The notes under the pieces: model-generated
Told to the model about the DNA's origin: nothing
Seen by the model: the letters and a program-made list of their open reading frames with translations, nothing else
Database searches by the model: none
In this document: in pieces, positions 1 through 64,000 of the stretch
How positions within the stretch are numbered: the first letter of the stretch is position 1
How the letters are laid out: the number at the start of each line of letters is the position of its first letter
Program-made: the position numbers and the translations under genes
Assembly (NCBI GenBank): GCA_963677595.1
Contig: OY782041.1
Coordinates: 1,792,001-1,856,000 of the forward strand
Source of the DNA: Spirochaetia bacterium
Lineage (GTDB): Bacteria; Spirochaetota; Spirochaetia; CAKZLE01
Direction of reading: 5' to 3'
Length of the DNA: 64,000 nt

Positions 1-819
1 GCCGGTGGTGGTGCTGACATCATCACTCGTATTATCATGAAATATGTAACCGAAGAGACTGGCCAGCCTGTGGTTATTACCAATATGACAGGTCTTGCTG
101 GTTATGAGATGGTACGGAAGCAGGAAGCGAACGGGTATAACTATGTATTCGGTATCACCGGCTTGCTGATCTCGGCGGCACAGGGCCAGCTCGATTTCGG
201 GCATGAGGCTTTTGATGCAGTATTCTGTCCGGGACTTGATTTCTCCAACGGGATCCTGGTGCGGGGTGATTCTCCCTATAAGACACTGGATGACCTGTTC
301 GATGCGATCAAGGCTGATTCCACAAGTGTGACTGGCGGGATCTCGATGACCGGTTACCCATACCTGTGCTATAGAGGTATTGAGGATGCACTTGGGATCG
401 ATATGTACTGTGTTGATGCAGGGAACACTGGGGAGAGAGCTGTGGCGCTGCTCGGCGGACAGGTTGATTTCATCATTTCTGGTATGGCTGCTATCACGGG
501 ATACCTTGAATCCGGCGATTTCCGATACCTGGCTATCACCTCTGAAGAACGGAACCCCTTCATCCCTGACGTGCCGACTTTCAAGGAGCTAGGATATGAC
601 TTCTCTTATGCTGGCCAGGGCGGATACCTGCTGGCACCCAAGGGCACTGATCCTGAGATCATCGAGAAGTTCAACTCGCTGTTCCATGATAAGATCCAGA
701 CCAACCCTGAATACCAGGAAGAGATCTCCAGGTTCGGTATGGTCGATGTGGATTATTCCCCTGCGGAGCTTGCCACGGAACTTGATAAAGCCGCTGCAGG
801 TTTCAAGAAATTCCTGTAA
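1..819 (+). CDS. tctC: Tripartite tricarboxylate transporter substrate-binding protein (Bug/TctC), 5' end outside the window
   Basis: Frame is open from base 1 (AGGGADIITRIIMK, the Bug-family GGG.D motif); ALLGGQVD and PDVPTFKELG motifs; upstream of tctB and tctA. Confidence 0.9.
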   Translation, partial: AGGGADIITRIIMKYVTEETGQPVVITNMTGLAGYEMVRKQEANGYNYVFGITGLLISAAQGQLDFGHEAFDAVFCPGLDFSNGILVRGDSPYKTLDDLFDAIKADSTSVTGGISMTGYPYLCYRGIEDALGIDMYCVDAGNTGERAVALLGGQVDFIISGMAAITGYLESGDFRYLAITSEERNPFIPDVPTFKELGYDFSYAGQGGYLLAPKGTDPEIIEKFNSLFHDKIQTNPEYQEEISRFGMVDVDYSPAELATELDKAAAGFKKFL

Positions 820-850
820 ACTGAACGATATATAAAGGTAGAGTAGTAGG

Positions 851-1384
851 ATGAACAGCAAAATTGACAATTGGTTTTCCAAATGGTCAGTAAATTTCAC
901 AACCTATAAGATGCTTGCATTGGGGATCGTGTTGATAGTCTTGTCTATCTTCATGCTCCTGCAGACACCTGGGTACGTGCGTGCCGACGGGTTGAACGCA
1001 GTGGACAGTGCTGCGTTCGCACCCCGTCTGGTATATTCGGTATTACTGATATTCGGTGTTGTGATCACTGTCCAGCAGGTACTCCTTCTTAAGGCTCTCA
1101 AGATAGAGAAAGAGGAGATGACTGTATCAAAAGACGATAATGCGGGGAATCAGAAAGCTCTACTCATCCTGGGCACTATATTAGTGTATATAGTGCTCAT
1201 GTATATCCTTGGTTTTATTCTAGCCTCGATCCTTTACCTGATGAGCAATATGATAATCATGTCGGAAAAAGGGTCGAGGAATATCAAAATGTATCTGTTG
1301 ATTTCGGTGATCATCTCGGTCGTCGTATATTATTGTTTTAAAGAATTCATTTTTGTGAATTTGCCGACAGGTATGCTGTTTTAG
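851..1384 (+). CDS. tctB: Tripartite tricarboxylate transporter small membrane subunit
   Basis: 177 aa, 4-5 hydrophobic segments, C-terminal F.V.LP.G motif, lies between tctC and tctA. Confidence 0.85.
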   Translation: MNSKIDNWFSKWSVNFTTYKMLALGIVLIVLSIFMLLQTPGYVRADGLNAVDSAAFAPRLVYSVLLIFGVVITVQQVLLLKALKIEKEEMTVSKDDNAGNQKALLILGTILVYIVLMYILGFILASILYLMSNMIIMSEKGSRNIKMYLLISVIISVVVYYCFKEFIFVNLPTGMLF

Positions 1385-1403
1385 GCAGCGGAAGAGGTTT
1401 ACT

Positions 1404-2921
1404 ATGTTTGCTGCGTTAATTAGCCTTCTCACACCATTGAATATTCTGTTAGTGGTCTGCGGTGTCATTGTCGGTATCCTGTTCGGGGCTATCCCGGGGT
1501 TGAGTTCCACCATGGCGATAGCTCTCTTCCTGCCTGTTACGTTCGCCTTCGATGTGACGAGTGCTTTCGTCCTTCTGACGGCTCTCTACATAGGGGGGGT
1601 CTCTGGAGGCCTGATATCCGCGATCCTGATCAATATACCCGGATCTGCGATGTCCATAGCCACCACGTACGACGGGTCGCCTATGGCGAAGAACGGACAG
1701 GCTCACAGGGCATTGGGCATCGGTATCGTGTTCTCCTTTCTCGGGACCATGTTCGGTCTCATCGTCCTCATCGCTGCAGCTCCGCCCCTATCAAGTCTCA
1801 CGATCAAGCTGAGCTCGTATGACTTCTTTGCCTTGACGTTATTGTCGTTGACGCTTATCTCAGGGGTCTCTGGCAAGAATATGATGCTGGGATTGGTATC
1901 AGGTTTCATCGGGCTTGCTATCGCGATGGTCGGGATAGCCCCGATCGACGGAGTCCCGCGCTATACATTCGGGAACTACCAGCTGTTGAATGGGTTCTCA
2001 CTCCTTCCGGGAGTCATCGGGTTATTCGCCGTGACGGAGATCATGAAGTCCGTGAGTGAGATGCATAAGAAGCCTGTGATCAAAGCTGAAACAGAGCGGG
2101 TGAGGGGATTCGGCTTTACGTTTCGTGAAATGATAGGCCAGACGAAGAATTTTCTCATATCCTCGGTGATTGGGTTGGTCGTTGGGTTCCTGCCTGGTAT
2201 GGGCGGTTCCCTGGCGAACCAGGTTGCGTATGCCGCTGTCCAGAAGAACTCAAAACATCCTGAGAAGTTCGGGACCGGTATCATGGATGGTATCGTCGCA
2301 TCGGAATCCTCGAACAATGCCTCTATCGGCGGGGCTATGATTCCGCTGCTTACCCTCGGTATTCCCGGGGACGGCCCGACAGCCATGCTGCTCGGTGCCT
2401 TCATGATCCATGGGGTAGTACCGGGGCCTCTGCTCTTCACAACAAGTAAGCCATTGGTGAACTTGATCTTCCTCTCGCTGATAGTCTGTTCAGTTGTCAT
2501 GCTGTTCATCGAGTACTATGGCTTGAGGCTGTTCGTGAAAGCCTTAAATGTCCCAAAAGCGATTCTACTCCCGGCGATCCTCGTCTTGTGTACGGTAGGG
2601 TCCTTCGCGAATAACAACACGATGTTCGATGTCTGGACGCTGTTGATCTTTGGTGTGTTCGGGTATCTCCTGCATAAGATGAAGGTTCCCCGGGCTCCGA
2701 TGGTCTTGGGATTCGTGCTTGGGCCGGCGGTCGAGACCCATCTGCGGCGAGCCGTTCAGCTTAGCCGGGGCTCTATCACGCCGTTCTTCACTCACCCGAT
2801 CAGTGCGGTGCTGCTTCTGGGAAGCCTGGTCATTATCGTGCTTTCTTTTGTAGCCCAATTCAAGTCGATAAAGGAAGAGAAGCTCAAGGCCGCAGCAATG
2901 CAGGCTGGTGAAGGGAAGTGA
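1404..2921 (+). CDS. tctA: Tripartite tricarboxylate transporter large membrane subunit
   Basis: GAIPGLS, NIPG..SIAT.YDG, ESSNNA..GG.MIPLLTLGIPGD signature motifs. Confidence 0.95.
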   Translation: MFAALISLLTPLNILLVVCGVIVGILFGAIPGLSSTMAIALFLPVTFAFDVTSAFVLLTALYIGGVSGGLISAILINIPGSAMSIATTYDGSPMAKNGQAHRALGIGIVFSFLGTMFGLIVLIAAAPPLSSLTIKLSSYDFFALTLLSLTLISGVSGKNMMLGLVSGFIGLAIAMVGIAPIDGVPRYTFGNYQLLNGFSLLPGVIGLFAVTEIMKSVSEMHKKPVIKAETERVRGFGFTFREMIGQTKNFLISSVIGLVVGFLPGMGGSLANQVAYAAVQKNSKHPEKFGTGIMDGIVASESSNNASIGGAMIPLLTLGIPGDGPTAMLLGAFMIHGVVPGPLLFTTSKPLVNLIFLSLIVCSVVMLFIEYYGLRLFVKALNVPKAILLPAILVLCTVGSFANNNTMFDVWTLLIFGVFGYLLHKMKVPRAPMVLGFVLGPAVETHLRRAVQLSRGSITPFFTHPISAVLLLGSLVIIVLSFVAQFKSIKEEKLKAAAMQAGEGK

Positions 2922-2966
2922 TCCTGCGGGATATGATGTTCGGTACCAATAGGCGGCAGGAAGGAT

Positions 2967-4103
2967 ATGTTTGACTTACTGATCAAGAATGGTGAACTGC
3001 TCGGGCTCGGCAGCGGGCACGCAGGTGTCGGTGATATAGCGGTAAAGGGGAACAGGATCGCGAAGATCGGCAAGGTTCCCGAGGCTGAGGCCTCCCGCGT
3101 CATCGATGCCGCGGGCTGTATCGTGAGCCCGGGACTCATCGATTTCCACCTGCACCTCTCCCCCCTGGCAGAGATCGGGGTCTGCGGGGAAGCGGCATGT
3201 TTCCCCTCAGGTGTGACGACTGCGGTGGACTGCGGCAGTGCCGGGGTCGGGACCTATCTCGGTCATCGTCCGGCTCTTGCTGCAAGCCGACTCGGGGTCT
3301 ATACCTTCCTTCACGTAAGTTCAGCCGGGCTCGCTACCGGCAGTTATCTTGAGAATGCAGACCCAGCATACTTCAACCGCGCGAAGATCATCGAGCACTT
3401 CGAGCGCTGGGGGGAAGAGGAACTGATCGGGCTGAAGATCCGTCAGGGAAAGGAGATCGTCGGCGATCTCGGGCTGGAGCCCCTCCGTGAGACGATCGGG
3501 ATAGCCGATGAACTGCAGGTGCCGGTGATGGTCCACTGTTCCAATCCGCCGAGTTCTATCGACAGCATGCTCGACCTGCTGCGCCCTGGGGATATCATCA
3601 CCCATGCGTACCAGGATAACGGCGGCAGTATCCTGGGGAGCGATGGCGCCGTATCGAGCAGGGCGAGAGCCGCACGTGCACGCGGGGTGCTCTTCGATGT
3701 CGCTAATGCGAACATCCATTTCTCGTTCAAGGTGGCGAGACAGGCCATCAGTGAAGGATTCCTGCCGGATACCATCAGCACTGACCTCACCACACGGAGC
3801 CTTTATTACCGCCCGAATGTGTTCAACCTGCTCCATGTCATGTCGAAATACCTGAATATGGGGATGTCGATTGAACAGGTGTTCGAGCGCTGCACCATCA
3901 AGCCCGCGCAGATCATTGGGAGGAAGGGGCTGACCGCGACCCTCGAGGAGGGGCACCTTGCCGATATCGCCGTCATTCGCAAGATCAGGAAAGATGTCAT
4001 CTTCGGCGATCGTGTCGGAGAAACGCTGCAGGGTGCATTCTTCCTGAAAGCGATGGCTACGATCAAGGATGGCATGCTGGTGTACCGCGACCAGGAATTC
4101 TAA
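2967..4103 (+). CDS. Metal-dependent amidohydrolase/deacetylase (dihydroorotase-like, EF_0837 type)
   Basis: PGLIDFHLH, GVTTAVDCGSAG, GLKIR, MVH, THAY, ISTD motifs. Confidence 0.85.
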   Translation: MFDLLIKNGELLGLGSGHAGVGDIAVKGNRIAKIGKVPEAEASRVIDAAGCIVSPGLIDFHLHLSPLAEIGVCGEAACFPSGVTTAVDCGSAGVGTYLGHRPALAASRLGVYTFLHVSSAGLATGSYLENADPAYFNRAKIIEHFERWGEEELIGLKIRQGKEIVGDLGLEPLRETIGIADELQVPVMVHCSNPPSSIDSMLDLLRPGDIITHAYQDNGGSILGSDGAVSSRARAARARGVLFDVANANIHFSFKVARQAISEGFLPDTISTDLTTRSLYYRPNVFNLLHVMSKYLNMGMSIEQVFERCTIKPAQIIGRKGLTATLEEGHLADIAVIRKIRKDVIFGDRVGETLQGAFFLKAMATIKDGMLVYRDQEF

Positions 4104-4210
4104 GGACTGTTTGACACGACATCTGCTGATTTCTCTGCTATACTATGAGGGGATGTAATACGATTCCCTGTTCAGACACGCAGGGAGGCTTTCGGGAAGA
4201 CTGACATCAT

Positions 4211-6136
4211 ATGAGTAAGATAGTAATATTTTCAACGACGCCGGGCATGACCCAGAGCTGCAGCTCCATCTTGAAGAAGCGGAATATCACCGATATCCCG
4301 ATCTACGAGCTGACGATGTACCGAGCCCTGGAGAAAGCGCAGGAGTGCCAGCTCTCCGGTACCAAGGTGTTCGTCTGCAGGGGAGGGTCCGCCTCATTCC
4401 TCCGTGAACACCTCGATGCCCCGATCGTCGATATCAGGCACAGCTTCCTGAGTTTCTTCGTCACCATAAAGAAGCGACTCCTCTCTGACGAGAAGGTCGC
4501 GGTCATCGGGTTCTCCCAGTTCTGTGATACGGCCAGGAAATACAATATGGTCTTGAACGAGTCCCTGATCGTCATCCCCGTGCAGGATGCCCAGGAATTC
4601 GAGTCGGCGTTCCTCCAGGCTCGTGAAGCCGGGGCACAGGTGATCATAGGCGGCCTGCAGGTCAAGCGTATCTGTGACAGGAATGACTTCCCCTTCTTTT
4701 CCATCTATCCGGAGGAGATGGAAGTGGAGCAGGCCTTGGATGAGGCGTTCTACAACCTGTATGTTGAGGAGGAGCGGGAGAAACAGTTCAGTATCATCTC
4801 GACTATCCTGCACAGTACCTCGGAAGGGATCATCGGTATCGACACCTCAGGAGCTATCCTCCATATCAACAAGAATGCGCAGGAACTGCTTCAATATAGT
4901 GCAGATGGTGAGAACAGGTACCTGAAGAGTCTCATCTCGAACAAGAATATCCTTGATACCATCAGGACAGGAGACCCCATCCATGATGAGCTGCTGACCA
5001 TAGATAAGCTCTCCCTGGTGATCAGCTGCCTGCCGATCGTGCAGGGCGGCAACATCACCGGGGCGGTCATCACCATGCAGGAAGAGACGAACATCCAGAT
5101 CATCGATTCGAAGATCAGGAAACGCCAGATCAGTACCGGTCGTTTCGCTAAGATGAACTTCAACGATGTCATCGGTGAATCTCCCGAGATCATCAGGACG
5201 AAGAAGACAGCCAAGAAGTTTGCCCAGACCGACAGTACGATACTCCTGTCCGGAGAGACTGGGACCGGTAAGGAGCTGTTCGCACAGAGTATACATAATT
5301 ACAGTATGAGACGGAATATGCCGTTCATAGCCATAAACTGTGCTGCCCTGCCTCAGAGTATCCTGGAAAGTGAGTTGTTCGGGTATGCAGGGGGTGCCTT
5401 CACCGGGGCGAAAGCCGGGGGTAAGGCTGGTGTGTTCGAGCAGGCCCACAAGGGGACGGTATTTCTCGACGAGATCACGGAGATCCCGATGGATGTACAG
5501 GCGAAACTGCTTCGGGTGCTGCAGGAGAAGGAGATCACGCGGATCGGCGACAACCGGATGATCCCCATCGATATCCGGATCATCGCGGCATGCAATAAGA
5601 ACCTCTACCAGGAAGTGAAGAATAGACAGTTCCGGGAGGACCTGTATTATCGGCTGTGTGTCCTGGAGTTGAAACTGCCGTCGCTGCGGGATCGTAAGGA
5701 TGATATCCCGGCTCTCTTCAGCCATTTCCTGCAGGGAGAACGGACACTGACTGACAAGGCCCTTGAGATCCTCTATACCTACAGCTGGCCGGGTAACGTA
5801 CGGCAGTTGATCAATGTGACTGAACGGGCGAATGTCGTCTTGAAGGACAACGTGATCGATGAGGATGTCATGGGGGATCTCATAGACTCCCAGGAGACCG
5901 GCACCATGGATACCGGCGTTGAGAATCAGCATCCTTCCATCCTGGATTATGTACGCCATACTCTGGATGATTTTACGAATATAGCATCAGTCTCGGATGG
6001 ACTGCTGCGAGTGATCGAGAAGCATGTCATCCTCGATATCCTGGCAAAGACGAACGGGAATCGGGAGAAGGCTGCGGCGATCCTTGGGATCAGTATCTCG
6101 ACGTTGTGGCGTAAGGAAAAATCATATAAGTCCTGA
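4211..6136 (+). CDS. PrpR-like sigma54-dependent activator (PrpR_N, PAS, AAA+, Fis HTH)
   Basis: CRGGSA N-terminal domain, GETGTGKE Walker A, ESELFG..GAFTGA loop, WPGNVRQL, C-terminal AAAILGISISTLWRK. Confidence 0.93.
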   Translation: MSKIVIFSTTPGMTQSCSSILKKRNITDIPIYELTMYRALEKAQECQLSGTKVFVCRGGSASFLREHLDAPIVDIRHSFLSFFVTIKKRLLSDEKVAVIGFSQFCDTARKYNMVLNESLIVIPVQDAQEFESAFLQAREAGAQVIIGGLQVKRICDRNDFPFFSIYPEEMEVEQALDEAFYNLYVEEEREKQFSIISTILHSTSEGIIGIDTSGAILHINKNAQELLQYSADGENRYLKSLISNKNILDTIRTGDPIHDELLTIDKLSLVISCLPIVQGGNITGAVITMQEETNIQIIDSKIRKRQISTGRFAKMNFNDVIGESPEIIRTKKTAKKFAQTDSTILLSGETGTGKELFAQSIHNYSMRRNMPFIAINCAALPQSILESELFGYAGGAFTGAKAGGKAGVFEQAHKGTVFLDEITEIPMDVQAKLLRVLQEKEITRIGDNRMIPIDIRIIAACNKNLYQEVKNRQFREDLYYRLCVLELKLPSLRDRKDDIPALFSHFLQGERTLTDKALEILYTYSWPGNVRQLINVTERANVVLKDNVIDEDVMGDLIDSQETGTMDTGVENQHPSILDYVRHTLDDFTNIASVSDGLLRVIEKHVILDILAKTNGNREKAAAILGISISTLWRKEKSYKS

Positions 6137-6341
6137 ACTGGGCAGGGTGAGCAGTAGTGAAACGTGCTTCACAGAAATGTCAAAATGAATTCTATTATGA
6201 AATACAAAATGGAATCTCCCCTTCTGATCATAGCGCATGAGGAAGATACCTTCCTGTGCCTGAAGCGTAAACAATGCTTAAGGATCTTCTAAGTATAGGC
6301 ATAGTAACAAGATACCTTCTCTTGAAATGTGTGTGGACAGA

Positions 6342-6358
6342 TTGGCATGAATAATGCT
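6342..6358 (+). promoter_or_regulatory. Sigma54 (-24/-12) promoter
   Basis: TTGGCATGAATAATGCT has GG(6344-45)-N10-GC(6356-57); directly downstream of a GAFTGA activator gene and about 80 bp before the ATG at 6441. Confidence 0.75.
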
Positions 6359-6440
6359 TTTAGTTTTCAAGGATGTTTACCTTTTTGTTGGGCGAATACA
6401 GGGGTTCACACAGGAATGATCAGGATGCAAAGGAAAGAGT

Positions 6441-7319
6441 ATGAACAATCAGAGAGCCATAGAGCTATGGGAAGAGAAAGAAAAACTGTTTTATGAACGG
6501 CACAGCGCATATTATGCGCATCCCGAAGACAGCTGGGTCGACCCCTTCAGGGTCATCGGGAATGTCTATTTCATCGGGGATACGGTGGTCGCACCGTACC
6601 TGATCGATACCGGGGCCGGGCTGATGCTCCTTGATTCCGGCTATCCGCATGCCGGGGAGATGCTCAAGAAGAGCATAGCCCTCCTGGGGTTCAGACTGGA
6701 AGATATCAAGTATATCCTCCACTCACATGAGCACTTCGACCACTTCGGCATCACAAAAGAATTACAGGAAGCATACGGCTGCAAGGCATTCATCCATGAG
6801 AAGGGTGCGGAGGTCATCAGAGAGAGACCGGAGCACACCCATATCCAGGATGCCCATTACGCCAAGGCTGAACTGTTCATCCCGGATGAGGTCTTCTCTG
6901 ACGGGGATGTGATCGAGCTTGGGAATACCAGGGTCACCTGCATCTTCACCCCCGGCCATTCCGAAGGAGCGACCACGTTCACGTTCAACGTGGAGGAAGG
7001 CGGGACTTCCTACACCGCCGGTGTGTGCGGCGTCGGCGGCTTCCTGGTCCTGCATACGGGCAGGCTGCTGAAGTATGGTCTCCCGATGGATTCACGGCAG
7101 CAGTACAGAGACAGCATTGCCAAGCTCAGGGACCTTCCCATAGACATAACCCTTGATGCGCATCCCCGGCCTAATGGGGTCCTGGACCGTCGCAAGCGCA
7201 TGCTGGAGATCCCAGAGGTCAATCCATATATCGACAAGAAGGCATGGGGAGAGAACCTGGATGCCTACCAGCAGCGGTTCGAGGCATTCCTGCAGGAGGA
7301 GGAACGGGAACTCGGATAG
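6441..7319 (+). CDS. MBL-fold metallo-hydrolase, subclass B3 beta-lactamase-like
   Basis: PFRVIGNVYFIG, HEHFDH (HxHxDH), TPGHSEG and a late AH motif; no signal peptide visible. Confidence 0.85.
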   Translation: MNNQRAIELWEEKEKLFYERHSAYYAHPEDSWVDPFRVIGNVYFIGDTVVAPYLIDTGAGLMLLDSGYPHAGEMLKKSIALLGFRLEDIKYILHSHEHFDHFGITKELQEAYGCKAFIHEKGAEVIRERPEHTHIQDAHYAKAELFIPDEVFSDGDVIELGNTRVTCIFTPGHSEGATTFTFNVEEGGTSYTAGVCGVGGFLVLHTGRLLKYGLPMDSRQQYRDSIAKLRDLPIDITLDAHPRPNGVLDRRKRMLEIPEVNPYIDKKAWGENLDAYQQRFEAFLQEEERELG

Positions 7320-7339
7320 GGAGAACCTGATCAACCCGG

Positions 7340-8290
7340 TCACACAGTATAGAACTTCCTGATCCTTGTCTTGCACATCTCGATGAAATCAGAGGCTGCA
7401 TCTGAGAGGTACCGGTCCCGGTGGTAGGCAACCACCAGGTTGCCTATCGTCTCCGGGTCGTCGATGGGGAAGAAGTATACCGGGGATTTCTGTTCGTGGA
7501 GCATGAGCGGGCTCAGGTGCTTGACGAACATCTCGGGATAGATGGTCACCCCCATCTCCTCCCCGGCAAGTGAGAGCAGCGACTCGATGCTCTCCATCTC
7601 CATCTTGATGTTCACCTGGATTCCGTGCTTGTTCAGGTAGTGGTCGAGGAGGGTGCGTATCCGGTTCCCGGAGTTCAGGATCAGGAAGGGGTAGTCCTTG
7701 ATGAGGGCGAGGTTGAACCCCTTCTTGAATTCCACGATCTTCTCCTCGTGGGTGCCGGGGAACAGTTCCTTGATGTATCGCTGGGGGACGACGGCGAAGA
7801 GGCTTTCCTGGAGGATGTCGATCGTCTCGGCGGCGTCCAGGTTGATCGGGGAGAACCCGATGATCAGGTCGATCTGGCCGTGCTGCAGCCAGTTCTCGAG
7901 GGCCTCGGAGTTCCCCTCCTTGATGATGATCTCGATGAGGGGGTACTTCTTCGAGAACAGCGGCAGCACCTGCGGGAGGAAGACACGCCCCCGGGTATGG
8001 GAGATCCCGATGCGCAGCTCCCCCCGCTTCAGGTTGTTGATGTCATCGAGTTCCATGATCATCTGCCGCTTCGTGTCCAGCAGGCGGGTCGCCGCCTTCA
8101 GGAAGCACTTACCGGCATAGGTCAAGGATAGCGAAGGAGATCGTTTGAAGAGTTCGGCACTCACCTCCTCCTCCAGCCTGATGATGTGCTTGCTCAAGGA
8201 CTGCTGGGAGATGAAGAGCCGCTCTGCTGCCCGGGTGATGTTCAGCTCCTCGGCAACGGTGACGAAGTACTGGATAGTGAGGAAATTCAT
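7340..8290 (-). CDS. LysR-family transcriptional regulator
   Basis: Start MNFLTIQYF at 8290 with AGGAGG RBS; NITRAAERLFISQQSLSKHIIRLE HTH; divergent from aconitase. Confidence 0.95.
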   Translation of the reverse strand: MNFLTIQYFVTVAEELNITRAAERLFISQQSLSKHIIRLEEEVSAELFKRSPSLSLTYAGKCFLKAATRLLDTKRQMIMELDDINNLKRGELRIGISHTRGRVFLPQVLPLFSKKYPLIEIIIKEGNSEALENWLQHGQIDLIIGFSPINLDAAETIDILQESLFAVVPQRYIKELFPGTHEEKIVEFKKGFNLALIKDYPFLILNSGNRIRTLLDHYLNKHGIQVNIKMEMESIESLLSLAGEEMGVTIYPEMFVKHLSPLMLHEQKSPVYFFPIDDPETIGNLVVAYHRDRYLSDAASDFIEMCKTRIRKFYTV

Positions 8291-8505
8291 AGATCCTCCT
8301 ACAATAAAAAGGTTGTGCTTATATGTACAAATAAAATGTTTTTCGTTGTGATCATAGCATGGTAAAATCCAGTTAGCAATATGACAACGTAATCTTTGGA
8401 GGGTTTCAAGAGAAAACAGTTCGAATCGCATGCCTTGGGGCCCTTGGGGACGGCATGAACTAAGCAAGTAAACGAGAGAGAATCTTATCAGGAAGGGAGA
8501 AAGTA

Positions 8506-10470
8506 ATGGGACAGAACATACCAGAGAAGATCCTGTCGGCACACCTGGTAGAGGGTGAGCTGAAAGCAGGGAACGAGATCGCGGTGAAGATCGACCAGAC
8601 ACTGACGCAGGACGCGACGGGAACGATGGCGTACCTGCAGTTCGAGGCGATGGGGATCGACCATATACAGAACGAGTTGGCGGTGAGCTATGTGGACCAC
8701 AACACGGTGCAGGTGGGGTTCGAGAACGCGGACGACCACCGGTACCTGCAGTCGGTGGCACAGAAGTACGGGATCGTGTTCTCCCGGCCGGGGAACGGGA
8801 TCTGCCACCAGGTACACCTGGAGCGGTTCGGGATCCCGGGCAAGACGCTGTTGGGATCAGACTCGCACACGCCGACCGGCGGCGGTATCGGGATGCTGGC
8901 GATGGGTGCCGGCGGGATCGACGTGGCCGTGGCCATGGGCGGGGGAGCCTTCTACATGAGCGCGCCGAATGTCGTGCGCATCGAGCTGGAAGGCAAGCTC
9001 CGGCCATGGGTCTCGGCGAAGGACGTGATCCTGAAGGTCTTGAGCATCTTCTCGACGAAAGGGAACGTGGGGACGGTGCTGGAGTACGGCGGGCCCGGGG
9101 TCGATACCCTCGACGTGCCGGACCGTGCGACGATCACGAACATGGGAGCCGAACTCGGGGTGACGACCTCGATCTTCCCGAGCGATGAGAAGACGAAGGC
9201 GTTCATGGAAGCCCAGGGGCGGGGAGCCGACTGGGTGGAGCTGAAAGCGGATGCCGATGCGGAGTATGCCCGGACCGTGACGATCGACCTGAGTGAGCTG
9301 GAACCGCTGACAGCGGCACCGCACTCACCGGGGAACATCGAGACGGTGAAGGGACTTGCAGGGAAGCGCGTAGACCAGGTGCTCATCGGGTCCTGCACGA
9401 ACTCCTCCTACCGGGACCTGGTGACCGTCGCGGAGATCCTCGACGGGAAGCGGGTGGCCCCGGGCGTGAGCCTGGGTATCGCGCCGGGTTCAAGGGAAGT
9501 ACTCACGATGCTCGCGCGGGACGGGTACCTGACGAAGCTGATCGAGTCGGGGGCACGGATCCTGGAGAGTGCCTGCGGGTTCTGTATCGGCAACCACATG
9601 TCGCCGAACAGCGAAGCGGTCTCGCTGCGGACATCGAACCGGAACTTCGAGGGGAGATCGGGGACGAAGTCGGCCCAGGTCTACCTGGTGAGCCCGGAAG
9701 TGGCAGCCTTGGCGGCGATCACGGGAGCGTTCACCGACCCGCTGGCAGACAACGGGATAGCCTATCCTGCGGTGGGGATGCCGAAGGAGTTCATCATCGA
9801 TGACAGCATGTTCATCTTCCCGACAGAAGACGGGGGCGATACCGAGATCCTGCGGGGACCGAACATCGGGGCACCGCCGGTGAACACCGGACTGCCGGAA
9901 GCACTGAAGGGTGTGGCGACACTGAAGGTAGGGGAGAAGATCACGACCGACCACATCATGCCGGCAGGAGCACGGCTGAAGTACCGGTCGAACGTGCCGA
10001 CCTACTCACAGTATGTGTTCGAGCCGATCGACCCGCAGTTCCCCACACGGGCGGCAGCGAACCGGGACGCGGGGATCGACAACATCATCATCGCCGCAGA
10101 CTCGTACGGGCAGGGCTCGAGCCGGGAACATGCGGCATTATGCCCGATGTACCTGGGGGTGAAGGCGGTGGTGGCGACCTCGATCGAGCGGATCCACATG
10201 GCGAACCTGTTCAACTTCGGGATCGTGCCGTTCATCTTCGCAGACCGGGAGGATTACGACCGGATCGACGAGGGGGATGAGCTGGAGATCGCGGGACTGG
10301 CCGAGGCGATCAGGAGTGCCGGTGAGCATGGGGGCATCGTGAAGATGGCCAACAAGACGAAGGGGACCGAGATCCCGCTGAGAGCGGAGTTCACGGCCCG
10401 GCAGATCGGGCTGCTGGAAGCAGGCGGGCTGCTGAACTACACGAGCGCACAGCAGGGGGAACAGGCATGA
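8506..10470 (+). CDS. acn: Aconitate hydratase (short AcnA-like type)
   Basis: [52 protein letters not shown]. Confidence 0.93.
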
Positions 10471-12704
10471 CGATAGCGCAGACAGAACCGAAGATCATCT
10501 ACACGATCACCGATGAGGCGCCGGCACTGGCGACGGCATCATTGCTGCCGATCATCCGGGCCTATACGGCCGCGGCAGGGGTGACGGTGGAGACCCGTGA
10601 CATCTCGCTCTCCGGGCGGATCCTGGCGCACTTTCCAGAGGCCCTGTCCGCAGGGACCGATGACCTGGCAGAGCTGGGGGAGCTGGTGAAGGCGCCTGAG
10701 GCGAACATCATCAAGCTGCCGAACATCAGCGCATCGGTACCGCAGTTGAAGGCCGCAATCGCCGAACTGCAGGGGAGGGGGTACGCGGTACCCGACTACC
10801 CGGAGAGCCCTGCGAGTGAGGACGAGCAGGAGGTGCGGAAGCGGTATGACGCGGTGAAGGGGTCAGCGGTGAACCCGGTGCTGCGGGAAGGGAACTCGGA
10901 CCGGCGGGCACCGCAGGCGGTGAAGGCGTATGCGCAGAAGCACCCGCACAGCATGGGGGCCTGGGAAGCAGGCTCGAAGAGCCATGTGGCAAGCATGGAG
11001 GACGGGGACTTCTACGGGAGCGAGCAGTCGGTGGTGACCGAGGGCCCGACGAGCGTGGATGTGGTACTCAAAGGCGCAGACGGCACGCAGACGGTCCTGA
11101 AGGCGGGACTGAAGCTGCAGGCAGGGGAGATCCTCGACTCAGCGGTGATGAGCGCAGGGAAGCTGCGGAGCTTCTTAAAGAGAGAGATCGCCGATGCGAA
11201 GAAGCAGGGAGTACTCTTCTCGGTCCACCTGAAGGCGACGATGATGAAGGTATCGGACCCGATCATCTTCGGGCATGTGGTCTCGATCTACTATGAGGAG
11301 CTGTTCGACACCTACGGCGAGCAGCTCGCATCGGTGGGTGCAGACCCGCGGATGGGGATGGCAGACCTGGAGAAGCGGATCGCGGGGTTGAAGCCGGAAG
11401 AGCGGGAAGCGATCGAGGAAAAGATCGCAGCGATCTACCGTGATCAGCCGGAGCTTGCGATGGTGAACTCCGAGCGGGGGATCACGAACCTGCACGTATC
11501 GAGCGACATCATCATCGACGCGTCGATGCCGGCAGCGATCCGGAACTCCGGGAAGATGTGGGGCGTCGACGGGAAGCTGAAGGACATGAAGGCCGTGATC
11601 CCTGACCGGAGCTATGCAGGGGTGTATGCCGAGACGATCGCGTACTGCAAGGCGAACGGGGCGTTTGACCCGAGAACGATGGGCGACGTGTCGAACGTGG
11701 GGCTGATGGCGCAGAAGGCCGAGGAGTACGGGTCGCATGACAAGACCTTCGAGATGCCGGGAAGCGGCGTGGTGGAAGTAGTCGATGCAGACGGCACCGT
11801 ACTGATGGCGCAGGCCGTGGAAGGCGGGGACATCTTCCGGATGTGCCAGGTGAAGGACGCCCCGGTGCGTGACTGGGTGAAGCTTGCCGTGAGGCGTGCG
11901 AAGGCGACGGGGAACCCGGCGGTCTTCTGGCTTGACGAGGCGAGGGCCCATGATGCGCAGCTGATCAGGAAGGTGCGGACCTACCTGGCCGAGGAGGAGA
12001 CAGACGGGCTGGAGCTGACGATCGCCTCCCCTGAGGAGGCGACGAAGTGGACGCTCGAGCGGCTGAAGCGGGGAGAGGACACGATCTCGGTGACGGGGAA
12101 CGTGCTGCGAGACTACCTGACGGACCTGTTCCCGATCCTGGAACTGGGGACGAGTGCGAAGATGCTGTCGATCGTGCCGCTGATGGGCGGGGGCGGGCTC
12201 TTCGAGACGGGAGCCGGCGGGTCCGCGCCGAAGCATGTGCAGCAGCTGCAGGAGGAGGGCCACCTGAGGTGGGACTCGCTCGGCGAGTTCCTTGCTCTGG
12301 CGGCCTCGCTCGAGCACCTGGGGACGGTGTACGGGAACCCGAAGGCCCTGGTACTGGCGAAAGCGCTGGACCGGGGGACGGAAGTATTGCTGGAGGAAGG
12401 CAAGTCGCCGTCGCGTAAGGTCGGGGAGATCGACACGCGGGGCAGCCACTACTACCTGGCGCGATACTGGGCGCAGGCGCTCAGTGAGCAGGATGAGGAT
12501 GAGGAGCTCTCTGAGCTCTTCCGGCCGCTGGCGAAGGAGTTCACGGTGAAGGAAGAAGCCATCACCTCCGAACTGCTGGCAGTCCAGGGGAACCCGACGG
12601 ACATCGGGGGGTACTACTGCCCCGATGAGGCGGTCAAGGCACAGGCTATGCGCCCGAGCAAGACGCTCAATGCCGCACTGAAGTTGATCTCAGGCGAGAT
12701 GTAG
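10467..12704 (+). CDS. icd: Monomeric NADP-dependent isocitrate dehydrogenase
   Basis: 745 aa; [51 protein letters not shown]. Confidence 0.96.
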
Positions 12705-12720
12705 GTAAGGAGAGGAACTA

Positions 12721-13017
12721 ATGGAATTGGTGAAGACCGGGATCTCAGGGACCCTGGAATCAAGCGATATCATGGTGACGATCAAGCAGGCCGATGAGGC
12801 TGGGATCGACATTCAGCTTACCAGCATCGTGGAGAAGCAGTTCGGCGCCGTGATACGGAAAGTCATAACCGAGACACTCAACGCGCTGGAGATCGAATCA
12901 GCCACAGTCGAGGCTGTCGACAAGGGAGCCCTGGACTGTACGATACGGGCACGCGTGAAGACCGCTGCCTACCGGGCATGCGAGGTGTCCAGGAAAGAGT
13001 GGGAGACAGGGAAATGA
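12721..13017 (+). CDS. citD: Citrate lyase acyl carrier protein (gamma)
   Basis: GTLESSD prosthetic-group Ser motif, DKGALDCTIRAR. Confidence 0.95.
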   Translation: MELVKTGISGTLESSDIMVTIKQADEAGIDIQLTSIVEKQFGAVIRKVITETLNALEIESATVEAVDKGALDCTIRARVKTAAYRACEVSRKEWETGK

Positions 13018-13901
13018 GACATGAACACTTAAGAAGGACTATGCTGTTCGTCCCGGGGAACAATCCCGGGATGATACAGGATGCGTATATCTACGGAAGT
13101 GACAGCATCATGTTCGACCTCGAGGACTCTGTCTCCATCCTGGAGAAGGACGCTGCCAGGGCCCTGGTCTATGAGGCCCTGACGACCCTGGACTTCAACG
13201 GGACAGAGATCGTGGTCAGGGTCAATTCGCTGGACTCCGAGATGGGGATCGATGACCTTGAAGCGATGGTCCGGGCACAGCCGCATGTGATCAGGCTCCC
13301 GAAGACGGAGACAGCTGATGACATCATCGTGTGTGAGCGGGAGATCGCACGCATCGAGAAGGAAGCAGGTATCCCGGTCGGTACGACGAGGATGATAGCT
13401 GCCATCGAGTCTGCTGCCGGTGTGCTGAACGCGAAGGAGATCGCCCTCGCGAGCGACCGCCTCGTCGGTATCGCGCTCGGGGCTGAGGACTATGTCACCA
13501 ACCTGAAGACGAACCGCTCGGAAGACGGCATAGAGCTCCTCTTCGCCAGGAGCATGATCCTTCTCGCCGCACGTGCAGCCGGGATCGCCGCGATCGATAC
13601 CGTCTACTCCGATGTCGACAATGAGGAGGGCCTCAAGAAAGAGGCCTCGCTCATCAAGCAGCTCGGCTTCGACGGGAAGTCGGTGATCAACCCGAGGCAG
13701 ATAGCTATCATCAATGAGATCTACACACCGAGTGAGAAAGAGATCAAGAAGTCGAGGGCCGTCCTTGAGGCCATCGCCGAAGCGAACAGGAAGGGAAGCG
13801 GGGTCATCGCCCTGAACGGGAAGATGATCGACAAACCGGTCGTCGAGCGTGCGCAGCGGGTGATTGACCTGGCATTCGCCTCCGGGATCATCAAGGATTA
13901 G
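13014..13901 (+). CDS. citE: Citryl-CoA lyase (beta subunit)
   Basis: RRTMLFVPGNNP, FDLEDSV, ALGAEDY; ATGA overlap with the citD stop. Confidence 0.95.
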   Translation: MRHEHLRRTMLFVPGNNPGMIQDAYIYGSDSIMFDLEDSVSILEKDAARALVYEALTTLDFNGTEIVVRVNSLDSEMGIDDLEAMVRAQPHVIRLPKTETADDIIVCEREIARIEKEAGIPVGTTRMIAAIESAAGVLNAKEIALASDRLVGIALGAEDYVTNLKTNRSEDGIELLFARSMILLAARAAGIAAIDTVYSDVDNEEGLKKEASLIKQLGFDGKSVINPRQIAIINEIYTPSEKEIKKSRAVLEAIAEANRKGSGVIALNGKMIDKPVVERAQRVIDLAFASGIIKD

Positions 13902-13912
13902 GGGGAGAACAT

Positions 13913-15445
13913 ATGGAACTGAAAGATATACCGCATATCGGGGAACTCTCCGGTATAGACAGGGCCTTCGACAGCGGGAAGATTAACAAGGATACCAGGA
14001 GTCTCAAGGAGCATTCCGAGAGCTCGGTCAAGGTACTGGCCTCCATCCAGGACGCGATCCGCGCTACGGGGCTGCGGGACGGCATGACTGTGAGCTTCCA
14101 CCACCATTTCAGGAACGGGGATTACGTCCTGAACATGGTCCTCGACGAGATCGCCGCCATGGGGATCAGGGACCTCACTCTGGCCCCGAGCTCCCTGCAG
14201 GAGATCCATGAACCGCTGATCGAGCATATCAGAAACGGTGTGGTGAAGCGCATCGAGACCAGCGGCCTGCGGGGTAAGCTCGCAGGTGAGATCTCACGGG
14301 GGCTCATGGACTATCCCGTGGTCTTCCGCAGCCACGGCGGCCGGGCATATGCGATCGAGACCGGGAAGCTGAAGATCGACGTCGCTTTCCTTGGGGCACC
14401 TGCCTGTGACCCCTTCGGCAATGCGAACGGCTATTCGAGGGAGGATGACTCCAGCGTCATCTGCGGGTCCTTGGGCTATGCGAAATGCGATGCCCAGTAC
14501 GCAGGACAGGTCGTCATCATCACGGATAACATCGTGCCGTTCCCCAACGCCCCCTTCGGCATCCCTGAGTCGGATGTAAACTATATCGTCAAGGTCGACA
14601 GGATCGGGGACCCGAACGGGATCATGACCGGGGCCACCCGGTTCACCAAAAACCCGAAGGACCTCATCATCGCCGAGCAGGCCGCGAAGGTGATCGATGC
14701 CAGCGGGAAGCTCGTGAACGGGTTCTCCATCCAGATGGGGTCCGGTGGTGCGTCCCTGGCGATCACCCGATTCCTTGAGGCGAAGATGATCGAGAAGGAC
14801 GTGAAGGCCTCCTTCGCACTGGGGGGGATCACCGGGTCGATGGTCGCGCTCTTCGAGAAGGGGCTGGTGAAGAAACTGCTCGATGTGCAGAGTTTCGACC
14901 TGGATGCGGCGAAGTCGCTGATCAACAACCGGTTCCACCAGCAGATCTCGGCATCGTACTATGCGAGCCCGGGAAACAAGGGGAGTGCGGTCAACCAGCT
15001 CGATATCGTGATCCTCTCGGCGATGGAGATCGACCTCGACTTCAACGTCAATGTCCTCACCGGCTCCGACGGTGTGATCCGGGGAGCGATCGGCGGACAC
15101 TGTGACACTGCCGCCGGTGCGAGCCTGACGATCATCGTCTGCCCGCTCTGCAGGGGGAGGATACCGTCAGTCGTCAGGAAGGTGAACACGATCGTGACTC
15201 CCGGGAAGACCATCGACGTGGTCGTCACCGACCAGGGAGTCGCCGTGAACCCGCGGAGGCGGGACCTCGAGAAGACTTTGAGGGAGCGGGGCATCAATGT
15301 CCGTTCCATCGACGAGCTCTGTACCCGTGCTGAGAAGATCGCGGGGAAGGCCGTGCCGATACGCTATACCGACAAGGTCGTCGGGGTAGTCACCTACCGT
15401 GACGGCAGCGTCCTTGATGTCGTCCGGCAGGTCGAGGAGGACTGA
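13913..15445 (+). CDS. citF: Citrate lyase alpha subunit (citrate CoA-transferase)
   Basis: SFHHHFRNGD, RSHGGRA, QMGSGG, GAIGGHCDTA. Confidence 0.95.
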   Translation: MELKDIPHIGELSGIDRAFDSGKINKDTRSLKEHSESSVKVLASIQDAIRATGLRDGMTVSFHHHFRNGDYVLNMVLDEIAAMGIRDLTLAPSSLQEIHEPLIEHIRNGVVKRIETSGLRGKLAGEISRGLMDYPVVFRSHGGRAYAIETGKLKIDVAFLGAPACDPFGNANGYSREDDSSVICGSLGYAKCDAQYAGQVVIITDNIVPFPNAPFGIPESDVNYIVKVDRIGDPNGIMTGATRFTKNPKDLIIAEQAAKVIDASGKLVNGFSIQMGSGGASLAITRFLEAKMIEKDVKASFALGGITGSMVALFEKGLVKKLLDVQSFDLDAAKSLINNRFHQQISASYYASPGNKGSAVNQLDIVILSAMEIDLDFNVNVLTGSDGVIRGAIGGHCDTAAGASLTIIVCPLCRGRIPSVVRKVNTIVTPGKTIDVVVTDQGVAVNPRRRDLEKTLRERGINVRSIDELCTRAEKIAGKAVPIRYTDKVVGVVTYRDGSVLDVVRQVEED

Positions 15446-15453
15446 AGTTTTTT

Positions 15454-16482
15454 ATGGAATCCGGTTATGAAGTCCGGGAGATTCATGGGATCAGGACAGA
15501 TTCCATGCTCTATCATGATTTGACGGACTTCCTCGAGGAGAACCACCTCGTGATCGATGGGAGCATCGATCACACCGTCACCATCGTTGATGGGGACGGC
15601 CGCCTCATTGCCAGCGGTTCCTCCTCTGGGAATGTCATCAAATATCTGGCGGTCTCAGCCTCTCACAGGAGTGAGGGGCTGCTAGCCCCGATCCTGACCG
15701 CCCTCATCCGGGAGATCACGAACAACGGCGGGGATAAGATCTTCATCTACACCGCGCCCGGGAACGAGGACCTGTTTCGGGAGTTCGGGTTCTTTCCCGT
15801 GGCACGGACGGATGAGATCCTGCTGCTGGAGAACCGTAAGGACGGGATCGGGAGATGGCTCAAGCGTGTCGGGACTGAGACCGAACAGCTCTTCGGAAAG
15901 GGCGATGGCCCCAGGAGGGTCGGGGTCATCGTCATGAACTGCGACCCCTTCACCAGGGGCCATCGCTACCTCATCGAGTACGCCGCAGCACGGAGTGACA
16001 TCCTCCATATCTTCATCCTCTCCTCCGGAGGGACCTTCACGCCTCAGGAACGGTATGCGATGGTCGAGGCAGGAACAGCTGACCTGGGTAACGTGATGCT
16101 TCACAAGGCCTCTGACTATATGGTCTCCCCGGCTACCTTCCCGACCTACTTCATCAAGGCCGAGAAGCCGATGAGCGAGGTGAGCTGTGCCCTTGATATA
16201 CAGATCTTCACCCGGGTCATCGCCCCTGCATTGGGGATCACGCTGCGGTTCGTGGGGACCGAACCCTACTGCCCCGTGACCTCGGTCTATAACCGGATGA
16301 TGCAGGAGGCATTGCCAGGCCAGGGGATCGAATTCATCGAGATTCCCAGGTTCGAGTTTGATGGCCGTGCAGTGAGCGCCTCCGAGGTCAGGAGGCATTA
16401 CCATGCCGGGGATTGGGAATCACTCGAACCGCTGGTCCCCCCAACGACCTATGAGATCCTGCGGGGGCTGCCGGGGAGATAG
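15454..16482 (+). CDS. citC: [citrate (pro-3S)-lyase] ligase
   Basis: VMNCDPFTRGHRYL, S.ATFPTYF, RFVGTEP, VSASEVR. Confidence 0.93.
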   Translation: MESGYEVREIHGIRTDSMLYHDLTDFLEENHLVIDGSIDHTVTIVDGDGRLIASGSSSGNVIKYLAVSASHRSEGLLAPILTALIREITNNGGDKIFIYTAPGNEDLFREFGFFPVARTDEILLLENRKDGIGRWLKRVGTETEQLFGKGDGPRRVGVIVMNCDPFTRGHRYLIEYAAARSDILHIFILSSGGTFTPQERYAMVEAGTADLGNVMLHKASDYMVSPATFPTYFIKAEKPMSEVSCALDIQIFTRVIAPALGITLRFVGTEPYCPVTSVYNRMMQEALPGQGIEFIEIPRFEFDGRAVSASEVRRHYHAGDWESLEPLVPPTTYEILRGLPGR

Positions 16483-16502
16483 GGTAGCTTCAGGTATCGA
16501 GT

Positions 16503-17771
16503 TTATGTCAGATAGGGCTTATCGGTCATATACTTGATAAATCTCAGGACATCGTTATTAGTGAGGATATCGCCTGCCGTCAGTTCCCCGATGATATGGA
16601 GGTTCTCTATTTCCCTGCATCGTGAGAGGGCTACATACGTTTGTCCGGGACTGAAGGCTTTCTTCCTGAGATCGACCGTGACATCATCGATGGTCAGTCC
16701 CTGGGATTTATGTATTGTCAAAGCCCATCCCAGCCGTATGGGGAATTGCCTGAATGTCCCGATAACTTCCTTCTCCAGAATCCCCTGGTAGAACCTGTAC
16801 CTGATGTTCTTCCAGGTGAATGGGTGTATTTTGTGAGAGCCGGACCTTGTCGCTATCTTTATATGGGAATGTGCTGGATCGGCATGGGTGTGGATCTCTG
16901 TGATGATGCCTATTGACCCGTTGATCAAACTGCCTGTATTCGTGATAACCAGTATCTTAGCCCCTACCTTGACATGCAGTATGTGTTCTGTCGGGAAATG
17001 AGACTCAGGAAACTCACCGTTACATGCGGCATCCAATGTGAACAGCTTGCTTTGGAGCTTATCAAGCTTCATGTTGTTATAGGATTCCGCTTGGGCCTTG
17101 GTCGTGGCTAGCAGGGTAGTCTCCTCATCCAGGTGCTCCTCCCCTATGGTACGCCGGTTGAAGAATGCCATCGTCTCAGCATCTGCGTTATATTCCCGGA
17201 TATGGTTCAGATGTGTGATGAGATCAGGATCAGATTGACGGTAGGTGGTCGTCAACTCATAATACCTGACATCTTCGAGGTTGTTCCTGAATACTGCAGC
17301 ACTGAAGAAGAACTCAGTCTTATACCCCATCTCCTGCAATAGCTGCTTCTCCCTCTGCTTCACCACAGGCGGCAGCTGGTACAGATCCCCGAAGGTGATG
17401 ATCTTGATCCCGCCAAACGGTTCAGGCCTCCCTCTATGCACCTTCAGGTATCGATCGATGCTGTCCAACAGGTCTGCCCGTACCATTGAGATCTCATCGA
17501 TCAGGATGTATTCCAACAGCCTATAGTGCTCATCCCGCTCTTTCGTGATTTCCCGTGGATTGAGGAGCTCTGGTGCGAAATGAAAGAAGGAATGAATCGT
17601 CTGCCCCTCAATATTTCGGGCAGCGATGCCTGTAGGGGCCAGGACTACCGAGCTGGCGATGTACCGATCCGCCAGGTATCTCAGGAATGTGGACTTTCCC
17701 GTCCCGGCCTTCCCGTTGATGAGAAAGAAGAAACAGGAGCTCTCTTCTATCTCCTGGATGATCCGTTCCAT
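16503..17771 (-). CDS. Pif1/RecD-like SF1B DNA helicase
   Basis: GKAGTGKS, APTGIAA, TIHSFF, DEISMVRAD, GDLYQLPPV, YRQ, WALTIHKSQG, GQTYVALSR; frame stays open upstream to 17969. Confidence 0.9.
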   Translation of the reverse strand: MERIIQEIEESSCFFFLINGKAGTGKSTFLRYLADRYIASSVVLAPTGIAARNIEGQTIHSFFHFAPELLNPREITKERDEHYRLLEYILIDEISMVRADLLDSIDRYLKVHRGRPEPFGGIKIITFGDLYQLPPVVKQREKQLLQEMGYKTEFFFSAAVFRNNLEDVRYYELTTTYRQSDPDLITHLNHIREYNADAETMAFFNRRTIGEEHLDEETTLLATTKAQAESYNNMKLDKLQSKLFTLDAACNGEFPESHFPTEHILHVKVGAKILVITNTGSLINGSIGIITEIHTHADPAHSHIKIATRSGSHKIHPFTWKNIRYRFYQGILEKEVIGTFRQFPIRLGWALTIHKSQGLTIDDVTVDLRKKAFSPGQTYVALSRCREIENLHIIGELTAGDILTNNDVLRFIKYMTDKPYLT

Positions 17772-17778
17772 CTCTTCA

Positions 17779-17973
17779 TTAGGCGGGTATATACCAATCG
17801 GTTTGGATGCTTCCGTTTCTGTAAAACGGACAGGAGGTGAAAGTGTGTCTGAATCCAGGACCGGGGCTGTTCGTGCTTCTTTGGAAACGGTCTCTGATCC
17901 GGGGGTCTTTCCCTGACCGTCTCGAGACCAGGAAGATGATAATCGCCAGCAGAATGAGGATGATATAGATCAT
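17779..17973 (-). CDS. Small ORF with an N-terminal transmembrane helix; probably the frameshifted 5' end of the Pif1-like helicase
   Basis: MIYIILILLAIIIFLVSRRSGK; overlaps the open upstream helicase frame. Confidence 0.5.
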   Translation of the reverse strand: MIYIILILLAIIIFLVSRRSGKDPRIRDRFQRSTNSPGPGFRHTFTSCPFYRNGSIQTDWYIPA

Positions 17974-18128
17974 CTCAGATGTCCCGGGGGTGAGGATGGA
18001 AGAGGTCGTATCGTAGTGTGCCCATATGATAACAGCATATCGAGTCAATCATACCAGCATCGAACACGATATGCAATTTGTTTGTTTCTACTCTCTATCA
18101 TGTGAATCTGTAGGACGAGTTATATGTT

Positions 18129-19310
18129 TCAGGTATCCATCCCCTCCAGGATATCACCGCAGATGATGCACATCCTCGGAATATGGAAGGGCCCCTTGAA
18201 CAGGTTCCCCTTGACCGTCGAGGAGACTGAACCGTCCCGGTGGAGGTAGCCGTACCACTCTCCATAGTCCCTGTCGGGGAATCTCTCGAAGGCCCATTCG
18301 AATGCTAGGGAGAACTTCTCCAGGTACGATGGTTCATTGGTGATGCTGTAGAGCATCAGCGATGCGATGATCGCCTCGTTATGGGGCCACCAGAACTTCA
18401 TGTCATGCCAGTATTCACTCGATGGGTACCCCAGGGCGTCCCGGAAGTAGAAGATGCCGCCGTACTGTTCATCCCAACCCCACTCCCACATCCAGTCAAA
18501 GATCTGCCTTCCCCATTGGAGGTACTCATCAACACCGGTCTCCCGGTACTCGGAGAGGATGAACCATGCAAGTTCCAGGGCATGGCCGGGATTGAGCTGC
18601 CGACCTTCATTGTGGTCGAAGGAGGGTTCTCCCCCGACCAGGTTCTCGACGAGGCAGCGCTGGCCGGGGATCAGGTGCCCCGGCAGGATGGAGGTGATCG
18701 CAGACCTGACCTTTGCCGTATAGTAGGCTGCCCGGCCAGGGTCTGCACGCCGGAGTTCCTGCAGGACCGAGATCTTGATCATCGGGTAGGCGATCGAGGA
18801 GGTATCCCTGCTGCCGGGAACCCACTTGGGGTTCTCATCTACCGGGCCCTCTGCGAGGGTCTCCACCCGGTCCATGAGCTCCCGTGCAGCCTCGAGGTAC
18901 GAGAGGTCGCCGGAGGCCCTCGAGAAGGCTGCGAAGGCGTTCACCGCGAAGAGTTCAGAGAAGTAGTACCGCCTCTGCAGCAGGGGTTTCCCTTCTGCCG
19001 TCGTGCGGTAGTACATCCGGCCCCTATGGTCAAAACAGTGCCTCTTGATGAAGTTCACCCCTGATTCTGCTGCTTCAAGATAGTCTACACGACTATGTTC
19101 CCTCATGAATGCGGTAGAGAGTATCCAGGAGAACCGCCCCTGGAACCAGACGGACTTGTCCGATTCTATGAGCTTCCCTTCCCGGTCGAGCCCGGTGTAG
19201 TAGCCCCCATGAGTCCGGTCCAGGCCGTGGGTCAGCCAGAAAGGGAGGATGTGTTCACCAAGCTCACGGGAGAAGAGCTCCCGGTATCTTCGGATCTCCT
19301 GCCCCGTCAC
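18129..19310 (-). CDS. N-acylglucosamine 2-epimerase (AGE family)
   Basis: ILPFW, DKSVWFQGR, RYYFSE.F, NPGHALE, KFWWPHNE, KGPFHIPR; GTG start overlaps the upstream stop (GTGA). Confidence 0.9.
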   Translation of the reverse strand: MTGQEIRRYRELFSRELGEHILPFWLTHGLDRTHGGYYTGLDREGKLIESDKSVWFQGRFSWILSTAFMREHSRVDYLEAAESGVNFIKRHCFDHRGRMYYRTTAEGKPLLQRRYYFSELFAVNAFAAFSRASGDLSYLEAARELMDRVETLAEGPVDENPKWVPGSRDTSSIAYPMIKISVLQELRRADPGRAAYYTAKVRSAITSILPGHLIPGQRCLVENLVGGEPSFDHNEGRQLNPGHALELAWFILSEYRETGVDEYLQWGRQIFDWMWEWGWDEQYGGIFYFRDALGYPSSEYWHDMKFWWPHNEAIIASLMLYSITNEPSYLEKFSLAFEWAFERFPDRDYGEWYGYLHRDGSVSSTVKGNLFKGPFHIPRMCIICGDILEGMDT

Positions 19311-20281
19311 TGGTCGTTCCCCTGAAGGTTTTCCTGAAGATTCCACTGCCTGAAGGTCTCATAGAAATCGGCCCCGGCCTGCCGGCGCCCGAGGAAGTGG
19401 CCGTACTCCCAGGTGATGGTTCGTGAGACATACCCCCTGCCTGCCTCATACTGCTGGCTGACCCGGTCGATCGGGGCTGACTTGAGCCAGATCTTGCTCC
19501 GGTCATAGCCGGAATCCCGAAACCCCGGATTGAAGGAGAAGGTCTCAACATTGTTCCAGAACTCGATCCCCCGGCTTGCGAAGAGCGGGGAGAGCAGCTC
19601 GTAATAGGCGGGGATATCCCCGGGGGTGATGTCCCGGTTGCAGCCGATGCCGTCCTGCATGGCGAGGATGTCGAACATGGGCCGTTCCAGGAAGCGGTCC
19701 CAGAACGCAGCGAGGTCAGCGGGACTGACGGCCTTCGTGAAGAACGGCGAGGAGAGGACGGGCAGGCTGGTTGCCTCCTTCAGTCTGCGATAGAGGTCGG
19801 AGAAGAAGTGCTGTGCCGCCTCGAAGCGGGCAGGGGAGGCGAGGTTGTCATTGTCGGCCTCATGGGAGATGTAGATGCCGCTGAGGCCGGGATGGTCCCG
19901 GTAGATCTCGAGGAGCTCGGTGATGACCCGCTCATAGATGGAGACGTCCCGCCCCATCATACGGATGAAATCGGCGTCGTTCGCGTTGAAGAAGTGGTCG
20001 CTGATGAGGCCGGAGATGAAGACCTTCATCCCGGTCTCGGCTGCGGCTTCCATGAACGGCCTGATGTAGTCGTGCTCAAGATGCGTCTCGAAGTACTTCG
20101 AGTGGTAGTAGACCGCCCCGAAGCGCATGGTCCTGGCAAGGATGACGGTATCGATCCCGGCTTCGAGCATATCCTGCATCTCCGCTGCCCAGTCTGCAGT
20201 GTCCCAGGGAAGCAGCTGGAGGTCTTTGTGTGTCTGTTCAGAGAAATCGATGAAGGTCCCTGATATCTTTCCTGTTTTCAT
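19307..20281 (-). CDS. DUF4434-like putative glycoside hydrolase (TIM barrel)
   Basis: ISGTF..W...W..EMQDM..AGIDTVIL, YISHE, QDGIG, WNNVETF pattern; no signal peptide. Confidence 0.7.
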   Translation of the reverse strand: MKTGKISGTFIDFSEQTHKDLQLLPWDTADWAAEMQDMLEAGIDTVILARTMRFGAVYYHSKYFETHLEHDYIRPFMEAAAETGMKVFISGLISDHFFNANDADFIRMMGRDVSIYERVITELLEIYRDHPGLSGIYISHEADNDNLASPARFEAAQHFFSDLYRRLKEATSLPVLSSPFFTKAVSPADLAAFWDRFLERPMFDILAMQDGIGCNRDITPGDIPAYYELLSPLFASRGIEFWNNVETFSFNPGFRDSGYDRSKIWLKSAPIDRVSQQYEAGRGYVSRTITWEYGHFLGRRQAGADFYETFRQWNLQENLQGNDQ

Positions 20282-20332
20282 AGTCTAGTCCTTGGCCGGT
20301 CCTAACAAGACCGGCGGGTTGAGTACGCTCGG

Positions 20333-21172
20333 TCAGAACTTCAGTCCTGAGGTCTTTGCCCCTTCGATGAAGTACTTCTGTGCAAAGAAGAACATCAACA
20401 GCGTCGGTACACTGAAGAGCACCGATGCCGCCATGAGGAGGTGCCACTCCACATGGTGCGACGTGAGGAAGGACTGCAGCCCGATCCCCAGGGTGTACAT
20501 GGTATCCTTGGTCAGGTAGATGAGCGGGCCCATGAAATCCGACCAGGTATTGAGGAACATGAAGATCCCCACCGTGATGAGGGCGGCCTTGCTCAGCGGG
20601 AGCATGATCTTCAGAAACACCTGCCGTGAGCTCGCGCCTTCCAGTTCAGCAGACTCGATCAGGGAATCGGGGATTCCCAGGAAGAACTGCCGCAGGAGGA
20701 AGATGTAGTAGCCTCCCCCAAGCCCGCCGCCGAGGAAGGCGGGAACGATCAGCGGCAGGTAGGTGCCGATCCATCCGAGCTTCTTGAAGGTCACGTACAG
20801 CGGGACGAGCGTCACCTGCATGGGGATGAGCATGCAGCCGATCATCAGGGGGAAGAGGATCGATGCCCCTCTCCACCTGATCTTCGATACGGCGAATGCC
20901 GCCATCGGTGCCGAGAAGAGGATCCCGACCACACTTGACAGCGTGATGATGAGGGTATTGCCGGTATACCGTGCGAAGGGGATGCGCCTGAAGACCTCGA
21001 CATAGTTCTCGGGGTGGAACACCTTCGGCAGGAGGGTCGGTGGGATACAGAAAGCCTCAGCGAAGCTCTTGAACGACGTGGCGAGCAGCCAGACGAAGGG
21101 GAGAAGGTAGACGATGCTCAAGAGTGAGATGATGATGTATGCTGCAGTCCGTTTTTTCGTGTCAATCGCCAT
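20333..21172 (-). CDS. Carbohydrate ABC transporter permease
   Basis: EAA loop IPDSLIESAELEGAS, WSDFMGPLIYL. Confidence 0.93.
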   Translation of the reverse strand: MAIDTKKRTAAYIIISLLSIVYLLPFVWLLATSFKSFAEAFCIPPTLLPKVFHPENYVEVFRRIPFARYTGNTLIITLSSVVGILFSAPMAAFAVSKIRWRGASILFPLMIGCMLIPMQVTLVPLYVTFKKLGWIGTYLPLIVPAFLGGGLGGGYYIFLLRQFFLGIPDSLIESAELEGASSRQVFLKIMLPLSKAALITVGIFMFLNTWSDFMGPLIYLTKDTMYTLGIGLQSFLTSHHVEWHLLMAASVLFSVPTLLMFFFAQKYFIEGAKTSGLKF

Positions 21173-22070
21173 AGAACACCCACTTCTTAGAGGATCTGAA
21201 GATGATGAACGTCAAGGTTCCCGCCACGAGGAAGAGAATCCAGGCCATGGCAGATGCCTTGCCCATCTTCAGGTAGAGGAATGCGTTCTGGTAGAGATAG
21301 GTCGCGTAGAACATGAGCGAGTTGAGCGGGCCCCCGACCGCCTGGTTCAGCCGGTCGGTTGAGCCGCTGATGATGTAGGCCTCGGTGAAGTACTGCAGGT
21401 TCACGATGATCTGCATGATGACCTGGAAGAGGATCGCCGGGGTGAGGGCGGGGAGCGTGATCTGGAAGAACTTGCGAAAGATGCCCGCCCCGTCGATGTC
21501 TGCGGCTTCGTAGAGCGTCTTCGGGACATCCTGGAGGGCTGCGAGGAAGAGGATCATGGTAGGGCCGGTCCTCCACGCGCCGATGAGGATGAGCGATACC
21601 TTGGTATAGGCGGGGTCGGCCAGCCAGTTGGGTGCCGGGAGGTGCACGGCCCTCAGGACCATGTTCAGCAGTCCGTTGACCGGGTTGAGCATCCAGACCC
21701 ACAGCAGGGCTGTTGCCACGATCGGCAGGATGTAGGGGATGTAGAAGACCGTCCTGAAGAAGGCCAGCCCCCTGATCCTGTTATTGAGCAGGACAGCCAT
21801 GACCATGCCGATGATGATGTAGATCGGGCTCCCGAGGAAGGTCATGTAGAGGGTATTGTAGAGACTCTTGTAGAAGAGGTCATCGGAGAAGAGTTCACGG
21901 AAGTTCTCCAACCCGATGAAGTTCGGGGCCTGGAAGAGGTTGAAATCGGTGAAGCTGTAGTAGAGAGACTGAAGGATTGGATAGAGGATGAAGAGCAGGA
22001 ACCCGATCAGCCAGGGGAGGGAGAAGAGTATCCCGTTCCTGGTATCGACCCGCTTGAAACCTGAATGCAT
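21162..22070 (-). CDS. Carbohydrate ABC transporter permease
   Basis: Start MHSGFKR after GAGG RBS; VPKTLYEAADIDGAG EAA loop. Confidence 0.93.
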   Translation of the reverse strand: MHSGFKRVDTRNGILFSLPWLIGFLLFILYPILQSLYYSFTDFNLFQAPNFIGLENFRELFSDDLFYKSLYNTLYMTFLGSPIYIIIGMVMAVLLNNRIRGLAFFRTVFYIPYILPIVATALLWVWMLNPVNGLLNMVLRAVHLPAPNWLADPAYTKVSLILIGAWRTGPTMILFLAALQDVPKTLYEAADIDGAGIFRKFFQITLPALTPAILFQVIMQIIVNLQYFTEAYIISGSTDRLNQAVGGPLNSLMFYATYLYQNAFLYLKMGKASAMAWILFLVAGTLTFIIFRSSKKWVFYGD

Positions 22071-22101
22071 AAATAAGACCTCATAACGTATGGGCGAAGA
22101 C

Positions 22102-22127
22102 CCTGGAGGGGAATCTTCCCCTCCAGG
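22102..22127. terminator. Intercistronic stem-loop after the SBP gene (mRNA stabiliser or partial terminator)
   Basis: CCTGGAGGGGAA-TC-TTCCCCTCCAGG, perfect 12-bp inverted repeat. Confidence 0.65.
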
Positions 22128-22146
22128 ATACCTGTCTGGTCGGCTG

Positions 22147-23412
22147 CTACAGGGAAGCCGCGGCTTTCTGTGCCTTTGCAAGAGCCTCGTCGACACCGGC
22201 TGTACCGAGCATGACTGCCTGGTAGGTGTCGCTGATGATCTTCTGCAGCTCCTGCTGCCCGTCGAATGCCGGGAAGGTCGTGAGGTTGGTGCTTCGTGCC
22301 AGGTCGGCGAAGGCATCGAAGTTCACGACATCATCGAATGCCGCATTGTCGAGTGCGGAGATCCTGGCAGGGATCCAGCCCATCCCCGCGGAGAGCTCTG
22401 CCATCTGCTGCTCCTCATGGAGCCAGCTGATGAATGCCCAGGCACCATCCTTGTTCTTCGCCGTTGAGGGGATGAAGAAGGTCGAGCTCTGGACCTGCCC
22501 GCTCTTTGCTGAGCCGGGGATCGATGCTGCATGGGGGATGGGGGCTACCCCGTAGTTCAGGTCGACAGCAAGGGTGTTGGTGATGTGGTTGCCGAACCAG
22601 GGGCCGTCGATCCTCAGTGCCTGCCTCCCGGTGATGAAGGGGTCAGCTGCCGACATGTACCCGCCGCTGGAGTTGAAGGCAAGGACGCTGTCCAGCCCGT
22701 ATTTCGCACGATAGTCAGAGACCATCTCCAGTGCGAGACGGGAAGCCTCGGTATCGACGGTGATCGCTCCCGCCCTCCCGTAGTCACCGCCCAGGGAGAA
22801 TGCCATATGCTCGATGAAGTAGACCTCCGGGAACTCAGGGAAGCCCTGGACTGTCATATTGCCTGAGGCATCGACTTCGGTGAGCGTGTCGGCATACTGG
22901 ACGAGCTCCTTATCGGTGGCAGGGGGTGCCGTGTAGCCTGCGGCTGCGAGCAGGTCCTTGTTGTAGTAGAGCATCATGAGGTTGACCGAGATCGGGAGGG
23001 CATAGATCTCGCCGTCTACCGAGACGCTGTCGATGGCTGAAGCCATGAAGTCGTCGATATCGTAGCCGTCCCGCTCGATATATGCGCCCAGGGGTTCGAG
23101 GATGCCTTTATCGGCATAGGAAGCCGTGAGGGAGGAGAAGGTGTCAGTGACATCAGGCCCGTCCCCGGCTGCGATGGCGACCTGGATCTTCTGCCCATCG
23201 GGGACCGAGAGCCCCTCGACGATATACTCATCCTGGGAAGCATTGAACTTATCGATCATTGCCTCTACCTTCTCACCTTCGACGCCGCCCCAGAGATACC
23301 AGAACGATACGGTCGATGGACCTTCCTTCTGTACCGGTTCAGCCTGGCCCTGTGCGGATACCATGCCTGCGGCAAGCAGGCAGATCATCATGACAAGTAC
23401 GAACTTTTTCAT
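22147..23412 (-). CDS. Carbohydrate ABC transporter substrate-binding protein
   Basis: Signal peptide MKKFVLVMMICLLAAGMVSAQGQAE; IAAGDGPDV, LYYNKDLL motifs. Confidence 0.93.
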   Translation of the reverse strand: MKKFVLVMMICLLAAGMVSAQGQAEPVQKEGPSTVSFWYLWGGVEGEKVEAMIDKFNASQDEYIVEGLSVPDGQKIQVAIAAGDGPDVTDTFSSLTASYADKGILEPLGAYIERDGYDIDDFMASAIDSVSVDGEIYALPISVNLMMLYYNKDLLAAAGYTAPPATDKELVQYADTLTEVDASGNMTVQGFPEFPEVYFIEHMAFSLGGDYGRAGAITVDTEASRLALEMVSDYRAKYGLDSVLAFNSSGGYMSAADPFITGRQALRIDGPWFGNHITNTLAVDLNYGVAPIPHAASIPGSAKSGQVQSSTFFIPSTAKNKDGAWAFISWLHEEQQMAELSAGMGWIPARISALDNAAFDDVVNFDAFADLARSTNLTTFPAFDGQQELQKIISDTYQAVMLGTAGVDEALAKAQKAAASL

Positions 23413-23437
23413 AAAAACACTCCTTTTACAGTATACA

Positions 23438-23455
23438 TGATTCAACGTTGAATCA
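23438..23455. promoter_or_regulatory. LacI-type operator (perfect palindrome)
   Basis: TGATTCAACGTTGAATCA, 18 bp with central CG, between divergent SBP and LacI genes. Confidence 0.8.
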
Positions 23456-23470
23456 AAAGCGAAAAGTTTT

Positions 23471-23488
23471 TGCTTCATCGTTGAATCA
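23471..23488. promoter_or_regulatory. Second LacI-type operator copy
   Basis: TGCTTCATCGTTGAATCA, 16/18 match to the 23438 palindrome. Confidence 0.7.
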
Positions 23489-23600
23489 TATGGTATTACG
23501 GATTTGTATCCCTGTCAAGCAGTTTATTTCATTGAGTGACACGTTTTCTACTAGGATAAAATCATGTAGTATGCTATATTTCAGTAATTGCAGCATAAAA

Positions 23601-23618
23601 AGGTGCAACGATGAATCA
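23601..23618. promoter_or_regulatory. Third operator copy (autoregulatory, before LacI start)
   Basis: AGGTGCAACGATGAATCA, 14/18 match. Confidence 0.55.
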
Positions 23619-23629
23619 ACGAGGAAGGT

Positions 23630-24643
23630 GTGGTGAAGAAGGCAACCATCAAGGACATAGCCCGTGAAGCGGGAGTCTCCCCGCGATCAGTCTCCTATGC
23701 GGTCAACGGTACCGGGCGCATCTCGGCTGAGACCAGGGAGCGGATCCTCAAGATCGCCGAACGACTCAACTACCAGCCGAACATCCTGGCCAAGGGACTG
23801 GTCGGGCAGAAGACCTACCTGATCGGGGTGGTACTGCCCTATCTCTCGAGCAGCTTCTTCACTGACATCATCAACGGGATCGAGGAGTGCTGTGTGGGGG
23901 ATGGCTTCGATATCATCCTGGGGAACTCCTCGAGCAGGACCGTCTCCGAGAAGAACGTGATCAAGCGGATGGTCAACCGGCAGGTTGACGGCATCATCTG
24001 TTGTCCCGACCCGCGCTACTTCGAGTTCTACCAGGAGTTGAAGGCAACCAACCTGCCGCTCATCCAGATCATGACCCATGTGAGGGGGGTAGATGCCACC
24101 TCATTGCTGGTGGATGATGAACACGGCGGATATATCGCCGCGAAACACCTGCTCGACCTCGGGCATGAGAGGATCGGGTTCCTTGACTACCAGGAGAGTT
24201 TTTATGAGGAGATCGGTCTGAGGAAGAACGGTTTCCTCAGGGCCCTGCTCGAGAAGGGCATATCGCTTGAGGTGAACCGGTACAGCGAGCCTTCTGACCT
24301 CACGATCGAGGGCGGCTATGCTGCTGCCCTGAAGCTGCTTGAACGCAACCCCTCGCTCACGGCGATCTTTGCCGCTACCGACCGTGCCGCTATCGGTGCC
24401 GTCCAGGCAGTCTTGAGTCTCGGCAGGCGGGTCCCTGAGGATATATCAATAATAGGGTATGACGATATCGACCTGGCAGAACACCAGGTCCTCTACCCGC
24501 TGACGACCGTCGCCCAGCCCAAGGAGCTGATCGGGGAGATCTCATACGGGATGCTCGGCAGGCTCATCGCGGGCGAGTCGGTTGCCTCGCAGCTGCTCAC
24601 GCCTGAGCTGGTCCCCAGGAAGACGACCGGTCCTGCCCGATAG
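23630..24643 (+). CDS. LacI-family transcriptional regulator
   Basis: ATIKDIAREAGVS HTH, YQPNILAKGL hinge, VPEDISIIGYDD, PLTTVAQP. Confidence 0.95.
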   Translation: MVKKATIKDIAREAGVSPRSVSYAVNGTGRISAETRERILKIAERLNYQPNILAKGLVGQKTYLIGVVLPYLSSSFFTDIINGIEECCVGDGFDIILGNSSSRTVSEKNVIKRMVNRQVDGIICCPDPRYFEFYQELKATNLPLIQIMTHVRGVDATSLLVDDEHGGYIAAKHLLDLGHERIGFLDYQESFYEEIGLRKNGFLRALLEKGISLEVNRYSEPSDLTIEGGYAAALKLLERNPSLTAIFAATDRAAIGAVQAVLSLGRRVPEDISIIGYDDIDLAEHQVLYPLTTVAQPKELIGEISYGMLGRLIAGESVASQLLTPELVPRKTTGPAR

Positions 24644-24673
24644 GGCACAATCCATATACTTTGAGGTACGTGC

Positions 24674-25669
24674 ATGAGAATACTGGACTTACATTGTGAT
24701 ACGCTCCTGAAGGCCCTCCTTGCCTCGCAGGACGGCATGCCGTTCTCCCTGGTTTCGAATGACCTCATGCTCGATATCGGCCGGATGGTGGAGGGGCGCT
24801 ACTTAGGCCAGTTCTTTGCCGTCTTTGTCCCTGTAGAGGGGGTTCCCGGCGCGACCCCGGGGGAGGCTGCACAGGCCATGCTCGAGACAGCATGGAAGAT
24901 GATCGGGATGCATACTGATGGGCTGCAGAAGGACCGTGAGCGCATCAGGCTCGCCGGGGACTATGCGGGGATCATCGCGAACCAGGAGGCCGGCAGGCTC
25001 TCAGCCATGCTCTCGATGGAAGGACTCGGCTACCTGCAGGGAGACCTCTCGCTGGTCGGGGAGTTTCATGCGGCCGGGGTGAGGATGGCAGGCCCGATCT
25101 GGAATATCGAGAACGAGTTTGCCTTCCCCAACTCTACCGACCCGCAGGTCATGGGGAGGGGACTGAAGCCCGCGGGCTTCGACCTGGTCGCCGAACTCGA
25201 CCGGCTGGGCATCATCATCGATGTCTCCCACCTCTCTGACGGCGGGTTCTGGGACTGTATACAGAGTTCGAAGCATCCGGTCATCGCCTCCCATTCCAAT
25301 TCCCGGGCGGTCTGCGACCACCCGAGGAATCTGAGTGATGAGATGCTCAAAGCCCTTGCTGACAGCGGCGGCGTGGCAGGCCTGAACTACTGCCCGGCTT
25401 TCCTGAAGGATACCGGATTACCCCTTGGCCAGGGTACGAGCCGTATCAAGGACATGGTACGCCATATGCTCCATATCAGGGAGGTCGCCGGGATCGAGGC
25501 TCTTGCCCTCGGTTCGGACTTCGACGGGATCAGCGGGGAGTTCGAGATCGGCGATGCCTCTGAAGTGGTGACCCTGATCCCTGCCCTGGAGCAGGCGGGG
25601 TTCTCTCCCACGGAGATCGACAAGGTCACCCATGAGAACATCCTGCGGGTCATCCGCGACGTATGCTGA
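24674..25669 (+). CDS. Membrane (renal-type, M19) dipeptidase
   Basis: DLHCDT, SMEG, DVSHLSD, ASHSNSR, RNLSD, GSDFDG. Confidence 0.92.
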   Translation: MRILDLHCDTLLKALLASQDGMPFSLVSNDLMLDIGRMVEGRYLGQFFAVFVPVEGVPGATPGEAAQAMLETAWKMIGMHTDGLQKDRERIRLAGDYAGIIANQEAGRLSAMLSMEGLGYLQGDLSLVGEFHAAGVRMAGPIWNIENEFAFPNSTDPQVMGRGLKPAGFDLVAELDRLGIIIDVSHLSDGGFWDCIQSSKHPVIASHSNSRAVCDHPRNLSDEMLKALADSGGVAGLNYCPAFLKDTGLPLGQGTSRIKDMVRHMLHIREVAGIEALALGSDFDGISGEFEIGDASEVVTLIPALEQAGFSPTEIDKVTHENILRVIRDVC

Positions 25670-25765
25670 CCTGATTAAAAGACTCGAAATGTATTTTATA
25701 TTCCCAGTACAATCAAGAGGGTGTGTTTCTTTGATGAGAGACTATGGTACATCACCACGGCCAGA

Positions 25766-26824
25766 CTAGATGAGATCCTTCTGTGAGTAGCCCTCTGCTA
25801 TCGAAGGCAGGATGATCGCCGGCGGTATCAGGATGTCGCTCTCCAGCTCGATACTCGATACCAGATGCTTGAACAGGTGGTTCACCGCGACCCTGCCGAT
25901 CATCTGGGGATGACGGTCGAGCAGGGCGACGAGCCTGTCCTCGGAGAGGAGCTTCAGGTTCTCATCGAGGGTATCGACGGTGATGATCCGGTACTTGTCG
26001 AGCATGTCCCGTTCTTTCAGGGTATTGATGATCGCATGGGACTGCGAGATCCCGATGAAGATCCCGTTGACTTCGGGATACTCGTCGATCAGCTTATTCG
26101 TCAGCAGACTGCCGATCGTGTCATCATAGTGGTTCTCGTAGGTGACGATCACCTGGCTGCTGCTCTTCCTGATCGATTCCTCGAAACCGGTGATGGTATC
26201 GGCCTGGTTCGGGACATCCCGCTTGCCGATGAACACGGCATTGACGCCGTTGGGGTTGCAGAGATTCATCAGGTCCCCGGCAAGCATCCCTAGGACCCTT
26301 CCGTCATACTGCACGCACGATATGGAATGGAATCCCGGTAGGGTGTTGTTGATGGTCATGACCGGGATGCCCCGCTCCTCGATTATCGTATTGAAGTCAT
26401 TGTACTCCCGGTAGGGGATGGCAGGGTAGAGGATGACCCCGTCCGGTTTCTGGTCCAGGGTGTTCTCGAACGCCTTGAGTGTCTTGTCCTTGTCCAGCCG
26501 GTAATCTATGTTGTCGTCGATATTGTTGATCATGAGATTCACCCGGTAGTTCTTGAGGGCATCGGCTTCCCACCTCATCCCCTGGACCACCTTCTGCATG
26601 AACTCCCGGTTGCTCGCCTCTATGATCGCATGGATGTTCAGCTCCTTTCGCGCAAGGGTCTGGGCTACCACGTTGCTCGTGTAGTTCATCTGCCTGGCCA
26701 CCTGGAGGATCTCGTCGCGTTTCTTCTCGCTCACACCCTTCTTGTTGTGGAGTACCTTGTATACGGTGGTGGTAGAGACACCGGTAATCTTTGCTATGTC
26801 AGTGATGGTCGCCGCTTTCTTCAT
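25766..26824 (-). CDS. LacI-family transcriptional regulator
   Basis: MKKAATITDIAKITGVSTTTVYKVL HTH plus periplasmic-binding-like domain. Confidence 0.92.
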   Translation of the reverse strand: MKKAATITDIAKITGVSTTTVYKVLHNKKGVSEKKRDEILQVARQMNYTSNVVAQTLARKELNIHAIIEASNREFMQKVVQGMRWEADALKNYRVNLMINNIDDNIDYRLDKDKTLKAFENTLDQKPDGVILYPAIPYREYNDFNTIIEERGIPVMTINNTLPGFHSISCVQYDGRVLGMLAGDLMNLCNPNGVNAVFIGKRDVPNQADTITGFEESIRKSSSQVIVTYENHYDDTIGSLLTNKLIDEYPEVNGIFIGISQSHAIINTLKERDMLDKYRIITVDTLDENLKLLSEDRLVALLDRHPQMIGRVAVNHLFKHLVSSIELESDILIPPAIILPSIAEGYSQKDLI

Positions 26825-26988
26825 ATCTGCTTTTCCTGTTCTAAGGTATTCCCGATTATACTTCAATAAGGTAAAAATGTAAATATAAAACTTATATTAG
26901 ATGCAAAAGGGTAAAAAAACAAACCATAAATCAGCTGAAATGATACAATGTGTTGCAAAAATAGTGGAAAAAACTATAAAAAAAGATA

Positions 26989-27017
26989 TTGACGTATGAA
27001 AAAAGCTGCCATATAAT
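26989..27017 (+). promoter_or_regulatory. Sigma70-type promoter
   Basis: TTGACG-N17-TATAAT. Confidence 0.75.
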
Positions 27018-27025
27018 CGGAATCA

Positions 27026-27042
27026 AGGTAAACGTTAAACCT
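27026..27042. promoter_or_regulatory. Probable LacI operator
   Basis: AGGTAAACGTTAAACCT, imperfect palindrome with AACGTT core just downstream of the -10 box. Confidence 0.55.
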
Positions 27043-27072
27043 AATACCAAATTTTTGATGAGGATTTGTATC

Positions 27073-28185
27073 ATGCCAGTTGTTAAAGTAGATTGGATTC
27101 CCACAGAGAATCCTGAAGTCCGGTTCGAGGACAATGTGATCGGGAGATTGAAGAAGGAAGTCTGGGATGCGGACTTGGCTCAGCTCGATAAATGGCTCGA
27201 GGAGGATTTTGAGATCCCGCAGCCGTCAGAGATCGGGAAGGCAAACTGCTACTACCAGACGACCCCGCTCGGGAAGTCAAACGAGAAGCGGAAGAAGAAC
27301 GATATCGTGTTCATCCCCGTGGGATGTACCGAATGCCATGGTGTCGCACTTCCCCCGGGACAGGACGTGTTCCAGGTCTCACAGTTCCTCGAGGGTGTTC
27401 GAAGATACACCGCGAAACTCGGGAAGGAGATCACCCTTGCCTGGCCGATCCTCTACGGCGGCCACCCGCACCACCACCTCGGGATGCCGGGAACGGTCGT
27501 CATCCCCCAGGACGTACTGACTGAACAGATCATTGCGATCATGCTGGGGCTGTGGAACGACGGGTACCGGAAGATCATCCTGGTCAACAACCACGGACAT
27601 ATGTATACCCTGGTCACCGCGATCCAGGAGTTCTGCAAGCGATTCCAGCTTCCTGGTATCTTCCAGGTATTCGACTGGATCACCACTACCCGTGAGTTCT
27701 TCATGCCGTTCTCCGGCAAGGAAGACGAACTGCAGGAGACCTTCACCCATGCGGCAGAATCAGAGACATCACTCGGTCTCCTGCTCAACCGGGAGATGCT
27801 TGATGAGTCGAAGTTCATGGACCGGCAGGGCAAGTCACTCATGAGGTCGGAATGGTTCGATAACTCGATCACCGACTACGGCCGACCCCACCAGTGGTGC
27901 GAGGGCGAGGGGCACAACGAGATAGAGATGTCCGCCGCACGTGACGGCGTACTCGGATGGCAGTCACTCGCACATCCTGACAAGGCAAAGAGGCCGGTGG
28001 TCGCGATCTGCAAGCTGCTCGTACAGTTCGTCGAGGATGTCCTGGCGGTCTATCCCCCGGGAACGGTCCCTGAGGCAGAGAAAGTGACCCTGAGGACCTC
28101 GGAGGAGATGGCACCATACCTGAAGGAACCGATGAGCGAGGGTTGGAAGACAGTCTACGGTATCCCTCGGATAGGATTGTTCTAG
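27073..28185 (+). CDS. Creatininase-family hydrolase, IolN (3-dehydro-scyllo-inosose hydrolase)-like
   Basis: IPVGCTECHG, YGGHPHHHLGMPGTV, GLWNDGYRK...NNHGH, HAAESETS and C-terminal KEPMSEGW resemble Thermotoga IolN as I recall it. Confidence 0.75.
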   Translation: MPVVKVDWIPTENPEVRFEDNVIGRLKKEVWDADLAQLDKWLEEDFEIPQPSEIGKANCYYQTTPLGKSNEKRKKNDIVFIPVGCTECHGVALPPGQDVFQVSQFLEGVRRYTAKLGKEITLAWPILYGGHPHHHLGMPGTVVIPQDVLTEQIIAIMLGLWNDGYRKIILVNNHGHMYTLVTAIQEFCKRFQLPGIFQVFDWITTTREFFMPFSGKEDELQETFTHAAESETSLGLLLNREMLDESKFMDRQGKSLMRSEWFDNSITDYGRPHQWCEGEGHNEIEMSAARDGVLGWQSLAHPDKAKRPVVAICKLLVQFVEDVLAVYPPGTVPEAEKVTLRTSEEMAPYLKEPMSEGWKTVYGIPRIGLF

Positions 28186-28203
28186 GAACAGGAGTGCAAT
28201 ACC

Positions 28204-29289
28204 ATGGGTAATAGAATCAAGGAGATACAGTGTTATCGTGCCGTGTCCAAGATCAGCAAACCGATCGCGGATGCTACGCATTCGATAGACCAGATCGCCT
28301 TCAACATCGTCGAGATCACCACCGAGAAGGGGGTGACCGGCCAGGGGTACCTGCTGGCATTCAACTACTCACGGAATGCTATCGAAGGGGCGCTGAAGGA
28401 TGTCTGTGAGTTCGTCGAGAACCATGAGTACCAGGTATATGAGATGCCGCGGGTCAGGAAGGACTGGGACGCAGAGGCAGAGTACTTCGGCAACTCAGGG
28501 ATCAACAACTCCGCCATCGCTGCCCTGAACATCGCCATGTGGGATGCATGGGGCAGGGAGAATGGCCAGCCGGTCTGGAAGATGCTCGGTGCATGTCATT
28601 CGAGGGTCCCGGTATACGGGAGCGGCGGCTGGCTCTCCTACACCGATGAGGAGCTGCTGGACGAGGTACTGGACTACAAGGGAAGGGGATTCAAGGCCGT
28701 GAAGATCAAGGTCGGGTCCCCTGAAGCCGGACGGGACCTCGAGCGGCTGAGGCTCTGCAGGGATGCATTGGGCCCGGGTGTGAGCATCATGATGGATGCC
28801 AACCAGGGGATGGATGTCCCCTCGGCGCTGACCCTTGCCACGAAGGCGAAGGAGCTCAATATACACTGGTTCGAGGAGCCTGTCGTCCATACCGATTTTG
28901 CCGGGTACAAGATGCTGCGGGACAACTGCGGGATCTCCCTGGCGATGGGGGAGCGGGAGTATGACTGTGAGGCGCTCAAGCACCTGATCGGTATCAATGC
29001 CCTCGATATGTGGCAGCCGGACATCGTCCGTTTGGGCGGTGTGGAGAGCTGGCTGGCATCCTCAGCGGTTGCCAATGCCTACAACCTCCCGGCCCTGCCT
29101 CATTATTATAAGGACTACGATGTCCCTCTGCTCTGCACGATCCCGAACGCGTACGGCTCGGAATCTTTCGACTGGATCGACGGGATCATCGACAATGTCA
29201 TGAGAGTGGAAGACGGATATGCGTATCCCCGAACCGGCCCGGGCTGGGGATTCACATTCAACGCAGAGAGCATGACGGAGGTGAAGTGA
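28204..29289 (+). CDS. Mandelate racemase/enolase-superfamily enzyme (acid-sugar dehydratase-like)
   Basis: KIK, DANQ, WFEEP, GERE, QPD and PH catalytic/metal motifs. Confidence 0.9.
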   Translation: MGNRIKEIQCYRAVSKISKPIADATHSIDQIAFNIVEITTEKGVTGQGYLLAFNYSRNAIEGALKDVCEFVENHEYQVYEMPRVRKDWDAEAEYFGNSGINNSAIAALNIAMWDAWGRENGQPVWKMLGACHSRVPVYGSGGWLSYTDEELLDEVLDYKGRGFKAVKIKVGSPEAGRDLERLRLCRDALGPGVSIMMDANQGMDVPSALTLATKAKELNIHWFEEPVVHTDFAGYKMLRDNCGISLAMGEREYDCEALKHLIGINALDMWQPDIVRLGGVESWLASSAVANAYNLPALPHYYKDYDVPLLCTIPNAYGSESFDWIDGIIDNVMRVEDGYAYPRTGPGWGFTFNAESMTEVK

Positions 29290-30053
29290 TGGACAGTACA
29301 GCATTCGTCAACGGTATGTTCGGGCTGGAGGGGCATGTAGGGATCGTGACCGGTGCCTCGCGGGGACTGGGCAAGTCCATTGCCTCCCGACTCGTGGAGG
29401 CTGGGGCGAAGGTCTACAACCTTGACGTGATCTCACCGGATGAGAAGGTGGAGAACGTGGTCGATATCCAGGTGGACCTGACCGACCGCGTGAAGACGAG
29501 GGAAGTCATCGACACCATCGCCACTGAAGAGGGGCAGCTCGATTTCCTGGTGAACAACGCCGGGATCACGTTCAAGAGCAGGGCTGAGGACTTCCCGATC
29601 GAGAAGTACCGGAAGATACAGGATATAAACCTGGAGACCGTGTTCGAACTGAGCCGGATGTGCTACCCCTACCTGAAAGGTTCTGAGTATATCGGGAGGA
29701 TCGTCAGCATATCATCGATGGCAGCCCATATGGGGTTCACGGATGTCGTCCCTTACTGCATCACCAAGTCGGGTGTGACGGGTCTGACTCGCGGCCTGGC
29801 TGAGGAGTGGAAGCACGACAACATCCGCGTGAACAGTGTGGCACCGGGCTGGGTCCTGACCAAGTTGAACGCCGAGCTGTTCGACAGGGATCCGTCCAGG
29901 AAGGAAGCTGCCGCGAGCAAGATCATGCTGGGAGAATTCGGTACCCCCGAAGATATCGGCAATATGGTCCTGTTCCTGCTGGGGAACGCATCGTCCTACC
30001 TTACTGGACAGGACTTCGCAGTTGACGGCGGTGCATTGACCCACGGGTTCTAG
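29289..30053 (+). CDS. SDR oxidoreductase (gluconate 5-dehydrogenase/KduD-like)
   Basis: TGASRGLG, NNAG, YCITK, VNSVAPG, VDGG. Confidence 0.9.
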   Translation: MDSTAFVNGMFGLEGHVGIVTGASRGLGKSIASRLVEAGAKVYNLDVISPDEKVENVVDIQVDLTDRVKTREVIDTIATEEGQLDFLVNNAGITFKSRAEDFPIEKYRKIQDINLETVFELSRMCYPYLKGSEYIGRIVSISSMAAHMGFTDVVPYCITKSGVTGLTRGLAEEWKHDNIRVNSVAPGWVLTKLNAELFDRDPSRKEAAASKIMLGEFGTPEDIGNMVLFLLGNASSYLTGQDFAVDGGALTHGF

Positions 30054-30065
30054 AGAGACCTGTCG

Positions 30066-30123
30066 GCTGCGTTCCCGGGCCGGGGAGAGAAGCTCTTTCC
30101 GGTTTTGGGAGCCGGGACGCAGC
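30066..30123. terminator. Long GC-rich hairpin between enzyme and transporter genes
   Basis: GCTGCGTTCCCGG...CCGGGACGCAGC outer stem with inner CCGGGGAGAG/CTCTTTCCGG stem. Confidence 0.5.
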
Positions 30124-30226
30124 AGAAGGTATATGACATGATGAATCATGAGTTATACTACTCATAAGAAAATCGAAAAGAAGGAGAAGTGAGTCATAAC
30201 TTCCATATGATGCACGAAGTAAGATC

Positions 30227-31192
30227 ATGAAGAGAAGAAATCTGGTTTTGGTAATGATGGCAGTACTGCTGCTGGCTGGATCTGTATCCGTGTTCGCACA
30301 GGGCGGGCAGGAAAAAGCTGACGACGGGAACGTGAAGGTCGTCGCGATCGTCAAGAAACTCTCAAGCAGTTTCTGGACTGACATGAAAGATGGTATCGAG
30401 GCACAGGCTGGTGAATACGGCTGGGATGTAGAGGTCCTCTGCCCGGTGAACGAGACGAACGAAGAACAGATCCAGCTCCTCGAGATGGCACTGCTCGATC
30501 CTCCTGATGCGTTCCTGATCACACCGGTAGACTCGAAGGGTATCGCCCCGGTCATCGAGAAGATCAATGAAGCCGGGATCCCGATCATCAACTTCAACAC
30601 CAAGATCTCAGCAGATGACGTGGACGTGGAGACCTTCGTGGGCGTCGAGTACAAGCAGCTTGCGATCACCGCAGCTGAGGCGATCGCCAAGAAGGTCGAC
30701 TATAAGGCAAACATCCTGATGATCGAGGGAACTACCGGTTCACAGACCGCGATCGACATGAAAGAGGGTGCGAACTCCTTCTTCGCCAAGTATGACGGCC
30801 TGAAGGTCATCGACAGCATGCCTGCCAACTACCGAAGGGCAGACTCCCTGAACGTTACCCAGAACCTGCTGCAGAAGCATGCTGATGTGGATGTCATCTT
30901 CGCCTGTAACGGTGAGATGGCGCTCGGTGCCGCAGAAGCTGTACGACAGTCAGGACGAAAGGGTATCATGATCGCTACCCTGAACATGTCGGACGAGATC
31001 GCCCAGGCTATCCAGGATGGGACGATCACCCTGACCGTCGATGATGACTCTACGAACGTCGGCAAGCAGGCAGTCGTTGCTGCCAAGAAGGTACTGGACG
31101 GGATCAAGCTCCCTGCTGAATCGATGCAGGATGGTATCATCGTGGATTACGATGCATTGGATCCCTATCGAGCCAAATATGGTATAAACTAA
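30227..31192 (+). CDS. Monosaccharide ABC transporter substrate-binding protein (RbsB-like)
   Basis: Signal peptide ending FAQGGQE; SSFW, EQIQ, AGIPIINFN, IFACNGEMALGA. Confidence 0.92.
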   Translation: MKRRNLVLVMMAVLLLAGSVSVFAQGGQEKADDGNVKVVAIVKKLSSSFWTDMKDGIEAQAGEYGWDVEVLCPVNETNEEQIQLLEMALLDPPDAFLITPVDSKGIAPVIEKINEAGIPIINFNTKISADDVDVETFVGVEYKQLAITAAEAIAKKVDYKANILMIEGTTGSQTAIDMKEGANSFFAKYDGLKVIDSMPANYRRADSLNVTQNLLQKHADVDVIFACNGEMALGAAEAVRQSGRKGIMIATLNMSDEIAQAIQDGTITLTVDDDSTNVGKQAVVAAKKVLDGIKLPAESMQDGIIVDYDALDPYRAKYGIN

Positions 31193-31210
31193 GACCGGGA
31201 TCAGTGTTAT

Positions 31211-31250
31211 GGGACAACCGGCTGGAGATACAGATTCAGCCGGTTGTTCT
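31211..31250. terminator. Intercistronic stem-loop after the SBP gene
   Basis: GGGACAACCGGCTGGA...TTCAGCCGGTTGTTCT. Confidence 0.6.
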
Positions 31251-31269
31251 CAAGAAGAGAGGTGTTACT

Positions 31270-32769
31270 GTGGCAGAACAAGAAAAACCTGTACTAATGG
31301 AAATAAAGCAGCTGAGGAAGGCATTTCCCGGGGTCCTGGCTGTCAATGATGTGAGCCTGACCATCAGGAAGGGCGAAGTCCATATCATCATAGGCGAGAA
31401 CGGGGCGGGAAAGTCGACACTCGTGAAGATGATGGCTGGTATCTATGAGATCAACGGCGGAGAGATGTTCGTCGAGGGTGAGAAATACGAACCATCGAAC
31501 GTTCTGCATGCCCAGAGGGCAGGCATCAACATGATCCACCAGGAGCTGAACGTGATGCCGCACAGGACCGTAGCCCAGAATATCTACGTGGGACGGGAAC
31601 CGGTGAAAGGCCCGCTGCGTATGGTCGATACCAGGAAGATGAACCAGATGTGCCGGGACCTCCTGAACAGCCTGGAGATCGATATCGATCCCGGGATGCA
31701 GATCAAGGACCTGAGCATAGCCCAGCAGCAGATGGTCGAGGTGGCCAAGGCGATCTCGAACAACAACAAGCTGCTGATCATGGACGAGCCGACATCGAGC
31801 CTTACCCACAAGGAGATCGACAGCCTGTTCAAGATGACCAGGAAGCTCCGTGATGACGGGGTGGCGATCATCTATATCTCGCACCGTATGCAGGAGCTCA
31901 TGGAGATCGGCGACGTCGTGACGATCATGCGTGACGGCTGCCATGTCGGGACCCGGAGGATCTCGGATGTCGATATGGCAGAGATCATCTACCTCATGGT
32001 CGGCCGAAAGATCGAGAATGTCTATAACAGGACTTATAACACCCCCGGTGATGTCGTCCTCGAGACACAGGAGTTGACCGGGAAACGGTTCAGGAACGTG
32101 AACATCAGCGTGCGGAAGGGTGAGATCGTCGGGCTGGCAGGCCTCGTAGGGGCAGGGCGGACCGAGATCGCCAAGGCCGTGTTCGGATACGATATGATCG
32201 ATACCGGGAAGGTGATCCTTCACGGGAAAGAGATACCCCTGAAGGGGTACTCGACCTACGACGCCGTCAGGAAACGGATGTCCTTCATCCCTGAGGACAG
32301 GAAACAGGAGGGCCTCTGCATACAGATGAGTATCAATGAGAACATCGTCATGTCGGCACTCCCCGAACTGTTCAGCAGGGGGATCGTCAAGGAGAACGTC
32401 CTTGCCAAGGTCTCGAAGAAGGGGATTAAGGAACTGGGCATCATCACGACCTCCGGGAACAAGAAGGTGAACAACCTCTCCGGCGGGAACCAGCAGAAGG
32501 TCGTCGTGGCAAAATGGATGGTGACCGAGAGCGACCTGTTCATCTTCGATGAGCCGACGCGAGGTATTGATGTCGGTGCGAAATCTGAGATCTATGCGTT
32601 GATGAACAATCTGGCAAGACAGGGTGCGGGTATCCTCATGATCAGTTCGGACCTTCCTGAACTGATCGGGCTCGCGGACAGGATCTACGTCGTGAAGGAC
32701 GGGGAGCTGGCCGGCGAAGTGGCCTCGGAGGATTTCTCACAGGAACATATTCTGGGACTGGCACTGTAA
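31270..32769 (+). CDS. Monosaccharide ABC transporter ATP-binding protein (RbsA-like, two domains)
   Basis: GENGAGKST, DEPTSSL, GLVGAGRTE, LSGGNQQKV, DEPTRGIDVGAK; GTG start after GAGG. Confidence 0.95.
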   Translation: MAEQEKPVLMEIKQLRKAFPGVLAVNDVSLTIRKGEVHIIIGENGAGKSTLVKMMAGIYEINGGEMFVEGEKYEPSNVLHAQRAGINMIHQELNVMPHRTVAQNIYVGREPVKGPLRMVDTRKMNQMCRDLLNSLEIDIDPGMQIKDLSIAQQQMVEVAKAISNNNKLLIMDEPTSSLTHKEIDSLFKMTRKLRDDGVAIIYISHRMQELMEIGDVVTIMRDGCHVGTRRISDVDMAEIIYLMVGRKIENVYNRTYNTPGDVVLETQELTGKRFRNVNISVRKGEIVGLAGLVGAGRTEIAKAVFGYDMIDTGKVILHGKEIPLKGYSTYDAVRKRMSFIPEDRKQEGLCIQMSINENIVMSALPELFSRGIVKENVLAKVSKKGIKELGIITTSGNKKVNNLSGGNQQKVVVAKWMVTESDLFIFDEPTRGIDVGAKSEIYALMNNLARQGAGILMISSDLPELIGLADRIYVVKDGELAGEVASEDFSQEHILGLAL

Positions 32770-32781
32770 GGAGCATGTGAA

Positions 32782-33765
32782 ATGAATAGGATAATCATGG
32801 TGTTGAAGAAGGTCCCGGGATTGATCTGGGGAGCGTTCCTGGCTCTGATAGTGTTCTCTATCATCGCCCCGAACTTCCTGAACCCGCTGAACCTCATCAA
32901 CATTCTCAATAACTCATCAGTACTGCTGATAATCGCCTGCGGGATGACCATCGCGATCCTCTCCGGGCAGCTCGATATCTCGGTCGGGGGGATCGCTACC
33001 CTTGCCGCGATGTCTGCGGGACTCTTCCTGCATACGGTAGGGGACGCCTCGGCGATCCATATCATCATGGCATTCATCATCGGCATCGTCGTCGGGATGA
33101 CCGTCGGGGCCCTGAACGGCCTGCTCATCGGTGTGTATAACTACAACTACTGGCTCGTGACCTTCTCCACGATGAGTATCGCTTACGGCCTCTCGCAGGT
33201 GCTCACAAACGGGAATATCATATCGGGGTATTCGAAGGTGTTCAGGAACATCGCGAACCACCGACTGTTCGGTATGCCCCAGCTTGTCTGGATAGCCCTG
33301 CTGGTGGTCATCATCGTGATGTTCATCACCTATAAGACGAAGTTCGGCATGCATATCTACGCCATCGGTGACTCTGAGCAGTGTGCGGCCCAGTCGGGGA
33401 TCAACGTGAAGCGGTACCGGTTCTCGATCTATGTGATTGCTGGCGGCCTTGCGGGTCTTGGCGGTGTGCTGCTGGTCTCGAGGACCAACTCAGCCTCCCC
33501 GATCATCGGGTTCGGCTATGAGTTCGATGCGATCGCAGCGGTCATCATCGGCGGTACCCCCTTCAGCGGCGGCAGCGGCGGGGTCGTCGGTACGGTCGTC
33601 GGTACGGTGATGCTCTATGCGATCAAGGCCGGGCTGCAGCTCGTCGGGTTCAGCGTCTATGTCCAGCAGGTGTTCATCGGTATATTCATCCTCTCGATCA
33701 TCGTCGTGGACGTGATCAATGAGAACCGGAAGAAAGAGAAAGGATCAAGGAGGGTGTACAAATGA
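32782..33765 (+). CDS. Monosaccharide ABC transporter permease
   Basis: LDISVG, YAIGD...A..SGI, GYEFDAIAAVIIGG. Confidence 0.93.
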   Translation: MNRIIMVLKKVPGLIWGAFLALIVFSIIAPNFLNPLNLINILNNSSVLLIIACGMTIAILSGQLDISVGGIATLAAMSAGLFLHTVGDASAIHIIMAFIIGIVVGMTVGALNGLLIGVYNYNYWLVTFSTMSIAYGLSQVLTNGNIISGYSKVFRNIANHRLFGMPQLVWIALLVVIIVMFITYKTKFGMHIYAIGDSEQCAAQSGINVKRYRFSIYVIAGGLAGLGGVLLVSRTNSASPIIGFGYEFDAIAAVIIGGTPFSGGSGGVVGTVVGTVMLYAIKAGLQLVGFSVYVQQVFIGIFILSIIVVDVINENRKKEKGSRRVYK

Positions 33766-34721
33766 AAAATGCACTGACTAAGTTCTTACTGTTCAAGTTC
33801 TCCAGGCCCCTGATCCTGATCGTGCTCGTCATCGTCTTCACGGTGTTCACCGATACCTTCTGGGCTCCCGGTAACTGGACGAACATCTCGAACATCATCC
33901 TGCAGCAGGCACCGTTCAGCGTACTGCTGGCGACCGCCATGACCATGACGATCATCCTCAACGGGTTCGACCTGTCGATCGGTGCCTCGGTCGCGTTCAT
34001 CTCCTGCGTATGCGGGTATATCCTCCGTGCTACCGGTAACCCCTTCTTCGCGATCGTCGCAGGGATCGGGCTCGGGGCTCTGGTGGGCACCGTGAACGGG
34101 ATCCTCACCACCAAGGCAAAGATCCCCTCCTTTGTCTCGACCTATGCCATGAAGTGGGTACTCAACGGATTCGCGCTGGTGCTCCTGGGGGGAAAGCAGA
34201 TCTATGATTTCGGTCCCACATTCAGGCCGCTGTTCATCTCGAACAAGTTCACCTTCTTCTACATCATGCTGGTGATCCTCGTCGTGGTAGGGCTGGTCAT
34301 GAAGTTCTCCGTCTTCGGGAAGCAGGTCTACGCAACCGGCCACAACCCGGATGCAGCGAGGATATCGGGGATCAAGACCGACCTGGTAACGATCAAGATC
34401 TACCTGATGGGCGGCATGATCGTCGGGCTGGTAGCTGTCATGTACATCGCCAACCTCGGGACGGCAGAACCGAACATCGGTACGGACTTCCCGATCAACG
34501 CCATCGCAGCTGCCCTCATCGGCGGTACGGCGATCGGGGGGGGGAGCGGATCGGTCGGCAAGGCGATCTTCGGTGCGATGATCATCCTTACCCTGCAGAA
34601 CGGCATGGTCCAGATCGGGGTGCCGAGTGTATGGCAGCAGGTCATCGTGGGAATGGTCATCCTCCTCTCGATCTTCATGGAGCGGGGGCTCAAGCAGCTT
34701 GCCGTGAAGTATGAGGAATGA
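33762..34721 (+). CDS. Monosaccharide ABC transporter permease
   Basis: FDLSIG, YATGHNPDAARISGI, AIAAALIGG. Confidence 0.93.
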   Translation: MKNALTKFLLFKFSRPLILIVLVIVFTVFTDTFWAPGNWTNISNIILQQAPFSVLLATAMTMTIILNGFDLSIGASVAFISCVCGYILRATGNPFFAIVAGIGLGALVGTVNGILTTKAKIPSFVSTYAMKWVLNGFALVLLGGKQIYDFGPTFRPLFISNKFTFFYIMLVILVVVGLVMKFSVFGKQVYATGHNPDAARISGIKTDLVTIKIYLMGGMIVGLVAVMYIANLGTAEPNIGTDFPINAIAAALIGGTAIGGGSGSVGKAIFGAMIILTLQNGMVQIGVPSVWQQVIVGMVILLSIFMERGLKQLAVKYEE

Positions 34722-34761
34722 TCTAACATAGTAAGACTGAATCGTATATATAGAACCTCCT

Positions 34762-34797
34762 GAGCAGGTTCCTGTCATCACCGGCAGGAACCTGTTC
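34762..34797. terminator. Hairpin between convergent genes (likely bidirectional terminator)
   Basis: GAGCAGGTTCCTGTC...GGCAGGAACCTGTTC. Confidence 0.65.
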
Positions 34798-35397
34798 TCA
34801 TGGGATGAACCGTGCCAGGAACATAGCCGAGATCTCCCGCACGCGGTAGGACACCTCATCCCTGTCGGAGGATCCCATCTGCATGGAGGGGACGAGGATG
34901 ACCCCGTCCACGATCTCCCACAGGAGCATCGTCGACCGGCGTACATCGGGTACTTTCAACCCTCGGTCCTCCTTTGCTGCACGCAGCCATCGCTCAAGGG
35001 TCTTCTGCCGTTTGCTGTACGTTCCTTCGATCTCCCCCGCTATTGTCGGGTCTGTATGGACATAGGTATATATGGTGAACGCGAACTTCAGCAAGGTCGG
35101 GTCCTCGAGGATGTTCAGCTCGTGCCGGATGATATCCTCAAGCTGCAGCTGCAGCGGAACGGCTGGGTCGTACTCGATATCCTTCGCCCTTGATACCATG
35201 TCGACGAACTGCCCGGCCAGTTCGAGATAGAGTTCCTTCTTCGAGCTGAAGTGGTTGTAGACGGTGCGTTTCGATGCGTTGGCTGCCTCCGCGATCATGT
35301 CCATGCCTGCTCCCGCATAGCCATATCCGCTGAAGACTTGCAGGGCTGCCTGGAGGATCTGCTGGTGCTTCTTGTCTGTGTTTCGCGTTCGTTTCAT
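34798..35397 (-). CDS. TetR/AcrR-family regulator
   Basis: ILQAALQVF...GMDMIAEAANASKRTVYNHFSSKKEL. Confidence 0.93.
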   Translation of the reverse strand: MKRTRNTDKKHQQILQAALQVFSGYGYAGAGMDMIAEAANASKRTVYNHFSSKKELYLELAGQFVDMVSRAKDIEYDPAVPLQLQLEDIIRHELNILEDPTLLKFAFTIYTYVHTDPTIAGEIEGTYSKRQKTLERWLRAAKEDRGLKVPDVRRSTMLLWEIVDGVILVPSMQMGSSDRDEVSYRVREISAMFLARFIP

Positions 35398-35410
35398 ACC
35401 CAACCTTCTA

Positions 35411-35484
35411 AAAGTAAACTAGTGAGTGTAATTATCTTGACTATATGCCTGACTATTCTTACATTACACTATATAGTTTACTTT
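35411..35484. promoter_or_regulatory. Pair of TetR-type operators in inverted orientation
   Basis: AAAGTAAACTagtgAGTGTAAT (35411-35432) and ATTACACTatatAGTTTACTTT (35463-35484) are reverse complements apart from the central spacer. Confidence 0.75.
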
Positions 35485-35519
35485 AACGGTAAACATGAGC
35501 TTTTACAAGGAGTTTTGTT

Positions 35520-36221
35520 ATGAAAGAACATAGAAGACATGCTATCCTGGCCGGAGTGTTCTATATCACGGCAGCGGCGACTTCGATCATCGCGGTGATC
35601 CTCTATGAGCCGATACTCTCGGGGGACTGGCTGACAGCAGTCATGGACGGGTACCGGGCACAACTGCTCGCAGGCGTCGCGAATGATATCCTGCTGATCA
35701 TGTCCATGATCGGTACGGCGGTGATGCTCTTCCCCTATCTGCGACGCCAGCATGAGAGCGCTGCCCTGGGGTACTTCAGCTTCAGGCTGATGGAATCGGT
35801 GGCGATCATGATCGGGCTGGTCGCGATCCTCGGGTTGGTGAATATCAGCAGTGCCGCAGCGGCAGAGTCGATTCAGAAGTCAGAAGGGGTCCTGGCAGCC
35901 GGGACAGCCCTGCAGGCATTCCACAGCTGGACCTTCATGATCGGGCCGAACCTCATGCTGGGACCGAACACCCTGCTCTACAGTCTGGTGTTCCTCGCAT
36001 CGGGATTGGTCCCAAGAAAGCTGGCATGGTTCGGTATCGTGACTGCGATCCTCGTGTGTGCTGCAGGGTGGCTCGAGATGTTCGGTGTCATAGACCCCCT
36101 CTCTACAGCGAAGGGACTGCTTGGACTCCCGATCGCAGGCTATGAGATGACCCTCGCAGGATGGCTGATCGCGAAGGGGTTCGATGTACAGGCGCTCAAG
36201 CGGTTGGGCTTCACCAGTTGA
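35520..36221 (+). CDS. DUF4386-like integral membrane protein
   Basis: AGVFYI, AVMLFP.L, ALGY...R..E, S.LVPR.LA..G, E..LA.WLI.KGF pattern. Confidence 0.75.
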   Translation: MKEHRRHAILAGVFYITAAATSIIAVILYEPILSGDWLTAVMDGYRAQLLAGVANDILLIMSMIGTAVMLFPYLRRQHESAALGYFSFRLMESVAIMIGLVAILGLVNISSAAAAESIQKSEGVLAAGTALQAFHSWTFMIGPNLMLGPNTLLYSLVFLASGLVPRKLAWFGIVTAILVCAAGWLEMFGVIDPLSTAKGLLGLPIAGYEMTLAGWLIAKGFDVQALKRLGFTS

Positions 36222-36235
36222 CCATGACCTGGAGT

Positions 36236-36277
36236 ACAGCCTTAGGAGAGATTCATGTATTTCTCATCTAAGGCTGT
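36236..36277. terminator. Hairpin downstream of the DUF4386 gene
   Basis: ACAGCCTTAG...CTAAGGCTGT, 10-bp arms. Confidence 0.5.
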
Positions 36278-36341
36278 TCACAGTTCAGGGACTTCAGGTT
36301 ATCATGGTGAATAGCGTGACAAGACAAGGAGGGTGTGTGTC

Positions 36342-37028
36342 GTGAAGGATGGTTGGAGCGGCATCTATAAGACGACGAGGGTCCTGACGGTCATCATGCT
36401 GGTGCTGATCCCGATACAGATACTCGTATTCATGCTTACTGACCATCCTCAGGATGTGAATACATGGTTCAGTCTATTCAACAGGAACCCTTTTCTTGGC
36501 TTGCTCCATATGGACCTGCTCTACCTGGTTAACAACATCATTCTGGGATTCATCTATCTTTCCATATTCTTATCCCTCTACGAGTCAGACAGGACCCTGG
36601 CCACGGCCATGCTCCTGCTTGGCATGATCGGCCTGGTTTCCTACATCCCATCGAACAAGGCAGTGGAGATGTTCTTCCTCAGCAGGGAGTATGCTGCAGC
36701 GGATGAGGCGATGCAGGGCATCCTCTCCTCGTCCGCTGTGACCCTGCTGCTGGGGTGGAAGGGTACGGCGTACGTGACCTATTACTTACTTGATGCCATT
36801 GCCCTCTTCCTGATTGCAGCTGCCATGTTCCGAAGCAGCACCTACAGCAGGGCGATCGCTTCCTGGGCTCTTGCTTCCGCTGTCTTCATGACCATCCCCG
36901 CGAACTTCGGGACGGTCGGGCTCGTCTTCTCCCTGCTCTCGCTCATTCCCTGGTATGGCTTCTGTGTGCTGTTCGTGCGGCAACTCTCCAGGGACACGTC
37001 TGGATCCCCAAGCCAAATCCTTGAATAA
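36342..37028 (+). CDS. Integral membrane protein (DUF4386-like)
   Basis: About 6 hydrophobic segments; AGGAGG RBS before the GTG at 36342. Confidence 0.65.
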   Translation: MKDGWSGIYKTTRVLTVIMLVLIPIQILVFMLTDHPQDVNTWFSLFNRNPFLGLLHMDLLYLVNNIILGFIYLSIFLSLYESDRTLATAMLLLGMIGLVSYIPSNKAVEMFFLSREYAAADEAMQGILSSSAVTLLLGWKGTAYVTYYLLDAIALFLIAAAMFRSSTYSRAIASWALASAVFMTIPANFGTVGLVFSLLSLIPWYGFCVLFVRQLSRDTSGSPSQILE

Positions 37029-37074
37029 TTGACTCATGGTTAATACCATAGTAAAATTGTAAGATATTACTATG
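37029..37074 (+). promoter_or_regulatory. Sigma70 promoter with overlapping inverted repeats
   Basis: TTGACT-N17-TAAAAT (37029-37057); CATAGTAA-N12-TTACTATG (37047-37074). Confidence 0.55.
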
Positions 37075-37093
37075 CTTATCGGAGGATGGTTAC

Positions 37094-37531
37094 ATGAACT
37101 TCAATCCCTATTTTCTGATGGACGGTGATGCTGAAGAGGCAATCCTGCTCTATGTCGGGGCATTCAAGGGTGAATACCAGATCATGAAATACAAGGATGC
37201 GCCGCAGGGCCCTGGGGCACCTCCTCTCCCTGGGGAGATGATGGAGCTGGTCATGCACGGGGAGGTCCGTTTCGGGGAGACGGCGATCATGGTATGTGAT
37301 GCCACCCCCATGTCGCCTGTGACGAAGGGTAACAATGTCCAGGTTGCGGTATCGGTCGAGAGTGCTGACGATGTGACAAGGATCCACGGGCTTTTAGCAG
37401 AAGGGGGACAGACCCTGATGGCACCGCAGCAGACCTTCTTCGCACAGAACTATGCCTCGGTGACTGACCGGTTCGGAGTCACCTGGCAGCTCATCGCGCC
37501 GAAAGAGGAGACGGTCGAGACCTGGACCTGA
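37094..37531 (+). CDS. VOC/PhnB-family protein
   Basis: PYF..DGDAEEA...Y, VMHGE, TDRFGVTWQL. Confidence 0.88.
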   Translation: MNFNPYFLMDGDAEEAILLYVGAFKGEYQIMKYKDAPQGPGAPPLPGEMMELVMHGEVRFGETAIMVCDATPMSPVTKGNNVQVAVSVESADDVTRIHGLLAEGGQTLMAPQQTFFAQNYASVTDRFGVTWQLIAPKEETVETWT

Positions 37532-37708
37532 GGATGGAGTGATCCATCTCTACCCTGTGTATCTGATTGAAAAAGTTACCTATAGGCCAGATTTTTGTGC
37601 TATTATAATGGAATATAAGGATGTGATTCTGACAGGTTACTCATGGTATGCGGATACGTATCGATGACTTCAATCAGTTGCACAGGTATTGCGGCGTCAG
37701 GAGGGTAT

Positions 37709-40700
37709 ATGGATAGGAGCGAATGGTTTTCATCTAAGATGCAGGTCCTTGATGAGTGTATCTATCTCACTGCCCGCTCCCCCCTGTCGGAAGCTGAAGT
37801 ATTCCAGAAGATCACAGACCTCTTGCCGAAAGCCTTCCAGATGACGGCCCCTGTCTCCGTCGAGCTTGAGATCGGGTTGAAGAGTTATCGGGATGTGCAC
37901 TACCAAAGGCGGGACGCAAGCCTGACCGAGGTGCTGAAAGCCGACGGAGAGGAGGTCGGGAGCATCCGGGTCTTGTACGACCGGTTCCCTGACGATGTCG
38001 ACAAACTCGCAATTCTCTCCGATGAGCGCATCTTCCTCACTACCATCACCCAGATCCTTTCGGGCTATCTGGTCAAGAGCCAGAGTGCCCGTGAATACCG
38101 TACCTATGAGAGTCGGGCGAAGGACTTCCTCGATTCCTTCAAGGACGTCTTCTATGAGATCTCACAGGATGGGACCGTCCTCTATGTGAATGACCAGATC
38201 GAGTCGGTGATCGGGTACACCGCCGGGGAGGTCATCGGGAAGAACATCCTTGAGTTCGTCTCCCCGGAAGATTCAGAACTCGTCCTGGCCCAGCTTGGTA
38301 TGTTGGGCTCCGATGATGCCCGCTTCGATATACCGGCACGCCACAAGAACGGCACTACCATCTGGCTCTCCCTGTCGGCAAAATCCATCACGGACCCCGA
38401 CGGGAAGAAGACCCTGCGGGGGACGATCTACGAGGCGACCACCAGCATGACGAGCAGGCTCGACCTGGAGACGAGGGAAGCCCTCTACCGGAACCTGATC
38501 AACTCCCAGAGCAACCTCGTCTTCCAGATCGATGTCCGGGGAAAGATCACCTATTTCAACAAGCGCTGCAAGGAGTACTTCGGCTGGATCTATCCAGCGA
38601 GCATCATCGGGGAGAAGCCGCTGAAGACCGTGCAGACCTACCACCACAAGCGGGTCCTCTCCTATATCAAGAAGAGTTACGAGCACCCGGAGCAGATCTT
38701 CCAGGCTGAGCTTGACCATTACGGGAAGGACGATACGACCGTGACGATCCTCTGGGAGTTCGTCAGCATCTCCGATGAACACGGGAAGGTGAGCGGGATC
38801 CAGCTTCAGGGTGTCGATATCACGAAGCGGAAGAAGGTAGAGAAGGACCTCCTTATCTATAAGGAGAGTGTCGACCAGGCGAATATCGGGGTCGTGCTCC
38901 TCGGGGAGGACAATACCCATATCTATGTGAACGAGCAGCTCTGCCGGTTCTTCAGGCAGGAAAAAGAGGCCTTCATCGGGAAGCGTATGGAGGAGATCCA
39001 TCCACTCTGGGTACTCGAGAGGGTGGCAGACCTCTCCATCAAGCTTGCCCGTGACGGTGAGTTCTATTCGGAGCCGATCGATTTCGAGCGTAAGGATGGG
39101 AGCAGGTTCTCGACCCTGATCAACGGCAAGCTGCTCTACGACAGGAATGGGCGCTTTCTCTGTAAGTCGATCTCGATGCTCGATGTCACCGACCAGAAGA
39201 TGCAGGATGACAGGATCCGCGAGAGCGAACTGCAGCTCAGCCGTGCCCAGGAGATCGCCAATATGGGGAGCTGGAGCTACGGACTGACCGACGGCAGCTG
39301 TGAATGGTCGGACAACTGCTTCCGGCTGGTGGGGAAGACAATAGGGGATGATCCCTGGAGCATGGAGGAGATGTTCGGCCATATCATCCCTGAAGACCGC
39401 CACATCTTCCAGGAGGCCATGGAGTCCTTCGGGAAGGGGAGCGAGAACGCCAATATCCAGTTCAGGATGCATATAGACGATGATGGGATCCGCTGGTTCT
39501 ATCTCTTCATCCAGCCCGAGTTCCGGGACGGGGAGATGACCGCGATCCATGGGGTCAGCATCGATATCACGAAGGAACAGGAAGCACAGGTGCGTGAGCT
39601 CGAGGCCCAGGAACGAGCCAAGCGGCAGCGGAAGGCGATCGCCGAGGTCATCAGTGACGAGGCGGTGATCAACGGGAAGATGCCCGATGCCATGGAGCAT
39701 ATCGCCAAGGTCATCTCTGCCGCCCTCGATATCCAGTACGTCCGGGTCCTCATGCTCTCCGAGAACCAGAAGATCCTCAAGTGTGTGCTCGGCTACAGCA
39801 GCGAGCAGCAGTGCTTCCTGAAAGGGAGGGACTTCGCCGTAGCCGATTACCCCCGGTATTTCAAGGCACTGAAGAAGAAACGGCGCCTCGCCGTCTATGA
39901 CGCGGCAGCCTCCCCGCTCGTGGATGAGCTCCGGGACGAGCTCCTCGCTCCCTGCGGCGTCTCTTCCATGCTCGATTACGGGATCTCCCTCGGGGGCCGG
40001 CTGATCGGTATCCTGAGTCTCTGGTATGTCCCCTCACCGAGACTGTGGTTCCCTGACGAGGAAGCCTTCGCCAGTACCATCGCTTCGATCATATCGCAGA
40101 CCTTCGCCGGGATCGAGATGCGTGATGCCGTCGCCCAGCTGGAGCACAGCGAGAAGCGGTACCGGACGATCGTCGAGACCACCCACGAGGGACTCTGGCT
40201 CCTCGATGGTGAGGACAGGACCACCTTCCTGAACAGCCGCATGGCATCGATGCTCGATTACTCGACCGAGGAGCTCCAGGGAAGCGACTTCTTCTCCTTC
40301 GTGGATGAGGAGGACCTGGACCGGGCCAGGAGGCTCCTCTCCTGCTCGGCAGCTGAGGGCAAGGCTGATGAGTATGAGTTCCAGCTGATCCGCCGGGACG
40401 GCAGTACCATCATCACCAGCGTGAAGTCGGAGCCGGTCTTTGATGAAAAGGGCACGGTCATCGGCACGCAGAAGATGGTCCTCGACATAACGGATGCGAA
40501 ACGGGCTGAGGAGGAGCAGATCGCACGGCAGGCAGCCGAGGAGGCGAACCGGTCGAAGAGCGTCTTCCTCTCAAACATGAGCCATGAGATCAGGACCCCG
40601 CTCAACGCCATCATCGGGTTCTCCCAGATCCTGCAGCGGGATGAGTCCCTCACCCCGAAGCAGGTAGACCAGATCCAGACCATCGCACGGAGCGGTGAGC

Positions 40701-41917
40701 ACCTGCTCGAGCTGATCAACGATATCCTCGATCTCTCCAAGATCGAGGCGGGCAGGGTCACGATCAACCTGACCGACTTCAACCTCCATACCTTCATAGA
40801 CGACATTCGTAACCTCTTCTACCTCCCATCGACGAGAAAGGGGCTCTCCCTCGATTTCGAGGGGAAGGACGCCATCCCCGAGTTCATCACGGCTGATGAG
40901 GGCAAGCTCCGGCAGGTACTCATCAACCTTCTTGGGAATGCGATGAAGTTCACCAAGGAGGGCGGGATCGCCGTCCGGCTCGATTCCGAGGAACGCCCCG
41001 AAGGGACCTTCCTGCTCGGCGAGGTCGAGGATACCGGGGTCGGTATCCCAGAAAAGGATATCGCCACGATCTTCGACTCCTTCAGGCAGTCGGAAGCGGG
41101 GAAGCATATGGGCGGGACCGGCCTCGGACTTGCCATCTGCAAGCAGATGCTCGAGTTCATGGGCGGGAGCATCATCGTCGAGAGTACCTTCGGCAGGGGG
41201 ACCGTCTTCCGGTTCGCCTTCCCCATCACGCAGGCTGAGAAGATCACCGAGAGGGAGAGCAGTATGCTCGACCGTGAGGTGATCGGCCTCGATGAGCGGT
41301 CAGGGAAGGTGAGGATCCTCATCGTGGATGACCGCAAGGAGAACCGGGACCTGCTCGAGGAGATCCTGATGCCAATCGGCTTCGTCACCGAGCTCGCGGA
41401 GAACGGGAAGGAGGCTGTGGAGAAGTTCTTCTCCTGGAAGCCGGACTGTATCCTCATGGACCTGAGGATGCCGGTCCTCGACGGGTATGAGGCGACCAAC
41501 CAGATCAAGAAGGACAAGCTCGGCAGCAGGGTACCGGTCATCGCGGTCACTGCCAGTGCCTTCGAGGACGACGAGAAGGAGGTCCTCCGCGCAGGCTTCG
41601 ACGGGTATATCAGGAAGCCGTTCAGGAGGGGGGAGCTCTTCGCTTCCCTACAGAAACTCTGCGATATTACCTACCTCTTCAGCAACGGGTCGGGACCGGC
41701 AGGGGAGCCTTCCGAGCCCGCAGAGGATGATTTCTCCGAACTTTCGGCTGAAGCTGCCGCACAGATGCTTGAAGCTGTCGAGCAGGGTGATATGATGTTA
41801 CTGGAGGAGCTGATCCAGGGAATAGAAGAGGACTATCCGAGGATAGCGCAGACCCTGCAGGAACTTGCAGGACGATATGATTATGACGGGCTTATGAACC
41901 TGCTGGCGAAGGAGTGA
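37709..41917 (+). CDS. Cytoplasmic hybrid histidine kinase (about 5 PAS, GAF, HisKA, HATPase, REC)
   Basis: SNMSHEIRTPLNAI, NLLGNAMKFT, DTGVGI, GGTGLGL, ILIVDD...MDLRMP; start MDRSEW after AGGAGG. Confidence 0.93.
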   Translation: MDRSEWFSSKMQVLDECIYLTARSPLSEAEVFQKITDLLPKAFQMTAPVSVELEIGLKSYRDVHYQRRDASLTEVLKADGEEVGSIRVLYDRFPDDVDKLAILSDERIFLTTITQILSGYLVKSQSAREYRTYESRAKDFLDSFKDVFYEISQDGTVLYVNDQIESVIGYTAGEVIGKNILEFVSPEDSELVLAQLGMLGSDDARFDIPARHKNGTTIWLSLSAKSITDPDGKKTLRGTIYEATTSMTSRLDLETREALYRNLINSQSNLVFQIDVRGKITYFNKRCKEYFGWIYPASIIGEKPLKTVQTYHHKRVLSYIKKSYEHPEQIFQAELDHYGKDDTTVTILWEFVSISDEHGKVSGIQLQGVDITKRKKVEKDLLIYKESVDQANIGVVLLGEDNTHIYVNEQLCRFFRQEKEAFIGKRMEEIHPLWVLERVADLSIKLARDGEFYSEPIDFERKDGSRFSTLINGKLLYDRNGRFLCKSISMLDVTDQKMQDDRIRESELQLSRAQEIANMGSWSYGLTDGSCEWSDNCFRLVGKTIGDDPWSMEEMFGHIIPEDRHIFQEAMESFGKGSENANIQFRMHIDDDGIRWFYLFIQPEFRDGEMTAIHGVSIDITKEQEAQVRELEAQERAKRQRKAIAEVISDEAVINGKMPDAMEHIAKVISAALDIQYVRVLMLSENQKILKCVLGYSSEQQCFLKGRDFAVADYPRYFKALKKKRRLAVYDAAASPLVDELRDELLAPCGVSSMLDYGISLGGRLIGILSLWYVPSPRLWFPDEEAFASTIASIISQTFAGIEMRDAVAQLEHSEKRYRTIVETTHEGLWLLDGEDRTTFLNSRMASMLDYSTEELQGSDFFSFVDEEDLDRARRLLSCSAAEGKADEYEFQLIRRDGSTIITSVKSEPVFDEKGTVIGTQKMVLDITDAKRAEEEQIARQAAEEANRSKSVFLSNMSHEIRTPLNAIIGFSQILQRDESLTPKQVDQIQTIARSGEHLLELINDILDLSKIEAGRVTINLTDFNLHTFIDDIRNLFYLPSTRKGLSLDFEGKDAIPEFITADEGKLRQVLINLLGNAMKFTKEGGIAVRLDSEERPEGTFLLGEVEDTGVGIPEKDIATIFDSFRQSEAGKHMGGTGLGLAICKQMLEFMGGSIIVESTFGRGTVFRFAFPITQAEKITERESSMLDREVIGLDERSGKVRILIVDDRKENRDLLEEILMPIGFVTELAENGKEAVEKFFSWKPDCILMDLRMPVLDGYEATNQIKKDKLGSRVPVIAVTASAFEDDEKEVLRAGFDGYIRKPFRRGELFASLQKLCDITYLFSNGSGPAGEPSEPAEDDFSELSAEAAAQMLEAVEQGDMMLLEELIQGIEEDYPRIAQTLQELAGRYDYDGLMNLLAKE

Positions 41918-41925
41918 GGGAACCA

Positions 41926-43035
41926 ATGAACGACAATGAAAGACGCGACACGATCATGATCGTGGATGATACACCGGCTAACCTGAAAGTGCTGCAGGAA
42001 CTCCTCCTCGAGGAGGGATACCGGGTGGTAGCCTTCCCAAGGGCCCCGATGGCGATCAAGTCACTCGACCGGACGCAGCCTGACCTGATCCTCATGGACA
42101 TCATGATGCCGGACATGGATGGCTTCGAGGCCTGCCGGGTCATCAAGTCGATGCCGGGTGGGAAGGATATACCGATCATCTTCCTCAGTGCCCTGAGCGA
42201 TACCCTGGATAAGATCAAGGCCTTCGGGTCCGGGGGGGTGGATTACATCACCAAGCCCTTCCAGAAGGATGAGGTCGTCGCCAGGATCCATACCCATATC
42301 AGCATGCGGCGGATGCAGCAGGAGCTCTCCCGCCATAACCGGGAGTTGACGAAGATGGTGGATGAGAAGGTGCGGGAGATCTCAGACTCACAGCTCTCCA
42401 CCCTGGTGGCCATCACCAACCTCTCGGAATCCCGCGACAACTTCACCGGCAAGCACATCGAGCGGACCGGTATCTTCTGCAAGGTCATCGCCGAGGAGAT
42501 GATAGCACGGGGGCTCCACCCCGATATCGTCGACGAGACCTTCGTGAAGAACCTCTACCATGCGGCCCCCCTCCATGACATCGGGAAGATCGGTATCCCC
42601 GACCACATCCTGCTGAAGAAGGGGCGGCTCACCGATGAGGAGTTCGAGATCATGAAGGCCCATACGACCATCGGTGCGATGACGCTGCGGAACGTCCTCG
42701 AGATGTACCCGCAGAACGCCTTCATCCACCTCGGGATCGAGCTGGCGATCTCCCACCACGAACGGTGGAACGGGAGGGGGTACCCCTCCGGCCTCAAGGG
42801 TGAGGCGATCCCGGTCTCGGGCAGGATCATGGCCTTAGCCGATGTCTATGATGCCGTACGGTCACGTCGACCCTACAAGGAGCCGGTCTCCCACGCTGAT
42901 ACGGTCGAGATCATCAAGGGTGAGCGAGGCTTCCACTTCGATCCCCAGGTCGTCGATATCTTCCTCGACAAGGGGGCTGTCTTCGAGGAGATCAGCGTGA
43001 AGATGAAGGACTCCGACGAGGGGTCGTTCACCTGA
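41926..43035 (+). CDS. RpfG-like response regulator with HD-GYP cyclic-dinucleotide phosphodiesterase domain
   Basis: IMIVDD, MDIMMPDMDG REC; APLHDIGKIGIPD, HHERWNGRGYP, ADVYDA. Confidence 0.93.
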   Translation: MNDNERRDTIMIVDDTPANLKVLQELLLEEGYRVVAFPRAPMAIKSLDRTQPDLILMDIMMPDMDGFEACRVIKSMPGGKDIPIIFLSALSDTLDKIKAFGSGGVDYITKPFQKDEVVARIHTHISMRRMQQELSRHNRELTKMVDEKVREISDSQLSTLVAITNLSESRDNFTGKHIERTGIFCKVIAEEMIARGLHPDIVDETFVKNLYHAAPLHDIGKIGIPDHILLKKGRLTDEEFEIMKAHTTIGAMTLRNVLEMYPQNAFIHLGIELAISHHERWNGRGYPSGLKGEAIPVSGRIMALADVYDAVRSRRPYKEPVSHADTVEIIKGERGFHFDPQVVDIFLDKGAVFEEISVKMKDSDEGSFT

Positions 43036-43109
43036 TCGTGCAGCGGCGGCTGGAACGAGTTAAGGACAGATAAGGGGCTTTACAGCAGACCTATGATGGA
43101 GGTTCAAGG

Positions 43110-43277
43110 ATGGAACGAGTGAGTTTCACTGATTTCAAGGAGGAAGCTCTAAAAGACCCGGAGGTCCGTGAAGCGTATGAAGAGCTGAAACCTGAGTATG
43201 AACTCCGAAAACGCTTGATAGCACTTCGAAAAGAGGCCGGATCGAACCAGAAAGGGACTCCATCCGAAGAAGCATAA
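43110..43277 (+). pseudogene. Truncated XRE/HigA-like HTH antitoxin remnant
   Basis: Hand translation MERVSFTDFKEEALKDPEVREAYEELKPEYELRKRLIALRKEAGSNQ; breaks at the HTH, and a shifted frame gives LHPKKHNI; GGAGG RBS. Confidence 0.7.
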
Positions 43278-43330
43278 CATCCCCATCGATTCTACCCGGT
43301 AAGCACCATAATACGTGTGCCGCTTCCTTT

Positions 43331-44326
43331 TCAACTCTCCCGTTCGATGAGTTCCGGGGTATAGACGACCGTCTTGGTGAATGAGACCTTCTGGTCTATC
43401 AGGTCGAGCAGGGCGTTCGCGCTCTCGTAGCCGAGGCTGTACTTCGGCACCCTGATTGTGGTGAGCTTCGGGATGGTCATCTCACTCATCTCTACATCGT
43501 CATGGCTGATCACGTTCACCCGTCCCGGGATGTCTATCTTCAGGTCATAAAGCGCCCGCAGGACCCCCATGGCCATCTGGTCGTTATAGACGAAGATCGC
43601 GTCGGTATCCGGGTGGCTCTGCATGAGGGTGACCGTCGATGCGTAGGCTGCCTCCATCGAGCTGTCGCACTGGAGGATCCTGCCCCGCTCAAGCTCGATG
43701 CCGGACTCCTTTAGCTGCTCCTTATAACCTTTGAGACGATCCCGGTTGCAGGAGACCTTGAGGTGGAACCCGATATAAGCGGGCTTCGTCCTGCCTTTAC
43801 TGCAGATATACTCCGCGGCTAGCCGGCCGCTCCGGTAGGAGTCGGTGATGAAGTAACTCTGGGTATTGAGGTTCCCCTTCCTGACGATGGTAATATGAGG
43901 TACATGGAGCTGGTCATAATCGAGTTCGCTGACCAGGTCCTGGGACGGGACGATGAGCAGCCCCGCGACCCGGTTCGCCGCGAGGGTACGGAGCATCCGG
44001 CTCTCCCGCTCGAGGTCCTCGTTGCTGCTCAGCGCGAGGATCGTGTAGCCCGACTTCACGATGGCATCATTGATCCCCTGGAGGATCTTCGCATAGAAGG
44101 CATTGTCGATATGGGTGACCACGACCCCGATGGTCTTCTTCGACTGGGTGCGCAGGTGGCTTGCCGAGGCGTTCGGGATATACCCGAGCTCATCGGCGAT
44201 CTTCCTGATCCTCCGCTTCGTCTCCTCCCCGATGTCGCTCTTGTCCTGGAGAGCCCGGCTCACGGTATTGATCGAGACCTTGGCCTTGTCTGCAATATCC
44301 TTCAGGCGTACGTAACCCATCAGCAT
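43331..44326 (-). CDS. LacI-family transcriptional regulator
   Basis: VRLKDIADKAKVSINTVSRAL, GYIPNASASHLR, PKLTTI. Confidence 0.95.
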   Translation of the reverse strand: MLMGYVRLKDIADKAKVSINTVSRALQDKSDIGEETKRRIRKIADELGYIPNASASHLRTQSKKTIGVVVTHIDNAFYAKILQGINDAIVKSGYTILALSSNEDLERESRMLRTLAANRVAGLLIVPSQDLVSELDYDQLHVPHITIVRKGNLNTQSYFITDSYRSGRLAAEYICSKGRTKPAYIGFHLKVSCNRDRLKGYKEQLKESGIELERGRILQCDSSMEAAYASTVTLMQSHPDTDAIFVYNDQMAMGVLRALYDLKIDIPGRVNVISHDDVEMSEMTIPKLTTIRVPKYSLGYESANALLDLIDQKVSFTKTVVYTPELIERES

Positions 44327-44340
44327 CTCCCCCTAATGCC

Positions 44341-44352
44341 ATTAACGTTAAT
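44341..44352. promoter_or_regulatory. LacI operator (autoregulatory copy)
   Basis: ATTAACGTTAAT perfect palindrome. Confidence 0.7.
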
Positions 44353-44424
44353 CCTATTATAGATTATTTTTATACGTGTAATAAAGAGCAGAATAGTGAT
44401 ATTCATGATTTTCTCATTTATTGT

Positions 44425-44453
44425 TTGACAAATATGGGATTCGATCCTATACT
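44425..44453 (+). promoter_or_regulatory. Sigma70-type promoter of the 44.5-56.2 kb operon
   Basis: TTGACA-N17-TATACT. Confidence 0.8.
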
Positions 44454-44457
44454 TTCA

Positions 44458-44473
44458 ACATTAACGTTAATGT
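44458..44473. promoter_or_regulatory. Main LacI operator
   Basis: ACATTAACGTTAATGT perfect 16-bp palindrome over the expected +1. Confidence 0.8.
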
Positions 44474-44494
44474 AACGTACAAAAGGAGAATCTT

Positions 44495-45772
44495 ATGAAC
44501 AAACGACTGATGCTTACGCTCTTCGTCGTGCTCTGCCTGGCATTCCCTGCCGCCCTCACGGCACAGGGACAGACAGAAGGAGAGGCAGCCCCGGAGAAGG
44601 TAACATTCTTTCACTACTTCTCAGGGACCCTCGCCGGTGGGATCGACGATCTTGTGGGCAATTTCAATGCGGAGAACCCGGAGTATGAACTGACCCATAC
44701 CCCCGTGGACCATGAGGCCTTCAAGACCTCCATCAGGGTCATGCTCTCCGGCGGCAATCCGCCGACCCTCTTCTCATACTGGGCCGGGGCACGGGTACAG
44801 TTCATCGTGGATGCTGACAGGCTCGAACCCATCGATGATGTCTATGAAGCATTCGGCTTGAACGATACGTTCAGCGAGGCTGTCAAGATGGGGGCAACCT
44901 ATAACGGGAAGACCTACTTCATGCCGCTGACACAGCATTATGTACCCTTCTTCTATAACAAGGCTGTCTTCGAGGCGGCCGGGGTCACCCCTCCGGCAAC
45001 CTGGGATGAGTTCCTCACCGTCTGTGAGACCCTCAAGTCACAGGGGATCGTCCCGATCGCCCTCGGCTCACGGGAACGATGGCCGGCACAGTTCTGGCTC
45101 GACTACCCGCTGCTGCGGACAGCAGGACCTGCCTACCGTGCAAACCTCATGAACGGAGAAGCCTCCTATACCGACCCCGAGGTCGTGAAGGCTTTCGGTA
45201 TCTGGAAGGAACTGCTGGACAAGGGCTATTTCAACGAGGACCCCAACGCCTATGACTGGGCTGAGGCAGTCACGATGGTCGGGACCGGGGAAGCAGCCAT
45301 GACCCTCATGGGTACCTGGTTCATGCAGCTTGACGAGCAGATCGGCTGGGAAGCCGGTAAGGATTACGATTACTTCCCGTTCCCCGTCATCGACCCGTCA
45401 GTGCCGGATGCCGCAGTCGGACCGATCGACGGTGTCGTGCTGGCTAAGGATGGTGATGCCAAGGAAGCCGGGAAGGAAGTACTCGGCCAGCTCGCAGGGA
45501 AGGGGCCGCAGGCGACCTTCAACAGCGGGACCGGTGCACTGGCCCCCAACAGCGAGGTCTCCGACGATATCTACAATGCCCTCCAGCTCGACGTGAAGGC
45601 GTACCTCGCGACCGTCCCCAACTGGGCATACAACTATGACCTGGCAACCCCTCCGCCGGTAGCGGATGTCGGCCTCGATGCATTCACGAAGTTCATCGAC
45701 GGGCCTGCCGCCTACCTCGATATCCTCTCGGATACCCAGAAAGGCGCAGAAGCGGCCTTCGCGAACCTCTAG
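44495..45772 (+). CDS. Carbohydrate ABC transporter substrate-binding protein
   Basis: Signal peptide ending AQGQTE; FFYNKAVF, PATWDEF, GEAAMTLMGTW. Confidence 0.93.
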   Translation: MNKRLMLTLFVVLCLAFPAALTAQGQTEGEAAPEKVTFFHYFSGTLAGGIDDLVGNFNAENPEYELTHTPVDHEAFKTSIRVMLSGGNPPTLFSYWAGARVQFIVDADRLEPIDDVYEAFGLNDTFSEAVKMGATYNGKTYFMPLTQHYVPFFYNKAVFEAAGVTPPATWDEFLTVCETLKSQGIVPIALGSRERWPAQFWLDYPLLRTAGPAYRANLMNGEASYTDPEVVKAFGIWKELLDKGYFNEDPNAYDWAEAVTMVGTGEAAMTLMGTWFMQLDEQIGWEAGKDYDYFPFPVIDPSVPDAAVGPIDGVVLAKDGDAKEAGKEVLGQLAGKGPQATFNSGTGALAPNSEVSDDIYNALQLDVKAYLATVPNWAYNYDLATPPPVADVGLDAFTKFIDGPAAYLDILSDTQKGAEAAFANL

Positions 45773-45783
45773 GAACCGTATCT

Positions 45784-45816
45784 TCCTGTGATGTAGCGAT
45801 CGGCTGCATCACAGGA
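45784..45816. terminator. Intercistronic stem-loop after the SBP gene
   Basis: TCCTGTGATGTAGC-GATCG-GCTGCATCACAGGA. Confidence 0.65.
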
Positions 45817-45845
45817 GCCTTCTTACCCCAGATTAAGGATACTGC

Positions 45846-46712
45846 ATGAAACAGAAACTACTTGCCTGGCAGTTCCTCGCGTTGCCGCTGGCGATCTACG
45901 CAGGAATCATCATCATCCCGTTCTTCGGTTCGATCGTCTACAGCTTCACCGACTGGAACGGTATCTCCGAGACCTGGAACTTCATCGGGCTGAAGAACTA
46001 CCTGAGGGTGTTCACGGACGTGAACTTCAAGGGGGCCCTGCTCCACAACGTGGTCTGGGTCATCTTCTTCCTCGGCATCCCGACGCTCTTCGGGCTCCTG
46101 ATGGCAGTCCTCCTCGATTCGAAGGTGAAGGGGGCGACCCTCTTCAAGTCGGTCATCTACCTCCCCATGATCTTCTCCTACGTCATCGCAGGAATGATCT
46201 GGACCTTCATCTATGAACCGAGGCTTGGCATCATCAACCTGGCCCTCTCCCGAGTCGGCCTTGACGGGCTTACCACCGCGTGGCTGGCTAACCCTGATAC
46301 GGCCCTCATCTCAGTCATCCTCGTTGCTGCCTGGCAGCATACGGGACTGTGCATGATCCTCTTCCTTGCCGGGCTGCAGGGCGTCCGGTCCGACCTCATC
46401 GAGGCGGCACAGCTCGACGGCTGCGGAGAGCGGCAGGTCTTCTGGCATGTCGTCCTGCCGCAGCTCTCGAACTCGGCGATCATCGTCATCTCCCTGACGG
46501 TGATCAACTCGCTCAAAAGCTTCGACATCGTCTATATCATGACCAAGGGCGGGCCGTTCAGGTCCTCTGAGGTGCTGACGACCCTGATGTACCGCGAGGC
46601 TTTCTGGAACTACCAGATGGGCTACGGGAGCGCGGTAGCGAACATGCTCTTCTTCATCGTACTGGGGATCATATTCCTCTATCTCAGGACCCTGGTAAAG
46701 GAGGGGAAGTGA
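45846..46712 (+). CDS. Carbohydrate ABC transporter permease
   Basis: SFTDWNG, DLIEAAQLDGC EAA loop, MTKGGP. Confidence 0.93.
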   Translation: MKQKLLAWQFLALPLAIYAGIIIIPFFGSIVYSFTDWNGISETWNFIGLKNYLRVFTDVNFKGALLHNVVWVIFFLGIPTLFGLLMAVLLDSKVKGATLFKSVIYLPMIFSYVIAGMIWTFIYEPRLGIINLALSRVGLDGLTTAWLANPDTALISVILVAAWQHTGLCMILFLAGLQGVRSDLIEAAQLDGCGERQVFWHVVLPQLSNSAIIVISLTVINSLKSFDIVYIMTKGGPFRSSEVLTTLMYREAFWNYQMGYGSAVANMLFFIVLGIIFLYLRTLVKEGK

Positions 46713-47548
46713 TGCAGACAGCTAAGAATCCGCTAAAGAGAGCAGTGATCTACCTGGTCATCCTGCTCCTCTGCCTCATCTTCCTCATCCCCGTCTACGG
46801 GGCGGTGACCACGGCATTCCGGCTCAACAAGGAGATCATCCACGAGGGATTCTGGGTGCTGCCCTCGAGCCTCACCTTCGAGAACTTCCAGAACGTCCTC
46901 TCTGACGGGAAGCTCCTCGGTTTCCTTCGGAACACCTTCCTGGTGACCGGTACGGCTACCGTGGTATCGATCGCGCTCGGCTGCCTGACAGGTTACGCCT
47001 TCGGGAAGCTCGAGTTCAAGGGGAGCGGCCCGCTCTACCTCGTCGTCATCGCGGGCATGTTCTTCCCGCCGCAGGTCGTGCTCATCCCGCTCTTCAAGCT
47101 CTTCAACACCCTGCACCTGCTCGATACAGTCTGGGCCCTGATCCTGGTCCATGTCGGCTTCGGTCTGCCGATCTGCACCCTCATGATGACCAACTTCTTC
47201 AAGGACATCCCGGATGCCCTGAGGAGTTCGGCGAGGATCGACGGCTGCAGTGACTGGGTGATCCTGCGGAAGATCATGCTCCCGCTGGCGAAATCGTCGA
47301 TCACTGCCCTGGTCATCCTGCAGTTCACCTGGATCTGGAACGACTTCCTCTGGCCGCTGGTCATGGTCAAGTCGGAGTCGAAGATGACGATCCAGATGGG
47401 GATCATGCAGATCAGGGGACAGTACGGGCTCGCATGGGGCAACCAGGCGGCAGCCTGCCTGCTCGCGACGATCCCGACCCTCCTGCTCTTCATCTTCATG
47501 CAGAAGTACTTCATCAGAGGGCTGACCATGGGGGCGGTGAAAGAATGA
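46712..47548 (+). CDS. Carbohydrate ABC transporter permease
   Basis: IPDALRSSARIDGC, WNDFLWPL, QKYFIRGLTMGAVK. Confidence 0.93.
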   Translation: MQTAKNPLKRAVIYLVILLLCLIFLIPVYGAVTTAFRLNKEIIHEGFWVLPSSLTFENFQNVLSDGKLLGFLRNTFLVTGTATVVSIALGCLTGYAFGKLEFKGSGPLYLVVIAGMFFPPQVVLIPLFKLFNTLHLLDTVWALILVHVGFGLPICTLMMTNFFKDIPDALRSSARIDGCSDWVILRKIMLPLAKSSITALVILQFTWIWNDFLWPLVMVKSESKMTIQMGIMQIRGQYGLAWGNQAAACLLATIPTLLLFIFMQKYFIRGLTMGAVKE

Positions 47549-47579
47549 GTGGTATACATACGAAAGTGAGGTTTGATTC

Positions 47580-49475
47580 ATGAGACAAGAGATACAAACA
47601 GATACTGTCAGCAGGAGGAGGGTCCGTGCCCGTGCAGTCGCACAGGCAGGCTCCCTGCAGCAGGCAGTCCTTACCGGGCTGATAGAACAGTTCGAGGACC
47701 TGACGATGAATGAGGTGCTCGTCCTCGGGCTCATCAACCAGGAAGTGCGAACCTTCATCGGCATCTTCGGGCACGGCTCGACCGACCTCGGCGAGGTGCT
47801 GCGGGTCTATGAGGAGGAAGGGCTGCTGAAGGTGATCCCCGTCCACAACGAGGTGATGGCCTCCCATGTCGCGTCCATGCTCGCATGGAAGCACGGGGAG
47901 CGTCCTGCCGTGTTCACGTCGATCGGGCCGGGAGCCCTCCAGGCAGCGGCAGGTTCACTGGTGAGCCTCTCCAACGGGCTGGGGGTCTACTACCTCTTCG
48001 GGGACGAGACGACCCACAACGAAGGGCCGAACATGCAGCAGATCCCGAGGAAGGAACAGGATCTCTACCTCCGGCTCCTCTCGACTCTCGGCAAGGCCTA
48101 TTCGGTCGCTGAGCCGCGGTCGATCTATACTGCCCTGAAGTGGGGGTATGCGGCGGTGAACGACCCCGCAGGCCATACGCCCTTCTTCCTGTTGCTCCCG
48201 ATGAACGCGCAGAGTACGGTCATGGAAGGGAGCAACCTGCTCGAGATACCTGCCCCTAAGGCATCATCACCACAGGTTTCCTGCGATGAGCGGCTCTTCA
48301 AGGATGCAGTTCGTGCGATCTCCACACATGACCGGATCCTCGTGAAGATCGGCGGGGGATCGCGGGATGTCCCGGAAGCGCTGCTCTCCGAGTTCGTGGA
48401 AGCGACCGGGGCCGTGCTGGTCCATGGGCCGAACGTGTCGGGGAGACTCCCCTATGGACATGGGCGGAACATGGGGGTCGGCGGGTCGAAAGGATCGATC
48501 TGCGGCAATTATGCTATGGAACACTGCGACCTGCTGATCAGCATCGGGGCACGGGGTGTCTGCCAGGCAGACAGCTCAGGAACCGCGTGGAAAGAGGTGA
48601 GGCAGGTGGTCAGCATCAATACCGAATGTATCGATGCCTACCAGTACAACCGTACGATCCCGCTGCTCGGGGACGCCGCCCTCGTCATCGGGAAGCTGCT
48701 TGGGCATCTTGGGAAGGTGCCGGTATCAGGGGAGAAGCAGGCATGGATCGATGTCTGCAGTGCCCGGAAGGAGCGCTGGCGGGAATACAAACGGGAACGG
48801 TATGACCATCCCGTCCTCTTCGATGAGGCCTTCGGCAGGAAGGTGCTGACCCAGCCGGCGGCGATCCGCTGCGCTGTGGGGTTCGCCGATGCCATCGAGG
48901 CCTGCAAGGTCTTCGATGCAGGGGATGTCCAGGCGAACGGCTTCCAGATCGTGGAGGACAGCTCCTACGGGAGGACCATAACCGATACCGGTTCCTCCTA
49001 CATGGGCTTCGCCGCCAGCGCGATCCTCGCCCATGCGTTGGTCGATACCGAAGAGTATGCGATAGCCTTCACCGGGGACGGGAGCTTCCTCATGAATCCC
49101 CAGATCCTCAGCGATGCCGTACAGTACGGGCTCAAGGCCATGGTCATCATCTTCGACAACCGGAGGATGGGAGCCATCTCGAGCCTCCAGAAGGCCCAGT
49201 ACGGTATAGACTACGCCACCAACGATTCCGTCGCTGTCGATTACGTGCAGCTAGCCTCCTCGTTCGCAGGGGTGAAGGGGATCTTCGGCGGCTATGACAC
49301 ACAAACACTGAAACAGGCCCTCGTGGAGGGGTATGAGTATAACGGACTGTCTGTGATCCACGTGCCGGTCTACTTCGGGGATGACCCGAAAGGCGGCCTG
49401 GGGACCTTCGGTTCCTGGAACGTCGGATGCTGGTGTGACGCAGTACAGCAGGAAAAACATAGGATAGGACTGTAG
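47580..49475 (+). CDS. ThDP-dependent enzyme, divergent IolD-like (cyclic 1,2-dione acylhydrolase family)
   Basis: GIFGHGS, HNE..ASH, TSIGPGA, GSSYMGFA, GDGSFLM...FDNRRMGAI ThDP motif. Confidence 0.78.
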   Translation: MRQEIQTDTVSRRRVRARAVAQAGSLQQAVLTGLIEQFEDLTMNEVLVLGLINQEVRTFIGIFGHGSTDLGEVLRVYEEEGLLKVIPVHNEVMASHVASMLAWKHGERPAVFTSIGPGALQAAAGSLVSLSNGLGVYYLFGDETTHNEGPNMQQIPRKEQDLYLRLLSTLGKAYSVAEPRSIYTALKWGYAAVNDPAGHTPFFLLLPMNAQSTVMEGSNLLEIPAPKASSPQVSCDERLFKDAVRAISTHDRILVKIGGGSRDVPEALLSEFVEATGAVLVHGPNVSGRLPYGHGRNMGVGGSKGSICGNYAMEHCDLLISIGARGVCQADSSGTAWKEVRQVVSINTECIDAYQYNRTIPLLGDAALVIGKLLGHLGKVPVSGEKQAWIDVCSARKERWREYKRERYDHPVLFDEAFGRKVLTQPAAIRCAVGFADAIEACKVFDAGDVQANGFQIVEDSSYGRTITDTGSSYMGFAASAILAHALVDTEEYAIAFTGDGSFLMNPQILSDAVQYGLKAMVIIFDNRRMGAISSLQKAQYGIDYATNDSVAVDYVQLASSFAGVKGIFGGYDTQTLKQALVEGYEYNGLSVIHVPVYFGDDPKGGLGTFGSWNVGCWCDAVQQEKHRIGL

Positions 49476-49476
49476 C

Positions 49477-50643
49477 ATGAAACCAATACGTGTAGGATTT
49501 ATCGGGTGCGGCAGGATCTCGGATCTCCATTACCTCGGGTATAGGGACCGGGAGGACGCGAAGGTGGTCGCCGTCTGCGACACCAATGAGGCGGCAGCCG
49601 CCGCGAAGATGGGCGAGTGGGGCGCTGAGTACTCCACGACCGACTACCGGAGGATCCTCGAGGATCCCTCCATCGATGCGGTGGAGATACTCACCCCGCA
49701 GAAGCTCCATGAGTCGATGTCGATCGAGGCGCTCGAACGGGGGAAGCACGTGCTCGTGCAGAAACCGATGACCATCAGCCTGGAGAGTGCCGACCGGATG
49801 ATCGCGGCAGCGAAAGGGAGCGGGAAGACGTTCAAGGTCATGGAGAACTATATCTTCTACCCGCCGATCATGAAGGCTAAAGAGCTCATCGAGGAGGGGA
49901 GGATCGGGGAGCCGATCAGCATGAGGATCAAGTTCATCAGCGGTTCCTCCGGCGGCTGGGCCATCCCTGAGGAGTCCTGGGCCTGGAGGCTGGAGGAGAA
50001 CGTCGAGGGCCGCGGGATCCAGACCTTCGACCATGGCTTCCATATGTGGTCCACGGCCTGGTTCTTCATGGGGGAGGTGGAACGGGTCGTCGCCTGGATC
50101 GACTCGATCGACAACATCGTGGACTGCCCGGCGACCATCATGTGGAAGTACAAGGGGGGCAAGCAGTACGGGACCTGTGATTATACCCATGCCTGGGAGC
50201 TGGCCATCCCCTCTGACTACTATGCCAACGATGAGTGGTTCGAGATCACCGGCTCGAAGGGGGTCATCAAGGTCAACCGGTGCACCGGCCTGGTCCAGGA
50301 GGGCCCGTCAGTGAGCCTCTTCACCGATGAGGGCTGGGAGCACTTCTCTGACATCGAGTCGGACTGGGCTTCAGGCTTCATAGGGGCTACCGGGAACTTC
50401 ATCGATGCCATGCAGGGGAAGCGTACCCCCATGCTCAGCGGGGCTGATGCCCGCGAGATCATGAAGTTCAGCTTCGCGATCCAGAAGGCATCGAAGGAGC
50501 GGCGCGAGGTCTACCTCGACGAACTTGATGCCGAGGACCCCGAAGCCTACACGGCAGAGAGGATCGTGGAGGAGAAGGTGACGGCAGGCAGCCGGAAGAT
50601 CCTGACCCTCGATGAATTGAGAGCCTACCAGAGAATTCTGTAG
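49477..50643 (+). CDS. Gfo/Idh/MocA-family oxidoreductase
   Basis: GFIGCGRIS, GKHVLVQKP, DHGFH. Confidence 0.92.
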   Translation: MKPIRVGFIGCGRISDLHYLGYRDREDAKVVAVCDTNEAAAAAKMGEWGAEYSTTDYRRILEDPSIDAVEILTPQKLHESMSIEALERGKHVLVQKPMTISLESADRMIAAAKGSGKTFKVMENYIFYPPIMKAKELIEEGRIGEPISMRIKFISGSSGGWAIPEESWAWRLEENVEGRGIQTFDHGFHMWSTAWFFMGEVERVVAWIDSIDNIVDCPATIMWKYKGGKQYGTCDYTHAWELAIPSDYYANDEWFEITGSKGVIKVNRCTGLVQEGPSVSLFTDEGWEHFSDIESDWASGFIGATGNFIDAMQGKRTPMLSGADAREIMKFSFAIQKASKERREVYLDELDAEDPEAYTAERIVEEKVTAGSRKILTLDELRAYQRIL

Positions 50644-50684
50644 TACCGGGACATAAGGAAAAGAAGCAAAACAAGCGTATAGGT

Positions 50685-52094
50685 ATGAGTGAGAACATGA
50701 ACGTTAATGTAGAACAGATGATAGACGATATGATGAACAGGGCCCGTACGGCCCAGAAACGCCTCGAACATGCTACGCAGGAGGAGGTCGATACCCTCTG
50801 TGCCCATATCGCATGGGCAGGTATACAGGAAGACTTCGTAGAAGAGTTCGCAGCCCTGGCAGTCGAGGAGACCGGACTCGGCAGGGTGGAGAGCAAGAAG
50901 GCGAAGATCAGGACGAAGACCAAGGGGGTCTACCGCGACCTCAAGGGGAAGAGAAGTGTCGGGATCATAGAGGAGGACCTTGACCGGGGTATCGTGAAGA
51001 TCGCCAAGCCCGTCGGGGTCATCGGTGCCCTCATCCCCTGCACCAACCCCGAGGCCACCCCCTTCTGCAAGGCCCTGGCTGCGATCAAGACGAGGAATGC
51101 CATCATCATGGCACCGCACCCGCGGGCGGTGCGGACCGGGAAGATGGCAGTGGACAGGATGCGGAAGGTCCTCGAGTCCTTCGGCTACCCGGCTGACCTC
51201 ATCCAGGTCATGGAGAAGGTCAGTGTGGAGGCGAGCGGGAAGCTCATGGAGGCCTGCGACCTCATCATCGCCACCGGGGGAGGCGGGATGGTGAAGGCTG
51301 CCTACAGCAGCGGCACCCCTGCCTACGGTGTCGGCGCGGGGAACGCGGTCGTCATCGTCGATGAGACGGCGATACCCGAAAAGGTCGCTGATGACGTGAG
51401 GCGCTCCAAGACCTTCGATTACGCGACGAGCTGTTCGGCTGAGAACTCACTGGTCATCGAGGAGACGATATACGATAGGCTGGTTGACGCACTCACCGAG
51501 GAGCATGGGTACCTGCTGGATACCGGGGAGAAGGGACTCCTGCAGAAGGCCCTCTGGCCTGACGGTATCCACCTCAACCGTGAGGTCGTGGCACAGCCGG
51601 CATCGAGGATCGCGGAACTTGCCGGTATAACCATCCCCGAGGGAACCGAGTTCCTGATGGTAGAGGAGACCGGTTTCGGGAGTGCATACCCCTTCTCAGG
51701 GGAGAAGCTCTCCGTGGTCCTGACACTCTACCGGTATACCGAATTCATCGATGCCGTGGGACTCGTCAAGGGGATCACCGCATTCTCCGGTGCCGGCCAC
51801 TCCTGCGGTATGCATACTGCAGACCGGGAGCGGGCTGTAGCCCTCGCCGAGGCCGTCCCGGTCTCCAGGGTCATGATCAACCAGCCGCAGTGCCTGGCGA
51901 ACAGCGGGGCATGGTCGAACGGTATGCCGATGACCCTGACCCTCGGCTGCGGTACCTGGGGTGGGAACATCTCGAGCGAGAACATCGGCTGGAAGCAGAT
52001 GATGAATACCACCTGGGTCTCTTTCCCCATCGAGGCAGGGGAGCCCGACGATCGGGAACTCTTCGGCGAGCAGTTCCTGCAGCTACGCTACTAG
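50685..52094 (+). CDS. CoA-acylating aldehyde dehydrogenase (SauS/AdhE-ALDH-like)
   Basis: PCTNPEAT, GVGAGN, SKTFDYATSCSAENS, GEKLS, LGCGTWGGN. Confidence 0.88.
   Translation: MSENMNVNVEQMIDDMMNRARTAQKRLEHATQEEVDTLCAHIAWAGIQEDFVEEFAALAVEETGLGRVESKKAKIRTKTKGVYRDLKGKRSVGIIEEDLDRGIVKIAKPVGVIGALIPCTNPEATPFCKALAAIKTRNAIIMAPHPRAVRTGKMAVDRMRKVLESFGYPADLIQVMEKVSVEASGKLMEACDLIIATGGGGMVKAAYSSGTPAYGVGAGNAVVIVDETAIPEKVADDVRRSKTFDYATSCSAENSLVIEETIYDRLVDALTEEHGYLLDTGEKGLLQKALWPDGIHLNREVVAQPASRIAELAGITIPEGTEFLMVEETGFGSAYPFSGEKLSVVLTLYRYTEFIDAVGLVKGITAFSGAGHSCGMHTADRERAVALAEAVPVSRVMINQPQCLANSGAWSNGMPMTLTLGCGTWGGNISSENIGWKQMMNTTWVSFPIEAGEPDDRELFGEQFLQLRY
50695..50710. promoter_or_regulatory. Internal copy of the LacI operator inside the ALDH 5' end
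   Basis: ACATGAACGTTAATGT, 15/16 match to 44458-44473. Confidence 0.6.
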
Positions 52095-52103
52095 GGGCCT
52101 GAA

Positions 52104-53666
52104 GTGGTGAAAGATCATAGAGAGACCCTGCTGAGGATCAGCAGGGAGGCAGAATCGGGCGGCGGGTCCGCCAGGATGGAATCACAGCACCAGAAGGGAA
52201 AGTTGACGGCACGGGAGCGTATAGCCGTGCTGCTCGACCCGGGGTCCTTCGGGGAGATAGACAAGTTCAGGCTGCATGACTGCCATGACTTCGACATGAA
52301 GGAGAAGTCATACTACGGGGACGGGGTGGTCACGGGGTTCGGGACGATCGAGGGGACCGATGTCTTCGTCTATGCCCAGGACTTCACGGTCCTCGGGGGA
52401 TCGCTCTCCCGTTCGCATGCGAGGAAGATCTGCAAGGTCATGGATATGGCCGCCGACGCAGGGGCACCGATCATCGGTCTCAATGATTCCGGGGGAGCCC
52501 GGGTCCAGGAGGGAATCGACGCGCTTGCCGGCTATGGGGAGATCTTCTTGCGCAACGTGCGCTACTCCGGGCTCATCCCCCAGATCACGGCGATCCTCGG
52601 GCCCTGCGCCGGCGGGGCGGTCTACTCCCCGGCCGTGCAGGACTTCGTGCTCATGACAAGGCGCACCAGCCATATGTTCGTCACGGGGCCGAAGGTGGTG
52701 AAGACCGTCCTCCATGAGGATGTCACCACTGCGGACCTCGGCGGTGCCCAGGTCCACGGGACGGTCAGCGGTGCCGCCCATATCGTGAAGGAGACCGAGC
52801 ATGAGGTCATCGAGGAGATCAGGAGGCTCGTCTGCTTCCTCGCAAGGAAGGAGGTGGCAGAACAGTCTCTCCCCAAGAAGAAGGAGCCGGTGTTCAAGCG
52901 GCCTGCGAAGCGGGAATCCCTCTGGGACATCATCCCCGGGGACCTGCGGAAGCCGTACAACATCAGGGACGTGATCACGCAGGTCATAGACATCGAGTCC
53001 ATGATCGAGATCTCGCAGGACTTCGCGAAGAACATCGTGACCTGTTTCGCGCGGATCGGCGGGATCGGCATCGGCATCATCGCCAACCAGCCGAACCACT
53101 TTGCCGGCGTCCTTGACATCAAGGCATCGAGGAAGGCAGCGCGGTTCATCCGGTTCTGCGATGCCTTCGGGGTCCCGATCGTCACATTGGAGGATGTCCC
53201 GGGGTTCATGCCGGGGAAGGACCAGGAGCAGAACGGGATCATCGTGAACGGTGCGAAGCTGCTCTATGCCTATGCGGAGGCTACCGTGCCGAAGCTTACC
53301 GTCATCCTGCGGAAGGCCTATGGCGGGGCCTACATCGTGATGAGCAGCCGGCACCTGCTTGCCGACATGGTCTTCGCCTGGCCGCATGCCGAGATCGCGG
53401 TCATGGGGGCCGAGGGGGCTGTGGAGGTCCTCTACAGCAAGCAGGCCGGCAGCAATGGGCAGGTGACTGAGCATGAGTTCAGGCAGCAGAAGATCCAGGA
53501 GTACTCCGACTTCTTCCTCAACCCCTACCGGGCTGCGGAGAAGGGGTATATCGACGCGATCATCGACCCGGATGAGACACGGGAGCGGCTGCTGGGGGCC
53601 TTGCGGCTCTTCGCTGCGAAACAGCAGGTACTACCTGCAAAGAAACATGGGAACATACCCTTATGA
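52104..53666 (+). CDS. Acyl-CoA carboxyltransferase (PccB/MmdA-like)
   Basis: QDFTVLGGS, DSGGARVQEG, GPCAGGAVYSPA, DVPGF, RKAYGGAY, KKHGNIPL. Confidence 0.93.
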   Translation: MVKDHRETLLRISREAESGGGSARMESQHQKGKLTARERIAVLLDPGSFGEIDKFRLHDCHDFDMKEKSYYGDGVVTGFGTIEGTDVFVYAQDFTVLGGSLSRSHARKICKVMDMAADAGAPIIGLNDSGGARVQEGIDALAGYGEIFLRNVRYSGLIPQITAILGPCAGGAVYSPAVQDFVLMTRRTSHMFVTGPKVVKTVLHEDVTTADLGGAQVHGTVSGAAHIVKETEHEVIEEIRRLVCFLARKEVAEQSLPKKKEPVFKRPAKRESLWDIIPGDLRKPYNIRDVITQVIDIESMIEISQDFAKNIVTCFARIGGIGIGIIANQPNHFAGVLDIKASRKAARFIRFCDAFGVPIVTLEDVPGFMPGKDQEQNGIIVNGAKLLYAYAEATVPKLTVILRKAYGGAYIVMSSRHLLADMVFAWPHAEIAVMGAEGAVEVLYSKQAGSNGQVTEHEFRQQKIQEYSDFFLNPYRAAEKGYIDAIIDPDETRERLLGALRLFAAKQQVLPAKKHGNIPL

Positions 53667-53679
53667 GAAGGAAGAAGAT

Positions 53680-54579
53680 ATGAGAGTACAGGAACATCCT
53701 GGGATACGGAACGACCAGGATCGCAGGCTGCTGGACAGACTGGCAGCCGGGGAGACTCTGGGTGCAGGGGAGCTGGCCTATGCAGCCAGAAGGATCAGGG
53801 AACTGATCCTCCACACGACACATACCGCGGGAGCAGGGCATACAGGAGGATCCCTCTCAGAGGTCGAGATCCTGACCCTGCTCTTCTTCAAGCACCTGCA
53901 CATCGACCCGGCAGACCCCCGGATGGGGAACCGGGACCGGTTCATCCTCTCCAAGGGGCATGCCACACCGGGATACTACTCGACGCTTGCCTACCGGGGT
54001 TTCTTCGACCTGGAGGTGCTTGCCTCCTTCGACAGCCTCGGCAGCATCCTGCAGGCCCACCCGGACATGCACAAGGTCCCGGGCTGCGACATCTCCTCAG
54101 GATCCCTGGGACAGGGACTCTCCTGCGGGATCGGGATGGCACTCGGGGCTGCAAAATCGGGAGTAGAGAACATGGTCTATGTCCTGATGGGGGACGGCGA
54201 GAGCACCGAAGGACAGATCTGGGAGGCAGCCCTCTACGCGGGGGCAAAGAACCGGAAGGTGAAGAACCTGGTCGCGATCGTGGACAACAACCGGGTACAG
54301 CTGGCATCACACACGAAGGATGCAGTGGATCTCGGGGACCTCGCAGGGAAATATGAGGCTTTCGGCTGGTCTGCAGTCACCTGTGACGGCCATGACATCA
54401 CGGCACTTGATGCCGCGTTCACCAGGGCACGGAGAATGGCGGCAGATGGGCCGGTGGCGGTGATCGCGAACACGGTGAAAGGGAAGGGTGTCTCCTTCAT
54501 GGAGGATACCTGTTCCTGGCACGGCAGGGCCGCGAATGATGAGGAGTATGAACTGGCGATGAGGGAATTACATGGATAA
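53680..54579 (+). CDS. Transketolase, N-terminal (ThDP-binding) subunit
   Basis: GHTGGSLS, DRFILSKGHA, SGSLGQGLS, GDGESTEGQIWE, TVKGKG; start MRVQEH. Confidence 0.92.
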   Translation: MRVQEHPGIRNDQDRRLLDRLAAGETLGAGELAYAARRIRELILHTTHTAGAGHTGGSLSEVEILTLLFFKHLHIDPADPRMGNRDRFILSKGHATPGYYSTLAYRGFFDLEVLASFDSLGSILQAHPDMHKVPGCDISSGSLGQGLSCGIGMALGAAKSGVENMVYVLMGDGESTEGQIWEAALYAGAKNRKVKNLVAIVDNNRVQLASHTKDAVDLGDLAGKYEAFGWSAVTCDGHDITALDAAFTRARRMAADGPVAVIANTVKGKGVSFMEDTCSWHGRAANDEEYELAMRELHG

Positions 54580-55534
54580 GGACATTAGGATGAGATACCC
54601 GCAATTGGGTGATGAGATGATGCCGAGGACGGCGATGGGGGAGGCCCTGGTGGAACTTGCCGACAGGTTCCCCAACCTGATGGTCTTCGATGCCGATGTC
54701 TGTGCATCGACACAGACGGTGAAGTTCAGGGATGCATTCCCTGAGAGGTTCTACCAGATGGGAATCGCGGAGTCGAACATGGTGGGTGCCGCCGCGGGCA
54801 TGGCGACCTATGGGTTTACCCCCTTCGTCTCGACCTTCGCAGTCTTTCTGGCAAAGCGCGCGCTGGACCAGATACGGGTCTCGGTAGCCTACCCGAAGCT
54901 GGACGTGAAGCTCAATGGGGCATACGGGGGACTTCCCACCGGCAGGGCTGGTGCTACCCACTCGGCAGTGGCGGATATAGCAGTGATGCGGGCGATGCCG
55001 CACATGAGGGTGCTCGTCCCGGCTGATTCCGTGGAGACGAAGAAGGCCGTGGAGCTCTCGCTCTCAACAGACGGGCCTGTCTACCTGCGGACCGTCCGGT
55101 GTCCGGTTCCCACGATCTTCACCGGGAACCATGAGCCGGCATGGGGGAAGGGGATCACCCTTACCGAAGGGCAGGATGCCGCGATCATCTCGACCGGGAT
55201 GATGACCCCCTATGCGCTCTTCGCAGCAGAACAGCTTCGGAGCGAGGGGATCCACGTACGGCATATACACCTGGCGAGCATCAAACCGATCGACCGCGAG
55301 GTCATCATCAAGGCCGCGAGGGAGACCGGGACGATCTTCACCGTCGAGAACCACAGCATCATCGGCGGGCTTGGGGGAGCCGTTGCGGAGATCGTGGGCA
55401 GGGACTACCCCTGCAGGGTCCTCCCGATCGGGTTCACCGACCGGTTCATGGAATCGGGTGACGACAATACGATATTCTCTTCCTTCTCACTGGATACGGA
55501 AGGGATCAAGGCATGTGTCAGGAGGGCATTGTAA
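54572..55534 (+). CDS. Transketolase, C-terminal subunit
   Basis: GIAESNMVGAAAG, RALDQIR, GATH, GPVYLR, ENHSIIGGLG. Confidence 0.92.
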   Translation: MDKDIRMRYPQLGDEMMPRTAMGEALVELADRFPNLMVFDADVCASTQTVKFRDAFPERFYQMGIAESNMVGAAAGMATYGFTPFVSTFAVFLAKRALDQIRVSVAYPKLDVKLNGAYGGLPTGRAGATHSAVADIAVMRAMPHMRVLVPADSVETKKAVELSLSTDGPVYLRTVRCPVPTIFTGNHEPAWGKGITLTEGQDAAIISTGMMTPYALFAAEQLRSEGIHVRHIHLASIKPIDREVIIKAARETGTIFTVENHSIIGGLGGAVAEIVGRDYPCRVLPIGFTDRFMESGDDNTIFSSFSLDTEGIKACVRRAL

Positions 55535-55538
55535 GGAT

Positions 55539-56168
55539 ATGAAGATAGCAGTGATAAACGAAGTGAGTGCATCGGCAAGGAATGGTGATATTATCAGGGC
55601 ACTGGAGGAGAGGGGACACGAAGTGTTCAATGTCGGGATGACCGACCCTGCTTCTGTTCCACAGCTGAGCTACATCCACACGGGTCTGCTGGCAGGTCTG
55701 CTCCTCTACACGAAGCGAGTCGATTTCGTCGTCGGCGGCTGCGGGACCGGACAGGGCTTCCTCAATGCGGCCATGCAGTACCCGGGAGTGTTCTGCGGGC
55801 TGGTAGTCGACGCGCTTGATGCCTGGCTCTTCACCCAGATCAACGGCGGGAACTGTATCTCCCTCCCGCTGAACAAGGGTTACGGCTGGGCAGCCGATAC
55901 CAACCTGCAGTTCATCTTCGACCGGATCTTCAGCGTGGAACCAGGCTGCGGGTACCCGGAGCACCGGAAGGAGCCGCAGAAGGCCTCCCGGATACTCCTC
56001 CAGGAACTTTCGATGATCTCACATCGACCGATGCATGAGATCCTGAGAGACCTCCCGGAAGAGATCACCAGGCCTGCATTGACCTACCCCGGCATCCTCG
56101 GGATCCTCGACCCCGAAACACTGGAGGATACGAGGCTTGCACAGGTCATAAGGGATATAACGGCATAA
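55539..56168 (+). CDS. RpiB/LacA/LacB-family isomerase with C-terminal extension
   Basis: MKIAVINE, LSYIHTG, GGCGTGQG, QINGGN, KGYGWA, GYP. Confidence 0.88.
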   Translation: MKIAVINEVSASARNGDIIRALEERGHEVFNVGMTDPASVPQLSYIHTGLLAGLLLYTKRVDFVVGGCGTGQGFLNAAMQYPGVFCGLVVDALDAWLFTQINGGNCISLPLNKGYGWAADTNLQFIFDRIFSVEPGCGYPEHRKEPQKASRILLQELSMISHRPMHEILRDLPEEITRPALTYPGILGILDPETLEDTRLAQVIRDITA

Positions 56169-56199
56169 TCTCTGCCGCTCTCAATTCATTCTTTTTCCC

Positions 56200-56239
56200 G
56201 GAGCCGTCACTCCACTACAAGCTGTGGCGGCTCCCTTTT
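56200..56239 (+). terminator. Rho-independent terminator
   Basis: GGAGCCGTCAC...GTGGCGGCTCC followed by CTTTT; lies between convergent genes. Confidence 0.65.
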
Positions 56240-56272
56240 ACTTCATCTATAGAGCAGTAAGTTGTACGGTGT

Positions 56273-57370
56273 TCACAGAGCCTTCAGCTGAGTTATCAAT
56301 ACTGAGATCTCATCATCCTTGAGGCATTGCGGATTCACAGCAATGTAATCGCTCTCAATACCGACAAACACAGAAGTCTCAGAATCGAATAATCTTGATT
56401 TTATCTCTTCTGAGGGGATAGAGTCCCATTGTATATAGGCCCTGGGGATGTTAGCCGGCTGAATACCAGGTTCGACAGGATACCCTTTCCTGATCGTGAT
56501 GCCTGGTTTGTCCTTCAGTTGATCTAAGATGTGATCAGTGATGCTGTTCCACCGCTCCATATCCTTGTCAAAATCCCGTTCTGCAAAGAGTTCGACTGCC
56601 CTGACAAACCCTGCGATCGTCTCTTTGTCGATCTTCATGGGGCGCCCGATGCTGTGATGAGGACAGCAGTTCGCATCACAGGCCTCAATCAGCTCTTTCC
56701 GACCGACGATGACCCCTGAGGACTGCGGTCCTCTGATCTCCTTGCCTCCGCTGAAAACAACCAGGTCTGCCCCGATCTCGAGGTACTTGGTGATGTTCTC
56801 TCTTGGAGGGAGTTCAGCCGCAGCATCGACAATGACAGGGATATTATGTTTTTTCATAATAGGCATGATATCGTTCAGGTCCAGAGATCCTCTCATTGGT
56901 TCAGCTTCTGATGCATAGAAAAAGAAGGCAATATTCCCGGAGACGGCGTTCTCGATCATCTCGGTACAGGCGAATGAAGTCGTACCGACCTCCTTGAACC
57001 TGACCCCTGATTGAAGCAGTGCCTGGTCATACAGGTTCCTATGGGATTTCAGGACCAGAGCTTCACTCTTCATTCCCGTTGTATCAGGAAGTTGAAGGAT
57101 GCAGGCTTTATTGGTACCGGCAACACATGCTGCAGCGCTGATCGCCATACCGGCTGCTGCACCACTGGTGATACAAGCTGCCTCGACACCCAACAGTGAT
57201 GCGACTCGTTCCCCTGCATGCTTATGGAGCTTGTCTATATCTATGAAACAGGTGGAAGCTTCTTTCATAGTTTCCAGGACTGACGGATCCATGAGGGATC
57301 CTCCCAGCATGGTAAGGGTTCCTCCCGCATTGATCACCGGCTTTATTGATAGTTTTTCGTATATCGTCAT
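56273..57370 (-). CDS. SelA-like PLP enzyme (DgaE, D-glucosaminate-6-phosphate ammonia-lyase family)
   Basis: INAGGTLTMLGGS, SGAAAG, VDAAAE, FSGGKEIRGPQ (PLP Lys), IGRPMKIDKE. Confidence 0.82.
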   Translation of the reverse strand: MTIYEKLSIKPVINAGGTLTMLGGSLMDPSVLETMKEASTCFIDIDKLHKHAGERVASLLGVEAACITSGAAAGMAISAAACVAGTNKACILQLPDTTGMKSEALVLKSHRNLYDQALLQSGVRFKEVGTTSFACTEMIENAVSGNIAFFFYASEAEPMRGSLDLNDIMPIMKKHNIPVIVDAAAELPPRENITKYLEIGADLVVFSGGKEIRGPQSSGVIVGRKELIEACDANCCPHHSIGRPMKIDKETIAGFVRAVELFAERDFDKDMERWNSITDHILDQLKDKPGITIRKGYPVEPGIQPANIPRAYIQWDSIPSEEIKSRLFDSETSVFVGIESDYIAVNPQCLKDDEISVLITQLKAL

Positions 57371-57413
57371 ATGCACCTCATTCTAGTTACTATTAAATCA
57401 CTAAAAAAAAGAT

Positions 57414-57442
57414 TTGACAATATTAAATTTAAAATTTAAAAT
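57414..57442 (+). promoter_or_regulatory. Sigma70 promoter with embedded candidate GntR operator
   Basis: TTGACA-N17-TAAAAT containing TAAATTTAAAATTTAAAAT (57424-57442). Confidence 0.7.
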
Positions 57443-57467
57443 GTTTGTAACATTCTCTTGATTAACT

Positions 57468-58193
57468 ATGAGTGTATGGAATATGATTACGGGTATGAAC
57501 GATTTGAATAAAGTATTGCCGGATTATAAGAAGCAGGAACTCAGTAAAGCTGAAGAAGCCTATGAATATATCAGGGAAGGCATCATCGAGGGGATATGGC
57601 ATCCCGGTGAACGGATCAATGACAGTACGGTCTCTGAGCATCTCGGGATCAATAGATTGTCAGTACGGGAAGCTCTCTCAAAACTCGTCCAGGATGACGT
57701 AGTCGAACAGATAAAATGGAAAGGGTTCTATATCAGGAATATTACGTCTGAGGATGTCACCCGTTTCGTACGGGTACGGGTCGTCCTGGAGGAACTTGCC
57801 ATAAGCGAGATCATCAGGAGGAACCTGCCGGAAGATGACCCAGTCTTCTCGGCGATGAAGAATGCGATAGAGAAAGCTGAGCTTATCATTAAATCTGGTA
57901 ACCATCCCGGGTATATGGAAGCAGATTTCGTGTTCCATGAACTACTTTATAAGACTTCACAGAATAAATGGATCATGAATTTCATAACCAATTCGAAGAT
58001 CGTTATCAGTATGATGCGGAACATTTCCATGGGCCAGAGCGAAGACCAGTTTGTTTCAGCAGCAAAGCAGTCGACTCAGGACCATAGGGACCTGCTTGAA
58101 GCTATCCGGACGGGTGATGAGGAGTCTGCCAAGGAGTTGATCAGACAGCATCTTGCCGATAGGTTCGCTTCGAATATCATTGGAGAACTATAA
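57468..58193 (+). CDS. GntR/FadR-family regulator (FCD domain)
   Basis: AYEYIREGIIEG..HPGERI, LGINRLSVREAL, DFVFH, DHRDLLEAI; start may be 57495. Confidence 0.92.
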   Translation: MSVWNMITGMNDLNKVLPDYKKQELSKAEEAYEYIREGIIEGIWHPGERINDSTVSEHLGINRLSVREALSKLVQDDVVEQIKWKGFYIRNITSEDVTRFVRVRVVLEELAISEIIRRNLPEDDPVFSAMKNAIEKAELIIKSGNHPGYMEADFVFHELLYKTSQNKWIMNFITNSKIVISMMRNISMGQSEDQFVSAAKQSTQDHRDLLEAIRTGDEESAKELIRQHLADRFASNIIGEL

Positions 58194-58206
58194 GATAACA
58201 GGAGGT

Positions 58207-58671
58207 ATGATGAATTTTGAAGATAAACTGAAGGAGCTTGGGGTGACCATTCCGGTCGTTCCCCCTGCTGCCGGTTCTTTTATACCAGCAACGAAGGTTG
58301 GGTCATTGATCTACTGCTCAGGACAGGGTCCGTTCAGGGATGGGAAACAGGTCTACATCGGGCAAGTCGGGGATGAGATCGATTCAGATCAGGCGTATGA
58401 TGCTGCAAGGATCTCCGTCATCAACCTGCTGGCTGAAGTTTGCAGTATAACGGGTTCTATCAATAAGATAAAACGCATTGTGCAAGTCCGGGGCTTCGTG
58501 AACAGTACGCAGGACTTCCACGACCAGCCGAAAGTGATCAATGGTGCATCTGACTTCCTGCTCGAAGTCTTTGGGGAAGCTGGGAAGCATGTGAGATGTG
58601 CATTCGGGACAAGTAATCTGCCGGAGAACATCCCGGTTGAGATTGAGATGATCGTGGAAGTGGATAGTTGA
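58207..58671 (+). CDS. RidA/YjgF-family protein
   Basis: SGQGP, GFVNS..DF.DQPKVINGASD, GKHVRCAFG, PVEIE; GGAGG RBS. Confidence 0.9.
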   Translation: MMNFEDKLKELGVTIPVVPPAAGSFIPATKVGSLIYCSGQGPFRDGKQVYIGQVGDEIDSDQAYDAARISVINLLAEVCSITGSINKIKRIVQVRGFVNSTQDFHDQPKVINGASDFLLEVFGEAGKHVRCAFGTSNLPENIPVEIEMIVEVDS

Positions 58672-58677
58672 TTTTTT

Positions 58678-58706
58678 TTGCCAAAGGTAAATTTAAAATT
58701 TAAAAT
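58678..58706 (+). promoter_or_regulatory. Second promoter carrying the identical 19-bp motif
   Basis: TTGCCA-N17-TAAAAT containing TAAATTTAAAATTTAAAAT (58688-58706). Confidence 0.65.
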
Positions 58707-58766
58707 TATAAATATTCACATGTCGAGGCATGTTGTATATTTAAATAAAATTTGGAGGAATGAAAG

Positions 58767-60077
58767 ATGAAGAAAGTTGGTGTTGTTCTATTAGTGACTG
58801 TCCTGTTGTTCGGGATGTCTGCAGCTTTGTTCGCGGGTGGTTCACAGGAAGAAACCGTAGAGAGTTATCCTTTGAAACTGACTGGCTGGAGTTATGAAGT
58901 AGACACGGTAAACAATAACCTTGAGTATTTCAGCGGACAGACTGGTATTGCGACTGAGGATTTCTATAACTATCCCAGTAATCAGTATCATGACAAACTG
59001 GTTACCAGCTTTGTGGCAGGTTCAGAGTTCGATGTGGTCTATGTGCGGGACTCATACCTGGCAGAATGGGCCAGTGCGGGTTGGATCGTCCCTATTGATT
59101 CGTTCCCTAGGATCGAAGATATAAAGAAGGATATCTCAAAAGGCGCCCTGGACCAGATGTCATATAAGGGTGAACTCTACGGACTGCCGTACTATGCCGG
59201 GCGCAGGATCATGGCTTATAATGAATCACACCTGAAGCAGGCAGGATTCTCTACACCGCCGAAAACCTGGGACGAACTCATCGAACAGGCTGAAGCGATC
59301 AAGGCCAAAGGGATAACGGAATATCCTATCATCCTGGATCTTAACAAGAGTGATAACATCCTCGAGTCATTCGAGCTTATGACCTTCGGGCATGGCGGAA
59401 GGTTGTTCGATGATAATAATGACCCATTATTCGATGGCGCTGATGACGGATTGAAGGTATCATTGGAGTTAGTCAAGCAGTATATCGGGGACCTGATCGA
59501 TCCCGCTTCGCTGGTTTCTACTGACCATGAGACTGTACGGGCCCTCAGTGCTGGAACAAGGACATTCACCTTTGTGTCCGACTATAATGTCAAGACGATG
59601 AATGATCCTGCAAGTTCTACCGTACCTGGTCAGATCAAGATGGCTCTCGTACCTGGTAATGGGACTCTTAAGAGCGGGAGTACCGGTCTGATCAGATTCT
59701 ATTCAATCACAAGTGATTGTAAAGACAAAGATTCTGCATATGAGCTGGTGAAATTCCTTGGCTACAAGGATAAGAACGGGGATTTCTATGTTGCAAAGAA
59801 ATGGGCCCTGGATTTTGGTCTCGGTTTTGTCCAGATCCCATTATTCAGCGATACGGATATCCAGGCAGAGATCGCAACCTGGGGAGACCCCAGTATCATG
59901 CAGGAGCAGGATGAGTATGTTGTTCCCAGATTCTATAGATTCACTCCCTGGTTCCAGGAATGGCAGACAGCTGCATGGGAAGACCTTCAGAAAGCCGTCA
60001 TGGGCGATGAGTCCATTGATTCTATTCTGGCAGGCATGGCAGATTCTGCTGCTGAGCTGAAAAAAGTATACGAATAA
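58767..60077 (+). CDS. Carbohydrate ABC transporter substrate-binding protein
   Basis: Signal peptide ending FAGGSQEE; YGLPYY, PPKTWDEL. Confidence 0.92.
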   Translation: MKKVGVVLLVTVLLFGMSAALFAGGSQEETVESYPLKLTGWSYEVDTVNNNLEYFSGQTGIATEDFYNYPSNQYHDKLVTSFVAGSEFDVVYVRDSYLAEWASAGWIVPIDSFPRIEDIKKDISKGALDQMSYKGELYGLPYYAGRRIMAYNESHLKQAGFSTPPKTWDELIEQAEAIKAKGITEYPIILDLNKSDNILESFELMTFGHGGRLFDDNNDPLFDGADDGLKVSLELVKQYIGDLIDPASLVSTDHETVRALSAGTRTFTFVSDYNVKTMNDPASSTVPGQIKMALVPGNGTLKSGSTGLIRFYSITSDCKDKDSAYELVKFLGYKDKNGDFYVAKKWALDFGLGFVQIPLFSDTDIQAEIATWGDPSIMQEQDEYVVPRFYRFTPWFQEWQTAAWEDLQKAVMGDESIDSILAGMADSAAELKKVYE

Positions 60078-60103
60078 TCAAAAGAAGAGGTTGATATACA
60101 ATC

Positions 60104-61000
60104 ATGGAAAAGAAAAGACTGACTTTGGAAACCAATGACGGTTTACTGGCCTTTGTACTGAATATACCGACATTGATATTTCTATTTTGCACGATGCTGT
60201 TCCCTATTGGCTATTCTCTGTATATCAGCCTCTTTGACCTTAACTACAAGCGTCCTTTCAGAAGGCCGTTTGTGGGACTGGGTAACTACGTTGACCTCCT
60301 GACTGATAATGATTTTCTCTCAACGCTTGGGCGGGCGGGGGTCTTCGTATTCATCTCTGTGGTACTGATCCTCTCACTTGGATTGCTCATAGCAAACCTG
60401 CTCAACCAGAGTTTCACGGGAAGAAGGCTGTTGAGGACGTTAGTCCTGATTCCCTGGGCGATTCCCCCGGTAGTGAATGGGATCATGTGGAAATATATCC
60501 TGGATGCAAGTTACGGTGCACTGAACAGTGTCCTGTTCAAGTTCGGTTTTATAGACAGTTATATATCCTTTCTCTCCGAACCTGGTACCGCATTTGCCTG
60601 GGTCGTATTTGCGAATGTATGGAAGAACCTGCCGTTCGCGACATTGCTTCTGCTGGCCGCACTCCAGACGATCCCTGGCGAACTGTATGAGTCCGCCCGG
60701 GTCGACGGGGCTTCGGTGGTGAGGCAATTCTTCTCGATAACCATACCGATGATCTCATCCGCGATCATGGTCGTGTTGATCTTCATGACGATGATAAGCC
60801 TGAGGGTCTTCGATGTCATCTATGTCATGACTTCAGGGGGGCCGGGCGATGCGACAACGGTTATTGGCTGGAACCTCTATAAAGAGTCGTTCCAGTTCCT
60901 GAATTTCGGTAAGGGAAGTGCGATCGGGTATATCATCACGATCATCACATTCTCCCTGGCAGCAGGCTACTATCGCTTATTCAAGAAAACGATCTATTAA
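60104..61000 (+). CDS. Carbohydrate ABC transporter permease
   Basis: IPGELYESARVDGAS EAA loop, MTSGGPG. Confidence 0.93.
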   Translation: MEKKRLTLETNDGLLAFVLNIPTLIFLFCTMLFPIGYSLYISLFDLNYKRPFRRPFVGLGNYVDLLTDNDFLSTLGRAGVFVFISVVLILSLGLLIANLLNQSFTGRRLLRTLVLIPWAIPPVVNGIMWKYILDASYGALNSVLFKFGFIDSYISFLSEPGTAFAWVVFANVWKNLPFATLLLLAALQTIPGELYESARVDGASVVRQFFSITIPMISSAIMVVLIFMTMISLRVFDVIYVMTSGGPGDATTVIGWNLYKESFQFLNFGKGSAIGYIITIITFSLAAGYYRLFKKTIY

Positions 61001-61012
61001 GGACACCGGATT

Positions 61013-61906
61013 ATGAAAGATTCAAAGAAGAAAATTCTTATGTATGTGTTTGCCGTCCTCATTGCCTTGTTCTTCATCTCTCCCGTGGCATGGCTGGTAT
61101 CAGCCAGTCTCCAGAAGGAGAGTGATCTACTGAGTGTTCCCTCAAACTTCATACCTCGTGAGGTTAACGTTGATTCGTACCTGAAACTGCTGGCGGCAGA
61201 TTATTATGAGACGACCAAGGCGGAAGATTCCGGTGTGCGTTCCTATTCTGTTCCTAACCAGGCAAAACTGTATCCTGGAGCGATCCTGAACAGTTTCATT
61301 GTGAGTGTCTCTACCACACTGCTCTGTCTGCTTATTGGGTCATTGACTGCTTATTCCATCACACGGCTTAAGTTCAAGGGGCGTAATGTCCTGTTCTTCG
61401 GTATCCTTGGGAGCAGGATGGTCCCTTCGCTTTCCCTGGTGATCCCCTTCTTCATCCTGGCGAACAAATTGGGTATGACTGACAGAAAAGTCTGGTTGAT
61501 CCTGGTATACACCAGCTTCACGCTTCCGTATGTGACGTGGATGCTGCGGGGGTTCTTCGACTCCCTCCCCAGGGATCTTGAAGAGGCAGCAAGGATCGAC
61601 GGCTGCTCACGGGTCGCGACGATCTTCCGGATCATCTATCCGATGATCATTCCCGGGCTGATCGCTGCAGGTATCTTTGCTTTCATGCAGACCTGGAACG
61701 AGTTCTTCTATGCCCTCATCATGACGAATTCAGAAAAGGCTTTTACCGTACCGGTAGTTTCAGGGATGTTCGCATCGGAACTCGATATCGATTACTCCCT
61801 CATGATCACGTCCGGCGTATTGACCATGGTACCCCCAATCCTGTTTACCTTCATCTTCCAGAAGTATATCATGTCAGGACTCACCGAAGGCGGCGTCAAA
61901 GGATAG
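61013..61906 (+). CDS. Carbohydrate ABC transporter permease
   Basis: LPRDLEEAARIDGCS, WNEFFYAL, GLTEGGVKG. Confidence 0.93.
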   Translation: MKDSKKKILMYVFAVLIALFFISPVAWLVSASLQKESDLLSVPSNFIPREVNVDSYLKLLAADYYETTKAEDSGVRSYSVPNQAKLYPGAILNSFIVSVSTTLLCLLIGSLTAYSITRLKFKGRNVLFFGILGSRMVPSLSLVIPFFILANKLGMTDRKVWLILVYTSFTLPYVTWMLRGFFDSLPRDLEEAARIDGCSRVATIFRIIYPMIIPGLIAAGIFAFMQTWNEFFYALIMTNSEKAFTVPVVSGMFASELDIDYSLMITSGVLTMVPPILFTFIFQKYIMSGLTEGGVKG

Positions 61907-61909
61907 GTT

Positions 61910-63052
61910 ATGGGTAAGAAGGTAGTAATACAACATATTGAGAGAGCACTTGAACTGCCAGTGCTGAATCCCGGAGACTCCCTGCTGATAGGGGAGGATG
62001 GGACCATTGAAGCTGTCGGTTCCATTGAAGTGCCCCCAGACTGCACCACCATCGATGCCCGGGGCATGACACTCTCCCCAGGCTGGGTTGATATGCATAC
62101 CCATGTATTCGACGGGATCTGTGACATCGCTGTCGAGGCAGACAGGATCGGTCCTCGTCAGGGTGTCACGACGCTGGTGGATGCCGGCTCTGCCGGTCAT
62201 ATAACGTATCCCGGTTTCAGGAAGTATGTGATCGATTCCCACCCCTATGAGATCTTCTCGTTCCTGAACCTTGGCTCAGCCGGGATCATCAGGACCAATG
62301 TCATCGGAGATTATGAGACCGATGACTTCATCCAGCCGGAAGAGACGATCAAGTGCATCAACGAAAACCGGGACTTCATCAAGGGTGTGAAAGTCAGGGC
62401 CTGCTGTGTTGTCCTGAAGGGAAGGGATGTTGAGGTTGTGGAGCAGGCATCCCAAGTCGCGGTCGAGACAGGGCTTCCTCTGATGGTCCATGTCGGCGAG
62501 CCGAGACCGTACCTGAGTGATATCTTGAATGTGCTGCGTGAGGGTGATATCGTCACGCACTGTTTTCACGGCAAACCCGGCGGCCTGTTTAGTATGGATG
62601 ACCGGATGATGGAGGAAGCTCTTGCTGCACGGGAGAAAGGCGTCCTCTTCGATATCGGGCATGGCGGAGCCAGTTTCAGCTTCGATGTCGGGAAAAGAGC
62701 ACTCTCCATAGGATTCAAGCCCGATCTGATCAGTACCGATCTGCACCTTCACAACATCAATGGGCCGGTATTCAGCCAGGCGTTGACTATGTCGAAGATG
62801 CTTGCATTGGGTCTCCCTGAGGAAGAGATCATTCAGAAAGTAACGACAAAGCCTGCTGAGATCTTGAAGATCGAGGACCTGAAGCGGGATCCCATTGGCA
62901 AGAAGGCCCGATTCACCCTGTATTCCATACAGAGTAAACCAGTTGAGGTCTTCGATTCATCCGGGACCAAGATCAGTATAGAGAGGCAGTTCACACCGAA
63001 ATACACCGTTATTGGCACGCAAGATACCGCCTGCGGGAATGTGCTGATCTGA
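61910..63052 (+). CDS. Amidohydrolase/deacetylase (EF_0837 type)
   Basis: PGWVDMHTH, GVTTLVDAGSAG, GVKVRA, MVHVG, THCFHGK, DIGHGGASF, ISTDLH. Confidence 0.88.
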   Translation: MGKKVVIQHIERALELPVLNPGDSLLIGEDGTIEAVGSIEVPPDCTTIDARGMTLSPGWVDMHTHVFDGICDIAVEADRIGPRQGVTTLVDAGSAGHITYPGFRKYVIDSHPYEIFSFLNLGSAGIIRTNVIGDYETDDFIQPEETIKCINENRDFIKGVKVRACCVVLKGRDVEVVEQASQVAVETGLPLMVHVGEPRPYLSDILNVLREGDIVTHCFHGKPGGLFSMDDRMMEEALAAREKGVLFDIGHGGASFSFDVGKRALSIGFKPDLISTDLHLHNINGPVFSQALTMSKMLALGLPEEEIIQKVTTKPAEILKIEDLKRDPIGKKARFTLYSIQSKPVEVFDSSGTKISIERQFTPKYTVIGTQDTACGNVLI

Positions 63053-63072
63053 GAGGACAACCGCCGATGTAC

Positions 63073-64000
63073 TTAGAGGCGAGGTTTTTCCGATACGAGA
63101 CATTCCCTCAGGTATGACTGCAGGTTTGCATCGTGGCAGTAGATATAACAGCCCTTCATTGCCCTGGTCATCAGCACTTTATAGATGTTCTTCACGAGCT
63201 GGGTCAGCTCTTCAGGGCTGCCTTTGAGCCCCTTCTTCCCTGCGGTATCCTTGTAATCAGCCCATGAGGCAAAGAGCTTCATGGCTTTTGGATCGTACTG
63301 CAGGTCCTTCCCGATGAGGATGCCGATATAATCGAACTCCAAGCCCTGGGATGTATGGATACACCCGATCTGGTCAAGCCCGGAAGGGTCGATTGCCCAG
63401 GTTGTCCTGGAGTTCCGAGAGTTCCACGGCATCGAGAAGTCATGTTCTGCTATGACCACATCTTCGACTTCCCCTCCTGGATTCCCGTTCTTTGCGCTCG
63501 TCCATTTCCATGCATAGCCTGCAAGCATCCGGGCCTGGAGCCCTTCTTCTTCGTGGTTCTGTATCTTCCTGTAGACATCATGGGGAGAATCGCACAGTTC
63601 TACGGTGAACACACCGGGGTCCCAGGAGTCAAAGTTAGCCGTATCCTTGATCTGCAGGCTATGCTCAACCCAGTTGATATAACCCTGCATCCCGGAACAC
63701 CTGAACTGGATATCGAGGGTATGCTCGGATACAGCAGCCCCGAATCTTTTGGCTGCCTTCCTGATATTCCTGACATTCCCGATATCCTCCGGTCGTACCA
63801 GCTGGGTGTCATCGACGAAGAAGATGCTGTATCTGGACGCATTGATGATATCCTCTATCTGGTTCTCCCCGTAGTATTGGTAGGCTTTCCCGTTCTTGAG
63901 CCGGTGTGCCTCATCGACGATGATGACATCATACAGGTCTGCTGCAAGTCCATGGAATGAGGCAGAGCCGGAGATGATGGAACTCAAGACCATACGGTCA
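63073..64000 (-). CDS. DUF2075 / Schlafen group 3-like DNA/RNA helicase domain protein, 5' part outside the window
   Basis: VDEAHRL, QFRCSG, AGYAWKW, GCIHTSQGLEFDYIG, NIYKVLMTRAMKGCYIY; frame is open to the window edge. Confidence 0.85.
   Translation of the reverse strand, partial: DRMVLSSIISGSASFHGLAADLYDVIIVDEAHRLKNGKAYQYYGENQIEDIINASRYSIFFVDDTQLVRPEDIGNVRNIRKAAKRFGAAVSEHTLDIQFRCSGMQGYINWVEHSLQIKDTANFDSWDPGVFTVELCDSPHDVYRKIQNHEEEGLQARMLAGYAWKWTSAKNGNPGGEVEDVVIAEHDFSMPWNSRNSRTTWAIDPSGLDQIGCIHTSQGLEFDYIGILIGKDLQYDPKAMKLFASWADYKDTAGKKGLKGSPEELTQLVKNIYKVLMTRAMKGCYIYCHDANLQSYLRECLVSEKPRL

Follow-up and report, generated by a model that had tools for sequence, protein, structure and literature searches.

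The window analysed here, a 64,000-nucleotide stretch of a Spirochaetia bacterium contig, carries an operon that we read, with a probability of about 0.5, as a kinase-free route splitting a C5 acid into pentose phosphate and acetyl-CoA, the acid coming from a probable five-membered-ring polyol. Within this reading, the C5 intermediate and its exit through malonate semialdehyde are probable, and a cyclopentane-dione as substrate of the central thiamine diphosphate (ThDP) enzyme is about an even bet. Gene content, co-occurrence, family boundaries and motif changes were observed directly, and from these we infer every reaction. An earlier, sequence-only reading had proposed a kinase-free carboxylate analogue of the sulfoglycolytic transketolase (sulfo-TK) pathway and had asked for co-conservation of its genes. 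The kinase-free route survives as one of C5 type, however, the conserved full combination and descent from sulfo-TK do not.

The eleven-gene cluster is confirmed, with all previously listed members present (Table 1). From the first permease onward intergenic gaps range from -8 to +41 nt, the gap between the solute-binding protein (SBP) and first permease genes is 73 nt, and GC content drops from 0.60 to 0.47 past the terminator-like hairpin. The palindrome ATTAACGTTAAT is exact at both operator positions and, with one mismatch allowed, has three matches in the window vs 0.03 expected by chance; its core TTAACGTTAA occurs in 13 of 220 loci (11 distinct), all within the 13 homologous loci that bear LacI, where the LacI orthologs are 49-70% identical. 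The proposed LacI control of a tightly packed operon therefore has sequence support. IolE, IolB, IolC, IolJ, MmsA, a biotin carrier and an ABC ATPase are all missing from the cluster, as had been stated for the first five, and a kinase-free route, with a transketolase (TK) in it, is supported. The earlier gene assignments hold, although three key names must be tempered because the proteins score below curated cutoffs: 149 bits on IolD TIGR04377 (cutoff 715), 552 on SauS NF047625 (600) and 714 on MmdA TIGR01117 (999). All five plasmid matches of the SBP at 46% identity or more lie in ThDP-family loci, and five of five plasmid matches of the Gfo/Idh/MocA (Gfo) dehydrogenase adjoin the ThDP gene. 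No close characterized relative of the SBP, the Gfo, the Zn dehydrogenase or the Mo subunit emerged from the PDB.

Table 1. Features of the operon and its flanks (window positions; functions are predictions)
Feature	Position	Strand	Basis or remark
LacI-family repressor, divergent	43331..44326	-	Pfam LacI + Peripla_BP
LacI-type operator copy 1, ATTAACGTTAAT	44341..44352	.	core conserved in homologous loci
sigma70-like promoter TTGACA-17-TATACT, 11/12	44425..44453	+	consensus match only
LacI-type operator copy 2, ATTAACGTTAAT	44460..44471	.	directly 3' of -10 box
CUT1 SBP	44495..45772	+	Pfam; closest solved relative AcbH
CUT1 permease	45846..46712	+	profile match
second CUT1 permease	46709..47548	+	profile match
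ThDP enzyme, IolD-related uncharacterized family; predicted ring-opening hydrolase	47580..49475	+	
Gfo dehydrogenase, dedicated to ThDP gene; predicted entry oxidation	49477..50643	+	
CoA-acylating aldehyde dehydrogenase (ALDH), SauS-like; predicted malonate semialdehyde to malonyl-CoA	50685..52094	+	
MmdA/PccB-type carboxyltransferase (CT), no biotin partner nearby; predicted malonyl-CoA decarboxylation	52104..53666	+	
TK N-terminal subunit (TK-N)	53680..54579	+	
TK C-terminal subunit (TK-C); GRAGATHS (124-131) replaces GEDGxSx	54572..55534	+	
long RpiB-type (PRK09273) ketol isomerase, similar to gbs1892 (4U8E)	55539..56168	+	
terminator-like hairpin	56220..56232	+	

In the proposed pathway a polyol, probably a five-membered cyclitol or its ether, would be imported by the CUT1 system with an ATPase supplied in trans and oxidized by the Gfo dehydrogenase. 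From there 3,4-dihydroxycyclopentane-1,2-dione would arise in one of three ways: an O- or N-linked group is lost, the compound is oxidized a second time, or a dehydratase encoded elsewhere acts on it. The ThDP enzyme would hydrolyse this dione to 3,4-dihydroxy-5-oxopentanoate (OHC-CHOH-CHOH-CH2-COO-). The isomerase would convert this to HOCH2-CO-CHOH-CH2-COO-, from which TK would pass two carbons to glyceraldehyde-3-phosphate, giving xylulose-5-P and malonate semialdehyde (OHC-CH2-COO-). The acylating ALDH would turn the latter into malonyl-CoA, from which the CT would release acetyl-CoA and CO2. A biotin carrier encoded elsewhere would probably take part in this step, either AccB or OadA working with the OadB sodium pump; the alternative is a slow reaction that needs no carrier. 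From chemistry of the IolD type it follows that the substrate would be a five-membered carbocycle, with acyclic routes still conceivable. Against this, such cyclitols are sponge lipids in the literature consulted (PMC6163716) and fit gut and peat organisms poorly.

The ThDP enzyme is, judged by its sequence, a member of an uncharacterized family that is distinct from IolD and has IolD-type motifs. The host genome (G000) has a separate true IolD elsewhere (955 bits), and in a quick tree, which cannot resolve placement between IolD and AHAS, the family stands apart from the IolD sequences instead of among them, as a clade of its own with a long branch; the kinship asserted earlier is supported at the level of motifs, and the enzyme is not IolD itself. 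The motifs FGHG, NE, TSIGPG, GD, QQ, DNxxxxxIxxLQ and WxV are kept. Among conserved family columns, 27 are common to IolD only (8 IolD-type rows) and 15 to AHAS-like proteins only (7 AHAS-like rows), while 116 occur in neither, which counts against the IolD-type reading. Ring opening by an IolD relative, as previously suggested, is thus predicted from motifs and those 27 columns. An AlphaFold model (pLDDT 86) matches AHAS, HACL, POX and CDH about equally at 16-20% identity, and because of this even matching and the absence of an IolD structure from the matches listed, the fold is uninformative on substrate. Cyclohexane-1,2-dione hydrolase (CDH) uses ThDP to open a cyclic 1,2-dione and so forms an aldehydo-acid. 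Its structures (2PGN/4D5E) share the fold (TM 0.75), however, at ~18% identity they are no closer than AHAS or HACL structures, and the ring that CDH opens is six-membered and unhydroxylated. Matches in the ESM Atlas had generic names only. The gene occurs in none of five same-family genomes and the family in 25 of 400 sampled genomes of the phylum (spirochaetes), as well as in Chloroflexi, gut Lachnospiraceae, Alphaproteobacteria and others, from gut, sediment and marine habitats. A literature search, with subscription journals mostly outside its coverage, found no description of the family or cluster, which does not prove novelty.

A census of 157 homologous loci, in which labels follow identity thresholds to our own reference proteins and related loci are not independent, shows a conserved core of ThDP and Gfo genes that is served by four interchangeable exits, TK among them. 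Beside the ThDP gene the dehydrogenase recurs in 90/157 loci, the isomerase in 81/157 and TK in 50/157; the acylating ALDH and the CT do not recur, each found in 1/157 and never together in homologous loci, which makes them local recruits. Their pairing beside the ThDP gene was seen in this window only, and this counts against our explanation. MmsA is present in 29 loci, every one of which also has TK, and the three MmsA proteins tested pass TIGR01722 (570, 556 and 477 vs cutoff 448.5). Besides MmsA+TK, the downstream modules are ALDH+IlvD, isomerase+BKACE, and isomerase with SDRs and thiolase. IlvD occurs in 24 loci, none with TK, RpiB or MmsA; BKACE also occurs in 24, all with RpiB and none with TK. 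This pattern is unchanged when the loci are dereplicated at 95% (130 groups) or at 80% (89 groups). Loci with IlvD and loci with TK alternate on the ThDP tree, and the MmsA proteins themselves are spread over several deep clades. A single C5 product, 3,4-dihydroxy-5-oxopentanoate, is the simplest explanation of all four exits; on chemical grounds ALDH+IlvD would convert it to 2,3-dihydroxyglutarate and then 2-oxoglutarate. The BKACE and CoA-ligase/FabG-like/thiolase/CoA-transferase modules match the two oxidative 2-deoxyribonate routes of PMC6365646. In other genomes the ThDP gene is followed by these sets of enzymes, which points to a 2-deoxy-pentonate skeleton. As described there, those routes differ in being fed by deoxyribose and having no ThDP step, whereas the exit in the window is TK. 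Two further observations count against our reading: 21 of the 50 TK loci show no visible MmsA, which contig ends explain in some cases and not all, and a TIM-barrel dehydratase/isomerase was found, by our references, in only 4/157 loci.

Isomerase and TK leaving a (methyl)malonate semialdehyde, as the sequence-only reading had it, agrees with MmsA always being accompanied by TK. In favor of our reading, no MmsA over cutoff was found in the host genome; against it, none was found in the five genomes with the most similar loci either, and only one of these has a close ALDH homolog. In the window ALDH+CT likely replaces MmsA, because the ALDH groups with homologs from pyrimidine degradation and malonyl-CoA-decarboxylase contexts. 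The SauS cutoff does not discriminate here, since the ALDH of the host's own sulfo-TK cluster also falls below it (532). With locus L210 left aside, the ALDH tree places the protein of the window (FastTree support 1.0) among homologs whose genes are linked to pyrimidine, transaldolase or CT genes, and not with the ALDHs of sulfonate clusters; an acylating, SauS-like ALDH is retained from the earlier description, a sulfonate affiliation is not. One homolog in its clade stands first in an operon for reductive pyrimidine degradation, which encodes PreA and dihydropyrimidinase, both scoring over cutoff, and a class III aminotransferase; another lies between a transaldolase and a lone CT, and a further one faces a transaldolase. 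In another genome (G452) a 58% identical homolog heads a complete MmdA/biotin-carrier/sodium-pump-beta operon, and this operon shares its contig with a ThDP-TK locus ~21 kb away. The ALDH of locus L074 (49% identical) falls outside the clade, which counts against this view. The operon has no sulfoacetate-CoA ligase. The CT scores 604 bits on Pfam Carboxyl_trans and resembles that of the sodium-translocating (methyl)malonyl-CoA decarboxylase MmdABCD, of which the window has only the CT; no sodium-pump beta, gamma or delta subunit lies nearby, and the single beta subunit of the host is at C1:1,336,971, beside OadA. The earlier proposal of ALDH+CT as a malonate-semialdehyde sink is thus strengthened by these contexts and by MmsA occupying that slot elsewhere.

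The odd-carbon logic of the sequence-only reading is likewise supported because the C5 product fits all four exits and ALDH+CT likely replaces MmsA. Its doubt about myo-inositol, which would leave a C4 aldehyde, was justified by carbon counting; a C5 skeleton fits better than the C7 cyclitols and sulfoquinovose that it also named. Carbon counting alone also sets aside quercitols, which would again leave C4; 3-keto-glycosides and anhydrosugars, whose products would be ethers; 3-deoxyglucosone and KDG, which lack an aldehyde at the end and would make the isomerase needless; quinate; and C7 chains, for which the IlvD exit would need more enzymes. Queuine was set aside as probably too scarce.

In the motif GEDG, Glu has given way to Lys or Arg in 32 of 34 distinct split TK-C proteins, counting that of the window, vs one of seven other TK-C proteins of the host, and all seven fused TKs have K/R one position earlier. 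This fits a carboxylate-binding site. The isomerase passes PRK09273 (198 vs a cutoff of 137 bits) and matches gbs1892 with E 5e-47. We take gbs1892 to be DhuI. The Acholeplasma variant of sulfo-TK (SqvD, SqwGH, SqwI, SqwD, SqwKL, SqwE; PMC11659671) likewise combines a split TK with an RpiB-family isomerase. The 4-deoxy aldose on which they act is unphosphorylated and ends in an anionic group, and an acylating ALDH follows. The predicted C5 acid would be the carboxylate counterpart of sulfoerythrose. The window, however, lacks the sulfoquinovosidase, SQ isomerase, CoA ligase and exporter, and adds the ThDP enzyme, Gfo and CT. The host's own sulfo-TK cluster (C1:1.453-1.472 Mb; YihQ-family glycosidase, SftI-like isomerase, ALDH, SucCD-like ligase, DASS, short RpiB) is not orthologous: its ALDH is 46% identical and its TK subunits 42/36%, with RpiB not detected at 1e-15. 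The analogy with sulfo-TK therefore holds chemically and fails by descent, given the other ALDH clade and the short RpiB.

Several alternatives must be weighed against the five-membered ring. The same C5 product and downstream route could be reached, in what we judge an unlikely though serious alternative, if the ThDP enzyme acted on an open chain, either decarboxylating a C6 2-keto acid (a DHU/DEH-type unsaturated-uronate product or a 5-keto-uronate) or carrying out an internal redox reaction on a pentodialdose, with Gfo or a Mo enzyme providing one oxidation. The isomerase is closest to gbs1892 and is followed in gut loci by a KduD-like SDR, CUT1, GPH and TRAP transporters suit sugars and uronates, a pentose or hexuronate plus one oxidation has the right formula, and most structural neighbours of the ThDP enzyme act on 2-keto acids. 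However, the selected neighbours scanned (81 and 103) included no family of polysaccharide lyases or unsaturated-uronyl hydrolases, the ThDP family keeps IolD-only motifs, many carriers do not look like sugar specialists, and an SCP2 domain is present in 32 of 90 Gfo proteins. Six-membered cyclitols are abundant, and a rare inositol, quercitol or O-methyl inositol opened to a C6 deoxy-uronate would accord with IolD and IolG being the best named matches, with the IolE-like TIM barrels or IolM-like dehydrogenases of a few loci, and with the two split TKs adjoining the host's IolD cluster. The window further shares with myo-inositol catabolism Gfo oxidation, an IolD-motif ThDP enzyme, ketol isomerization and the step from malonate semialdehyde to acetyl-CoA, but its ThDP enzyme is ~25% identical to IolD, an RpiB-type isomerase and TK stand in for IolE, IolB, kinase and aldolase, and the predicted chain is C5 and not C6. 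TK acting on a C6 2-deoxy ketose-acid would leave a C4 aldehyde that MmsA cannot decarboxylate, so the odd carbon would have to be lost later or a housekeeping transaldolase would have to reshuffle the chain, and no transaldolase recurs among clustered neighbours. As BKACE needs a beta-keto acid, and ALDH+IlvD would need an aldolase that is annotated in none of the three annotated plasmid loci, we regard this version as quite improbable.

MmsA and MmdA-type CTs accept both malonate and methylmalonate substrates, which allows a C-methyl (C6 branched) homologue passing via methylmalonate semialdehyde and methylmalonyl-CoA to propionyl-CoA. For such a homologue the IlvD exit would stop at a methyl-oxoglutarate that no enzyme takes further, and the ALDH homolog in the pyrimidine operon fits either chain (uracil or thymine); we consider this reading very unlikely. 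Least credible is a sulfonate pathway, a further sulfo-TK route with a ThDP enzyme that desulfonates its substrate as Xsc does and an ALDH that is SauS/SqwD in the strict sense. The SauS score of the ALDH is in its favor, as is a gut-locus DASS transporter 56% identical to the SqwE-like exporter of the host, a match that also led us to drop this transporter as an anion importer. Yet the host already has a full sulfo-TK cluster with an ALDH of another clade, Xsc is not among the best 25 of 44 NCBIfam matches of the ThDP protein, and MmsA, IlvD, BKACE and CT make no sense for sulfoacetaldehyde.

If the five-membered-ring reading is correct, and we advance this wider claim more tentatively, the operon would represent the first catabolic pathway for five-membered cyclitols, comprising a ThDP hydrolase family, four exits, and an ALDH subfamily that with CT substitutes for MmsA. 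The dione could then derive from an overlooked widespread metabolite, an ether-lipid head group (crasseride- or calditol-like), or uronate-derived cyclopentenones, and the SCP2-fused dehydrogenases would point to lipids. No characterized member of this compact, conserved ThDP family was found. The four independent downstream modules allow a prediction of its product, which makes a precise assay possible. A common natural substrate that microbiologists have not named is implied. Additionally, a subfamily of “sulfoacetaldehyde dehydrogenases” likely oxidizes malonate semialdehyde to malonyl-CoA; if so, anaerobes without MmsA would gain a route for uracil, beta-alanine and deoxy-sugar-acid carbon, coupled in some genomes to a sodium pump. 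Separately, the ThDP protein P0003 and the ALDH P0272, whose longest contigs have equal length (17,357), may mark a second ThDP+ALDH locus.

The operon is real and represents an apparently undescribed variant of cyclitol-type catabolism, and a literature search in which subscription journals were thinly covered returned no description of the ThDP family or of the cluster. What is new here is the apparent convergence of four downstream modules on a C5 acid, a change in the transketolase (TK) motif, and an acylating aldehyde dehydrogenase (ALDH) with a carboxyltransferase (CT) apparently in place of MmsA; the C5 acid, as predicted intermediate of the operon, is testable. All eleven genes listed in the sequence-only reading were found where it had placed them, with the true starts of TK-N and the isomerase at 53680 and 55539. 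Intergenic gaps range from -8 to +41 nt between the first permease and the operon end, which is closed by a terminator-like hairpin and a fall in GC from 0.60 to 0.47. Two exact copies of ATTAACGTTAAT lie one on each side of the promoter region, and its core is also present in 11 of 13 homologous loci bearing LacI.

Loci discussed in the text, including the flanks of the operon (G000, genome of the window; C1, its contig; L-numbers, loci)
Feature	Location	Content
Long ORF before the operon	window 37643-43035	very long, sensor kinase-like (from translation only), then response regulator with HD-GYP-like domain
Lower-GC block (~0.47), separate catabolic unit	window 56273-63052	DgaE/SelA-like PLP enzyme, GntR, RidA, CUT1 transporter, amidohydrolase
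G000 IolD cluster	C1:626,000-654,000	canonical IolD (C1:647,019), only a weak IolB-like gene; adjoins two split transketolases, PGK, GAPDH
G000 sulfo-TK cluster (L196)	C1:1,453,400-1,472,050	YihQ-family glycosidase, SftI-like isomerase, acylating ALDH, SucCD-like ligase, DASS, CUT1, split TK, short RpiB
G000 second lone CT	C1:3,154,415-3,155,887	MmdA/PccB-type, 52% to the window's; no biotin partner nearby
G000 near-duplicate cassette (L197)	C1:3,983,700-3,991,000	ALDH, ligase, DASS; faces class III aminotransferase
G371 locus	L214:6417-13431	transaldolase, acylating ALDH, lone CT, near SDR and Zn dehydrogenase genes
G080 reductive pyrimidine operon	L215:9360-18405	
G452 run	L226:3602-8942	acylating ALDH first, small unassigned gene, MmdA, small subunit, biotin carrier, sodium-pump beta subunit
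Plasmid Zn dehydrogenase loci	L228:11968-18977; L229:5406-14452	creatininase/M24-family hydrolases, TIM barrels, anion transporters

By its sequence, the ThDP enzyme of the operon belongs to a family of its own. Its IolD score of 149 bits lies far below the cutoff of 715, and its 120 best listed homologs, the named ones being from Lachnospiraceae, spirochaetes, Vecturithrix and Bacteroidetes, are full length and 56-96% identical. When 1.84 billion representatives were searched with a profile, family members of full length scored above 500 bits, and the best of the remaining full-length proteins, IolD or AHAS-like, came to about 185 bits; seven plasmid records carry the family at 47-49% identity, the next matches (mostly annotated iolD) falling to about 25%. 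A quick tree places the family alone on a long branch and does not settle whether IolD or AHAS is its sister, and 27 of its conserved columns are common to IolD alone, 15 to AHAS-like proteins alone and 116 are its own. As G000 holds a separate true IolD (955 bits), the operon's ThDP gene does not encode the inositol enzyme of the cell. Carriers of the family that exist in culture include Labrenzia sp. THAF191b, Phaeobacter piscinae S26, Sinorhizobium terangae CB3126, Blautia sp. An249 and Oceanispirochaeta sp. M1. No IolC over cutoff was found in the G000 genome, and the cluster around the true IolD is possibly another kinase-free inositol route.

We compared 157 homologous loci, of which species genomes supplied 49, plasmids 4, metagenomes 80 and a phylum sample 24, with neighbours labelled by identity to reference proteins; many are cut by contig ends, and 78 retain at least 4 kb upstream and at least 5 kb downstream. 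Among them we counted the Gfo/Idh/MocA dehydrogenase (Gfo) 90 times, long RpiB 81, TK 50, MmsA 29, IlvD 24, BKACE 24, and Zn dehydrogenase and Mo-enzyme large subunit 13 each. Acylating ALDH and CT were each found once, so the full gene combination that had been read as one pathway is not conserved around the ThDP gene. The sole CT match, in the IlvD locus L031, has an OadA-like neighbour and is probably unrelated.

The downstream modules are mutually exclusive. MmsA is found only with TK (29/29 loci), BKACE with RpiB (24/24) and never with TK, and IlvD with none of TK, RpiB or MmsA (0/24); dereplicated to 130 groups, the respective figures for MmsA with TK, BKACE with RpiB and IlvD with any of the three are 23/23, 19/19 and 0/24. 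The interleaving of IlvD and TK loci on the ThDP tree argues for one ThDP product, and on chemical grounds 3,4-dihydroxy-5-oxopentanoate (OHC-CHOH-CHOH-CH2-COO-) would be compatible with all four exits. In exit A, an isomerase and then TK would leave malonate semialdehyde to MmsA. In exit B, an ALDH would give 2,3-dihydroxyglutarate and IlvD 2-oxoglutarate, with no extra enzyme required; an ALDH lies inside 7 of the 24 IlvD loci, and three annotated plasmid loci have ALDH and IlvD with no aldolase. Exit C would proceed by isomerase, cupin (at a guess, a 4-keto to 3-keto isomerase), BKACE and an ADP-forming ligase to glycerate and acetoacetate, and exit D by isomerase with KduD-like and FabG-like SDRs, the gut loci of this last type bearing CoA ligase, thiolase or CoA transferase, differing by locus. 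The two 2-deoxyribonate routes in the available part of PMC6365646 match the modules of exits C and D. A C6 product, by the same chemical reasoning, would fail exits A, B and C unless extra enzymes were assumed.

The TK of the ThDP loci looks adapted, judging from its motif, which is GEDG(A/P)S in solved TKs and GRAGATHS, with Arg125 as its second residue, in the window's TK-C. Of the 34 distinct TK-C proteins encoded by split TK genes in ThDP loci, 32, spread over two clades, have Lys or Arg in the Glu column, and the two exceptions belong to gut loci with YNGG or FNGG. Among the other TK-C proteins of G000 only one of seven has Lys or Arg there; in fused TKs the K/R stands one position earlier (7/7). 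The clade of the window has also lost the Asp of the motif. The group that this Asp binds is the aldehyde's 2-hydroxyl, which is absent from malonate semialdehyde.

We read the operon's ALDH and CT as a putative two-step stand-in for MmsA, of which G000 has none over cutoff. Against this, 21 of the 50 TK loci show no MmsA as C3 sink, and none of the five genomes with the most similar loci has MmsA over cutoff. The three closest ALDH homologs among 400 phylum genomes are 57-61% identical. These three, from genomes G080, G371 and G120, form one clade with the window's ALDH, apart from the two sulfonate-type ALDHs of G000: the first, a SauS-like protein, opens a reductive pyrimidine operon, which suggests a passage of uracil carbon to malonyl-CoA, the second has a transaldolase on one side and a lone CT on the other, in a locus that could serve the kinase-free breakdown of a C6 2-deoxy-5-keto acid, and the third faces a transaldolase. 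G452 has a ThDP-TK locus without MmsA and, about 21 kb off on the same contig, a 58% ALDH homolog whose gene run is a candidate sodium-pumping malonate-semialdehyde sink. As possible partners for discharging the carboxyl of the lone CT, G000 offers the biotin domains of AccB and OadA and a single OadB.

As regards substrate, one cut creates both chain ends in IolD chemistry, which together with a C5 product would imply a cyclopentane-1,2-dione. Linkage to the ThDP gene is seen on plasmids for both the SBP and the Gfo family, and the closest solved relative of the SBP is AcbH, which prefers galactose. Of 90 Gfo proteins, 32 are fused at the C-terminus to an SCP2 domain (loci L006, L061, L175 and 29 others), and most of these fusions come from loci with BKACE or a GPH transporter. 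Together with the YhhN and FadL genes that border a few ThDP loci, they hint at a lipid-linked substrate form. Among candidate sources, sponges contain five-membered cyclitol ether lipids (available part of PMC6163716) and heat-modified pectin contains 4,5-dihydroxy-2-cyclopenten-1-one (available part of PMC10696011). The latter would suit entry by the Zn dehydrogenase/Mo-enzyme, which was found with Gfo in 0 of 13 cases. A Zn dehydrogenase 63-74% identical to the gut-locus one also occurs on plasmids without the ThDP gene, and its role is thus uncertain.

The operon had been described as a carboxylate analogue of sulfo-TK. It may be regarded as an analogue but not as sulfo-TK itself, as it consists of other parts and G000 has a separate sulfo-TK cluster. 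The latter (C1:1.453-1.472 Mb) matches the Acholeplasma-type pathway in the available part of PMC11659671 and is apparently complete, with the YihQ-family glycosidase at 753 bits vs 553 and the SftI-like isomerase below cutoff. The ALDH of the near-duplicate cassette elsewhere on the contig is 95% identical to the sulfo-TK one, and this cassette possibly serves the conversion of taurine to sulfoacetate.
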